Shown: piece after piece, positions 1 through 64,000 of the stretch
How positions within the stretch are numbered: the first letter of the stretch is position 1
Layout of the letters: every line of letters begins with the position of its first letter
Origin: Craspedostauros australis
Taxonomy: Eukaryota
DNA length: 64,000 nt
Direction of reading: 5' to 3'
Assembly (NCBI GenBank): GCA_030167865.1
Contig: JALAGF010006292.1
Coordinates: 1 to 64,000 of the forward strand
Notes under the pieces: generated by a model
Seen by the model: only the letters and a program-made list of their open reading frames with translations
Database searches by the model: none
What the model was told of the DNA's origin: nothing
Program-made: the position numbers and the translations under genes

Positions 1-3000
1 TATCTTCACGAAAGAGGGACAGACCTTGTATTTGGCAGTGAATACCAGCAGCGGTTGGGATCTTGGTGGGAGAGAGTCCAACTCGTGATCCTGTTGTGTT
101 GGGTGCAATCTCTCCAAGTTCGCCAACCTCTATCGCACCCACACACCACAAGCTACGATTCCAACAACAACAACAACAACGACGACGACGACGACGACGA
201 CAACAACAACAATCTAACCACAAAAGCAGCTCCCAAAGAATCTGCGTTGTGACTGCCAGTTGTCATGATCGGAGATCGTTCCATGGAAGCCATTGAAAGC
301 ACAACCGGCATCCATTACTGAATTCATCGTTGGGGGCAACACGCATCTCGCACACTCAAAATTTGTCACTCTGCCTGGGAAACCTTTGACCGCGCGAGAT
401 GTTTGCGCTCCACGCGTGCAACACTTGTGATGTTGACATCTGTCGAAGGACCACTTTCAATTCGCATTGTCCACGTCGCGTGCAATGATTGGTGTAAAAA
501 CAAGTCCATTTGGTCGAGGGTTGTGACATGTTGGTGATTCCTTCGGTCTCTCTTGGGTCATTCATCCAAGGACTGTCGGATGAAGGATCAGGCATGTGCT
601 GCTGGGATCGATCAGTGTTTGCAGATCAAGATGGTGGCACTCAAGTATCAGATCGGTGTTGCCCCTGGCATCTGGCCTAGCATGAATATCCATTTGATTT
701 TCATTCTTTCCATGCTTTGTGACCGACGGCAAAGGTATGAGCTTAATGCTCAACTCGATTGCAGCGGACAATGATGGCGATAGTAGTATTCAATGACATG
801 AAAGTTGCTGGATGGTCCAAGTGTTGAGGGTTCACACACAGCAGTATAGCATGATGCATGCCATACAACAGAGATGAAGAACAACTCCAACGCAATACGC
901 ACCATGTGGTGTCAGAGTCTGAGCCACGAATGCAATGTTCCCATACACGCACAATGCCATCACCGATGCACTTACCTGGTGCANNNNNNNNNNNNNNNNN
1001 NNNNNNNNNNNNNNNNNNNNNNNNNNNNNNNNNCCATACACGCACAATGCCATCACCGATGCACTTACCTGGTGCAGGGCACCCCATCTTCTGCATGCTT
1101 TTTGCAATCCTCCCATCAACCCTCTTCCGGTGTCGCCTTGCGCATGTGGACGACTGACCCATAGAAGCAACGTCTGCACGAGGCAACCGATCTTGCGATC
1201 GGCGTATTCCAACAACAATGGACCCCACATGACAGGGTATGTGAGCAGTCATCTCCCCTCTTCCAATATCTTCTCNNNNNNNNNNNNNNNNNNNNNNNNN
1301 NNNNNNNNNNNNNNNNNNNNNNNNNNNNNNNNNCAAGTCTAGTGTATGCCATCTGGGATCTGTGCGCATGGCCAGAGTAGGAAGGCATAATATGGCCAAG
1401 GCCCAAGCTCCAACTACGTGGCAACCAACTTGTGTACGTTGCTGCTGCGTATTCTGGTGTATGCAGAGCCTGACAGGACTGTTTCCATGACTGCACCGAA
1501 TGCTGATCGCTGGATGCACTAAAACACTGACATCGGTGCGTGTGTAGAGGCAGCATCTTTGCCCAGTCGCCAACAGCCAAGTTCTCGCAACCTGGGCACA
1601 TTCCATGCAGACATATAGATGCGGCGCATCGCTAGTCCCATGCATTGTTGCCTCCTCCTCATGCTTGTGGCCTGCGTCGCAACACATCTCACCTATTCTA
1701 GTCGTTCAACGCTGCCAACACGGATACCCTGGGCGGCCAAAGCGCTCTCGTGGTATGATCATTGCTCGTTGCATGTGACCATTGCCGAGTTTCTGCCAAG
1801 TATTTGAACGGATTGACTGATGACAATGGTGAGCCAAAAGAATCGATTCTGATGGTGCAGAGGCCGTCAGCAATGAACCGCGACCGTGCTCATGACATAC
1901 CATTTCACTGTTGCCATTGCCCTTGTCATGGCACATTCGACGTGTTCCATTCTCCAATGATGCAGGTTGGGCACGAAGCCCAACGCGCAGATTCGCATCA
2001 GCAATCTGGCCACCACACATATGCAAATGAGCTCGGTTGTGATGTGGTTTCCTCAACTCTCGTGTCGATTGTACTGCATCTTCTTTTGGCTGTCTATCAC
2101 CGTGGCAAACTCCTTGCGCAATGGACACCACAGCTGGTGCCTGAGCTTTGTTCTCCTGATGAGGTGGGGTCAGAGTTTAATAGAGATGGAGGGATTCACG
2201 ATGACTGCTGCAAGGATAGACTCGAACAGCAGTTGCAAATCTCGCCGTATTCGCTTGTAGGATGGCCAGTCAATCATGAAAGCCTTCATTTCCGTTCGGT
2301 GTGCTTACACCAACTACCTTGGCCCCATGTGTTCATTGGCATCCTTGGGGGCATTGCCTGTGCTTTCTTCGTGGGCTACTGCCTGTACTTTTCTTGTCCC
2401 CACTTCCTCTTCCACATTCTTCATGATCTTTGCTTTCAGCTTATTAGCACAATGCTTCATTCACCTGATACGTTTTCTGATTAGTCCGTCCTGGTATGTG
2501 CTGAAACGTATTTTCCTCCAGACACATGTTTATTGGCATAAGGGACACACTAGAGAACATCAGAGATTCGGTCAGGCCACCACCAGGCAATCATGTGATG
2601 CCAAGTTTAACTTGATCTACTTCCCAACTAAACCTGAAGTGACACCAACTTCAGCAACCTCAAGATTCATCAATGGAATGTGGAATCGACAGAGCCATGG
2701 AATGGTGATGAGTGACGTCGACACAGGAGACGTCATCGCCACATCATGGGTCATCTCCACATCAGAACAAGATTGCAAAGATGAATGACCAAGAGCTGTC
2801 CTTGAATGCAGCAACATGAGATACAACTCAATGAAGATAACATAGATTCAGAAGTCACTCTACCCAATCAGTGCCTTCGTTACACCAGCTCATCGCCATC
2901 TTCCTGAAAGACTTGATCTCTCTTGACGGATTCGTGTGATTTCGCTGTGTACAATAACAGGATAACACAGCTCCTCCACAGGCTGTTCTGACTCTTGGAG

Positions 3001-5300
3001 GTGGACAGAGGTGTTCGGATGCTCTTGCACATGTGTGTGGATGGTCTTGCTGGACTCGTGAACACAACCACAGATCACCTGTCCGGATCCTTTGAGATGG
3101 TGCACAACGTTTTTGGGAATTCGCTCTGTGTTGATTGTTGTTGCTGAGCCGAGGCTGCTTCATCTGGAAGGAGAATAAGTTCAAAGAGGATAGGCTTGTT
3201 AGGCTTGGTGCTTTGAAGATGGTGCTGGACATGGGGCAAAGGAGGGAGGATTCAAATTCATCTTCCATGTTGCAACCATTGAGGTTGGGATCAGCAGGGA
3301 AGATGTGAGCTGATGCATCCTGGCAGTTCACATGGAAGACGGCATGACCAGGGGTCTGTGTGGAACGGAATAACACTGTCCCTGATAGTTTATCATTGTG
3401 CACCTGGGACGGAAAGTCGTTGCACAAGTTTCTGTTCAAGAAAATTGCCTCCTTGGCAATGATAGGCGTCTGCATTCGTTCCCCGCGAAACCTTGTGAAA
3501 AATTCTATCGACATATGCCAATGAGCATCGCAGACAGTGCCAACGTTCTGATTGCCCATGGACCAATTTCAAAGGTTGTACATGGGGGAGAATCCAATTG
3601 GCAGTGAGCTCTTGCCGTGGTCACAAGGTCACAACCATGTTGGCTGTGGAGGCTGGGACCCAGTTCGCTCAAATCCGGCCGACTTGGTGTTGCAAGGTGG
3701 TTCAAAGCCGTTTCGATTGGCACTCCTTCCTTGTGGCTGTTGGAATCATGATGATATCACCAGTTGCTGGAGTATTAGGCCTTGTTTTGACATCTGGTGT
3801 CCTGAGCATATATTGTGCATGGGCACTGGCCACTGCTGTAATAATGGTGGCAGGATGAGGAGGTGTGGCTGCAAGGAACCTTGCACAATGCCTCCTGCCT
3901 CCTCTTCTTGTTCCCGTTCTGCTGCTGCTGGAGTTGTCATGCCCTCTGTTGCAGATCAAATTGGTACTGCTCATCCTGATGTAATCGAGGATCCTGGTGC
4001 AGCCAAAGATATCAGGATTTGTACCACTAAAGGCACACAGTTTATGCTGGAACCTGTCTTCTGTTGACACTAATGGCACAATAGCCAGCAACTCTCTCCA
4101 GTTTTGTACAGACTGCACAAAAGGGTGCATGGTTGATGTCTTGGCGTGCTCTTCANNNNNNNNNNNNNNNNNNNNNNNNNNNNNNNNNNNNNNNNNNNNN
4201 NNNNNNNNNNNNNNNNNNNNNNNNNNNNNNNNNNNNNNNNNNNNTTTGGATGCAGTCATCATGATGGCCATGTTGTCTCTTGTGGCCACCTGCTTGCCTG
4301 CTGATGGTTGGATGGTTGGATGGATGGATGGATGGACAACACCATCTATTTGTGTATTTTGCAAGCCCACATGGGATGCTGTGAAAAGCATGGACCCGGC
4401 CTGGTAGAAGTGTGATGGGTCTGTACATGTATGGGAGAGCAGAATTGATGTGAGGTGCGTCTGTGGATGGATCTTTTCCCAGAGTATACCACGCTCAGCA
4501 CCAACATTGCAATACGTTGGCAGCGCATGCCAAGTTGAATGCTTCCACAGGTGCATGGAAAAGTTGGTGGATGGATGGGCCAGCCCATGTGATAATGCTG
4601 GAATGTACTGTATTCCATGTCGAAGGCAAGGATGGCAACAGTCGAGAAAAACTGTCACACTCAACACACCCTCCCACAGATCACCAGATGCAAAATGTTG
4701 AACGGATCATCCGATGTGACCACAGCAGCCAAAAAAGCTGTCGCGGCTAGTAGCAGTCCGCCCTTGACTTGGCTTCCCCTGCAAAACCAGNNNNNNNNCA
4801 CTCTTTGGCTGATCTGCACCAACACTGGTTGTCCAATTCTCAGCAGAATGGTTTGACAGTAGAGCCCATTCTCGTGTTGTTTGTGTCTGCTCGATCCCTC
4901 AAAATGACAAATTCAACGTCTGTCCCACCACCAGGATCAGAAGCACCAAAGCGTGCTCTGACACCAGATCATGCAAACGGAACCATGGAATTGGAAAAAA
5001 TGTGGTCATTTGGTGCCTTCTTCCAGCCCAAATCGCGTTGCGATTTGCACAATGATGGCTGCCACAACAGGAAAGGTCAAAATCAACCGACAAGCACTGA
5101 AACACAACAAAGGAAACAACACTGCCGCCACCAGTATCTTTCCGCGTCGTGCCATCAGCTCAGCAAGGGGAGAGATGCAGGTTGCGCAGGACTTTGTATT
5201 TACAAACTAAGCTAAACATTAAATAGTATAATATCATACAATATTTTGCATACCACAGGATAAGCCACTGTGATCCATTACATTATAGAATATAATACTG
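1..5300. other. CpG-depleted degenerate region (probable decayed repeat or pseudogene remnants) with 4 assembly gaps
   Basis: Long stretches (e.g. 3721-4080) contain almost no CG and many TG/CA, unlike the CG-rich genes downstream. There are only short, unrecognisable ORFs. N-runs lie at 984-1033, 1276-1333, 4156-4244 and 4791-4798. Boundaries are approximate. Confidence 0.55.
162..212. repeat. compound trinucleotide microsatellite (AAC)n(GAC)n(AAC)n
   Basis: Read directly: caacaacaac...gacgacgac...aacaacaacaa. Confidence 0.95.
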
Positions 5301-6293
5301 TGTTGTGTGGTATTCGCAAGTGTTGCTGTTGCTGTGAACATGGACGTGCAGGGACGCTGCCACCAACGCTGTGCTGTTTGACACAACACACACAAACGAG
5401 GAAGCACACAACAGAACCAAATCACCAACAACGCAAGGAATCAAGGCAACACCGTTTCTGCGACAACGTCACCGTCCACACCATTGGATTCCATTGCCGT
5501 CTGATATCGACCGTCAAAGACGTCATCAATTCTGTCCACGGTGAAGACAAGTCAGCCAGGTATTTGTGTCGTAAAAGCTAGCTAAATATATCTAACCCTA
5601 ATTGACAACACGCCGTATCGTTATCTAAATATATCACGTTTTACGATGTCAAATCCGCAAAAACGTACGATTCTATCCTGAATGGGGCCATATTGCAACA
5701 TAATACGTGTGCACAATACCTCCTCCGCATCACTCTCTTCCTCTTTCTGTCTGGCTCGTACGCGTGTCTTGATTGTGCATCACCTGGTTGTGCATCAGCT
5801 CTCGTTGTGAGTGGAGCCACCCAAAGCAACGGTGTGGGCAGGAGGGAGCGACGCATTCGTGCCTGTCCTCGCTGCGGAATCGTCCAATCACTCAGATACA
5901 ACACTGTGACGGTTGCTATTCCCGTTGCTGTTGCTGTCACTAATTTCGTTTCTATAAATGATGAATCAACTCCGATGATGCTATGATGACATTCTCTGGT
6001 GCCCCTGGAAAGTGAATCGGGCGGACACTGGGATTGCTGATTGGAAGGCTGCTCACTCTCCCGAGCACAAGCTGAGGCGTCGATGGAATCTTGCTCCGCT
6101 CACGTCCATTGTACTTTGGCGCAAGGTCTTGCTTTGCCTAGTCACAAATCAATCCCAACCTCCGTCCTGAAGGTGGGGCTCCTTGGTTTCGGCCAATGTC
6201 TGCATCGATGCCCGAAACCGAGCAAGGTCCAGAAGCAGAGCCGCAAAGCGTCCCATCTGCGGCAACTGTGCCTTCACATTGCTTGGACATGAT

Positions 6294-6342
6294 CATGTGT
6301 ACATGTGCATGTGCGCATGTGTATGTGCGCATGTACGTGCGT
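6294..6342. repeat. 49-nt perfectly alternating pyrimidine-purine tract (CATGTG-like units)
   Basis: catgtgtacatgtgcatgtgcgcatgtgtatgtgcgcatgtacgtgcgt. Confidence 0.9.
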
Positions 6343-6529
6343 TTGTGTTCGTGCGTGCATTGCTGTGAACACTTGCGCCGACATGTGAAGCGGAAGTAAC
6401 GTTTGACATGGTATCAAATTCGCATGGGGAGGAATGTACCCACATCACACGAGTAGTGTGAGTAGCAATCCTGCGCGGGTGCCCCACCGTGGTGTGACTG
6501 GCAGGTCACAACGGATGCCCCTCCCCCCT

Positions 6530-9500
6530 TTAGCCTTCGGTGGGCTCGCAATCACCTGTTTCGGCATCGCAGCACTCCGTGCAACATCCCACCGGGCATT
6601 GAATTTGGGGGTCACCCGTGGATTCCGTGGGGAGGCAGTCCGCCTTGAGTTGGTACAAAAGGAGCGGAGATGTGATCGTCGAATCGACGTTGGTGCGCAA
6701 GGCGCACAACTCGTCTGGGATAGACTCGGTGAAATCATTGCCTTCCAGCCACAACTCTTCGAGCTTGGCCAGGTTACCAAACTCAGTTGGGATGGTTCCG
6801 TTCAGGTTGTTGTCTCTGAGATGGAGCTCGCGAAGGTACGTGATTTCGCCGATGCGCGTGCTGATGGTGCCGGAGAGTTGGCAGTCTTTGGCATGGAACA
6901 CAATGAGCTTCGGGTTGTCGTAGAATTCCTCTGGAAAGGTTCCAGTGATCTGGTTGTCGGACACGTCCATGGTGCGGATGTTGGGTGACTTCGCTAACTC
7001 TGCTGGAATCTTACCCACAAGGCTGTTCTTGGCGAGCAAGACACTGGAGACGCCCGAGTCAGCGAGCTCCACAGGGATCTCCCCCACGAATCGATTCTTC
7101 TGCAAATATAGAAACTCTGTGGTGGCCATGCATCATCGAAAGAGCGTCGGCGAGACCCGTCCATGTATCGACACGTATGGTCGACGTTTGAGGTGTGGTT
7201 GGCAGATGACGGGTAGCATCACGACGCGGGCAATGAAGAGCAACGTTGAAGTCGTGCACAGACGGAAAAGCAGGTCCACATAACCATCGCACAATCAAAG
7301 ATTCACGCAATTGCGCAAAGGGTCATGATCGCCGATAGATGTCGCAGCAAAGTGATGGAAGATAATGTGTTTGTACAAGTGAGTAAAAGGAGAGAGAGAA
7401 GGAGGAGGAGAGCATATGAGTTGTCGCAAGAGGCAGGATGTAGATGCGATTTGAAATTTAACAGCGACGCGATGCGATGCAACACACAGTGATTCGATTC
7501 GATGCAATGAATGGAGCAGCATAGAAGTATGCTGGCATCGAGTGCTCGAAGAGGAGCTGAACACGATCTTGCATGTCTCCATACCAATACGAGTAGAAGT
7601 ACTTACGCAAGTTTGTCATCAGCCCCATTTCAGTCGGGATCCGACCGCTGAAACGGTTCTTCCAAAGGAACAGACTCTTCAAGGCGCTAAGTTGCGAGAT
7701 GGTCGTTGGGAGTGTTCCGTTGAAATTGTTTTCCCCCAACGTGAGGCGATCGAGAGAAGGCATTGTCCAGATGCTTTCGGGGACAGTTCCAGAGAGTTGG
7801 TTCGTATTCAGATCCAACCGGAACAACGTCTTCATTTCACCGAACTCCTTCGGCAAACTGCCTGTGAGATTGTTAATGGCAAGTCGAATACTCAGCAAGG
7901 AAGGGAGCTTCGTGAGCTCAGTGGGAACCTTCCCGGAGATGCCTTGCTTGACTGCGGAATGGCCAATGGATTAGTTGTGTCATGGAATACAGGCACAGCA
8001 GAACGGAGGAGGGTAGAGTGGAATAGGTAAGCGAGGGCCGATTGTGCAAACGAGCACGCACAACTGTGTATAGGATGCACGCAATGTAAAAGCGCAACAG
8101 GAAAAGCAGGCCATCACGACGACAACGAGATGGCTGGCAAGATGCCTCCTGGGATGGACGGCATCAGTCTGTTCATGTTGCATGCAGTGCCGACTCATGC
8201 GGCGATGGTAGCGGCATCATCAAAGATGCATTCACGACAGACTTACCGATCGAGATCTCCGAGACGTTGTCGAGTTCGTTGCAAGCGATGCCAGCCCATT
8301 TGCACTCAGGCTCGCCTGAGAGCCAACGATGCTGTGGAAGCGCGAGCTCAGACCCATCGAACTGGAGCGTGAGCCAGCTGCAGAGGTTGCTCTCGCCCTC
8401 CTTCGGTGGATTGCACGATCTCCATTCGCCTCGTTCGCTGGTCAAGAGGTAGAAAAGCGCCAAGATGTATCGTTGCTGCAGGTTGCGATCGCTGGGAGTC
8501 AGCTGCAGAGGATCTTCGTTGATGATCCATTGCATGGCCTTGTGGTACGCGCTGTCCACGTCATTGAGCTGCTCGCTGCCCACGAGGCGCTCCAGCTGCT
8601 CTTGGATCCCCAAGGATTCTCGGTAGGTCGTCGGTGCTTGGGTTGGGGGGTCTTCGATGGCCTTGCTGGAGTTGGACCAGTCAACACCAAGGACGATTCC
8701 AACGATGCCTCCGATGAGCAGGACAGCGAAGATAGCGACGTAGCGACGAAAGCCGGGGGTCTTGTAGATCGGTGGCTTGGCATCCGGGTCGTATTCCACA
8801 GCGGCCGGGATGAATTCATCTGATGCATCGTCGTTGACTGCGACGGCGACCGCCAGGTTGTTGCCACTCTCGGGATCACCGCCCCCGTTGGCAGCTGCGT
8901 TTGTTCCGTTGAAGCCGTCGCCCTTGTGGGTCGCTTCCACCGCGCTCAGCCCACCGTCGCCGTTGCCAGCAGCAAGCTTTTCCTGAACAGCTGCGATGAC
9001 ATCTTCTGGCTGGATTCCCTGCGCCGCGAGCTTGTCGCTGGTGGCGTTCGAGGGCATGGTCGCAGCAGCCAAGCTTGCTGCGTGCGCATTCTTGGGGATC
9101 TGCGACTGCGCACGGGCGCGTGCCTGGGTCTGCGCCAGGAGCTGGTGGCGTCGGAGCTCTTCGGCGGAGAGCTTCGCGGAACCAGCTCCCATGCTGGGGG
9201 CCGTGCTGGCGTCGGAACGCCGCACCGCTCGGTTGGTGCCGAGCATTGCTGTCTCCTTGGCCATCAGGTCCTGCTCCAGCTGGTTGAGCTGCGCGCGGGA
9301 TGGTGGCAACGTGGACGGAGCACCACCACGGTTGATCTTGTGGGCCATGGCATTCTCCAGATCAAGCAGCTGCCTCCGGACGGGGTGCACTCCCACATTG
9401 GGAGCGCTGGCCGCGTGTGCGACTGCCCCAGGGATGGACGCCGCGTATGACTGGGCCTTTGCTGCGAGGTCCATTCCGGGCTGCGTCGTTGCGGCGTTTG

Positions 9501-10071
9501 GCGAGCTGCTGTTCTGGGAGCGCGACTTTGCGGTGATGTCAGCCTCCAGGTCTTCGAGTCCTCGGTGGTCCGACGGGCGAGAGTAGGCGCCCGGTCGTGG
9601 CTTCCGGGGGCCGAAGTTGCGAGCTTGGGCCTTGGCGAGGATGTCGGATTCCGCCATCGCCATGCTGGAACGCCCAGTCGCAGACGCAGCTGGCGGGGGA
9701 CGCTTGGGGTAAGCGGTGGTTGCGGCAACACCGACGGGGGCCTGGCCCGACCGCAAACCGGCTTGACCGATGCCGGTTGTTGCAGGGGGGCGTTTGGACG
9801 ATGGCACTTGGACTGGTCTGGCTGCGCGTCGCTTCGCCTCGTCGTCGGTTTCCGCGGCGCCATTGTAGCGACGGCGCTGGTTGGCGATGCGGCCATCGAG
9901 GCGGGACAGCTCCTCGTCGGCTCGATTGCGAGATGCGCCGTTTGATTGTTGTTGCTGCTGCTGGCGATTGGTCGGTTGGTTGCCTTGATTGCCTTGATTG
10001 CGACCGGTGTCGCCAGCGCCATTGCTGTGGACGCCCTTCATGTCGTGCTTATGACTATTGGCGTTGTCCAT
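6530..10071 (-). CDS. Leucine-rich-repeat receptor-like membrane protein (type II, no kinase); exons 10071-8247, 7951-7607, 7116-6530
   Basis: Long low-complexity N-terminus, one TM helix (YVAIFAVLLIGGIVGIVLGV) and an LRR N-cap (QRYILALFY...WLSGEPECKWAGIAC). About ten plant-type LRRs (LxLxxNxLxGxIPxE) precede a C-terminal Cys cluster (ADC...CPVGCCTECC). GTAAGT donors and CAG acceptors keep the frame. Confidence 0.9.
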
Positions 10072-12103
10072 CGTTGGATTCCTTTCGTTGGATTCCTTGG
10101 GTGATGGATGTGCGATGTTGCCGGTGTGTGTGTGCTGGGATGCTTGGGTCTTTTCGATCGATCGATCAGCGAAGGGAAGCAAGGTGAGATTGGTGATGCT
10201 TCCGTTGTTGTGGCAGTGACGGAATGCTATGCTGGCGAGTCCTTCTTTCCTGCTTGTCCTTGCGTCTGAGCTTGTGTTACTCAGCAATCTACGATCAGGA
10301 ATGGCACCGATCGTGGCAATGTCGATGGTTGTGTTTGCGCAACTGCGGCATGAAGGAAGTGTGAGATGGACGGCTCATGAGCGAGTACGAGTTGGATTCA
10401 CGAGGCAACGGTCTGATTGTGAGGTTTTGGAATGAGCAGCGTGGGAGACGCAGCAAGGGAGCGTCGCGGCAACGGTCACGAGGATCTCTGTTGAGGTGGT
10501 CGTTTGGTTTGTACCATCGTCGCGTCACGCAACAGGGGGCCCCTGTTGGTTTCTGCTCCTCCGCTTGTTGCGCTTGTCGTTGCTCTTCTTCTTGGTGTGG
10601 TCGTTTTTTCTTGGTTTCTCTGGAAGCCAAACGCGACACCCCAACACGAGAACTGAAGTGACAAGACAAAAATCTGTGTCACTCTCGGCCAAGGAAAGCG
10701 AAGCCACGCAACCAACGGCGACAGAGGCGCCAAGAAAACAAGTCTTGGATGACGTCCCAGCGTTTTCATCGCTGAGCGACGCGACAGAACGGCGACCGTC
10801 TGCGGATTTATCCGTCCACGACGACGGAGTCAACCAACACCAACAACAGCACCTCCAACACATCATGGAAGATGACGAGAGTGTGGGCGCATGGAGCCAT
10901 CGTTGCCACCGCAACCGCTGCTGGTGTGAAGCAGTTGCTGTTGCGCACTGCTTCACCTCGACATCACTGCTCTTCGCATCCTCAGCGAGACATCGCAGGA
11001 TCAACCCCCTTGCAACTTACCGAGAGTGCAGAATCTGCCGAGTTGTGTTGACTTCCAATTCACTCCGCTTCACTTTGCTGTGCGTTGGTGTTGGTGTTGG
11101 TGTTGGTCGTGATCGTCACCTTTTGGAGTGTTGCTATCGAGGCTTCTTTCCGAAGTTTGGTTGGGGTGATCTGCATCGATCTTGCTCAACGATTGTCACC
11201 GCTGTTGTTGTTCTTGTCCTGGGTTTCTTGTTGGGAATGACGTGGGTGGGATGTTGCGGATGGGACACAAAACTCGCTCTGCCAAAACTATGAGCACAGC
11301 GAGTTGGGATGAGCAAGAATGAGGAGATGAAATGTCTGCGAACGCGTTGTAAACGTGGTGCTGCTCCTCATTTCTTTCCTTCGGTTGCTTTCTTCATCGT
11401 TGTTTCAACATGCTCTTGCACTGCTTCTGTCGTATGGTATAATGTGCAATTCTGCCAACATGCCACTGTGTGCTCGCAGCTCTCACCAGCGTCAGTGTCA
11501 ACGATGCTCCGTTTCGCGCCAAGATCTTGTGGGATGTGGTGCCTTTGGCGGGAGGGTGACTGCTGATGAAGCGCGAGACTACGACGTATCCACGCGAACG
11601 TTGTGCTCGACTTGCGTTGGGAACCATGACGACCACCAAACAAGTCCACTTGTCCATTGGTGTGGGTACCACTGTGTCGAAGTTCTTGCATCCTTACTTA
11701 TGGACTGTTGTTTTGAGAAGGTCCTGAAGGCCCAACGGATTAGTTTCGAACACATCCCACGGATAGACTTGGACGACCCACAAACCCGAACCTCCTTCGG
11801 CTCTTGATCAGACCGACCACAAGGGTTTGACAAAATCCGATCACTTCGACCTACTATCATTCATGACACAGCCATTCGTTCCTGTGCGTGTGTTTGGTTT
11901 TGGGTTTGTCGGAAAAGGATACCATCACTCGCATCGCACGCGTCACGCGCATCACGAACATCACACAAATGACATGGGAGGACACACCACGAGATGGCAT
12001 CTCATCACCCATCAATCCTTGCCACAGACACAACGCTCTACCAATACCTCCACGAACCAGCCAACAACCCAGCTCACTTCCGACAATACTTGTCTGGAGG
12101 TGT

Positions 12104-12146
12104 CCATCCATCCATCCATCCATCCATCCATTCATCCATCCATCCA
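12104..12146. repeat. (ATCC)n tetranucleotide microsatellite
   Basis: Read directly, just upstream of the methyltransferase ORF. Confidence 0.9.
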
Positions 12147-12262
12147 GAAGTGTGCCATAGTACAAATATTATGCTCAAGAAGAGTGCCCACACGTTGTCG
12201 GAGCTCGAATCAATCTGCTCGCTGCTGTCCGGAGCGCACTAGATCGTATTGAAAGACCCTCC

Positions 12263-13666
12263 ATGCTCCAAATGTTGTATCTGCGAATCGTCCAGAAATC
12301 AGCAACCCTGAATACAAAGCGCCCACAGTTGCCACATTTGCCACCTTTGCTGCTGTTGGCATCTCTGCTGGTGATCGCTTCTGTGGGTGGTTGCCAAGGT
12401 GCATCTGGAGGCGTCAGGATCTCTGGAGGTACCACAGGGATGTTCTCCACAGCGGCGGCGACGACGACGACGATGATGCAGAGACAGATTGCTTTCGTGC
12501 CGCTGATGAAGCGAGGTTCGAAACTTTGTCAGCCACAGCGACAGTGGTCACACGTGAGGCCGATGCCAACGAATGATCACATGAGCATTCCCACTACTCG
12601 CTGTATGCACTGTTACCGTCACTGTGGCATCAGGCACAGAACTGTCGGTCATCAATGCAGCTCGCACGTGACGACAAGGTTGTTCAGCAGCCGCCCGAGC
12701 AAACGCATACCTCCATCCAGCACAGCTTCCGACGGATGGTACGGCGATGATGTTGTGTCATCCACAAAGTCGAACACCGTGAAACGAATTCAAGCACTGC
12801 TCAAGAAACGGAAAAAGCGTTTGGAGCAAGGTCAGACGATTGTGGAAGGACCGAGGATGGTGTTTGACTTACTGGAAAGTTCCAGAACATCCCACCTCAT
12901 CCGTTCCGTTCTGGTATCGACGCAGGAATACGATGTCTATGCTGATCGATTGCACGGTGCATTGGACGCCGATGGAGCGGACATTCATTTGCAAGTTGGC
13001 ACTCCGGAAGTTCTGAAGGCGTGCAGCGATACCATGACCCCGCAAGGCATTCTCGCCGTCGTCGATATTCCTGTGTTGGAGATACATGACTCTCGCGCAG
13101 AAGCGGCAGCGTCATCCGGCGGGAATCCATTGTACCTCATCCTCGATGGCGTGGGGGACCCAGGCAATGTCGGTACCTTGCTGCGATCATCGTTCGCAGT
13201 CGGGGTTGCTGGCGTCATTCTGATGCCGGGAGCGTGCGATGTTTGGAATCCCAAAGCACTTCGCAGCTCGATGGGCGCCGCGTTTCAGGTTCCGATCATT
13301 GAGACGGACGGGTGGGAAAGCACCTTGGCGACCTTGGAGGATCTGAATGTTGATGCTGTCTATGGTGCGACAATGATGACGGCTGACGATGGCAGTCAAG
13401 GAAGCAAACCGTATTTCGATCTCGATTGGGGTTGCGGTCCTATTGGCTTGATTATTGGCAGCGAGGGCACGGGCCTATGTGAAGAGATTCGGTCAGCACT
13501 AGCAGCAAGTGGCGGTTCGGACGCAGCCGGAGATGGTGACATGCCCGTGGAGATCAAGGCCGTGCACGTTCCCATGAAGCCTGGAATCGAGAGCTTGAAT
13601 GCTGCTGTGTGCGGAAGCGTCATGCTCTTCGAATACATGCGACAGCAAACCACGCAACAGAGATGA
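12263..13666 (+). CDS. SpoU/TrmH-family (SPOUT) RNA 2'-O-methyltransferase, probably organelle-targeted
   Basis: SPOUT motifs ILDGVGDPGNVGTLLRS, WNPKALRSSMGA, IIGSEGTG and VPMKPGIESLNAAV. N-terminal substrate-binding segment SSTKSNTVKRIQAL...IVEGPRMV. About 160 aa of S/R-rich extension, so the start codon is uncertain. Confidence 0.9.
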   Translation: MLQMLYLRIVQKSATLNTKRPQLPHLPPLLLLASLLVIASVGGCQGASGGVRISGGTTGMFSTAAATTTTMMQRQIAFVPLMKRGSKLCQPQRQWSHVRPMPTNDHMSIPTTRCMHCYRHCGIRHRTVGHQCSSHVTTRLFSSRPSKRIPPSSTASDGWYGDDVVSSTKSNTVKRIQALLKKRKKRLEQGQTIVEGPRMVFDLLESSRTSHLIRSVLVSTQEYDVYADRLHGALDADGADIHLQVGTPEVLKACSDTMTPQGILAVVDIPVLEIHDSRAEAAASSGGNPLYLILDGVGDPGNVGTLLRSSFAVGVAGVILMPGACDVWNPKALRSSMGAAFQVPIIETDGWESTLATLEDLNVDAVYGATMMTADDGSQGSKPYFDLDWGCGPIGLIIGSEGTGLCEEIRSALAASGGSDAAGDGDMPVEIKAVHVPMKPGIESLNAAVCGSVMLFEYMRQQTTQQR

Positions 13667-13848
13667 CGACGCACTCTTGCACTACTTCTCCTCGCCACGG
13701 CCCATCGAAGTTCACATCGTGATGAGGCTTGGGAGGTGTTGCCCATGCTGACAACTCCTAACTCGTCGAGTTGATGGTTTGGCAATGGTGGGTGCCCTAA
13801 GTTGAGTCTAATTAATGCAATCATTCATGTATCCATTCAATCAGCCAA

Positions 13849-16625
13849 TCAGTCCAGGAAATACTGCGACCCACTCTTGGTCGTCACTGTGGAGTTCTTC
13901 GTCTTGCGACCACGGGCGATGGGACTCGTCGTCACCAAATCACCGTCCTCCATGTGTGGGGATCCACTCACGACGCCAGTGATCGTGCCATCGCTGTTGA
14001 CCTTCCATCGGGACAGGATCGGCACACCAGCGGGCGCGTTGGGGTTGCGCCGCTCGGGTTTCAACTCCTTTATGGTGGGACGTTGTGCACCTCTGACTCC
14101 TCCGGAGAAGAGATCGATCAAGGAAAAGGTGGTGCGTGCCTTCTTGCTCGAGGTTGCATCGCTGCCGCCATCCTTCGTTTTTGATGCAGGTTCCTTGTCT
14201 TCTTTCTTTTGTTCTTTTCCTGGTGTTGACGACGGCTTGATGATAGATCGACGTGGCGACGCCGTGGCTGTCTCCAACTTTGGTATTGTGATGGTCGACC
14301 GTTCGCTGCCTGTCACCAGATTCTTGATTGTTGATAGCAAATCGTCGCCTTCCTTGGGCTGCTGTATCGAGGAAAGCTTCTCTGCCGGTTCTCCGAACAG
14401 GATGTACTCGCTCCCAGAAACCGTCTTCACAACTTTCCCAGATCCGAAGACGCTGCCCTCCGCGGTGGGTGATGTTTCAATCAGATCGCCGTCCACGCTG
14501 TTTGGTGATCCGTAGACCTCTCCGGAAACACCACCTGTCATGACGAGCACAATGAAACAGGATTGCATTTATTGGTGAGGGCGAGTTCACAATGTGCGCA
14601 GTGAAGTGCAGTGCAGTCTCGCATAGAGTGGAGTTGAGGCGAGTCAAAAAGGGTCACACTTCACCTGGAATACAACTCAAGGGTCTCTGGATACCGGCAA
14701 AAGCGCCATGCAATGACACGTTTACGAATCAAGTCAACGATAGCTCTTCGACAACACTTCGGGTGCATACTCTGGACACCACCAGTTCAACACAAAAGAA
14801 ATACATCGTACTCACCATCCTCACGTCTGGACCAATTGATGATGCGAGGCATGCCCTCTGGCACAGCGTTGACTTCATCGACATCTTCGCTGTCTTTGGG
14901 TTCGGTGGCAAATTCACGTTGCGCTTCTTCCACCTCCTTCTGGACTGATTGCGCTGCCTGCTTGAGCTCCAATTCTTTGAGCCTAGCCTCCTCCATCAAA
15001 CGAACTGCTTCTCTGGCCTCCTTCGCCGACTCCCGTCGTTCATCGGCAATCTTCAACTTGGCCTCCGCCTCGCGTTTCTTGGCTGCCCTCTGCTTTCGCT
15101 TTTCTTTCAGATCAATGGGAGGTGCGTCGCCATGTTCGTTTGCGGGATCCTGTGTGATGACTGGTTCGAACGACCCATACGACATCGAAGCACCGTTCAA
15201 ACCAGTGCTGCTGCCCTCCGCATCACCGCCAGCTGTGTTCTGGGTGCCAACTTGCTGCGTTGCCGTCAAGCCGCTGGATGAATCCACCTTTTCGGCAGCT
15301 TCCAAAAAGTATCTGGAAGTGGGCAAGGCGCGCATGAGAGTAAATATCAGTGTGATTGTGATTGTGATTGTGATTGCGTGAGTTTTCAAATTGCTGTGAA
15401 ATTGCATTGACATGTATACTTGTACAGGGCAACATGCTGCGCCAACATACATGCACATTCACAAAAGAACTCACTTGGAACCTGAGCCAGTCGTGACGAG
15501 AGTGCCCCCAACAGCATTTGGAGCCACTGGTGACGTCGATATCTTGGCGCCATCATTGAAGTAGGGGGATCCCTTGACTTTGCCAACGATGCTGCCATCG
15601 GTGCTCTGGCTCCAGTCAAAGATGATCGGGGCATCCACTGCTGTTGAAGACGACACTGCCGCTCCATTAGATGATGTCGCAGAACTACCTTGCGTTGGAC
15701 CATCCGGCATGTACAGACCATCGGTGCTGGTGGAGAAGAACATATCCTCCAGGCTGATGGTGCTCCTTGGTTCCTCCTTGCGTTCCCTCAACGAAGTCTC
15801 AATCTCGAATGCCTGCTTCGAAATTTCCATCTGCTCCTGCCGAATGGCATCGGCCTCCGCCACGGCTTCGTTGGTGCGTCGAATGGCATCCGCCTTGCGT
15901 TCTTCCGCAGCCTTGCGCGATCGTTCCAAAGCCTCTTCGGCCCGACGCAACGTCTCCTCTTCGGCCCTCGATCTTTGGATCGCTGCCTCCGCCTTGCGCA
16001 TGATCTCCTCCTCTTCAATCAACCTCTGTCGAAGCTGAAGCAGCGCGGCTTCTGCCATCGCAAGCTTGTCGGTCTCCTTGTCGCCCGCAGCAGACGCCAG
16101 AGCATCCTTGAGCTTGTCGTCTTCGGCATGATTCAAGGTCGTCAATGACGGTGGGGTGGAAGGTGGTTTGGGCGACCTCTCATTGTTCAGACGCTCCGTC
16201 TCCACGAGAAGTTCCAGCGCTTTTTCCAGCTCCTGCATACGTTGAAAGTCGTCTGATTGGGCGGAAGTTGTTCTGATCGCCATGTCTTCGATCGTTCGGA
16301 GCAAGGACTCCACGCTAGGTTGCGAGGCCGGGGATGGTGCAGCCGTTTTCTGATCTTTCTTCTGCCCTACCGCTTGTCCATCCTTCTCATCGCTCACAGC
16401 TGCGAGAGCGAAGCAAACGCCGCTCCTCTGCCTCCAAGCAGATCTCACCCCGACCATTTCCAACATGCAGGTGCAATGCGATGTGGATGGAAGCGGCGGT
16501 ATGTGCGTGCGACTTGAAGGAACGGCCGAGGGCAATGCAAGCCACGCACCGACGGTGGGGATGCCAGCACCATTGCCAAAAGCGAGCGCAATAGCAAGCT
16601 TGACGCAAAGCCTGCGAATCGCCAT
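13849..16625 (-). CDS. Signal-peptide protein with coiled coils and three copies of a ~55-aa domain; exons 16625-15475, 15312-14816, 14534-13849
   Basis: MAIRRLCVKLAIALAFG... signal-like start followed by a transit-like stretch, then E/A/R-rich coiled coils. The repeat PxIxxWxxxxDGxxxGxVxGSP...DG..IxTSP...VxTxSGSxYxL occurs three times, and both introns restore repeat copies in frame. Confidence 0.8.
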
Positions 16626-17564
16626 TTTATGATTTGATGCAGTGTGCTGTAGTGATGACGGGATCCTTTGTGCGATACTCCTCTTCCTGCGAAGATTATG
16701 TGACAGGACTGAGAGGACTCTACGAGTAATGAGAGGGGATGAAAACGTATCCGTGCGGCAATGCGGCAATGCGGCAGTGTGGCAATGTGGTAGATCTGCG
16801 GCTTGCGGATGGAATGGCACAAAAGACGCGTCTGCACCAAAGGTTGGAATGGGATGAATGGAACGCTCCTCCCTCTTCTCTCCTGTCATGCAACCTTCTT
16901 CTCCGAATGAGTGCAATTGGGTGCGAGTCGTACTCGTGTGTGGTTGTGGTGAATGACAATCACAGTCGTACGGGTATGTGTGTAGTATTGGAACAACCGC
17001 AAGAGATCTTTGAAATGATGAGGGTCTTCCTGTGGTTCGTTATTGGTGGTGTGCCGTCCCACAGAACGCTCTCATGCTGCTGTTTTCTGTGGTCATGACA
17101 GATACTCGCACCCGCACTCGTGATCAGTCGAGAGAGGCCACCCACCCTCTTTTGATCTTTGTTGTTGTCAAGGTTGTCTGTTGTCTCCGCGAGTTTTTGG
17201 GTGGCAGATGGTGGTTTGTTGAACTTGGTTTGGTGTTCGTGTTTGACACCAGTCATCCGTGACACATTTGAATTTGTACGAATCATCATTTCTGCCGTTG
17301 TTGTCTGGCGTGCTAACGGCTGCAACGGCGACATCCAGTCAACTCTGTCGAGCAAACGTCCACTCGCTGCAGCGATTCTACACTCAACCTCAAGACTGCA
17401 ACTTCAATACTGTACGATACATGAGAGTAGAATGGGACAGAGCAGCTCAAATTGCCCCGTCATTGCCCGCACAAGAGACGCATGCAGTCCATGAGCAATC
17501 TCTAGTGTGATGTCAGTACAGGAAGGAACCATAATGTGCTCCACCAAAGCACCTACTCTATTCT

Positions 17565-20500
17565 CTATGTCAAGCCAAGAGTGGAGCCAGCCGAGACTGC
17601 CGCGAATTGGCGGTCCAGCAGATCATTCCTCTTGTTGGCCTCCTCCAGAGATTCCGACAGCTCCTTGCATCTTGCTTCCGCTGCGTCGGCCCTGGACTCG
17701 GCTTGCTCGAGGCTTTGCTGGGTCTGATGGATCATCTCTCCGATGTCCACCATGCCCAGGACGCCACCGGCCGCGGCGCGGAGATTGGGCGTCCCTGTCA
17801 CAGCCAGCGAACACAGACTGGAATACATCGACACCACGAATGGCTCAACGACGCCAGACATCTTTCGCAGCTCCTGGCAGATGCGCAGAGATGCCAGTAT
17901 GTGGATGGGCACCGTGCTTCCGAACGTGTTGGACTCCTGGCTCTCCACGGTCGCAGCAGCGAAGATGGTCTTGCACAAGTCCTTCATTTGCACGGTTTTC
18001 GGGTCCAGTGATAGCACGGTCGAGATGCAGGATATCAGGAGGTTCAAACTCGCATTCTCCTGCGAAGATGCCTCGGCCGGTTCCCTTCGTTCTCTCGCGG
18101 CCTCCGATGCCTTCAGCGCGGCGGCTTTGGCTTGCATTAAGCTGTGATTCGCGGATGCCGATAACGTTCCGCAGATGACCTCAACAGACGATGCCGGCAC
18201 CTTGCTTTGCAACGATTTCACCATTTCCAGCACCTCGTCCAGAACACCAGAGCGGACACCTTCCTGTGTGGCATCAACCTGCGATACGGCAGGCAGCATG
18301 GCATCCAGGCCTTGGCATATCGTATCCCATAGTTGCTGGAGCAACGCTTGTTCCACCAAATCGGGAGTTGCTGCAGTGGCGATCGTCATTTGCATCTGTC
18401 GCGCGGCCTTCACTCCATGCTTCATCATTGTGCTCAACGACTGGAATGTGTAACCATCGCCCAGAAGACGCAAGTCCGTCTCGACGGATGCTGGCCATTC
18501 ATCTGCCAACACCCGAAACGCACATCTTAGAACATATGCCTTGCACACGCTTGGCACGGTTGGTTTCTGAACTGCATCAGTCAAGATAGTTGCCGCCTCG
18601 TAACCTAGCAGCGTTGAACCCTCGATCTTGGAATCCTTGCTGCGAATCATTGATGGGGGTGACGACAAGAATACGTACATTCCAAAGCACCAAAACACCA
18701 AAACAAAATAGATGCAACAACGAAAAACGCGATCAGAAACATTGCAAAAAAAAAAAAACAGATAGAGTTGGCTCATCGTCAAGCACTGGCACATACGCGG
18801 AATGCGATCCAAACAGCCGCCGTCAATCTACCTTCAAATTCATGTCAACAACTTTACCACACGAGTCCGCGGGGCCAGACAGATACATCAACACGCATAC
18901 ACGCATGCACGCATCTGCGTCCGCTTGCGCACTGATGCACTCGCATCTGCGCACTCCAGAGACCCAGGGCGAAGTAATGCTCGGTCTGTTGCTGTCAGCA
19001 CTCACCATAAAAAGTTGTTCCCCATCAACCGCGTCAACATCACCAAGGCTCGGCTCGACCCAGCCAGGACCATCACCTTCATGACATCCATCGCGGCCTT
19101 TTGTGCTAACGACAAGAACCGGGAGCTCGTTCGGTTGGCGGTCCTCGTCGCCACAGTCATAACGACCGACAGGAAGCGCTGAACGAGCTTGTTCGGATTG
19201 ATCTGTTCATCGACGTCATCGGAATCGCTGCTTTGTTCCGTCTCCGCCACTGAACCGTCGTTCAGCAGGAACGAATGATCCGCCTCTCGGAATTCGTTCG
19301 ACTTGCAGCACTCGTACAGCTTGCCCAGATCATTGGCAAACTTCGACAGGATCTGAACCTGCGTCGAATCCGTCGTCGTTTCGCTAGTCTCCAAGAATCC
19401 GCGGTAAGATTCCAAGACATCGAACGCGTCCAGGAATAGATTCTCTCGGCACGTCTCCACGATCGAGGAGTTCAACCGTTCCCTGGATGAAGATGCCATG
19501 TTGTCCTTATCGGGCGTTCTCACATTCCGCAGGGCGCCATTGACCACCTCCATGTTAGTGGAGACTCTGGCGGGTGTGATGGCAGCCTGTATGCCTGCTC
19601 TGCACGCAAGCTGACATGAGAGAACCATCAGATCGGCGCCAGCATTCCTCAGATCCATCGTGTCTCGTCCCACCTCCACCGCTGTCGCGGCCAGCGAGTA
19701 GTTCAAGAACTGATTCCACACATCCTCGAACCAAGCATCGCTCTCCTTGCTGGCCTTGCTGCTTTGGCTGGACTCCACAGTATCGAGCAGCACATTAAAG
19801 AAGGAACGCAGTACTCGGCATATGCCCCGAATCACGATCGCTTGAGTTGCAATCCACTGCTTGCCTTCCGAATCTCGCGAATGGTGGACGTTGAGTCGGT
19901 ACCGCGATCTCGTTGGAGTTTGCCCATTCTTGGACTCTTCCCCGGCATCTTTGTTGTCTGCATCCGAATCCTTCGTCTTGCCATGCGATGTCACAGAACT
20001 GTGAACACCCAGCACAGTTTCGCACAAACATGATTTCCATTGCGCCGCCGACAGCTCGTGCCCTCGCCCAACGATGCAAGAAAATAAGGTGTTGACTGCA
20101 CAATTGCGAACCTGTGCGAAACATCAGACCAAGCCAAGAGATGATGCAAAGAAATGGCAGACATGGTCGGGGTCGGGATACAAGCACGAGTACGAAAAGG
20201 AAGGAAAAATATGGTGAGGATGGCCATGGTCGTGATCCGTCTGATGTAGAGTACGCAAACGATTTTCACAACATCAAATCCAATACTGAACAGCTGGCAG
20301 ATTGTCGCTGCTCGGTGAACTTACCTCAGCTCGGCTGTCAGCTGACACACGGGCCAATTTCGACAACGGAAGCTGCATGTGGCAGATATTGGTTTGCGTA
20401 AATGGGGAAGGAGAGAGCAGAAAGAGTGAAGATGAGAGTGTGTGTGAGAGTGATGGGAGTCACTTGCTGCGAGCGGAACGGAGAATCGTCGGCTCAAGAT

Positions 20501-23500
20501 TTTTCTCAACATCAATCGATCGACCGCCGATGTCTGATTTGTGTCAATCATGCCACGGCCGATCTTGACTGGCCTGTCGTGCTTCCAATGTGCGCTTGCA
20601 CATGATCGAGATGAATACACAAGATATCTTACCTCGACAGTATCGCTCGTCCGGCTGCGGTCCGCGATCTTCCAAAGCAAGCCAATGCTGGTTAATGAAG
20701 TATTCACATCTTGCTTGGACAGTGCGAAAGAGAAGCAACATTCCAACAGCGCGGCGCTGCTTCCCGTGGCTTCGTCCGTGGCATCCAGGAAATCTTCCAC
20801 AATCAACCGCAGGCATTGGAATGCGGCTAAACAGCTGCCACCCCATTCATTGGAGTATCGCCCTTGCTGATTCACGGAGGCGATTGCATCGATCATCGTG
20901 ATCCAGGCGGCCCCCGCGAGGCGATGGCCCGCGCTTTCGATGATTGAGTGCATGGCCGCCAATGCACTCTCTGTGACCTGATGATTCTCCTCCTTCTGTA
21001 TGCAGGAACACAGCGGCAGAAGCAGATCCTTCTGCGTAATGTCCTGCGGGGTCTTTGCGGCTTCACCTTGTGCAGCGCTGCCGCCAGCACTGGCACTGGC
21101 ATCAGCGGATGCTTCGTTCGCTGTTTCTGCTGCTGCTGCTTCGACTATCAGGTATTGATTCTGACGTGGATCGGCGTACTTTATTCTGCTGGGCCCTTCC
21201 GAGATGGTTGCAATCTTGAAAGATTCGGCGAGGTGCGACAGGGTGATCATGGCGATGCTGTCGAATGCGAAATCCTTGTCGTCTCTGCTCTTCGATGAGA
21301 TGGAACACAGTTGCTGCGATATCGTTGGACCGATTTTGTCGAAGCGGTAGGCATTCGTCAGCGCGATGTCACAGAGCAAGGCTGTGACGAACCGCAGTCG
21401 GTCGGTGCGAACAGGGTGCTTGGAAGCGGCAAGTCTCTGTGACATCTCTGCCTTGTAGTGGTAACAGAAAGTCTCCTTCGTTCTGCTGGCGAGAGGGATG
21501 TCGTTTTCGTTTCCATTTGGATTCTCGCCTGCGCCATACAACGCACGGACACCCAAGTGAATGAGCTTTCCGCTGATCGTGCCCGCCTCTTCTTTCCCAC
21601 CGTGGTTGGTGCCGCCCATTTCCGACGAGTCCAACTTCGTCATTCCACTTGTGCCGGTGCCGGTCGGTATCTGAGATGTTGTCACGGCCACCTCCATGAG
21701 GCTTTCACTGAGAGCGTTGAGCGATTCATCGGACAGGCAGGTGGAGAATGCAGCGAATCGTCCAAACACGGCCGAGACGCACAGAGCGCTCTCGTAGGCG
21801 CTGTCGGAGAGTTCGGGCGATGCGATGTGCAGAATGGACAGCTCCTCAAACGTCTGCATGATGACTTGCCAATCCGATCCAATGTGGTCGTGGAGCTTGT
21901 GGACGACGTTGAGGAGGCATATCAAGGCGGCGACGTGATTGTCTCGCAATCTGGACTGCGCGTTTTGGTTGCCCCACTGCGGAAGCGACAGTTTGCATAG
22001 ACTCGAGAGGAGGGCGCATCTCTGCATCGGCCCAAACTTGAAGGAAATCGTCGCGAGTTTGTAGTATCCTTCGAGAGAGCGTTTGACGATCGTGCCGCTT
22101 GCTGGAAAGCGTTTGAGATAGTGCTGCAGCAGCGCCAGGAACGGGCTGAAGGCATCCTCAAAGACCGACGTCTCCAGCTGAGGATCCACCAGCTTCAGCA
22201 TGCCTTCCAGGCCCGTCCAAAGCGCGTTGCCGAGCACGTACTGCTGGTTGGAGTCTTTTCCATTCACCCACCACGTCGAATCATCCGTGGAAGTCGCGCT
22301 GTTCTCGGCAAGGAAGAGGAGGCTCTTGGGATGTCGACAGGCTCCCACCAGCAGTTGAATGTTATCCTGACAACTCGCGGCGATGGTGCAAAAGTCGCTG
22401 ACTGCCTCGACAAGGGGGACGAGGACATCCTGGTGCATCCAGATCGCTCTCGTTTCCGGCTGATGCACGGCCACTTTGATGGTCTCCAAGCAAAGACCAG
22501 CCTTCCACAGCGTCATGGGAGGCAGGCTCTTGACGACCTCGAAAGTGGATGGCGATGCATCGCCCGTCTGCCGGTACACGTAACCATCCTCGAACTCTGG
22601 CTGATGCCGCAAGGCTTCTGTGACCGTGGTGATCGGTTCAATGATATGCAGCATAATTTCGCGGCATTCGTTGGGCCAGGAATCGGCCTGAGTTTGGAAC
22701 ATGGTCAAGATGAATTGCAGGACGCGGATGAAGTCCAGCGGATGCGTCGGCAGCTTGGACTTGAGCTTTTGCAAGGTCTGAACCAGGATGCCCAATGTTT
22801 TGCGCCCGACGGTTGCGAACACCTTGGGATGATCCTGAAGCAGCTTCGTCATCAAGGCCATGCTGATAGCGAGGGAAGGGAGGATGGGCGAGTCCTTTTC
22901 GCTGACGCGGCACTGCGCGAATGCACCTTGGAACGCCTTCTTGGTGGCCGTTATGGGTGTCGTTGAGATACACGCTGCCAGATCCTCCCATGTCTGCATT
23001 GCAAATTTATCGTCGTTGCGGAACAGCAAGGTCAAAACGTGCGGGAGCGCTGACTTGGCCGCCTGGCGCACCACGGGTTGCTTCAATCTCAAAAACAGGC
23101 AGCAGAGCGTCACGGACTGCGTCCATTGCTCTTTGGTGACTGGCAGGTCGCCGAGTTCCAGGAGCTGCAGGAGGCAGCTGAGGATATCCAAGGCAATCTT
23201 TTCCAGGAATTTGGCATTGATATGTCCGGCGCCGGCCTGTCCATGAGACGACGATACGGCCGTTTTGTTGACCACCGAGTTTGCAGTCGATTTGACCGTC
23301 TCTGTGGCAGCGGCGGATGATGAGGAAAGAAAGCTTCCGAGCCATGACGAAGTGGATGCGAGTGTGCTGGCCGTGGTGGAGAATGGTGCGTTCGAGTCTG
23401 ACCGATCAAGGTCGCGCGATGACATGTCAGAATCGTCCTGTTTCGTGGTTGCTTTGGAAGTGGTCGCGTTGCCGGTCGTGGTGCTGCTATAGGAGACGAC

Positions 23501-24045
23501 GACATGTGCCTGAATGATCCACACCCGCACCATGTTCATCCCATCGCCGGGACATATGGCATTGGCTTCCATGAGGCTCTTCATGGCCTTGAAGGAGGTG
23601 TCAAGCAGCTTCGGTGATGCGTTTGGATAGTTTGCCGCGAGGAGGAATGGATGTAACAGATCTGACGACCGGAAGAGCGTCGTGTCTGGATGCTTCTCGC
23701 CTTGCGCCGCCGCTTTCCGCACGGCAATGACATACTGATTCTGAAGCGACCTCAGCTTCAAGATGGCTCTTTCCGACGCCTCCTTTACGCCTGTGCAGTA
23801 GTGTAGTCAACAAGGTAAGAAGATGGTGGGAGTTGCAGTAGGACGAACAGCATCAACGAAGAGCGACTGTGTGTGAGAGAGAGGGAGAGCAGTCTCAAGA
23901 ACAAACATCACGGCATGGAAGGGCCGAGCAACTCTCTGTTCTATTGATCATTCGTGCTGATGCCGACGAACGTACCTGGATGCTTCTTTCTGGCCTCTGC
24001 GCCCAGATCCCGCAGGTATTCCTCCAGCTGCGCGACGAAGTTCAT
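17565..24045 (-). CDS. MON2: Protein MON2 homolog (Arf-GEF-like scaffold); exons 24045-23976, 23790-20633, 20372-20325, 20111-19006, 18639-17565
   Basis: Spliced N-terminus MNFVAQLEEYLRDLGAEARKKHPGVKEASERAILKLR and LLHPFLLA match the MON2 DCB domain. HIGSDWQVIMQTFEEL, QDVNTSLTSIGLLWKIAD and DSRAEVRNCAVNTLF match the HDS region. Splice sites are canonical. Confidence 0.88.
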
Positions 24046-25374
24046 CGTGATGCCGACGACTCAATGTAGAGATGCTGCGAAAGTTGAATGCTGATGACGA
24101 CGACGACGACGACGTTGGTGGGGATGGCGATGAGCATCCACTGGTCAACCCAGCGACGTGTGCTATTTGTGACCGAACGAGACGGCAAGATGGGTCCGGC
24201 TTGCGCAGTGCTGTACTGTGAAGCACGGGCCAGACCGAAGCAGACGATAGCGCACTGGAATACCCGTAGATCAGAGCACCCTCTTCGAGTAGAGGAGCTG
24301 TTGTGTTGTGAAACTATTGTCAAATCTGTAGCACTTGGCCCTGTTGTGTTTCCAGACCTGCTTTTGGGAGTTGATGGACGAGATCGATGCGAGGATGGAG
24401 GACTCTGTCGTTGTGTTGGCACGAGTCAATCAGTGCTCGTGCGTAGCTGCGTCTTTGTGTGGGCACTTTCTCTCCGCTCTACCTATACTGTCTCTGCTCT
24501 GTGAGTATTATATAGAATACTTTGCTTTCTGTGTGTTGTGATTTGCGCTTGACGCACCCGTCGTTCGGTGATACGGGTTGAGTTCGTCGTGATGTTTTGT
24601 GGAGAACGACCCCTTGTTTGTTGGTTTGTTGCCGTTGTTGTCGTTGTTGTCGTTGTGATTGAGGTTGTGGTTTTGGTTGTTGTAGTCGATGGGATCATCA
24701 ATCGAAGCGAAATGGCATCAAGAGAAAACACGGAAGCGACAACGGTACGACTAGATGTAGATGTATGGTACAGGTGGCAGTACAAGGATAAACTGCGCAG
24801 CTCGTACGTGTATTACCCACATAAAGCGCCGATGAATCTCCATGTGGGCGATTGTTCCACTCAACTCTACTATGAGCTACTCTGTTCTACGCGTATGTAT
24901 ATCACTAATAAAGCCAATCTATTCTCAGCATGCTTACTATCCGATAACATGAGGACGACACATTTTAACACAAATGTAATGGTATGACATCGTTGAGGAA
25001 CAGTCGGAGCATGAGCCTGGCTACGAGTATTAGAGTAAGCTTGGCTATCCTTACTGGCAGATGGAGATTGAGTTCTTCTCACTACCATGTTCTTCACCTT
25101 GTTACCCTTGTTGGATGGACTTTCGCATTGCGATCTTGACGAAGACTTTGATGCACTCAACGCCAGTGTTCGTTGTTGTATCGTACCTTGAAAACTATTA
25201 TCTCGTTCCACAGAATGGACACTTGATTTGGTCGCAATGCACAACTCGTGTTGTGTTTCCATCAAGTGAAAACGCCGTGGTTTCTCCACAATCATCCTAT
25301 TATTTTGCAAGGATGATCGTAACGTCGCGTCGTGCCATACCATAGTCTTCCACAAAGACACTGGCTGCTTCAAC

Positions 25375-25989
25375 TTATCCCCACCAACGCAGCAGGATGA
25401 AGAAGACGATGACGACGGACGCCGAAAGACCATACAGCATCATCTTCTGCTGCACAGCCCTTTGGCTCATCGACTGCACGATGCGCTTCGCACGGCCCGT
25501 CATCGATGTCACCTGATGGATGCGACCATGCGCCGATTGCAGGGTCTCTCGGTTGTGCGACAGCTCTTCCCCAATCTCCAGCGCGACCTGCTCCGTCTCC
25601 TCCATGACCTTGCGCGCATTGTCCAACCTCGAGTTTTGCTGCTCCAGCATATCCTGCTGGTCCATCAACCGCTGGCGGTGAGCGGAAGAGCCACCGCCGG
25701 ACTGCCGGCTGCCGCCCAGGAGAGACTGCCGGTCGCGCTCGTCCTTGTAGGACTGCAGCTCCGACTTGTACCCGCGCACTTGCTGCAGCAGATCCCGCTT
25801 CAGAGACGAGTCCGACACGCTGCGTGCCTCCAGCGCCATCTGCTGCAGCAGCTCGTCGCATTGCATGATGAGCGCCTCCGTGTGCACAGTGCCATCCTCG
25901 TCGCTCTGCTGCAGGCTCGCTTGCACTTGCTGCGTCAGCGACTTGAATTCCTCATCGTAGCGTTGGAATGGCAGGTAAGAATGGGCCAT
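25375..25989 (-). CDS. VTI1: Qb-SNARE, vesicle transport v-SNARE VTI1
   Basis: Habc-like N-terminus (FQRYDEEF...LLQQMALEAR), SNARE motif (ETEQVALEIGEELSHNRETL) and a C-terminal TM anchor; 204 aa, single exon. Confidence 0.92.
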   Translation of the reverse strand: MAHSYLPFQRYDEEFKSLTQQVQASLQQSDEDGTVHTEALIMQCDELLQQMALEARSVSDSSLKRDLLQQVRGYKSELQSYKDERDRQSLLGGSRQSGGGSSAHRQRLMDQQDMLEQQNSRLDNARKVMEETEQVALEIGEELSHNRETLQSAHGRIHQVTSMTGRAKRIVQSMSQRAVQQKMMLYGLSASVVIVFFILLRWWG

Positions 25990-26657
25990 CGTGTTCGTGC
26001 TCGTCTTGTTATCCTTTCTGGTTGAATGTAACGTATTATATAAATAATAGGAATGCTATACGCGTAGGCTGGAGTGGAATAGAATAGCAATATCGCAGTG
26101 CTTTGGATTGCTTTGCTTTGCCCTGCTCTGTTTTCAACGGTTCTGTTCGTGCGTTCGTGCGTTCGTCTGATCGTCTGCTTTCTTGTTGCTCGGCTGGCTA
26201 TTCGGGTGCTTTCTTCAACAGAACACTTGAGTTGTCTCTGGCTCTACCAGAAGTGAAGTGAAGTTGTGTGGTGTGGTACAGGTATCGCAGATGTCGGAGG
26301 TTGGGAACATCTCTGTTGGTAATTGTGTTGGTCGTGGGTCGTGCTGCGAGCCGCAATGACGATGACGATGGTGGCGGTCATCGTCGGCCACGCCTGTTGT
26401 CTTGTTGTTGTTGCGGTTTGGCGCGGACGGTTTTCGCTGTTATTCGTCTTTTGGGTCGTGCGGTCAATCGAAAACGGGATTGGGCCATTCGAAAGTAATC
26501 GAAATCTACCCGAATCAAAGCTAGAGATTGGAACTAATACTATGACAAGAATGCCGCCAACTTCGAATCAACACGAAAGAGACATGGCAACCTACGCTAT
26601 GTGGACTCACACCGAAACGAGTCCTACATACCACTCGATGAATTGGATTGATATGCT

Positions 26658-29600
26658 CTAATCCATCAAGAATTGACGCTGTTGGTCTGCGAGCTCCTGG
26701 GCCTTGCGACGTTTTGCGATGGCCTCCTTCTTGTCTCTCAAATCGGTTGCCATCTTCGCGGTGTCCTTGTCCTGCTCTTGTTTCTCGAACACGGCCTTCG
26801 CTGCGGGAAGCAGCAGCTTCAGCAACCGGTCCACGGCCTTGGGGCCGTTTCCAAAGTCCTTCACCACGAAGCGGGGGTACTGCTCGATGTCCACATCCTC
26901 GAACTTCTTGATTTGGTACGCGGATGAAATCTCCTTCATGGCCTCGATCTCTTCTTGATCCAGCGCGTCCCAGTTGTCGGCATCCTCGTTCATGGACGGG
27001 TCTTCCAAAAGCGCTTTCAGGTCGATCTTCGTACCTCCCACGACCTGCTGGTCATCCCCGGACAGCGTCAGACGTCCCGGGAAGACGGCGTCCAGTCCCT
27101 TGGTTGGAACGCCTCGTGGAAGCAGCGGGATGATCATGGCCCAGTGACGCGGTCGGAGTCCTGGAGAACGCAAGGCACAGTCGAATGTACCGTCCTCGTT
27201 CTCCACAAGACCCACCAGATCGATACCAAGTCGCCGAGTGCAGGCGTGCAAATGAAGCGTCTTCAATCGCACTTGGAGGGAAGGTGGCAACGGGCCATGA
27301 TTCTGCTTCCACGAGTTCGTCAGATCCACCAAACTGCTCGTGTTCTCGGCCAGACGGGCCTTCGTCTCTTCCGCACGGCGCACCAACGGATCTGGAATGA
27401 AGGACCTCGGGATTTGGAACGCCTGCACGCTCACCAGGTCGCCCTTCTTGTTCTTCTTGGTGACCCGCATGCTGCCCTGCTGGCCTGGCAGCAGGACGTT
27501 GGTACGTGGCACGAGCGGCAGATCGAGTCCGCGCAGCTGCCGGATGGACTTCTTGAGCATGCGCATGTACAGATCGAAACCAACCCTTGCGGCCATACCG
27601 CTTTGCTCGGTCCCCAGCAGACTTCCAGCTCCACGAATCTCGAGATCGCGATTGGCCACGTCGAAACCGGAACCCAATTCGTTCAACTCTCCGATGGCCT
27701 GCAGACGCAAGGCCGCTTGTTCTGTGACGGAGTCTTCGTTGTACAGGAAGTAGGCGTACGCTTGCTGGTCGGAACGTCCTACGCGCCCTCGCAGCTGGTA
27801 CAGAGTGGACATACCGAATGCCTGGCTGTTCTGGATGACAATTGTGTTGACGGTTGGGATATCCACTCCGTTCTCAATCACCGTCGTGGCAAGCAGAATG
27901 TCATGATTGCCTTCGGCGAACTGAGCAACGCTCTCTTCGGCACCATTGCGCGCCATGCGACCATGCGCGATGGCGATGCGAATACCTGGAAACAGACGGG
28001 CCAGCCTTTCTTGCGCATCGTCGATCATGGCGATTCTTGGCACGACGTAGTAGCATTGGCCGTTGCGGTCGAGCTCCAGTTGCACAGCCTCACGGATGAT
28101 GTCATCCTCGATGTTCTGGACGTAGCTGATGGTCGGTTTTCGCATGGGTGGGGGCGAGCGAATGGTGGAGGTGTCGCGAATGCCGCTGAGAGACATCTGC
28201 AAGGTTCTGGGGATGGGCGTGGCACTGAGCGTGAGCACGTCGATGCCGCTGCAAATCAGCTTCAGCCGTTCCTTCTGCTTGACTCCGAATCTCTGCTCCT
28301 CGTCGATGACGAGCAGGCCAAGGTCGTTAAATTTGATTTGGTTGGACAGGATCGCGTGGGTTCCGATAACCAGTTCAATCTCTCCGTTAGAAATGCTCTC
28401 ACGCAGCTCCCTGGCCTTCTTCGCACCCATCGATCCGCGTAGCAGAGCGATCTTGCGGGCGTGCTTCGTGCCTTCTCCCATCCGCTGTACGATGTTTTTG
28501 TAGTGCTGAGCCGCGAGAACTCCCGTTGGGGCCAGCAAGGCTGCTTGCCGACCGTTGGTGATGGAACGGAACAGGGCTCGTATGGCCACCTCAGTCTTTC
28601 CGAATCCAACATCTCCGCAAACCAGCCGATCCATCGGACGACTGCGCCACACCATGTCATTCTCGACGTCTTCGAAGCACTTCTGCTGATCCACCGTGGG
28701 TGTGTATTTGAAGCTCGTTTCGAAGTCCTTGACGATGTCCTCCTTGGTTGGATCGAACGGTTGACGTTGCAACGTTTCTCGGGTGGCGTACAGCGCGAGT
28801 ACGTCTTGGGCCAACGCCAGCGTATTCGCTTCCACCTTTTGCCTGGCCTTGCGCCATGTATCGCCCCTCACGCGCGATAGCCGTGGCTTGATGACGGCAT
28901 CGCCTGCTCGGTATCGGCTGATTCTGTAGGCACGCTCGACTGGAACATGGACGACGCCATCGGCGTACGAGATTTCAAGCACCGTCGTCTGAGGGTTGGA
29001 GATGGGGTCGGTATCCTCATCCGTTCCGAACTTCCCGCGGATGCGTTGAATGTAATCGGGGGTCACACCGCCGGAAATCTTCTTGAGTTCGCGTGTGAGG
29101 ATCTCCGCCCGTCGTGTGTCTTGTGCAGCTCTCTCTTCCTCCGTTAGCTTTCCCTTGGGTCGCCGGCAGGTCTTGTCGAATCGGCCGATTCCGAATTTGC
29201 GGTGGACGACGAAGTCGCCTGGGAAGACCTCGAGTTCCCAGCCTCCTGCGCTACCGACTCTCACTCCCTGAAGAGTGTCGCGAGACACGATCTTTCCATC
29301 CACGACGACAGTGTCTGCTGCCTCCGATTCACCATCCTCGACGCCATCGTTCTCATTTTCCATTGCGGCCCATTCATTTTCCAAGTCCTTGTCGACCTTG
29401 TTGTACCATCCGCTACTGCCTCGGCTTGTGCCGGCCACGATCTTGACGTCGCCGTTCTCATCAAAGATTGTATTCTCCGGAGCAGCCAGGATCTCAAGCT
29501 GAACGCCGGCCTGCGTGGCCAAATTCTGCTTGGCATCATTCTCGTCCTTGATCTGCTGCCGCATCTCAGCATCGACTTTGGCGATGTCTTCCTTGCTCTT

Positions 29601-30029
29601 GGCATCGGAAAACGCGCCCCATTTCTTCTTCCTTCGCTCCTCTCTCACCTTGTCGTTGTCCTCCTCCATCAACTCATCCAAGCGCTCCTTGCGACGCACG
29701 CGGTCGACATCGATGTCGTCGTCATCCTCCTCTTCAAATCCCCAGCTCACGCCGGAAACTTTCGAAGTCCCGAACTGAACGTTTACATCGCGCTGATTCG
29801 GATGGATGCCAGAAAGAGAAGTGAGGGACTGGCGTTTCCAGGCAGTGAGATCCTCACATTGATTTCCTGCCGCACGTTGTGGGGCATCGCAGTTTGTGCC
29901 GCGCGTTGATTTCATGGCGGCATCGCCGATCATCCATGGCTGCATGAATCCTCTTGATGTCGGAAGGGCCATCAGCATGATGATCTTCGTCAGAGCTGAC
30001 CATGGCTGCACGCATGGTCGTGGAGACAT
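26658..30029 (-). CDS. mfd: Transcription-repair coupling factor Mfd-like helicase, probably plastid-targeted
   Basis: CarD-like RID (PGDFVVHRKFGIGRF); SF2 motifs CGDVGFGKTEVA, DEEQRFGV, SATPIPRT and QLRGRVGR; TRG motif DLEIRGAGSLLGTEQSG. Signal-like N-terminus ending ...PTSRG/FMQP. Confidence 0.93.
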   Translation of the reverse strand: MSPRPCVQPWSALTKIIMLMALPTSRGFMQPWMIGDAAMKSTRGTNCDAPQRAAGNQCEDLTAWKRQSLTSLSGIHPNQRDVNVQFGTSKVSGVSWGFEEEDDDDIDVDRVRRKERLDELMEEDNDKVREERRKKKWGAFSDAKSKEDIAKVDAEMRQQIKDENDAKQNLATQAGVQLEILAAPENTIFDENGDVKIVAGTSRGSSGWYNKVDKDLENEWAAMENENDGVEDGESEAADTVVVDGKIVSRDTLQGVRVGSAGGWELEVFPGDFVVHRKFGIGRFDKTCRRPKGKLTEEERAAQDTRRAEILTRELKKISGGVTPDYIQRIRGKFGTDEDTDPISNPQTTVLEISYADGVVHVPVERAYRISRYRAGDAVIKPRLSRVRGDTWRKARQKVEANTLALAQDVLALYATRETLQRQPFDPTKEDIVKDFETSFKYTPTVDQQKCFEDVENDMVWRSRPMDRLVCGDVGFGKTEVAIRALFRSITNGRQAALLAPTGVLAAQHYKNIVQRMGEGTKHARKIALLRGSMGAKKARELRESISNGEIELVIGTHAILSNQIKFNDLGLLVIDEEQRFGVKQKERLKLICSGIDVLTLSATPIPRTLQMSLSGIRDTSTIRSPPPMRKPTISYVQNIEDDIIREAVQLELDRNGQCYYVVPRIAMIDDAQERLARLFPGIRIAIAHGRMARNGAEESVAQFAEGNHDILLATTVIENGVDIPTVNTIVIQNSQAFGMSTLYQLRGRVGRSDQQAYAYFLYNEDSVTEQAALRLQAIGELNELGSGFDVANRDLEIRGAGSLLGTEQSGMAARVGFDLYMRMLKKSIRQLRGLDLPLVPRTNVLLPGQQGSMRVTKKNKKGDLVSVQAFQIPRSFIPDPLVRRAEETKARLAENTSSLVDLTNSWKQNHGPLPPSLQVRLKTLHLHACTRRLGIDLVGLVENEDGTFDCALRSPGLRPRHWAMIIPLLPRGVPTKGLDAVFPGRLTLSGDDQQVVGGTKIDLKALLEDPSMNEDADNWDALDQEEIEAMKEISSAYQIKKFEDVDIEQYPRFVVKDFGNGPKAVDRLLKLLLPAAKAVFEKQEQDKDTAKMATDLRDKKEAIAKRRKAQELADQQRQFLMD

Positions 30030-30915
30030 GTTGGCCGTTCGTTGATGCTCTGTGGCTTGGAAGATGGACTAGCACAAGTACTTGTATTCGTACCGCGCAA
30101 TACTCCTGGCGTGGTACGAGGGTTGATGGACACCTCCTGACGTTGTTCCACCAGAGGGACGTCTACGGCAGCTCCGTCTTGGATTGGAGTAGAGTAGAGT
30201 GCTCTGGGGGAGGGGGGAAGGGGTCTGTTGTATTATATTATATTCTATAATATAATATGTACTCGTAGATTGCTTGTGAAGCACACGCAGCCAAGAAAGT
30301 GATGGTGACGGAGACTGTTGGGTGATGCTCGGTGTTGTGTTGGGTGATGATGGCTGTTGCGTTGTTGTTCTGCACCACAGAACAAACACATCGCTCCTCC
30401 CACCGTTGAGGTTCTTGGTGGCGAAATCTTGGAAGGTGTCATGGGTGTGATTGGTCCGGAGACGAAGACGAAAAAGTCTTTTCCGCGTCGGTCCATCCAT
30501 CCGGCACGCAACAATCCGGAAGTTAGTCCCGAGTTTGATAGTCATACGTGACTGACTAGCCAGAGAAATGCATAGTTCGTAGGATGGGAGCAGTATGTGG
30601 AGGTTGGAAGGCAGGTCAACTCTTGACTTCGAAGGACGACAGAAGTTGATCAAACAAGCGAAATGCACTAATCTACGACTTATTTCAGTATCTTTCTCAT
30701 CTAATGGCCCGAACGTGCGATTTGAAGTGCGACTCTTGCCTACGATCGTGTACATTCACAGATTTATGTGCGTGTACGCGTACGGGTACGTTTTGACGTG
30801 CGGATGGTGATGTTAGTTGCCTCTCTTGTTCGTCTTTCATTTGCTTGTTTCGGCTGTGGGTCCTGTATTGTGTGTACCAATACGAGCCACGGATATCCCG
30901 TCATTGTGGGACGGT

Positions 30916-33900
30916 TCAATCATCGAGAGACTCGTCATCGCTGTCAGACTCATCTGGTACTCCAAGCCAGTGCTTGACAATTGAGAAGCCGACCTTGGAT
31001 GACATGTCCAAGTGATGCAAAAGCTCATCGGCGTCCTTGGTGAGGTCGTAGTAGGAGAATGGACGTTCGGGATCATTCCTGTTGAACCATTCATGTCGCG
31101 GAACATCAAATTTTAGTGAATCGGCGCATATGCATCAACATGGGTGTAGCCAGGTGGGCGACGTTGATTCGAAGTACGAGGATAGGCATGACGAATGCGT
31201 GTGATGGGAGCGGTGATGAAGGTTGGCAATCGAAGATGGTGGTGAGTTTTTTTTTTGGCAATGGACAAGCAGTAGAACAATAAACTTTGAATGTGAACAC
31301 GAAGAAGAGCAAAGCGCATCTTCTGGCGGACGAAGTCCTCCAGTGATTCTCAGGAACAGCCAGCCAGCAGCAGTAGCGGTAGCAGTAACCGCTGCAATAT
31401 TGACGGTCGCATTTGTCTTGCCACCCGCGTCAGGCAGACGTACCAATCGTAAAGTTCTTCATCAATGACATCGCTGTCGGCGGCAAGGAGTGGATACGAA
31501 AACATGGCGGACTCCACCTGTGGGATGTATGCGTTGATGGACGGGACCTGGCTGAAAGGAATCCCCATATCGTCACCAACACTCTTTGAATTTTGGGCAT
31601 GCAAGGGAGCGTATCATACCATACCACAATTTGAAGGTGGCGACAGCATTGTGTATTCGTAGATGTTGGTGAGAAAAATGTTCGAATCACAATGATGATG
31701 ATCATGATGTGATAGTTGTGGCGAATGAAAGACACAAGCGACGAGTAGGAAAGGCGAGTCTCGCGGAGTGTGAGTTTAAATCGAGGAGCGACCGCGTAGG
31801 AGTGGGATGATGACTGTCTGCAACATCATGGACACAGGAATGGGCAATCTCCAACCGCCATTTTGTAAATGTCTCGCCCTGCACATAATACTGTCACGGA
31901 ACACTTTGCACTACTCACCTTGTAGCTTGAGCGGAACAGGCTCAACCATCCCTTCAACCATCCCAGGAAGAATACGAAGGCGACGACACCGCTGACGGCG
32001 ACGGTGGACCAACCGTAGATGAATGTAATCGTCTCCTGCTCTTCCGTCATCCATCGGTCTTCGCCCTGCTTCGAAGGAATGAATGGGAATCCAGGCGAGG
32101 CCAGAGTTCCTGAGCCGATGAGATTCTGTCGACAGTACCGGTAGTCGGTGTCGTCAGCCACGATGCTGACTTGATGGGTGTCCCCGTTTTTCGCAGTGAT
32201 GGTGTAATCACCGACATAGGAACTGCTAACAACAGTGTCGTTCTGGCACAAGTTGTCGTATGGGAATCCAGACCAGTAGTACGACGACAGGACCGCCATG
32301 GCAACGCATGCCAGAGAGAAGAAGTATCGTCGGCTGAACTTGGAGACATCGGTACCGAGATGTGGCGGGCGCTTCCATGTTCTCATCAAACTGAAGCGAT
32401 CAACATAGTAACTGATGAACCTGCTCGTACATTGGCGAGGTGGAAAGTGATTGTGGAGCGTGGATACCAAACGTGCATTCGTGACAGGCCAATACAGACG
32501 ACCATGTGTTGTGGGGAATATGTAGAGTATTCCACGTCGCACCATACATTGTGTTGTGTATTGCATTGCGTTGTAACATCGGTATGTTGGTTGGAACGGC
32601 CGTGTTAGACATGCGATGGGGACATGTTTTGTTGGAAAGGGAAAAAAAAACACATGAGGACGGATCATGCGTAGAGGACAATGAGTTTAATGCACAGAAG
32701 AATGAGTAAATTAATGAAGCGATCGAATGAAGCATCAACCCAAGTCTCGATGCGAAGTCAGGAGACGACGAAGCAATCTGGCCGTCCATATCATGCACAG
32801 AGTACTTACAATGCGATCGAGCAAAGGAAGAATGCGCCAGGGAACAAGGCACAGTACCACAGCGCCAAGAACAGGAGCTTTGTCATGTTTGTGTAGCTGT
32901 CAGCCGTTGGAGGCGTTCAGAGAGCGTTTGCAGGTGGATGTAAGACGTCAACAAAGAGCAAATGGATGAGTGAGTGGTGGACTGTACCGTGCATACATAG
33001 ATGTCGATGGTGCACTGACTCGTGAGGTGTTTCGGGAAGAGTTGGGCAACGCCAACTTCATCTGATAAACAAGCAAACAAACGAGTGCGGCGATGTACGA
33101 ATACAAGCCCACACGTCCAACACCGGCTGCGCTTGTCATTTGATACTGGGGATACGTTTCTTGGCGGCGATGCAGCTAGATGGTCGACCAGTTGAACCAC
33201 TCCTATCCACGCGGGATGGTATCAACCATTCTACATGTGCACACATTTGTACGTACCGTTCAGCAAGCTCGAAGGCTTCCCCTTGGAACATGAGATTCAT
33301 GGCATCCTGCGAGGTGGCACGAGGCGCGAGCAAGTGACGGTTAATGTGCCCCGTTGGGTCCGCCAACTGGAGACTGTTGGTCGTGACGATATCAGCGAAG
33401 AACAATGCAGCAGCCTGCACGGCCACACCGTCATCTCCACAAATGGTGTCCGTGAAGGGTGTGATGATCGTGATGACGAAGGCAGTGTTGACCCAGCGGA
33501 ATGCGGCAATCTTGAAGTACAGCGACGTTTGTTTGCTGCCCTCTGCTCCGTGCGCCTCCATGTCCGTGAGTGCTTTGGCGAGCATGGGGAAGATGACGTT
33601 GGCACCAGAGATGGCGAACGCCGAACCGAAAGTTGAGATATGGTTCGCAATGTTGACGAGGAACACAACAGCAACAATGGCGAGCACCGTGCACACACAA
33701 GTCAAGAACTGCTGCTTGAGACGGTCCTTGTATCCGGCGTTGAGGTCTTGCCAGCGGATCGTGTTGGGTTCATCCGGTTCATCGACCATGAGGACCTTGT
33801 TGCCGCGGAAGAGGTACTTGGGATCCTTCAAGGCGCGGCGGTTGTTGCGAGAAGCTGTGAGAGAGCCGACGCTGAGCTTGGAGAGTACTTTGCGCTGATC

Positions 33901-35727
33901 TGCTTCAGTCTCGAAGATGAGAAAGACCCGGGTGACGGGGTAATCGAGCTGGGCCAGCCCTTGCACCTTGGCATCTAGGGCGACTAGACGATCGAACTGC
34001 TCCGGTATTCCACTCACGAATAGGGACATGATTTTTTTAAATCCCTTGCGATCACGCTCCTCCTCTGTTGCGATGCGTGCCAGGTTGAGCACGTCGAGGG
34101 ATGTTCCAGGTTCCAACGTGTACTGCAGCTTGCGAAGCAACTCTCTTCGCTCGACAAGGGTCCGGACCAAGATGTCATTGTCGACGGCGACGGTACAGAC
34201 CGTGACTCGCGCATCGCAGGCCTTTTTGAAGAACTGCTTCCACTCGTCTGGATCGTTGGCATCCTCCGGTGGGTTTTCAACGACCACGGCGTAGTCCTGA
34301 GCAGTCTGCTCATCTTCGTCGAATTCAACTTCTTGCTTGCGCAGGTAGGCCGAGAGGAGCATGGTGCTGATGAGAACCACGATCATGGTGATGTAGTTGA
34401 CAAGTCCAAGGCGCTCAGTGACCTCGCAGTTGTTCTTGAGGGCAAATGGAAGACCTGTCTCGTTCGAGAATGCGCAGCGCGAGGCAGTGAACTGATACGC
34501 ATCTGCGGCGCAGTCGCAATCCGGGCACGGCACCCAGGTCCGGTCGCTGCAGATGGCGGATCCTTCCACGAGGAACGGCAAGCTGTGCACGTCCAACGAG
34601 GCATCGCTGTAGTCGGAGCTTGCGAAGTAGATCATGTTCGGAAGATTGATGCAGCCTGCAATGAAGGTGATCATCGCAATACCACGGAGGGTGGAGAAAT
34701 ACAGGCCGAGACCCAAACCGAAGTCTCCCAGCTGTCGTCGGCGTCGTCGTCATCATCGTTTGCACCGTTGATGTTGCATGTCGCAGAGGGGGTCATTTTT
34801 GTTGCCGTTGTCGTTGCCGTTGTCGTGCAGTAGGATGTTGAGCATTTGTTTGTTTGTTGATTGTTTGTTGGAGTGTTGGCGTATGGATCCGGGGATCGGG
34901 AGGTCAGACGGAGTCCGATGACCGACGATCGAGGATGGGATCACCAAGCACATGGAACAGGGGAGGAAGAAAGAGAGATGGGTGAGCGAGGAGGCTACAA
35001 CGTTGAAGGAAGTTGGCAGGAGAACAAACCGCACGAGCGGCGCAGCAATCACGAAAGCAAGCCGCCATTCTTCGCAGCTTCGGCATTCATCGAGATTCAT
35101 CAGCGTGGCGACATGACGTTGACTTACCTGGGAATGAGGGGTTGCAAAGGGCGCGTAGAGTTTTGTCGGAACCGTCTTCTCGCCTGGTTCTGCCCGATCC
35201 AGCTGGTCGACACCGGTAGAAAGGGTCTTTCGCAGCGTCCGTGCCACGAAGCTCTTGCGGTTGTTCGTGTTGGGATCCACGATGTATCGGCTGAGCGCCA
35301 CGTGCTCGAAGTATGCCCAGGCTCTCTCCAGAGACGGTTTCTCCACGTGGGCCGTGAGAGGCTGGCCATGCGCCGACAGCGACGAGAGCATCTCATCGTC
35401 GCCGGCTTCTGATGTCTTGCCCTCCTCGCCGGCTGCCGGGTTGTACCACTTCTTGCTCATCATCGACAGGGCGATGCGGCGGCCGTAGGTCATCTCGCTG
35501 GGATGGTCGTTGAGGAAGTCGATGTTTCTGCGGGACCTGCCACCGACAGCGCCGTAGTTTGCCGACCCAGGCTGCCCGTTGGTGTCCCCGTCCGCCCCAT
35601 CATCGCTGCGCGCATCGTAGTACCCGCTGAACAGGATGGAGGCCTCCTCCGGATTCGTGACGATCTCCTCGCTCATCAAGGTGCGACCGCTGGGCCTCTG
35701 TCTTCGTTTGCTGCCTGCTGCACCCAT
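30916..35727 (-). CDS. OSCA/CSC1/TMEM63-like multi-pass membrane protein; exons 35727-35128, 34731-33257, 32896-32810, 32420-31919, 31583-31444, 31078-30916
   Basis: GLGLYFSTLR, DEDEQTAQDYAVVVENPP, EPDEPNTIRWQDL (OSCA-type APEPxDIxWxNL) and SYYVDRFSLMR, with many TM segments. Six exons join in frame (one AAG acceptor). The MGAAGS start is a possible N-myristoylation site. Confidence 0.8.
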
Positions 35728-36471
35728 GGAAGGCAAATGTCGAATATGAGCAATGGGGTTACTCTCTCTCTCTCTCTCTCTCTCTGTGTGTCTGTGTGAG
35801 TGTCTTTCCAAGGTCTGGTTCGGCAGAGTGGGAAATGGACCTTGCCAGCTGTGCCAATTGATTTTTGTGTCTTTGTTCTTGGTGGTCTCTGTGTTGCCAA
35901 AGTGGGGGCATTGGCGCAATCAAGATCTCTCTCGAGCAATTTCGGTGATCCTTCCGTCGTGGATTTTCACGAGATCTTCCCCCCTTGCGTGTGTTGTGTT
36001 GTCTGTGCGTTTCTGCGTAAGGCTTGTCATCAACATCAACATCAACACGGATCCATCTCGTGAGCTCAACATCACACGCGATCAGCACCACTTCCGGTTC
36101 TCCGTCCACTTCCGATCTTTTCGTTGGCAGCAACACGGTCTTGGCGTCAGTGAACTGTCGAGTGTGCTTGTTTCACGATCTGCGGCGTCAGTCGTTCTGT
36201 CGTCTCGGCCACAAATCGCGCACAACTATTTTGTCGTTGGGGCTTCGCCAGTACTTCTTCAAATTCGCTTGCATCACGACTGGGAAATACAATGCCCGTT
36301 TGCAAGAATACGACATGCTTGTGACGTGATGTGTTTTTGCGCAAACTGTTCGACGAATCACATTCGCACTTGTACACTCTCTCTAGTCTCGAGGGAGAGA
36401 GTACCATACTCTACTTGTGCGAGTGAAGAGAGAGAGAGAGAGAGAGCGACTCTACTTCACATAGTACTCTA

Positions 36472-37863
36472 TTATTGCACTCGAAGGTAAAGTAATTGCG
36501 AATGTCTTGTTGTGGATCCCGACCAGCGGACTATTTTCTGCTGCTTGCAGAGACTCTCCATCTCATCGACACGAATCTTCGGCTCGCGGAGACAGCGATT
36601 CAGCTCACTCATTTGCCCAGCTCTCCCACCACCCCGACCATGCTTCAACAATTGGTTAACCTCCAACAGAAAATCGAAGGTTCGGCTGGATGGCTCTTTC
36701 AAGCATCCACGCGACAGCAACTTCGTGAATGATGCAAAGGAATACCACGATGCCGTTGACGTATGTAGCTCCCCCTGCACATACTTTTGACGTTTGTTTC
36801 GTTCCAGAAACGGATCTACGAGTGCCTTGTATTCATGATACTCGATCGGTTTCGGCAAGCGCGCGCGCGCGAGAGAGATTTGTGAGGTTGTGGCTTGATT
36901 TCAGTCGGTCGCTGAGCGCACTTGTCCTTCACAGCTTCTTCTCTCTGTCGATGCGCCGTGGTTGCGAGACCTATGGTCTGCACTCGTGTCCCCAATAGGA
37001 GAGAGCTGTTAGATTGGTATTGCTCATTAACTAAAGTACGTCATCGAAGTGCTGGTTTGATTGCGTTCCCATGTGCATATCGATTCTGTCAAGGTGAGCG
37101 GCCTTGGAACGGAACTTGATGAGTTGGTCCATCTCCTCGTGCGAATAGACAGATCGATATCCACCAATGGAAATCTCTGTGATGTACTTCTGGAGTCCAA
37201 GATGGTTGCTAGAGTGCTGCATCCATTCTCAAACCGACACTGATTGAGTTCCATGCCTGCTGAGTGTTCGTAATTGGTGGCCATCAACGTATCGCAATCG
37301 TGAAGATCACAGAAGTTCAGCTGTGCCCAATTGGTCGCCATGGGAATATCACAAAGTTGCCTCATGTCGAAGATGCATTGTTCCAGCCGCATGTCCAGAG
37401 ATGATGAAGCTGCGATCACCAAGCGGAGCAAGAAACAGATCCCTTGTGCTGGACACTGCCATCGCTATTGATATCGACATCAGCATTCGCATTGGCAATA
37501 CTATGCATTGACGTTGATGTAGACTCAGGTGTCCCCTGCACTGAGAATCCCACGACCTTGCCACAAGGCTTGGTGGAACCAAGGCCTTGGCGACACAGCG
37601 ATGAGTCTGTACCGATCCACCAGAGAGTCTATTTCAGCGAAGGTGAACCCTGATTCTATGGCTTTGGCCCAGTATTCATTGCGTTTGGGCTGAGCGATCC
37701 TGCGTATCCATGTTGTTGGCTCCCTATCCCAGCTTCATATGGTGCAAAGTTCTTTGGGTGGTTCCTCTTATCCAAGCAACTGCTTTCAAAACAGGTCGAA
37801 GTCTGGGTCATGATGATCCTCATAATGGATGTTTCTGCTGGGATCTTCCATCATGCTGGACAT
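36472..37863 (-). pseudogene. Probable disrupted RNI-like/LRR gene
   Basis: Protein-like fragments (LMSNTNLTALSY, DRLKSSHNLTNLS, LVDPFLERN) are broken by in-frame TAG/TGA/TAA stops and frameshifts, one at a (GC)n run near 36860. The 5' half is CpG-poor. Confidence 0.45.
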
Positions 37864-39572
37864 TTTTTCTCGACAACGTCAGTTTGGGAGGTTTCGTTTC
37901 AAATCAGTATGATTGATGTGTTGCAATGGCACGGATTGCATTGGAAGGGAAGGGAATGGCGTTTGTTTGGTTAATGTACAATTCCATTCGTTTGTTTCTA
38001 GTTCCAACATTTGTGCTCTGTACGAGTACTCTCGAGTGGAGTAGATGCTGCTCTGTGACCATGCACATCACAACACACCATGGTCCATCGAAAACTTAGA
38101 TTGGCATGCCACCTAGGGCATTGCGATTTCGCAACGATGCAAGCATCATCGACAATCGTGTTCCATTTCGAGCGTGTGCCATACTAACAGAATGCGAGTA
38201 CTTGTGCGTGAAGCAAAGTAAGCATCATCAATGATCGTGTTGCGACTGCTCGCAAACTAAGCAAGACGATGTGGAACGAAGCGAAATGAAACGAAGCGCA
38301 CAACGGAGTTGGAGCATTTGCGAGCCGGTCAGCCAGATGGTGTTCCACTCCCACAGGAAAGCAACACACGAAGTCACGCCGACGCTCCAGGAGTCTCCTC
38401 GTGCGGCTTGTGCAGTTAATCTTATTCATGGCCTGCACGGATGCGCCATGCGCCTTGGTTCAATCGAGACAGGACAAAGTACGAGCTGCGAGCAGAGAGT
38501 GTAGATCGTATGGTATTACATAATATGCATTAGTACTATACGACTCCATCAATTGTGGCAGCTCATAAAAATAGTGTCTACAGGTAGAGAGAGAAAGGAA
38601 GGGATGTCGCAAACTACGACGGATACGATCTATAATAGTAGAATAGTTTGTTTGGAGTATTTATCGAAGATATTACCATTCTCGCAGAACGGATACCACA
38701 CCGATGGAGTATGCGCTGATTGGGTGGACGAATAGAAGCGGAATTTCAAATTCAAATTTCTGTTCATCCACGCTCCCGAATGTTATCATAGGGAGGTTTA
38801 ACGGCAAAGACCACGGTTGGCATGCGAACGCCTTTTCAGTCTCGTGGACCCCACCTTTTCCCTCGGTTTGGTACCTCCAAGCCACCGCGCCGACTGGCTG
38901 ATCGACGGGTTCATCCAGTGATGGCAACCCAAACCGGGATTTGATGAATGGTCTCTTCTTTTCTTGGTGGTGTGTGCTTCTTCTTGGTGGCTTCGTGCAT
39001 TCATTCGAATCGCGAGGCGTTGGGGGTCGACCCCGTGGATGTGACAGTTGTTTTCGTTGTTGTTGCCGTTGTTGTTGCTACTCAGCCGACTCGATTTTCC
39101 GTTACGGTTCGTTCTCCACCTTCTTTGCGCTTCGTGTCAACTCATTGATGGCAGTCACACTCCGCGGGTACGATACGAGGCACTCTATCGCGACCTTGGT
39201 TGCTTCCTGCCCTCAGCAGAGCTTTGTTGTCCATCAGGTGTCAGCACTCTTCTGTCGGAAAGAGACAAAGCCATCGACGTCCACATTCTCACCGCCATCA
39301 CCATCGCTGGTATCAACAACAGGCAACACTCGAGCAACCACAACACAATCAACAAGCAACAGAAATACGTTCGCTGAGTGAAGCGGTCCGCACACAAACT
39401 GCCATTCGACAGCAACTTTGGCACACTTGACAACAACCGCCGTGTTCAGACACATTCCGAGGACTCGGGTGCAGACCGACAGCGACACTTGCAACGACGA
39501 TCACAGCACGACGATCGCTCCGCAACTACTACCCAACGCATACACGCACAGTCCATTCCTCTGCTCAACATC

Positions 39573-40187
39573 ATGCCTCCACAAGTGGCGTGCGATACGA
39601 ACGACGACAGCCTCGTCTCATTTGAGGAGGTGTTGGCAACCACAGACGTCACGACGCGCGATGGCTGCGTGATGTGCGGCATCTGGGATGGCCTCTGGCT
39701 TCCAGCCTTTGCCGATTCTGCTGTGGAATCGATCTTCCTCGACGACAGCGAGACCGACATCGATTTTCACCGTCGCGGCGAAATCTGCGCGAGCGAAGAC
39801 GAATGCAGTAGAGACTACGGGTCCGGACGCGGTTCTTCCCGCAGCAGCCAGCTGTCGCTGCTGCCCAAAAAGCAGTTGAGCATCCCGCCATCTCCTCGAA
39901 CCGTCTGCAGGGTTTGGAAGCAGAAGCGCAAACAGAAGCAAAAGGAGGAGCAGACGCAGCTATCAATGGACGATACAGAGCGGCATGCCAACACTGGAGG
40001 CCCCCGATGTTCTGCAGGAGACCCAGCATATGACCCAGCGTGGGAAGACCGATACCTGCAGTGCCAAGTCAAGCAGTCAGCCCGGGCCATACAGAGAGAC
40101 TTCGAGAACAATGCACCGCGTGACACGCTGTACAGTTACGAAAAGTATGGTACGCGTGGCAAGTTCAAACGTCAGGTTGCGATTTGA
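39573..40187 (+). CDS. Hypothetical protein (204 aa)
   Basis: ATG-initiated ORF with coding-like composition and no recognisable domain. Confidence 0.45.
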   Translation: MPPQVACDTNDDSLVSFEEVLATTDVTTRDGCVMCGIWDGLWLPAFADSAVESIFLDDSETDIDFHRRGEICASEDECSRDYGSGRGSSRSSQLSLLPKKQLSIPPSPRTVCRVWKQKRKQKQKEEQTQLSMDDTERHANTGGPRCSAGDPAYDPAWEDRYLQCQVKQSARAIQRDFENNAPRDTLYSYEKYGTRGKFKRQVAI

Positions 40188-41960
40188 AAGAGCTGACCGC
40201 ACAGTCTTGGAAACTCTTCTTTTCGGCACTTCTTTCACAAGCGTGCACACTGCTTGGCGGATGTCGCGAGTGTTGGCATCAGATCTTCGCTGCAGAATAC
40301 AGCAATTCCGTGGAACAAGAAACGCAGTTTGTTGCTTCGGACCCTTCATTGGTGGCCGCAACTTCTTCGATTCGAAGTCCTCGGAAGAGGCGCAGCACAA
40401 TGCACAGGCAACCGAATGGCACCATACACACGCCACAGAACACACGGGTGATTCCCTCATTCCATTGTACAATATCTGAATACATCCATCATGTAATACA
40501 CTAGAACACCATGCGTACATATAATACCTTCACATCTTACATGTTCCCAACATCTTGAAATGGACGATCCGTCCCTGCAGTAAACCATGAATGTATGTAC
40601 GATCTACACGTACCGATAGCTTGCATTAGCAGGAGCGCTGTAAAACATCGTTTGGGTATGAGAATGCGGCCGCCAATTTAGAGGAGAAGCAACCCTTCCC
40701 AAGAGCACGTCCTGCCGGTCCATGGCATTTGCGAAGGCGCTCTGCGTATTCGAAACTGTGCTGAATGAAGCATGTCTTCTTGGGTGGGAGGTGACGCACC
40801 AGAGCAAGAAGCGCCTCCATCCAACCCAAACCACAGTCGCGATTCTTGTGAGCGACAAGAATAGAGTACTACTACACCATACTGGGACGGACCGGACCCG
40901 AGCACAATATGCCCGTGTTTTGGAATGGCACAGTGCAAGGACAGAACAGAGGCACAACAACACTTTCTCTCGAATGTTATGACACACGAACATCATCAAC
41001 GCCATTGATTCTGATCACTACGCGGACTGGTCCATGCCCATCACAAAACAAAGTGGAGACAGCCGAGAACAGAAGAGCTTTTGGAAACCTTTGGCGCCAA
41101 AATTTGTGAAGGATGCGGAAACCTTCGTTTTCTCCCTTGGGGAGTTTTTGAAAGGATGGATGTCGCGGTTCGCAACGAGCGAGCCAGCCATGTTGATCCA
41201 ACGAGTCGAATGTCAGGCAAAATGACCCGACTTGAATGGCTTGCGGATCTTTCCCGTCTGGACATGGAAACGAACACCACTAAAAACGCCACCGTTTTGC
41301 CTTCTTGTTTTCTCTTTCTGCTTTTCCTTCAGCAGTTTCTCGCTGTGCTTTCCTTTCGTTGTTGCGTTCTCGGCGAGTGTCTTTCATCATGAACTTCTTT
41401 TCTGTCTTCCGTATCAGCAGAAGCAACAACGGGAGGCACACGATCAATCGGTGTGAACAACAATTGAACACCAAGAGAGAGAGACAGCATCATTGGTGGA
41501 TGCTGATACAACCTCTTCATTCGCACAAGCATTGACACGCAAAGGAGCAAAGAAGCAAACACAAAAGCAGGAGCAACCTCGAGCAACAAACAATCAAATA
41601 CTACACGGACTCAAGTGTTGACTCTTGAAAGTAACAGCATTGCTTCACCCTCCACCTTTGACGTCACCATCGCCTTCACCATTGCGACCGCAACCGCAAC
41701 GAACAGAACAGAAAAGGCACAAGAGACGTGAATTCGAGAAGCAACGCTCGACACGAACACAAGACGACGGAAACACACGATCGACGCTACTCGTACCGAC
41801 ACTCTGCCATATCGTACAACTTTGTCAGAGAGAAACTGAACGAAGACAGTTGAGCCAGCATCATCATCACAGATTATCTGCAAGTGAACAATTCTATTAC
41901 ATAGCATACTCCTATTGGAAACAATACAACTCCATACAGAATAGCAGCGCAAAGGCAAAG

Positions 41961-42671
41961 ATGGCGGCCGAGAGCTCAGAACACTTCGACGAGTGGGCGA
42001 CGGGGTCCATGAGGGACCTGGCGCAACGGATGGATGACATCGACAAGCAGCTCGAGGAGATCGTGGACTCCACGAACGACGAGACCGGAAGCGGCGATGG
42101 GGACAAGAACGGAGGTGCGCCAGCGGGAGGTGACGATCCGCAACACAGCGACGGCGAGGAAGAAACTGCCCTCAACACATCGACGATGAGCAGAAAGCAC
42201 GCCACCGACACCTCCACAGTTGGCGACTTTGACGATTACGACGACGATGATGACGATCCCACCGAGCACGACTACGACATGGCACTGGGCGACCTGCAGA
42301 GCGAGCTCAACGAGGTCAACGCCGCCGCCGTTCGATCCGCCGTGCCTCCAAAGGCCGACGACTTCCAAACGGTCCAAACCCTCGTCACTGTCTCCGTCAA
42401 GAAGCCGTCGAAGGAGGCGACTGTGGGAATTTCCATGAAGACCGTCAAGGGCGTCACGAGGATCACGGCGATCCGGCACAATGGACTGCTCAAGGACACC
42501 GACCTCAAGCGCGGCTACGAGATACTGCAAGTCAACAACGTCCCCGTGAAGAACGCGAGGCATGCCCGCTTCCTCATCCAGGAAACGCCGAGCGTGGTCA
42601 CGATCAAAACTCGCATCCGTCTCGATCCAATGCCAACGCCGAAACCTGTCGATCTGACAAGGACGAAGTAG
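41961..42671 (+). CDS. PDZ-domain protein with acidic N-terminus
   Basis: The C-terminal VSVKKPSKEATVGISM...ITAIRHNGLLKDTDLKRGYEILQVNNVPV...VTI fits the PDZ pattern. Strong C/G-ending codon bias. Confidence 0.8.
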   Translation: MAAESSEHFDEWATGSMRDLAQRMDDIDKQLEEIVDSTNDETGSGDGDKNGGAPAGGDDPQHSDGEEETALNTSTMSRKHATDTSTVGDFDDYDDDDDDPTEHDYDMALGDLQSELNEVNAAAVRSAVPPKADDFQTVQTLVTVSVKKPSKEATVGISMKTVKGVTRITAIRHNGLLKDTDLKRGYEILQVNNVPVKNARHARFLIQETPSVVTIKTRIRLDPMPTPKPVDLTRTK

Positions 42672-44084
42672 TGGCCCATGGTTCAGAGACACACAGAGAG
42701 AGTGCGGTTGCTTCGTCAGCAATCCCCACAGCGGATCGCGCTGCGCCTGTCTCTGTTCATCATCGAACAGATCAGCAATTGGTCAACCTTGACTTGGTTG
42801 CTGGAAGACTGGTAGTTGCTTTTTGCTGTGAGTTGCCGCAGCAGCAGACGCGGCTTTCGAACCAACCCTCGAAGGAGAACACATGATGGCGCATTGGTGC
42901 CAGCGAAAGAACGAGAAAGCGAGAGAGAGAGAGAGATACAGGGTGAGAGTTTAGTATGGATGCGGGAAAACGAAAGAGACACGAAATATAGCATGATCCT
43001 TCACTTGTACGCTCTCCATCAGAACGACGCGTTCCTCATTTTCGGTCTGTTTGAAGCGGACGCCGCAGCTCTCGCTTGTCGAAGGAGGGACACATTGTGG
43101 GCGCAACCACAAATGCACCAGGGTGCTCTCGCTCTCGCTCTCTCTGCCTGTCACTTCGCATCAGAAGGATTCGATACATAGTACAGCACTATTGGGAACA
43201 TCCTACTCTCCTCTGTTCGGCTTGTATCATACTCATAGTATACCGTTTGGACATGCACACGCACGCGGCAGAGGCTGAGGCTGAGGTTCACAGATGCGCA
43301 GTTCGAAATGGTCTGCTTTACACGATCGGCGACGACGGCTGCAACAATGGAGCAAGGCATTCAGAAGTTGCTTGCGTCCCTCTCATCATCCTCCGATCCC
43401 ATTTGGCTTCTTGCTTTGACATCATTCTCACCTAGCCACTCATCTGCAAAGGTGCGCTTCTCATTGAGCAGAAGAGAGCAGAGTAGAGTAGAACAGAGTG
43501 GGCTCTCTTTTGAACCTGCTATGTCGTGCTGGCGACTGGCGAATTGTGCGGAAAAGCGGCGGCGTTGGAACGCAGCGCGTGTTGCGGACTGGCGGAAGTT
43601 ACAAGATCGGTCGGAGAGGGCAGAACTTTGGGTATCTTTTCACTGTCAGTATGTGGTTGTATTGTTCATGTCTGTCTGTTCATACTCGATTTCTGAACAC
43701 GACTGCTTCGTTTGAAGTCAACTTACACGGGTGACTGAAGTACGTTTTTATGTCAATTAGTATCCTCATCAACAATGATTGAACATCCAGTCCTGAACTC
43801 GCACGACTAGCAGTCGTCAAAGATCCACACGAAACTTTGCTGGCAAAGATGCCAGGTGGAACTGTTTTGTGTTGTTTGGTTTCGAAGAGTTGTTGTCGTT
43901 CATCTTTTGCGCGGATCAATCATCCAACCAACCACCAAGACATCATCACAATCCTAGTCGCGATTGCAGTTGTAGTCGTACTCGTATCAATACAACAACA
44001 CTACAACAACAACGCAACAACAATACAACATCTGGGACAGACACAACCAACGCCGCGTCCTTCTTCGCATAGCATTCTATCGAT

Positions 44085-46015
44085 ATGATGTCGCGAACAA
44101 CCTGCAATGTGGCGTCTGCGGCACTGCTGATGCTGATTCCATTGATGTCCCTGTCGGATTGTCGGCAGGAGGTGTCGGCAGCGCCCTTCCATGCCACCGC
44201 AGTCTCTGGGCGCCATTTCAGTGGAAGGCCTCATCCATCGGCTCTGTCGGCCACGGCAGCCAGATCTGTGCCTCTGCATCTGCAGTTGCGTGGAGGCGCG
44301 TCCGGTTTGGCCACGGCAAGTGGTGATGACGAGGAGGTCGAGGGTCTGGATGACGAAGACGCAGAGGATGAGGATGACGAGGAGGAAGAGGAAGAGGAGG
44401 AGGAGGATAACGCACCACCGATATCCCAGCTGCCAGTCACCATCATCGTGAAAACCAACCTGGGCAACGAAATCATGGATCAGACGGTGATGGTCACTGC
44501 GCAGCGAACTAAGAACATTGAATTCCTCAAGACCACCATCGCGCGGCAGCTGCCTGGCAAGCCACCGGCGTTGGCGCTCGACATTGTGCACGAAGGACGG
44601 ATCCTGAATGACGATGTTCTTGTCGATGAATTGATCGATGAAGAAGATGACGAAGACCGCGACGATGGCGATGACGATGACGATAGTAGCGCGGAGAAGT
44701 CCATCAAGCTGACGGTGAACATTATCCCACCGGTCGACCATCAATTTGCAAAGGATCTCTTCCCCAAATTCGTACGCGAAGCCAAGCGCAACGGAGATGC
44801 TGCTGTAAACCTAAGTGCTGATCCGAAAGAGTTCATTCCCACAGAGGACATCGTGCGCGCGTACTACCTCAACCAGGCGGCCATGCAACGCAACGCGGCG
44901 CTCCTCGCCAACCCAGACGCGCCGCAATCGGCATTCTTGCGCATGGAGATGATCCAGGAGGCGGATGAGATGCAAAAGGCCCTGCGGGAGCAAGTCCCGG
45001 ACGATGTTTGGGAGGAAAGCATGGTGTCCGTCACCAAGACCCACACAACCGAGGAACGACGAGGCCAGCGGTATCGAACCGGCAAGGGAGGCGCCAGCAC
45101 CAACCTGAAGGCCCAAATACAACGGAACCTGAACATTGTAAGTACCAAACAAGCGTGACGCAATGCTCGTATGCAACAACAACAACAACAACAACAGTGA
45201 CAACGTTGGTCCTGAGCGTTCAGCGCGCGGCTGACAATGTTGGATGATCATGAAATGTATGTAACACAACCGAGCCGTTGACATCGCGGCGATATATTCC
45301 CGACAACTGTCACTCACACCTTGCATCGTCTTTGCGCGGCTCCACATGATGTCAACAAATGGACTGTCCTCCTCTCAATGCGATGCTCTTACGTTCGACG
45401 ACAACAACTACGGCAACAACGACGGCAACAACGACGGCAACAACGACGGCAACCTCTTGCTTTCATGCCATCGCATTTGCATCTCGCACGTGGTACACAC
45501 ACACACACACACACACACAACGCCCCCCTTTACGTGCGCACGCACATTCATTATCATAGAGCTGGCCCGAAACACTTCGTGCTTGCTTCTTATTCATCAT
45601 CCTTGGATTTTTTGGTGGCAAGAGCACCCTGAAGCGCAAGCTCCTTCTGCTGTGCGCCCCCATGTGCTTCGTCGTGCAGGCAAGACCCTCGAAAGTCCTC
45701 CTCAAGCAGCTGTTTTACATGATGGCGAATCCACCCAAGTTCATCCTCAGCTTGATGCCCGTCTCGCAGCAGGCGATCTTGTCGTTCGACGAAAATGAGG
45801 CTTTTCAGACCTTGTACGGAAGAAGCTTGGAAGGGCAGGGCGACGATGAAGAGGGTGACGACATGGAAGGTGCAGAAGATGATGACGAAGAGATTGAGGA
45901 AGCGGACGAGAACGAGGACGAGGATGAAGACGATGAGGAAGATGCTGATGAGTACGACATCGATGAAGAAGAGGAATATGATGACGAGGATGAGGAGTAT
46001 GACGAAGACGAATGA
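44085..46015 (+). CDS. Signal-peptide-bearing ubiquitin-like (HERP/Usa1-like) membrane protein; exons 44085-45137, 45560-46015
   Basis: Hydrophobic N-terminus, then an LQLRGG motif and acidic tract. UBL fold pattern (VTIIVKT...IEFLKTTIARQLPGKPP...IVHEGRILNDD). Two adjacent hydrophobic segments in exon 2 and an acidic tail. Phase-0 GTAAGT/TAG intron. Confidence 0.75.
45401..45518. repeat. 12-bp minisatellite (CGGCAACAACGA)x~4 plus (AC)n, intronic
   Basis: Read directly within the intron of the UBL gene. Confidence 0.85.
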
Positions 46016-46634
46016 ACGTTGAACCTCGAACATTGAGACAAGCAAGCCTGATGCAGCACAGATAGACCACAGCGACAGCTGCTGCCAATAACAACCCCTC
46101 GAGTGGGTCAGTTCTAAAAATTCAGTCTCCATTGTTTGGCCCAAGTACGTCCAAGTGCTGCCGGGTATGGTAGGTTGTACTCTAGCAAATGTGAGAAGTC
46201 ATTGCCTGCGAAGCAATTGTATCTTGGATGGCCAACTAAAAAAGTAATCGCGCCAAAAAAGAATATCTCCGCCTGTGCCAAAATGATGGGGTCGTTAGTG
46301 TGGGATGGTTCCGAACCCGAGCCCTCACGGCGCCACGCGCGGGCCCATCCCAACTTGTTCAAACGTGAAGTTCAATTTAGAATATAACTACAACTAAAAC
46401 ACCCACACAAGCACATCGAAAAACAATCAACACCCGTTTTTGCCCAACAAACAAACCCCAATGTGTTTTACAAATACCTGACTTGTTCTGCGAGTATTGG
46501 TATTTTCATCAACGTCAACCCTCTCTGGTCTTATCCTGCCCTATCCCAAGCATTTGTATGTATATTCCGAAACGCTTAATCCACATACTTGGACGCTGCA
46601 CTTGTACCTCTCTGGAGAATCTACCAGACTTTAT

Positions 46635-47645
46635 CTACAATTCATCGTCGTCGCTGTCATCCTCGAATATGTCGCGTTCAGGGAAGTTGCCAACTTGAAC
46701 GTTCTTGCCGCGCACGAACCCTGCGTGCTTGTCCATCGCTTCAAAGTAACGCCTGCCCTTGACAGTACCGTCGGTCTTGCCAACTGGCTCGTCGAAACGG
46801 ACGCCAACCCAGTGTCCTCCGACTCCAAGTTCGGGGACCTTGCCAACGTACGCAACGGTCCCTCTCCTCGAACCAGGCTGCACTTCACATCTCTGCTCGA
46901 GGCGAATCTCGGCAACGCTCGTCTCTCCGAACTCCTCGCTGTCGGCTGTCACAGATGGCGAACTGGCGGAGCTCATCGCCCCGCTGTCGATGCCACGGTC
47001 GTCGTCGCTTCTCGCCAGCTCACCTTTCGCATCCACATGGAATCCCTTGGGCAAGGGCAGACCCAGCTTGTGCTGCCGCTTGGCATCCACCATCTCGCGG
47101 TGCTCCTTGGCATGCCTGGCGAGCGTGAACGTCGGGTCCTCCTGCTTCTTTTTGCGACCCCAGTCCCGCAACGTGCCGCTGCGCTTGTTGTACTCATCGT
47201 CGGACAGACGGAACTTCTGCACCAGCGACGTGTCCTCGTACTGACCGCCGCTGCTGGCGGAGTGCGGGTTCAGATCGACGCAGTGGACCTCCATGCCATG
47301 CTGCAGGCCGAAGTAGCCCAGCTTGCAGCTGTCGTCATGTTCCGGCGGGATCTCCACAATCACGTTGCCCGAGCTCTTGATCTGCAGATGCTGGTGACCT
47401 GGCGGCGTGCCCGTCTTTTGGTGGATGCGCTGCTGCAGCGTGCTGAGCGCGTCGTGCAGGTTGAAGCGGACCTCGACGTGCCTCTGCACGAGGTTGGAGT
47501 GCGTGAGATCCAGCACCACCGTGTTCTTGTGCACGTCATCGTACTGCGTCGCATCCTTCGCTTGGATGTACGCCTTCAATGCCAGCAGGTCTCTGTTGCG
47601 GATGATCGGCTTGCTGCCTGCCGTTGGTTGCTGAATTGCGCTCAT
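46635..47645 (-). CDS. TBCB: Tubulin-folding cofactor B (UBL + CAP-Gly)
   Basis: N-terminal UBL (LTHSNL...TGTPPGHQHL...LGYFGL...VHCVDLNP), EDTSLVQKFRLSDDEYNKR, and CAP-Gly (WVGVRFDEPVGKTDGTVKGRRYFE...GFVR) ending GNFPERDIFEDDSDDDEL. Confidence 0.95.
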   Translation of the reverse strand: MSAIQQPTAGSKPIIRNRDLLALKAYIQAKDATQYDDVHKNTVVLDLTHSNLVQRHVEVRFNLHDALSTLQQRIHQKTGTPPGHQHLQIKSSGNVIVEIPPEHDDSCKLGYFGLQHGMEVHCVDLNPHSASSGGQYEDTSLVQKFRLSDDEYNKRSGTLRDWGRKKKQEDPTFTLARHAKEHREMVDAKRQHKLGLPLPKGFHVDAKGELARSDDDRGIDSGAMSSASSPSVTADSEEFGETSVAEIRLEQRCEVQPGSRRGTVAYVGKVPELGVGGHWVGVRFDEPVGKTDGTVKGRRYFEAMDKHAGFVRGKNVQVGNFPERDIFEDDSDDDEL

Positions 47646-48174
47646 CTCCAAATCGGTACGAGTGAGTTGGTCGGCTAGTGAGTTCGTTGGCTGTCTTGGT
47701 GTGTGCGCTTGATGCCACAATTGCAGTTGCGGGTGTGATCTGCTCTGCTACGTTTTGTTGTGTTTGGTTTTGCACACGTTTCGATGAGGCGTTTGCCTTG
47801 TGGTGACAGATCGTTTCGGATGGTTCCGCGTAATGTCATGCCAGGAGCATTTCGTTCCACCTCCCAGGCTTCCTTTCTGTTCGTTTTGGTTCATTTCACT
47901 TGAAATCACGATTTCTCGCATTTTTCACACTTGTTCGAACAACTGTGTCAATTATCAATTTGCCGCGGCTCCGTCGTTGAGTGAAAGAAATGAGCAATGA
48001 AAAAATTGAAATTTAATGGTCACTCCACATCTATGTACCTATGCCCGTAGTATCGCATGAGATATGTTGGCTGCAGCCGTTCCCCTTCATATTCGTACTC
48101 TCGACTCGCATGATGCTTGTATAAGTACCCAGACAGCACAACGCCGCCAGTCTGTCAACGTTGTAATGCAAAGA

Positions 48175-51100
48175 TCACATCAGACTATCGCTCCTGTAGG
48201 TTGGTTCGCGGAGGAATGGAATGACGAAGGGCACCGTGCTGCCATCCAACGAGATCAGCACCTTCGCGAAGTTACCCCGCTGCTCGAATCTGGATGTCGT
48301 CGAGCAGCCTTTCGCGTGGATGGAGACCTCGAGGACGATCGATTCGAACTGGGAAATGTTGCACAGATCGCCTTTCTGCTTGTGCTTGAGTGCCATGTTC
48401 GGGTTCTCGCGACGGATGCAATCGTCGAGGTTCCTCCACACTTTAGAGAATCGAGGATCCCACGAGATCTCCTCCCATTCACCCCCGCTGCGCCGCGTCG
48501 ATATGTCGACTGTGACCGGCTGGTCTCGGACCCCGACGTCTTGGCACGACATGGCGATGTTCTGCAGCAGAACCCGCAACTCCACGACCGGCAGAGACGC
48601 GAAATGGCTGCGTTGGCTGGATGCCGATTTCTGCGGGTTCGGTCGCGAATTCGGTTGCTTCTGCACGCTCCTCAGGGTCTCACCATTGCTTCGCTCCACC
48701 AGGAACACCCATCCCGCGATCCTTCCGGGCATCTTGGCCTTCCCCAGGAACTTCCACCCCGGATGCTGGAAGTGAGGCATCACGTTGGCCTGGCACATCT
48801 TGCGATACACGATCTTGTTCAGACATTGGCGGCTGTTGTGGGCATTCGGATCCTGCGGTATCTCGTCCTCGACACGGTCCGTCCACTCGCGCACATTCTT
48901 GAATCCGAACCTCCGCACTGCCAGGTTCAGCCAGACGCTCTCGTTGTCAAACACGCCCATGTCCTTCCACCGACGAGACACCGCGATGCAGCGTGACAGG
49001 GACAACGGGTCGAGCATCTTGGCAACGGCGCCGAACACCTTCAGCTCCTTCTCTTGCTTCTCATGCGGGCTTTCGACGGATTCGATTTCCTTTGGGATAT
49101 CGTTGGTGGGGTTGATTGCGTTCACAATTACATGTGCGTGTATGTTTGCATCGGCATTTGCGATTGTGGTCGCATCTATCGTATTGTGCACCGTTGCGTT
49201 CACGACTGCTGCCTGTGCTATGATTGGCATCGCGACTGCTCTGCCATCTTCGATTTTGAGACGTTTGGCGCCATTCGACGCTGCATCCATCTGTTGATGC
49301 TGCTGATACTCTTGAGGTTGCTGCAAGTTTTGTTGTTGTGGCTGTTGCTGCTGCTGCAGCACGACCTGATCTTCCACCCAATCCGCCTCGCCTGGTCGCT
49401 TGCAGCCGACGCTGGATTCCGGGGTGACCTGATTTGCTTCCACCTCGCTGTTTGCCCGCAACGAATCCAGCTGGACCCGAAGGCTGGCCATCTCCCGCAT
49501 CAGCTCCTCGCACTGGCTGTTCAAGCCATGAATGACGGAGGCTGCCGTCCCGACGAAGCTGGGGCGGTCCCACTTCCTCGCCTGTTCGGCGATCTTGGTG
49601 CATTCGTCCATGTTTTGCAGCGTTCTGTTGCGCGTGGCACACAGGGGGTAGGTTTCGATATCCTTCTTCCTCTGCCGCGACTGAGTGGAGGCCAGGCTGA
49701 TGCCCACCGAGAGACGTTCGATGGATTCGTTCATCCTAACTCGTGCGTATTTCGCACGTTCCTTCTTGCGCTCGTACGCGGCGCCGGAATTGACCACGCC
49801 CAGCGGTCCCGCTCCTGACGCCATTCCCGCGATTGACGGTGACGTGGACGTCGTTGAGGTCGGAGTGGATGATCGTGTGGTGGGTGTGAGAGTCGGCAGG
49901 GTGGGAGCATGGCCTCGTGGTTGCACTCGAGTTGCAGTTGTGAGTTTCGTTTTCGGATCGAGCCGCACGATACTGCGCGACCCCGTTCCTGCAGCAACTG
50001 TTGCAGCCCCTATCGCCGGTTTCCTTGTGGTGGCAACAGACATCCCGTGTTTGGGCTGCGTTGGCTGTGCGGGTGGTGGCGATGGCACTGACGGAACGAC
50101 ATGATTTCCACCAAATCCGTACTGCGACTTCTTCTTTGTCGCAGCTGTCACAGATGCACGATTCTGCAGGTGCGTGGCGGAATGCTTTGGAGGATCATAG
50201 TTTGCCCGTCGGTACATGTACGGTTGAACCGTCTGGACTGTCTTTCGCGCTTGGGCCACCGCGGTCGGAGCCCTTGCCTGCACGCGTGCCTGTGCTTGGA
50301 CTTGTGCTTGTTTCAAACCTGTCTTTGCCCCGACCATGGGAGCAGCAGTACTTGCAATCACTGTTACCGGAATCGTTCTGACCTGTGCAATTGGCACAGG
50401 CGCAGCCGCAAGCGAAGGAGATTGACGCTGATGCGGGGTCTTTCTGGATGCAGATGTAGGAACCGGCTGCCGACCTTGTTCCAATGGACCTGCAGTTGCG
50501 GTAACCGCTGTTGACGTTGAAACTTGCGTTGGCGCTTGCGTTGCTGCAAATGGAGGGCTTGATACAGATCCACGTCCCGCTGTTGTGACTGTTGTTGGAT
50601 GAGTCGCTGCAATGGTGCTTGGCACATAACTTGACGACGCCAATGTCGTTTGGCTTCCACTCAAGGGAGGCGGAGTGGAGGCTGCATTGACGGATTGGTG
50701 CATCGGCGATGGTGCATTCGTTGCGGTTTCTGGACCAGGGGTGGGACTCGTGTAAACGCGCGATGCGATCTGCGCGGCCGTAGCAACTGCCTGCGCCACG
50801 GCATCCGTCGCAGGAGCAGGCGATCGTGATGCTCCGACGGGGCTGGGGATCTTCTGGTGCATGGGAAGTGGGTTGTGACGGCCGTAGGGGTAATAGTTGT
50901 AACCGTGCGGCTGAGGTTGTGGCCGTGTCTCTTTGTCGTTTGTCATGGTGCGGGCACCCGCAGAAGAACCGTTGCCATATATCAAGCTCTGCTGTATCTC
51001 GGACCACGGCGTGGGATCGATCGAAGCTGTGAGGACGTCAATCTCCTTGTCCACGGCACTGGCGCTGGTTGTTGAGGCCAGTCGGTCCATGCCAAACGCA

Positions 51101-51903
51101 GAATCGGCAAAGGTTTGATGCCTGTGATTGGTACCAGCAGGTGTCCCTCCTTCCGCTGTCGCCGCGTTAGATCTGGATCTTTCGTAGTTTGCATTGAGAC
51201 TTCTTCTGTGCGATGATTCCTTGGAAAGAAAGAGCTCCGCCATGCTGACATCGGCCTCGTCCAGCCGAAAAAGATCGTCCATGATGTCCTTGTTGGTGTT
51301 GCTGCCGTTGTTATTATTGCTGCTGTTGTTGATGTTGATGTTGGAATAGGACGGGCCCGTCTTGGTAACGTGGCTGCTGTTGGTACGGTCGATGTTGAGG
51401 TTGAAGGTCGGGAGCTTGGCGTTTTCCTGAATGTGCATGTGAACGGCCTTGAAGGAATGCGGCTTGGTGTGCGACTCCATCTTGGGGCTTGGCAATGGCT
51501 GGGCGAGTGCCGCGAACTGATCTGATGTCGTTGAGGACGGAGACATCGGCATTGCCAACCTCGCCTGCTGCAGCGAGGGAGACGTCTGACCTATCGTAAG
51601 CCCGACAGGATCGTAATAGCTCGGTGCCCGAGGCGAGGTCGGTGCCGAAGATGGCATCGGCTGCGACTCCAGCCCACCGGAATCGAAGGACCCAAAGTCC
51701 TCCAGCGGATCGATCTCCATGTGCGTGTGTGAGTGTGTGCTCATGTGCGTGTTCATCTGCAGATTCATCTGATCGTGCAGTTTGTCATTGTCGGGCTGCA
51801 TCATTGCGAGTGTCTGCGTTTGTGCTGTCGTTGTCGCTGAATGATTCGCGGCCATCGTCTCCGATTCTCGTTGGCAATTCTGTTGTGCGCTTTGGTTGGC
51901 CAT
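48175..51903 (-). CDS. Atypical bHLH-ZIP plus F-box protein (1242 aa, single exon)
   Basis: Basic/helix 1 YERKKERAKYARVRMNESIERL; helix 2/zipper KWDRPSFVGTAASVIHGLNSQCEELMREMASL; F-box-like VFGAVAKMLDPLSLSRCIAVSRRWK...VWLNLAVRRFG; beta-rich C-terminal domain. Confidence 0.75.
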   Translation of the reverse strand: MANQSAQQNCQRESETMAANHSATTTAQTQTLAMMQPDNDKLHDQMNLQMNTHMSTHSHTHMEIDPLEDFGSFDSGGLESQPMPSSAPTSPRAPSYYDPVGLTIGQTSPSLQQARLAMPMSPSSTTSDQFAALAQPLPSPKMESHTKPHSFKAVHMHIQENAKLPTFNLNIDRTNSSHVTKTGPSYSNININNSSNNNNGSNTNKDIMDDLFRLDEADVSMAELFLSKESSHRRSLNANYERSRSNAATAEGGTPAGTNHRHQTFADSAFGMDRLASTTSASAVDKEIDVLTASIDPTPWSEIQQSLIYGNGSSAGARTMTNDKETRPQPQPHGYNYYPYGRHNPLPMHQKIPSPVGASRSPAPATDAVAQAVATAAQIASRVYTSPTPGPETATNAPSPMHQSVNAASTPPPLSGSQTTLASSSYVPSTIAATHPTTVTTAGRGSVSSPPFAATQAPTQVSTSTAVTATAGPLEQGRQPVPTSASRKTPHQRQSPSLAAAPVPIAQVRTIPVTVIASTAAPMVGAKTGLKQAQVQAQARVQARAPTAVAQARKTVQTVQPYMYRRANYDPPKHSATHLQNRASVTAATKKKSQYGFGGNHVVPSVPSPPPAQPTQPKHGMSVATTRKPAIGAATVAAGTGSRSIVRLDPKTKLTTATRVQPRGHAPTLPTLTPTTRSSTPTSTTSTSPSIAGMASGAGPLGVVNSGAAYERKKERAKYARVRMNESIERLSVGISLASTQSRQRKKDIETYPLCATRNRTLQNMDECTKIAEQARKWDRPSFVGTAASVIHGLNSQCEELMREMASLRVQLDSLRANSEVEANQVTPESSVGCKRPGEADWVEDQVVLQQQQQPQQQNLQQPQEYQQHQQMDAASNGAKRLKIEDGRAVAMPIIAQAAVVNATVHNTIDATTIANADANIHAHVIVNAINPTNDIPKEIESVESPHEKQEKELKVFGAVAKMLDPLSLSRCIAVSRRWKDMGVFDNESVWLNLAVRRFGFKNVREWTDRVEDEIPQDPNAHNSRQCLNKIVYRKMCQANVMPHFQHPGWKFLGKAKMPGRIAGWVFLVERSNGETLRSVQKQPNSRPNPQKSASSQRSHFASLPVVELRVLLQNIAMSCQDVGVRDQPVTVDISTRRSGGEWEEISWDPRFSKVWRNLDDCIRRENPNMALKHKQKGDLCNISQFESIVLEVSIHAKGCSTTSRFEQRGNFAKVLISLDGSTVPFVIPFLREPTYRSDSLM

Positions 51904-52653
51904 CGTCTGATGTGATACTCTTTGATCGTAGCACTCTCCAGAGTCCTCCTCGCACTTGTATTATTCGTAGGTATGATGGTGGCCAGTGCGACTTCTCCTT
52001 TGTATGGGACGAGTTACTCGCACAAGGATGTGCGACTAATAACTATGCCTGTGTGATTGTGGAGTCCTGTTGCCCCAAGGTGTTGTGTTGTTGTGGTGGT
52101 GTGGTGGTGTTGGATGCAATTCTGGTTGCCCAGGTGCAGGTATTGGAATGGGACTCGTTTCTGCCTTGTGTCGCTTCCTCTCTCTCTCTCTCTCTTTCCT
52201 GGTTGGGTGGATGGGCCTCTCGTGTTCTGTTGGCGTTTCCTTCCCTGCGCTGTTGTTGTTTAGGCCTTCTTGTTGTCGCGGATTTCTCCCTTCCTCTCTG
52301 TTCTTCTCTTCTGAGTGTGGTACTCCAGATCGTCCTCTTTCTCGTGCCGCGCCGTCTGTGTCGGTCTCAGTGTCGCAACCAAATCAAATCAAAGCCTTGG
52401 ATCATGCCAGGCATGCCATGCCAACAAAATGATGGTTGCGATGGTGAAGATCCGTTGATGTGATGTCAGTTTGCAAGAATCTGTCTGCGGTGACGGTGAT
52501 TGATTTCGTCAAGGAAGGATTGTGAATGATCTCGGATGTCAACCTCCAGTGTGGTGTGATGTGATGTGGAAACTCTCGATGTGTCCACTCTCCGCGCTGG
52601 ATGCGATTGGAGGAACCAAACGTGCAGAAAACTCAGCTCTCTCTCTCTGTGTG

Positions 52654-52690
52654 TGTTTGTTTGTTTGTTTGTTTGTTTGTTTGTTTGTTT
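52654..52690. repeat. (GTTT)n microsatellite
   Basis: Read directly. Confidence 0.9.
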
Positions 52691-53357
52691 GTGTGTTTGT
52701 TCCCTTGTCGTTGCGACAAGACCGTGAAACACGGGCATCGCTGAACGAAGGAACAATGTCGAAGCACGTTACCCCGCTCTGTGCTGTTTAGTTTTCGCTG
52801 TTGTGCCACCAACCACGAACAGCGACAGTGCGCGTTGGAGGCAGTTTGGGCGCCAAAATTGAGTCTTCTCGTCTGGCCATGCGTCCGTTCTCTTCCAACG
52901 AGTTACGCATCGAAATCAAGTTCGCAGGTTCGGATTTCAAACATGAAAAGCGAAAGTCCTGTCGGTCTTCGTGATCGCCATCGGCAACTGGATTGGATCT
53001 CTGCTACAGCGACTAGGGGTGGATACGAGTATAGAGAGTACGTGGAATAAGAGAATGGCACTAATACGAGTAGTGGAGAGATCAATGCGAATGACCAGGT
53101 GCTCTCTCTCTCTCCAGATTCCAAGTGAGATGCCATTACTCGCTCTCCATTGCTCTGCCGAAGTGGGTGTATTCGCAGCCTGTCCGTCGAGAGATGGATT
53201 GCAGCAGAGAGACGAATTAAACTGTTGGCATTTGAAGTTGGCTACTACTCTTCGTCGTAATCATAGTCTGGAGAGCATTGAATGGCATCTTCCTGGCCCG
53301 CACCCATGTTTGAATCTGAGATCTGCCTGGTGCTCTGGATGGCATCGTCGGGTACGC

Positions 53358-54636
53358 TTAGAAGACGACGCCAACGCCCTCAACCTCGTGGAACTCCTTC
53401 TTCAAGATGTTGTTGAGGGTGCTGAAGTTGCCATCCATCTTCATCACCTCGTCGTTCGTCTTGACGCCCTTGATGGATGTTGGGATTCCGGTGGCATCCA
53501 CATCGAGCTCGCCGAGCAGAGGCGTGTCGCCGGATGGGACGAATCCGTTCAGGTGCTCCTCCAGGTTGTTGCTTGGCACGAGGAAGTGATTGAACTTCAG
53601 CATGCCCCACTTGTCCACCTGGTCAAATCCGGTGTGGATTGGGAATCGCAGGTGGGGGAAACGCGGTGTGACGAATGGAAGGCCCATTGCGAAGTCGAAG
53701 TAACGGATTTCCGGGATCACACTCTCGCACAGGCGCACGTAGTTCACATCGTCTCCCGCCTCCTGGGAGATCAGGACGTTGGCCTTGGTGATCTTCAGGG
53801 CGCTGGCCAAGGCTTCCTTCGCCTTCTCGCTGTCCTGGGTGGCCAGCAGAGGGTCGAGGGTGTACAGGACCAGACCGGCCTTGGAGCATGCGAATTGCAG
53901 CACCATCTGTCATTGCAAGTTTAACAGGATTGCGTTTGTGTTTGCGTCGTGAATATGGCAGCATTCGGCGTAGAGACGGATGATGAGAATCCAGATGAAG
54001 TTTTCAACGAATGAAACATATTGGTGAGAGATCTTCAAATGCACTTAGGATCCAGCATCTTCTCGCATTGATTCTTGTGAGTATCATGTTGCAATCGCTT
54101 CGTTGATTTGGAATGCATCGGACCACGCGAGAGACAAGAGAATAGGAACATCCGAATATCTCAATATCATGCAACAGCATTCAATCGCAATTGATCACAA
54201 CTATTGTTGCAATCGAGGTCGATGTCGATAGCAATATCAACATTGGCATTGGATATGTAACGAGGCCACCTACCGATTCCGAAAAGTGCGCCGGCAACCA
54301 GGAAAGCACGACGTCTCCGGGCTGCAGATGATTCTCCATGAGACCAATGGCGAGCGCATCGCTGTAGTAGTCAACGTGCTGCAGGTTCCATTTTCTGTTC
54401 TTGTGCTCGTAACGGACGACGTCCTTGTAGGGATTCTCCGTCGCCAGGTCCTTCAGGATGCTGCCAGCGCTCGTGCTCATCGAGCGGGCGTCCAATCGTC
54501 GGCATGCGGAGGCCGCGACCTCGCTGCATCTGGTGACGTTTGCGCCATCACTCAGGAGGGCGGAGCTCGCGGACACACCACGGCATGCCGCGGCCGCACG
54601 GAGCGCCATGCGCTGGCCGACTGTGGAGAGGGACAT
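53358..54636 (-). CDS. Mitochondrial acyl-CoA-synthetase-like (AMP-binding N-terminal half only) protein; exons 54636-54274, 53906-53358
   Basis: R/A/S-rich presequence ending RSMST. ANL-family N-terminal pattern (ALAIGLMENHLQPGDVVLSWLP...LQFACSKAGLVLYTLDP). About 303 aa; phase-0 intron. Confidence 0.8.
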
Positions 54637-55355
54637 GGTGTCTGTTGGTGGGTGTTGCCGCTTGCGGGTGGCGATGCTGACCAAGCTATTGTACTAAGCA
54701 CGGGTGTGTACTCCTGCGGAACGCGAAACGTCGATGGGCACAGTTGGGGGGTTGATAGCGACGGTGATGGTGACAGCGCAACACGACTCTGAGAGCAACA
54801 CACCTGAACATGGTGCTGCGCAACAGCGGCTGCTCTGCCATGGTGCCCGATCTTCTTGTGCTGGCAGTGATGGGTGCTGATCAGCACCAAATGACATTGG
54901 GGTCTTTTTCTGTCCCAACAACACGAAACGGTGGTACGTCGTTAGGCCTTTTAATTCACGAGCACGTTTCAGAGTTTAGTCCATTGATTCGAAGGGGGAC
55001 AGATGGCAAAAAGTCGAACTCGTTCGTCGATTGTTCTCCGCTGCTCTCCATTTGTGTTCTTTGGGTGCAAGCGGACAGATGGTGGACACCGTTCTTCGCT
55101 TTCTGTTCCTGTTTCCTCTCTCTTCGCGTTTTGGTTGTGTGGCGGAAGTTGGTGATGGATGCCGGAAGACCAAAGACATGGACGAAGACGACTTTCCCTC
55201 TCTCTCCCATGGATCCAGCGGAGCAGAAACAGCAGAGGCAGCAGCAACAGCAGAGCCACCACCATCGTTCCATCTCATAACAGCAGTTGCGCTTGCACAA
55301 ACACCCACCATCCCTTTCGCCACACCCCCACAATCTCCCAAGCATCGCTGTCACC

Positions 55356-57019
55356 ATGAACACCACTGGCAAGATCGTCTCTTCATTGGTCGGCCGACAG
55401 GCAGCTGCCGGTCGCCGCAGCATGTCCTCCACCGCCAAGGTGTGGATCGACAAGGACACTCGGGTCATTTGCCAGGGTTTCACTGGAAAGCAAGTACGTG
55501 CGCGACAAGACATGGGACGCGATCGTAACTCAATGGAATGCACAGCATTGCATCGAACCGCTGCTGATCTTGCCAATCGATGCTTGGTGCATGATGCGTT
55601 GAGCTATTGCGGCAATGGCGGATTGAAGCTGTTATGCCATGGAATAACAGATGCATCCGTCGCTAATCACAGAGATGGATTCGTCCGTCGTCGACGCCGT
55701 TCTCGCAATGTTGTTCACGCCTTGTCATGTACGCCCCATGACGAGGCCAAGCACGAGCTTTAGCGGCAGCGGCAGTCAAGCTTGAGGAATCCAAAGCTCT
55801 GCTGGTTCCTTCGAGGTTCTGTTGGTTGATTCGTTCGTTCGTGGCCTGGTCGTCCAAATTGCTTCGGATTGATACCAGCATGATCTCATTTGCAATGCTT
55901 TACTCTCTCTCTCTTCTCTCGTCTCTCTCCTACCCCCTTGGACACTCATCAACTCGTGATGGGCCTCGATCATTGATCAATCTTTCGATCTCCTGACGCG
56001 ACGAATCGAATGCTCATCACGCATGCCCGAATTGCTAACATGCCACCCGCGATCTCATGCCCTTGAATTCCATGCCACGCAATGCTGCTGCTACCTCCAC
56101 TACAATGTGCGATGTGCAACGTGCAATCTTCCGCAATACTATGTCACGATGCACACCACCTACGTGGGGATAGGGAACCTTCCATTCAGAGCAAGCCATC
56201 GAGTATGGCACCAACATGGTCGGTGGTGTGACACCAAAGAAGGGTGGGCAGACACACCTCGGACTACCAGTGTTCAACACCGTTGAGGAGGCCAAGACCG
56301 AGGTCAAGCCAGATGCCTCAGTCATTTACGTTCCTCCGCCATTCTGCGCGCAGGCAATCATGGATGCCATCGAGGCCGAGATTCCGTTGGTCGTTGCCAT
56401 CACGGAGGGCGTCCCGCAGCAAGAAATGGCTCGCGTCAAGCACGCCCTCAACACCCAGACCGCAACCCGCCTCATCGGACCCAACTGCCCCGGAATCATC
56501 AAGCCCGGCGAATGCAAGATCGGCATCATGCCTGGATACATCCACCAGAAGGGCAAGATCGGCGTCGTCAGCCGCAGCGGAACTCTGACCTACGAAGCAG
56601 TCCACCAGACCACCGTCGCTGGACTCGGACAATCCACGTGCGTCGGAATTGGCGGTGATCCATTCAACGGAACCAACTTCATCGACTGCCTCGAACGCTT
56701 CACGAACGACCCAGAGACAGAGGGCATCATCATGATCGGTGAGATCGGAGGATCGGCCGAAGAGGAAGCCGCGGAATGGATCAAGGAGTACGGAGATCCA
56801 AACAAACCAGTCGTCGGTTTCATCGCAGGAATGACAGCGCCTCCTGGTCGCCGAATGGGCCACGCTGGTGCCATCGTCGCAGGTGGCAAGGGCGGAGCCG
56901 CCGAAAAGTTCGATGCCTTGGAGCGTGCAGGTGTCCACGTGTCGAGATCTCCAGCCCGCCTGGGTGTCACCATGCTGGAGGCGATGGGTCTCCCCCCACC
57001 AACAGAAACCGCGGCCTGA
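55356..57019 (+). CDS. SUCLG1: Succinyl-CoA ligase alpha subunit, mitochondrial; exons 55356-55493, 56174-57019
   Basis: [53 protein letters not shown] and phospho-His motif RMGHAGA. Presequence ends RRSMSS. Confidence 0.97.
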
Positions 57020-57489
57020 ACAGACAGCGAATGAGCCGGAGTTCACGAATGTGACTCATGGAACACAAAGCAGGAGATCTGAGACTCATGCTCTGCTATG
57101 CTCCGCCCAACCATGCTCCTTTTCGCACTTCGAAGACTCCCACAAGTGGATACGCCATCAACCCATGCGCACATGATAGCATAACACGAAGACTGATTCA
57201 TTGAACACTTCCAACCCAAACTGTTCCATGGTCAGAGCCAGTCTATTTGGAATTCTTGCATGCTTCCCCCTTCTCCAACCGTATTTGAGTTACGTTGCGT
57301 TGCGTACAGTACTGCTGGTATTGCATTGCGATGTACAACGACTATTGACTCGAATAGAGTATCATTATGTTCATTTCAAACCATCCCCTGATGCTGTTTG
57401 TCTGTAGCTGTTCTCTTCCCACGACCACAATACGGGTAGTAGTACGAGTGTGCCACGCGCCTTCGCCTACTCGAACGCACACACAGCGT

Positions 57490-59686
57490 TCAGACGTGGT
57501 GCTGGATCCAATCCTCCAGGCGAAAGACCACAAGCCGCGCATGGATGGTGTTCGTGTCGTCTGCGACTGCTTCAGCATCCAATTTGCTTCCTGCATCACG
57601 CCCCAACGGATCGGATTGGCGACGAGACCGATCGTGGTGATACGATGGCTGCTGTAGTACGTCGCGTGATTGCGGATCCTCCGGTGACAGCAACGGCATG
57701 CTCCCGAGGAAGATCGGCGGACACGACTGCCGATGAGCGGAACGAAGCGGCCGCCGAGACGGCGCGTTGGCCTGGACGAGGCGCTGCTGGGCCACATCGT
57801 ACAGCCGCGTCAAAATGGCATCGCACATGGCGCAGCATTCATCGTCCACCTTCGTTTCGTTCTGCGTTGCGGAGCCAGGCCCCTGCGAAATGATTGCACC
57901 TTGCGAGCCGACCTTGAGACACAGTTCGACGGCCCCTTGCTTGCACAGGGTCGCAAACGATTTCATGAGATCGGCTTCGCAGGTTCCTCCACGATTCCGA
58001 GAAGGAGATTTGCTTGCTGCGACGAAGCCAGTGTACAGGATGTGCACGCCGATGGATTGGATGTAGTCGTTGCACGTGTGCTGATGCATGGAGCGACAAG
58101 TCACCGCGAGGATCTCGTGCATCAGAGAGGCTGACGGAGCGAAGTCAATGCCACAAGACAGGTGCGAATCATCCTGCACATGGCTTGCGCAATTCTCTAG
58201 GACGCTCGTGACGAACATCATCGCCGTCACCGAAATCTCTTCATTGCTGGCATAGATGTGCATGATTTTGTTGAGCAGCCGGAGGAGAGTTGTGAGGTTG
58301 CGATGATGATGTTTTTGATTGTGGCCACCACCGTCAACCATGAATGGCTCGATTATTTGAGCGATGATGTCGTGCCAGGCGGTCTCCAATCCCTGGACGT
58401 ACTGCAAGACCTCTGCGGCAGACGACTGCGAGCGCGAGGTCCGATGCAAGATGATCCACCACCAGGTGCGAAAATATGGCCAGAAACGGCAGGAAAGTGA
58501 GAGTTGGTGATGACGATGACGATGACAATGACAATGACAATGAGAAGACGTGAGCTGAGACTTGGCGGAATGGTGCTCGAGGTAGAGCGGATAACATTGA
58601 GTTGTCGAGAACGAGGACCGGCGGTTGCAGCGCATCAGCCCGCAACACATGCTCCATCCGCCCACAACGACATGCGGTGCGACTGCATCACACTGAGAGC
58701 GAATCAAAGAGTTGGACGCTTACCTCGCGGATTTCTTCAAGATCTCGACGATCCGTCTCGCTCGTGCATTTGGAGGTCGGTGATTTGCGCCGCTTCATCG
58801 ACATTCGCAACGAGAGGAGGCGCAGCTCCAACCGAGCGATCCAATCCTCCAAGACCTGCCATGCATGACATGTCGGCAATACGACAGTGCGAGACGGATT
58901 GCGCACACTCGGATGTGCGCCGTTCGCATCATGTCGGGTTCTGTCCCTTGGGCGATCGTCGTTGGGACCGACCGGATGCAGCTCTTCCACGGCATCTGTG
59001 GGGACGTCTTCATCGCAGTCGTTCCAAAAACGGAGGAGAGTTTGGGAAGCGCGACCATCGGGCCGACGATCACCGTCGTCCTTGCGTTTCACGGTCGCGT
59101 ACGACGATCCGAATGGCGAATCGCCGTCGTCATCCAACTCCGGCGCCGATAGATCCGGGTACAACCGACACGGGACGTCCGGACAGGATTGGCGCAAAGT
59201 GCCAGCATTGCGAAGTTTCTGGCGCGGTTGCGCCGACAGGATCAGCGGCGGGCGCATGTCATCCTGCCACGATTTGGCGTGAAAGGAATCGTCAAGGGGG
59301 CACGAAAAGCGAGCGATGTCGCCTTGCAGCGTTTGGCGCCTGCTGGGTGTCCGAGGCGCCGAGGAACGCGAGGTCAAGTCACCAATCCAGATGGACTGAT
59401 TGTGGCGCTGCCGCTCAAGCAACGCGTGCGCTTCGCTGCCGAGGGAAGAGCTGCTGGTGCTCCAGCACGAAGCGTCGCTGTGCGGGTTGTCCGCGCTGCC
59501 GCCGTTGTGATGATCATCAGAATCGATCAACGATTCGCTGCCGTCGTCGCCATCGTGCGGATCGTGAGTTCCTGCCGGACAGAGGCCTTTCTCATAGAGC
59601 GAGTGCCGTTGAATCGCGGGTGCTCGGACGAGCGTGGGCATCGCATGGGCGCCGCTGTCCTCGATGGTGTTCGCCTTCATGATCAT
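57490..59686 (-). CDS. Hypothetical protein with possible ARM-like helical C-terminal half; probable exons 59686-58724, 58425-57490
   Basis: Two long ORFs can be joined by a phase-0 GTAAGC...CAG intron. Helical segments LLNKIMHIYASNEEI, SMHQHTCNDYIQSIG and LCKQGAVELCL resemble ARM repeats. Start and acceptor are uncertain. Confidence 0.5.
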
Positions 59687-60361
59687 CGTTGCAGTTGCCG
59701 TAGCTGTTGGTGTTGCTTTTCTTTGTGGTGTACGATCTGCCAATGCTGCTGTGCAATACTCGAATGCGCGCTGGTGATATGCATGGCACAATGGACGTGA
59801 CAGCAAGAATGTGGAAAAGACGATGAGGAAATCAAATGAGAATGATGTGCAAGGGTCAGTCCAAGAGAGCTGCAAGCGTGTCTTGCTTGGGTGCCTCCAA
59901 CGCGATCGTGATCTTGCAACAGCCTGTCGAGCCTCGTCAAAGAGAGGCACCCACGCTGCGTGCTCCAATTCGGCCTGCGTTCGATCTGCTGGTGACACGG
60001 CCGCATGGCTCACTACCAACCCATTCATCTATCGATCTATCGATGGAAGCATCCGCAGTGAGCCATGCCACCGTGTCAATGCAACACTCAACACTGCCGT
60101 ACCTGCTTGCAGCCCTTGCTCGCTTGACTGCGTCTCCTGTGGTGCAATCCCTGCCGATCACTTGGCTCTTTGATGCGACGGTTGATTTGTGGCTGCCGCA
60201 AGAACGGACGTGGAAACGATGTTGGAAGGGTGTTGGGCAGAGTGCGCTTGCGTTGCACAGCTTTTCCCACAGCACCTGTGGAGATCGATCTGTTCGTACT
60301 TTTGCTGACAGGAGAGAGCCCACGCACACCAGCAAGTGGATACTCTAGTCGGAGTCAACGT

Positions 60362-60403
60362 ATCAATCAATCAATCAACCAACCAACCAACCAACCAACC
60401 AAC
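60362..60403. repeat. (CAAT)n(CAAC)n compound microsatellite
   Basis: Read directly. Confidence 0.9.
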
Positions 60404-61762
60404 CGATCGACAGATGAACCAACCAATCCAACGCCGGACTGATGGACGCGTGTCTTCATGTTTATGCCTGGCAGCGTCTGTTCGCTTCTTCGCCCACGAC
60501 ATCGATCCTTTCTTGCCGCCACCATCATCTTCTTGCCCTGCGCGTCGTCACTCCGTTGGTGTGACAGGCAAGAAGAACAGAAGCAACGATACAATTCGAG
60601 ACGCGCCAACATCCAACGAACTCCAGAAAGAGGCAAAAGCGCTTCGTGGCTCTTCCCCCCAAGATGATAGATATATCGTACTCTGCATCGTAGAGCATCA
60701 GTATACGTAGTATGTGTGTCTGTGTGATCAGTCCCCCGCCGTTCCCATCTTGCTTGGTGGTCATCATTGCTCATAGCATGGTGACCATCGCCACTGGTCA
60801 AGTGTGAATGGGCGGCCGGCGCCCAACCTTCGTGATGACTGGCCACGCTCCACGATTCACAACGCATCAGCATTTTCGCTTCAAACTCTTTTGCCCTCTC
60901 TTTCGGCCATTGCGTCGCGCCAAAAATGTAACCGCCACGATCACGTCAGCCAATCACACACACACAATATCCATGACTCGATCAACCAGTCAGCCACGAA
61001 ATGGACAGACAGACACGGTGCTTCTCAATTTGACCAACGAGGCACGCATCCACGACCACATCATCATAGTCTAGTCTGCCCATTTTAGATACATGCGCAA
61101 GCAGGCAAGTCCAATCAATCTACTATCTCCAGAGAGAGAGAGAGAGCGTAGAGGACAACGCTACTTTCAGGGCACCGTACGAATACGACCGACGGTGGAG
61201 ACCATTGCCGATCTCTACCCATCGTAGGTATGGTGCTTGAGAGAGTGCACACATGAGGATGACCAGCAAGAAGAAGGAGCGGAGCTGATAATTCCAACAT
61301 TCTTGCCGACGTGGTCGTTGTCCTGCGCGTATGGGTGTACCAACTATACGTAACACTTTGAGTACGCGTACCCACAACTTCTATGCGTTTTATGATGCAA
61401 CAGACGTTTGCCTCTTTCTTGGCGTCTTTGCAGTATGTGTGGGTCTATTGTTTCCTCTTGCTTCTCTGCAGGTTCAGTGGTTCGTTCGTGCGGAGGTGTG
61501 CTGTGGTAAGATTGTGTGCTGTGACACAGGAGCAGATACACTCGTGATGTAAATGCTGGTGTGATTGTTTATTCGTTTTGTATGGTGTTTCATTGTGCAT
61601 TGCATGTCGTAGGTCGTATTTGTATGTATTGTACATCGCCATGCTTGCGCCTGCTTGTCTATTTCTGTCTCTTGTTCTGTTGTTAACCATATCTTCTTGA
61701 CGGATCTTGCCGTTGGCTTGAATGCATACCGAAAGGTCGATGCCTTCGTGTTGACGCAGCGC

Positions 61763-64000
61763 TTAAGCAAACATGAAGGCGCCGCTGCCTTCGTTGATAG
61801 CGTACAGCAGCTTCTCTTTCAGCTCGTCTTCGCTCTTGTACTGGGGGAGGTCGAGGGAGTTGAAGCACGTGTGGGCGGACATCAGAGCCCCCTTCGGACC
61901 AGCCGTCGCCTTGTGGATGCTGAACTTTTGCACTCCACGCATGCCCGGCAGCTCCGAGAATCCAGCCAGCGGCACCTTCGAACTGCCTGTGACGAACTGC
62001 AAGAAGGAAGCCTTTTCGTTGCGCGAAAGGGAGAAGAGGATGTTCCAGAACCATTGGATCTGCTCATCGGCTGGCTTCCACCCTTGATAGTCCGTGTTCT
62101 GCTTCAGGTCGTGAACATCGATGTCCGGAAGGCCCGAGATGAGCAGCTCCAGCTCCTTGGGAGTGAAGATGGAGATGAGACCTGGGCTGACCAGCTCGTA
62201 GAAACCGTCGAGGTATGCCTTGATCTGGCTGGAAATCGCCGTTGTCATGCGGTGCTGACACACCAGACTGACGTACTTCGATTTGGACTCCTCGGAGACC
62301 TTGATCTTGCGGCCATTGGGGATCAAGTCAATGATCTGATTTCGTCCGAAGGAGTAGTCCTCGATGGAGAATGTGAGTTCCAAACCCAAATCATCGAGGT
62401 CGTATTGCAAAATGGTTTTCAGGTTCTTGTAGTAATCCGGATCGATGGCCTCCATGTCGTGATGCGTTGGCTGTGGGCAAACGTTGTAGAGTATCGACGA
62501 TTGAATAGGGTGATTGTATCGGTATGCAGTGATGCATTGGATGAGTGCATTGGTAAATGAATGGAAGAAAAAGCAACACAGACATGCAAGTCATGATGGG
62601 CATTGCAATAAGAGGTTGTGAAAGCGTGAAGATGAGCCCGGGTGTCAGAATCATACGCGCGTAGAATCATGAACAAGAGCGAGCGACAAGCGCAGTCGTA
62701 CCTTGATCCCAAGCATGTGCTTGTATAGGCTCCTCGTGAAATGAGCATCCAGAAGGTAACCATCTGCGACGGCCTTTCCGACTATGCGGCCAACGAAACG
62801 GAAGAAGCTCAGGTGATCGGGATTAATGGCGCTGTTTGGATTGGGCTGGAATGTGCTCCCGTCTTCCGTGGATGTGAAGAGAGCGTAGTTGGGGTTGAAT
62901 ATCTCCTTGGCGAGAATGCCGAAGAATTCTCGCGACAGACCACCGGCATCCACCCCCTCTTCGTTGCGGAAGGTGATATGCAGCCTCCCTCTCATCTCGT
63001 CAGCGTTGCGAAGCAACAGCTGATGATACGCATCTTCAAAGACATGCTTGCGCCGGATCTGCAGCCGAAGGCTACCAAATCTACGGTTCGCCTGTTGTCG
63101 CAAACGGCGGACTTGGGTCTTGAACCACTGGCGTTTCACATCAAAACTCAGAAGAACGCGGCACTGCGGGACCTGAATGAGCGTCCGAAGCCCCTTGTCG
63201 ATGAGACTCGGGTTGTTGCGGATCAGTGCATTGACGAGCACCTTGTTGGCGCTGACAAAGTTCAGCACTCGGTCACCCCCCACCAAATGTCCCAGGTTGA
63301 CATTTCCACGAAGGGGACCATCCTGCGCTTGGTTGCTCTCATCTTCGTCGTCGTCGTCATCTTCGTCGCCTGACTTCTGTTTGGTCCTTGTCACGCTTGC
63401 ATTGGCGACGAAGAACGCTTCAACCGATGGCAAGAAACGGGTGAGGAGCCCGGCGACACTGTTCTGCAACCTCTTGCTCCCATTGTCATCATCGTCATCA
63501 GCGTCGTTGGCATCTGCGTCGTTGTTGTCGGCATCGTCGCCGTCCCCCTCGCTGCCCGGCGTTGTTGACACGCCTTCGAGAACCTGGACGATCTTTAAGC
63601 ATGAGGTCAGTTCATCCCACAATGAATCAAGATCCATGGCCTTCAGCAGGTGGACCATCTCGAATGTCACCACTGTGTTCCCCTCCAGCTTCTTGTATGC
63701 CCCGTCTTCACCAGGGTCAACGCACAACGCATGGAGCGTCTGCAGCACACGTAAGAGCTTGAGCTCACTGGTGCTTGTGGAGACAGCGATCGTATTCGAT
63801 GCACTGCCGACGGGTGGCGATGCCGAAGCCTCTGCATCTTCTGGTGTTTTTGTTTCTTGCTGTCTTTGAGACAACGCGGCGGACAGACGGATGTTCAGAG
63901 TTTTTAGATCTTTGATCGCATCGACTCCCAACGCGTGGGCCACGGAAGCCAGCTCGGCAAGGACATGACCTCTGTTGCCATGTAGGCGGCACAATCTTCT
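61763..64000 (-). CDS. HUWE1: HECT E3 ubiquitin ligase, HUWE1/TOM1/UPL1 type, 3' part only (continues beyond window); exons >64000-62702, 62470-61763
   Basis: EEGVDAGGLSREFF, FRFVGRIVGKA, LDAHFTRSLYKH, FLQFVTGSSKVP and catalytic AHTCFNSLDLP. Upstream ELKLLRVLQTL, LWDELTSCL and RFLPSVEAFF are typical of the TOM1/UPL1 subfamily. Confidence 0.93.

Follow-up and report, generated by a model that had tools for sequence, protein, structure and literature searches.

A pan-diatom ubiquitin-like protein with a candidate bipartite presequence and a candidate membrane hairpin, a possible adaptor of the periplastid SELMA translocon

In HERP and Usa1, the scaffolds of the Hrd1 complex, a ubiquitin-like (UBL) domain is connected through a long spacer to a membrane hairpin of two helices; in their canonical form, these proteins are not known to have a signal peptide. 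Dsc3, Usa1 and TMUB1 combine a UBL with two C-terminal membrane helices and link an E3 ligase to the remainder of the complex (PMC11555709); the role reported for Dsc3, which belongs to the fungal Dsc/Tul1 Golgi ligase complex, is to tie the E3 ligase to a rhomboid pseudoprotease (PMC11555709). In diatoms and their relatives, SELMA carries most nuclear-encoded plastid proteins over the second plastid membrane, and its core parts are present in several red-plastid lineages. sDer1-1, sDer1-2 and ptE3P are nuclear-encoded, have a bipartite presequence, reside in the periplastid membrane and are of ERAD-type origin (PMC3101018, PMC12412216). The SELMA parts lists in the available sections of these two sources hold derlins, an E3 (RING ligase), Cdc48 and cofactors, and no UBL-hairpin adaptor. 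Among the places in a diatom cell that a protein can reach with a signal peptide, ubiquitin, E1, E2, E3, a deubiquitinase and Cdc48 are known only from the periplastid compartment (PMC3101018).

Here, we describe a gene from the diatom Craspedostauros australis (contig JALAGF010006292.1; the window analysed is a stretch of 64,000 nucleotides). A sequence-only reading of this DNA had proposed a HERP/Usa1-like scaffold with a bipartite-type presequence as a candidate component of SELMA. All sequence elements on which it was built were found again at the positions it had given, and the layout recurs throughout the best 150 of the 390 family representatives described below. The order is a signal-peptide-like N-terminus, a basic region of ~45 aa, an acidic tract, the UBL, a helical spacer, a pair of short hydrophobic helices and, at the end, an acidic tail. 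An intron (45138-45559) and a conserved R-G-G, both described below, had gone without mention.

The gene comprises two exons on the plus strand (44085-45137 and 45560-46015) that together encode a product of 502 aa with a net charge of -75, as given by ORF analysis and translation. The start ATG at 44085 is preceded by an in-frame stop, the stop-to-stop frame opening at 44073. Exon 1 is directly followed by a GTAAGT donor at 45138, and the frame of exon 2 begins directly after ...TCATAG and ends with a TGA. The junction ...QRNLNI/SWPETLR... has its match in full-length relatives (P0002, P0012, P0013, P0014, P0017) that read ...QRNLNI-NW-x-(T/S)-IR... without interruption, which confirms the splice. 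[quoted passage not shown] The position of the intron is conserved as well: 60 gene calls of the family stop no more than 45 aa from the motif, and in 59 of these a valine (GTN) directly follows it. These truncated calls, which end at the intron and thus lack the hairpin, make up 60 of the 152 database members with the QxNLN motif, and this may be the reason why the family has escaped recognition as a membrane protein. This is a real two-exon diatom gene, beyond a chance layout. The antisense strand has two ORFs (44001-44741 and 45590-46132); rich in leucine and serine, they mirror the GAA/GAG-rich coding strand and were dismissed as genes. In run X1, whose kind is a guess of ours, one contig spans 45424-46096 unbroken, including the 3' part of the intron, and is uninformative on splicing. 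The features are as follows; amino acids of exon 2 are numbered from 1 at base 45560, all others along the whole protein.

44085..45137, plus strand: exon 1 (phase 0), with 351 codons that begin at the start ATG and end in ...QRNLNI (ORF, translation, GTAAGT donor)
44085..44162, plus strand: signal-peptide-like N-terminus spanning aa 1-26, its hydrophobic core at aa 9-23 (Kyte-Doolittle maximum of 2.4-2.7 over aa 9-20)
44163..44288, plus strand: transit-peptide-like stretch, aa 27-68, rich in S/A/R/H/P, net positive, with no lysine and no acidic tract (composition)
44289..44297, plus strand: conserved R-G-G, aa 69-71, in the context L-Q-L-R-G-G-A-S, at the boundary of basic presequence and acidic tract (family profile)
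44325..44408, plus strand: first acidic (D/E) tract, aa 81-108 (translation)
44433..44726, plus strand: UBL (aa 117-214), predicted beta-grasp, whose last strand is preceded by an acidic loop (Pfam, PDB profile, AF2, Foldseek, VIA)
44727..45059, plus strand: PPVD motif and predicted helical spacer, aa 215-325 (alignment, P0002 model)
45060..45137, plus strand: basic juxtamembrane motif RGQRYR-x-GKGG ... QRNLNI, aa 326-351 (family alignment)
45138..45559, plus strand: intron, 422 nt, GT...AG, phase 0, with microsatellite repeats flagged at 45167-45206 and 45487-45531 (sequence, conserved position)
45560..46015, plus strand: exon 2, 151 codons plus TGA (open frame, aligns with the C-terminal part of relatives)
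45563..45679, plus strand: predicted hydrophobic helical hairpin, exon-2 helices aa 2-18 and 23-40 (AF2 model of the window's exon 2)
45683..45820, plus strand: post-hairpin region with a predicted amphipathic helix (aa 42-54), a PP-x-I-x-LSL-x-P motif and three short helices (model, alignment)
45824..46012, plus strand: acidic, Tyr-containing C-terminal tail, exon-2 aa 89-151, 73% D+E (translation, count)

A protein database search returned 390 cluster representatives at E<=1e-3, of which 155 remain at E<=1e-30. Most members are metagenome proteins; the eight that bear an organism name are all from diatoms (8/8). Twenty deep-branch representatives were looked up, and one carries the name Thalassiosira exigua. 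The most divergent member, P0156, matched only itself when used as query. The protein represents a pan-diatom, uncharacterised family, with a named set of eight members. Like sDer1-1, sDer1-2 and ptE3P it is nuclear-encoded and has a candidate bipartite presequence, and it would share their place in the periplastid membrane and their ERAD-type origin, but it belongs to none of these families, nor is it among the 21 SELMA components treated in the available part of PMC12412216.

The family departs from HERP and Usa1 in its N-terminal region. In 105 members a signal-peptide-like N-terminus and a basic, transit-peptide-like stretch precede the UBL. The hydrophobic run at the N-terminus has a family median of 14 aa; the stretch behind it has a median length of 44 aa and is net positive in 100 of the 105, and over the 40 aa after RGG the net charge falls to a median of -19 (105 members). 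In the protein described here, the hydrophobic run and R-G-G are separated by 50 aa with a net charge of +2 and 0 Lys. RGG itself occurs in 98 of the 103 members that cover these profile columns, with RAG in three more, and was found in 2.7% of shuffled N-terminal 150-aa stretches. Its consensus context is [L/I/V/P]-R-G-G-[S/A], followed by acidic residues. N-terminal of RGG the sequence is unconserved across the family, with a conserved charge pattern, as expected of targeting peptides. Judged by composition, the bipartite presequence pattern proposed for this single protein is therefore family-wide, as a candidate. In addition, acidic residues close behind the hydrophobic core are typical of periplastid presequences according to ASAFind 2.0 (PMC12136025), and D25 and E29 of the window protein fit this pattern.

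The length of the hydrophobic run also bears on a different explanation, in which the protein is an adaptor of the TMUB1/Dsc3 type in the host ER or Golgi. The N-terminal segment would then be an uncleaved signal anchor, the UBL and the acidic tracts would be cytosolic, and the function would lie in ordinary ERAD or Golgi quality control. TMUB1 also has an N-terminal membrane helix, and an uncharged run of at least 20 aa is indeed found in 13 of the 105 members. In the other 92, however, the run is shorter than 20 aa, and an unconserved sequence with a conserved charge pattern that ends in a nearly invariant RGG fits a removable presequence better than an anchor. We regard a host adaptor as unlikely.

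The R-G-G motif raises the question of where such a presequence would lead. With import beyond the periplastid compartment, into the plastid envelope, stroma or thylakoid, transit-peptide cleavage of the stromal type would take place at the R-G-G region, and the UBL would be a plain interaction module. We know of no ubiquitin system inside the plastid, which counts against this. Phe directly after a plausible signal-peptidase site, seen by eye in roughly a dozen orthologues (e.g. P0010, P0217, P0050, P0070, P0097), is in its favor, as this residue marks stromal rather than periplastid proteins in diatoms (PMC3774753). The motif [L/I/V/P]-R-G-G-[S/A] with its acidic continuation also resembles the diatom stromal cleavage consensus, i.e. 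a hydrophobic Leu at -2/-3, a small or charged residue at -1, mature Ala/Ser and then a net negative region (PMC3774753). On the other hand, in most orthologues, including the window protein, the residue at the plausible +1 position (by eye) is not aromatic, and diatom stromal sites are degenerate (PMC3774753) whereas RGG is nearly invariant. On balance, import into the plastid appears very doubtful. A second idea, that R-G-G mimics a ubiquitin tail, was demoted to a low probability: the full tail-like L-x-L-R-G-G is present in the window, yet in only 9 of 97 members, and P-R-G-G is found in 20 of the 97.

The best-defined part of the protein is the UBL. In the AF2 model of the orthologue P0002 it has a pLDDT of 83-93, and it matches ubiquitin and UBLs with VIA Z scores of 9.5-11.0 and a Foldseek E of about 1e-3, so that, from the predicted structure, it can confidently be assigned a beta-grasp fold. 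The HERP type proposed for the domain is a candidate assignment. In the profile search against solved structures, HERPUD2 (2kdb) was the top match with an E of 0.0036, followed by HERPUD1 (1wgd, E 0.15) and RAD23 (0.46-0.81); in the fold search, HERPUD2 and HERPUD1 gave the rows of highest identity (26% and 23%) at Z 9.9-10.0, all UBL rows being tied within 1 Z. The nearest solved structures by sequence are thus HERP UBLs. However, the Pfam model Dsc3_N (PF10302) fits at least as well, and the label 'HERP/Usa1' is therefore too narrow. Dsc3_N matches aa 128-199 of the window protein with an E of 9.7e-5 and 23.3 bits, below its gathering cut-off of 25.4; this cut-off is reached by the orthologues P0008 (25.9 bits) and P0007 (25.4 bits), and 14 of 32 members match at E<=1 (best E 1.5e-6). 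The sequence comparisons suggest a weak preference of the UBL for HERP/Dsc3. The Dsc3_N-type UBL of Dsc3, of which TMUB1/TMUB2 are remote relatives, is the best family match of our protein, and this match, together with the two C-terminal membrane helices of the class, also speaks for the host adaptor introduced above. PUBL/sUb resembles the family in that a beta-grasp domain stands behind a bipartite presequence (here by composition) in a red-plastid lineage, but PUBL is a conjugated ubiquitin derivative (PMC12412216) whereas the UBL described here lies inside a longer protein, with about 290 aa behind it, among them the predicted hairpin. The ubiquitin model PF00240 matches the window protein with an E of 0.18 (12 bits).

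The UBL is followed by P213, P214 and V215 (P0002 numbering), which are nearly invariant, and by a spacer that is predicted to be helical (219-306 in the P0002 model, pLDDT 80-91). Neither in the window protein nor in 32 members did the spacer match a Pfam family, and inspection by eye with the consensus forms of the Cdc48-binding motifs SHP, VIM and VBM gave no conserved match in it. In the fold searches with the full-length model, the UBL took up all the rows. The basic juxtamembrane motif comes next, with R317, G324, Q334, N336 and N338 of P0002 nearly invariant. The AF2 model of the window's exon 2 (pLDDT 88-93 over aa 1-50) contains two helices that form a hairpin, with uncharged runs of 13 aa (exon-2 aa 8-20) and 12 aa (28-39) and a basic loop between them; across the family (n=80), both runs have a median of 13 aa and are joined by a basic loop of 6 aa. 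From this model, a two-helix hydrophobic hairpin is present C-terminal to the UBL and is a candidate membrane hairpin, its runs of 12-13 aa being too short for ordinary membrane-spanning helices. The helices modelled behind it (42-54, 60-64, 68-74 and 78-86) have a pLDDT of 82-88, and K45, Y53, L65, P67, P69, Q71 and Y86 of exon 2 are nearly invariant.

Usa1, HERP, Dsc3 and TMUB1 form a class with the same succession of UBL, spacer and two hydrophobic helices (PMC11555709); for HERP and Usa1, this likeness had been proposed from the DNA. No sequence or fold likeness to HERP and Usa1 was found beyond the UBL: outside this domain, the PDB profile, Pfam and exon-2 fold searches gave no match to HERP, Usa1, Dsc3 or another family. 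The best hits of the exon 2 model were generic helical hairpins (Z up to 6.1), with no row for HERP, Usa1 or Dsc, and an ESM Atlas feature search with the hairpin region gave unnamed clusters at 0.84-0.87, under lead level. Further differences from HERP and Usa1 are the R-G-G, three acidic tracts, the hydrophobic runs of 12-13 aa and the basic motif before the hairpin. Dsc3 and TMUB1 also have a UBL and two C-terminal membrane helices, the latter predicted in our protein, but compared to Dsc3 the spacer between UBL and hairpin is much longer (about 130 aa), a candidate presequence is present and the C-terminal part has no Pfam match. Pfam holds a separate model for the C-terminus of Dsc3. The C-terminal part matched no Pfam family at E<=1 in 32 of 32 members, which argues against the host adaptor.

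Conservation is highest in the UBL, the basic juxtamembrane motif and the hairpin; it is lower in the acidic tracts, the lengths of which are poorly conserved. The first tract has a pLDDT below 50 in the orthologue model, and the tail one of 52-58 in all 10-aa blocks but one. This distribution is difficult to reconcile with an acidic membrane protein of the secretory pathway or ER lumen that has no link to ubiquitin biology, e.g. in calcium binding or in cell-wall/silica formation, for which R-G-G would be a propeptide site. A signal peptide predicted by composition, named members from diatoms only, the extreme acidity and the Tyr in the acidic tail would suit such a protein, but the basic 44-aa stretch behind the signal peptide would be left without a role. 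We consider it highly improbable.

The reading we prefer, by analogy, is that the protein is a Usa1/HERP/Dsc3-like UBL adaptor anchored in the periplastid membrane that serves the SELMA translocon; we give this a probability of roughly 0.42. The signal peptide would direct the protein into the chloroplast ER, the basic transit-peptide-like stretch would mediate passage across the periplastid membrane and the presequence would be removed at or beside the conserved R-G-G. The mature, extremely acidic protein would be held in the periplastid membrane by its short two-helix hairpin, and its UBL and the two acidic tracts would point into the periplastid compartment. In this position it may act as Usa1/HERP does in the Hrd1 complex or Dsc3/TMUB1 in the Dsc, RNF185 and gp78 complexes. 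Adaptors of this class connect a RING ligase with a rhomboid pseudoprotease of the derlin type, recruit Cdc48, or do both; in SELMA the partners would be ptE3P, sDer1-1/sDer1-2 and sCdc48. The periplastid placement is favored because, among diatom compartments behind a signal peptide, this one alone is known to have a ubiquitin system (PMC3101018). The place of such an adaptor in SELMA appears vacant, because the parts lists, as far as available, name derlins, E3, Cdc48 and cofactors without it; in the available parts of the SELMA literature searched, no HERP/Usa1-like subunit is described.

Several observations stand against a SELMA adaptor. With no sequence or fold likeness found outside the UBL, the combination of UBL and hairpin could have arisen by convergence. 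All eight named members are from diatoms, while the core SELMA parts, according to the available literature, are found in several red-plastid lineages; the sequence-only reading had expected occurrence in ochrophytes, haptophytes and cryptophytes and a red-algal affinity. Lau et al. (2015) reportedly found N-terminal lysines to be required for SELMA passage, and the transit-peptide-like stretch of the window protein has none. The Phe at the plausible +1 position in roughly a dozen orthologues (by eye) is a stromal mark, the hydrophobic runs are short for ordinary spans, the UBL rows are tied and the Dsc3_N score is under the cut-off.

A periplastid protein outside SELMA would be backed by exactly the same targeting and UBL evidence and is, by sequence, indistinguishable from the SELMA adaptor. 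Its role could be that of an anchor for Cdc48 or the 20S proteasome in periplastid protein turnover or, on the trans side, that of an acidic receptor that hands basic transit peptides toward the next translocon. The periplastid compartment has been described to have a 20S proteasome that lacks the 19S cap, and a second Cdc48 has been described as well (PMC3101018); the net charge of -75 over 502 aa is also in favor. However, acidic tracts are common in disordered proteins and their length is poorly conserved here. We judge this alternative rather improbable. It is tempting to go one step further and to speculate, again by analogy, that the protein is the missing Usa1/HERP/Dsc3-type linker of SELMA, with R-G-G as the first defined processing site of periplastid residents. 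A dedicated periplastid peptidase could cut there, as an Arg at -3 or -2 recalls the processing peptidases of the M16 type, and the acidic tracts, once exposed, would serve on the trans side as an 'acid' receptor or ratchet for the basic transit peptides that leave the channel; taken together, this would be quite improbable. In the boldest form of this idea, ptDUP, the periplastid deubiquitinase, would recognise R-G-G as a mimic of a ubiquitin tail and cleave there.

In Hrd1 and Dsc complexes, a UBL-hairpin adaptor ties the ligase to the rhomboid pseudoprotease, and a counterpart is missing from the SELMA parts lists in the available literature. A pan-diatom UBL protein with a candidate hairpin and a candidate bipartite presequence is a concrete and directly testable candidate for this adaptor, and the nearly invariant R-G-G could offer a first handle on presequence removal in periplastid residents.

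The open frames at 44085-46015 on the forward strand form a single gene of two exons, which lies among the following features.

Features of the gene and its surroundings in the window
20321-23803, reverse strand: open frame with Mon2/Sec7/BIG1-like DCB and HDS domains
26658-30065, reverse strand: long open frame with CarD/TRCF RID, DEAD and Helicase_C domains
33136-34746, reverse strand: open frame with an anoctamin-like domain
41961-42671, forward strand: upstream ORF of 236 aa, N-terminal half acidic, C-terminal half PDZ-like by eye
44085-45137, forward strand: exon 1, 351 codons, opening with the first ATG downstream of an in-frame stop, ending ...QRNLNI and followed directly by GTAAGT
45138-45559, forward strand: intron with microsatellites (CAA run, 9-nt AACGACGGC repeat and CA run) at 45167-45206, 45400-45455 and 45487-45531
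From 45560, forward strand: exon 2, open frame of 151 codons directly after ...TCATAG, TGA at 46013-46015
46635-47645, reverse strand: convergent neighbour with a Ubiquitin_2 UBL (E 1.8e-19) and a CAP-Gly domain (E 1.4e-20)

The joining of the exons is not a guess, since full-length relatives (P0002, P0012, P0013, P0014 and P0017 among the database proteins) read across the junction as ...QRNLNI-NW-x-(T/S)-IR... before entering hydrophobic segments that are the same as here. Splicing yields a product of 502 aa with a net charge of -75. It contains all elements listed in the sequence-only reading, from the signal-like N-terminus and the ubiquitin-like domain (UBL) to the paired hydrophobic segments and acidic tail; that list included neither the intron nor the R-G-G motif described below. 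The motif QxNLN[IV] at the end of exon 1 is carried by 152 database members and is followed by the hairpin in 79 of them. Sixty others end within 45 aa of the motif without a hairpin, 59 of these with Val (GTN, that is, the donor) directly after it, and 13 match neither pattern. Judged from these sequences, the position of the intron is old. In the 60 short members (P0003-P0011, P0015, P0016 and others) the gene call passes the conserved phase-0 donor and ends shortly afterwards, losing hairpin and acidic tail; therefore, public annotations of this family are often truncated.

As for the surroundings, the layout of the convergent neighbour is that of tubulin-folding cofactor B, and the presence of a second UBL gene 620 bp downstream is probably a coincidence. 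The product of 26658-30065 may be an organelle-targeted repair helicase, because a bacterial Mfd/RecG-type layout is found here in a eukaryotic nuclear window. The frames at 20321-23803 and 33136-34746 resemble typical eukaryotic genes. For 41622-42668, the longer frame around the upstream ORF, there was no Pfam match at E<=1e-5. GC content is 0.62 at 8001-10000 versus 0.45-0.57 across the rest of the window.

A search with exon 1 returned 16 relatives, and a profile of 15 sequences retrieved 390 cluster representatives at E<=1e-3 among 1.84 billion (238 at E<=1e-10, 155 at E<=1e-30). The layout is the same in the members inspected among the best 150 of the 390. The nearest relative found is only 51-53% identical to the window protein. 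Most members are metagenome proteins. Eight carry an organism name, and every one is a diatom, the range extending from radial centrics to raphid pennates: Stauroneis constricta, Leptocylindrus danicus, Asterionellopsis glacialis, Thalassionema nitzschioides, the JGI set Psemu1 (Pseudo-nitzschia multiseries), Mediolabrus comicus, a Bacillariaceae MAG and Thalassiosira exigua. On this evidence the family is at least pan-diatom; it is real and conserved, and so far has no name.

The UBL was predicted by AlphaFold2 for the orthologue P0002 as a beta-grasp (pLDDT 83-93) whose final strand is preceded by an acidic loop. It matches ubiquitin, ISG15, SUMO and many other UBLs (Foldseek E about 1e-3; VIA-align Z 9.5-11.0). 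The sequence-only reading had noted, by eye, a resemblance to the HERP-type UBL. The family profile finds the HERPUD2 UBL first among all PDB sequences (E 0.0036), followed further down by HERPUD1 (E 0.15) and RAD23 UBLs (E 0.46-0.81), with acidic low-complexity matches in between. In the fold search the HERP UBLs have the top identities (26% and 23%), yet at Z 9.9-10.0 they are tied with other UBLs. Pfam Dsc3_N is sub-threshold in the window protein (aa 128-199, E 9.7e-5, 23.3 bits versus a cut-off of 25.4) and ubiquitin reaches E 0.18; among 32 diverse members, Dsc3_N matches 14 (best 1.5e-6) and ubiquitin 11 (best 1.2e-6), and two orthologues reach the Dsc3_N cut-off. Taken together, the UBL fold is certain and its HERP/Dsc3 flavour is a weak but consistent signal.

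The exon 2 model (54 aligned sequences; residues counted from base 45560) has helices at 2-18 and 23-40 with a pLDDT of about 90, followed by an amphipathic helix (42-54), three short helices and a disordered acidic tail. In the window protein the two uncharged runs of the hairpin comprise 13 and 12 aa; the family medians are 13 aa for both, separated by a basic loop of 6 aa (n=80). This is short for a full membrane span and suggests a re-entrant hairpin or a thinned-membrane site. Relatives of the C-terminal part outside the family were not detected by Pfam (0/32 members), by fold search (generic hairpins only, best Z 6.1) or in the ESM Atlas, where the hairpin region gave no useful match.

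The N-terminal part is not conserved in sequence, but its composition is. In 105 members that begin with Met and show both a clear hydrophobic peak and R-G-G, the median length of the hydrophobic run is 14 aa, and 13 members have a run of at least 20 aa. A host protein of the TMUB1/Dsc3 type, with UBL and hairpin and with this run as a signal anchor, is unlikely. After the run comes a stretch of 44 aa (median), net positive in 100/105 (median +3), and for the 40 aa after this basic stretch the median net charge is -19. An acidic protein of the secretory pathway would share this charge and the signal-like start, and is hardly to be expected. R-G-G stands exactly where the basic part meets the acidic part, in 98 of the 103 members covering these columns (R-A-G in 3 more), against 2.7% of shuffled N-terminal stretches. 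The preceding residue is L in 44, P in 21, I in 14, V in 9 and M in 4 of the 103; S or A follows in 76/108. In the window protein, L-Q-L-R-G-G resembles the tail of ubiquitin-type modifiers, but just 9/97 members have the six-residue ubiquitin-like form, and 20/97 have P-R-G-G. The motif is also like processing-peptidase sites, among them the diatom stromal site, for which part of PMC3774753 describes position -2 or -3 as hydrophobic, +1 as Ala or Ser and the charge beyond as negative. R-G-G is probably the end of a removable presequence; LRGG was not found in any of the papers listed for periplastid topics. Import further into the plastid would fit a stromal-type site and the Phe seen by eye at a plausible +1 in roughly a dozen orthologues. 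According to part of the ASAFind 2.0 paper (PMC12136025), Phe is absent from position +1 of periplastid presequences, where early acidic residues are tolerated, and the window presequence, judged by eye, is consistent with that description; we consider import further into the plastid very unlikely.

Usa1, Dsc3 and TMUB1 each combine a UBL with two membrane helices at the C-terminus and tie a ligase to the rest of its complex, and p97 recruitment was proposed for the TMUB1 UBL (PMC11555709, in part). The likeness of the window protein to Usa1/HERP/Dsc3 adaptors is one of working principle, on paper only. With the HERP/Usa1 class, of which a counterpart was proposed from the sequence, it has the combination of UBL and hairpin in common; its signal-like N-terminus departs from the canonical absence of a signal peptide, and nothing detectable is shared outside the UBL. 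For these two reasons the protein is not assigned to the HERP, Usa1 or Dsc3 families. Identity with PUBL is rejected, PUBL being a ubiquitin derivative according to part of PMC12412216. No such protein was described in the papers searched on SELMA or the periplastid compartment in connection with Usa1, Herp, Dsc3 or TMUB1, or in those on proximity labelling and UBLs, and no paper turned up on a ubiquitin-like domain in the Phaeodactylum periplastidal compartment. The looked-up terms had 0 occurrences in the available part of PMC3045029, and that of PMC3101018 holds no such protein; Stork et al. 2012, Lau et al., Hempel et al. and table S1 of PMC12412216, which lie outside this scope, could name it.

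According to parts of PMC3101018 and PMC12412216, the periplastid compartment holds ubiquitin, E1, E2, the RING ligase ptE3P, the deubiquitinase ptDUP and Cdc48, adjoined by the derlins sDer1-1 and sDer1-2, and behind a signal peptide it is the one place in diatoms known to have that ubiquitin set. A periplastid protein outside SELMA, the ERAD-like translocon, would have the same presequence and the same surroundings, and is distinctly unlikely. The analysis itself establishes gene, family, UBL fold, hairpin and the make-up of the presequence. The most economical reading, to which we give a probability of about 0.42, is a periplastid counterpart of the Usa1/Dsc3/TMUB1 class. The presequence of such a counterpart would be cleaved and the protein placed in the periplastid compartment, with its topology, its partners and an adaptor role likewise inferred; its short hydrophobic runs would also escape arrest in the ER translocon en route to an inner membrane.
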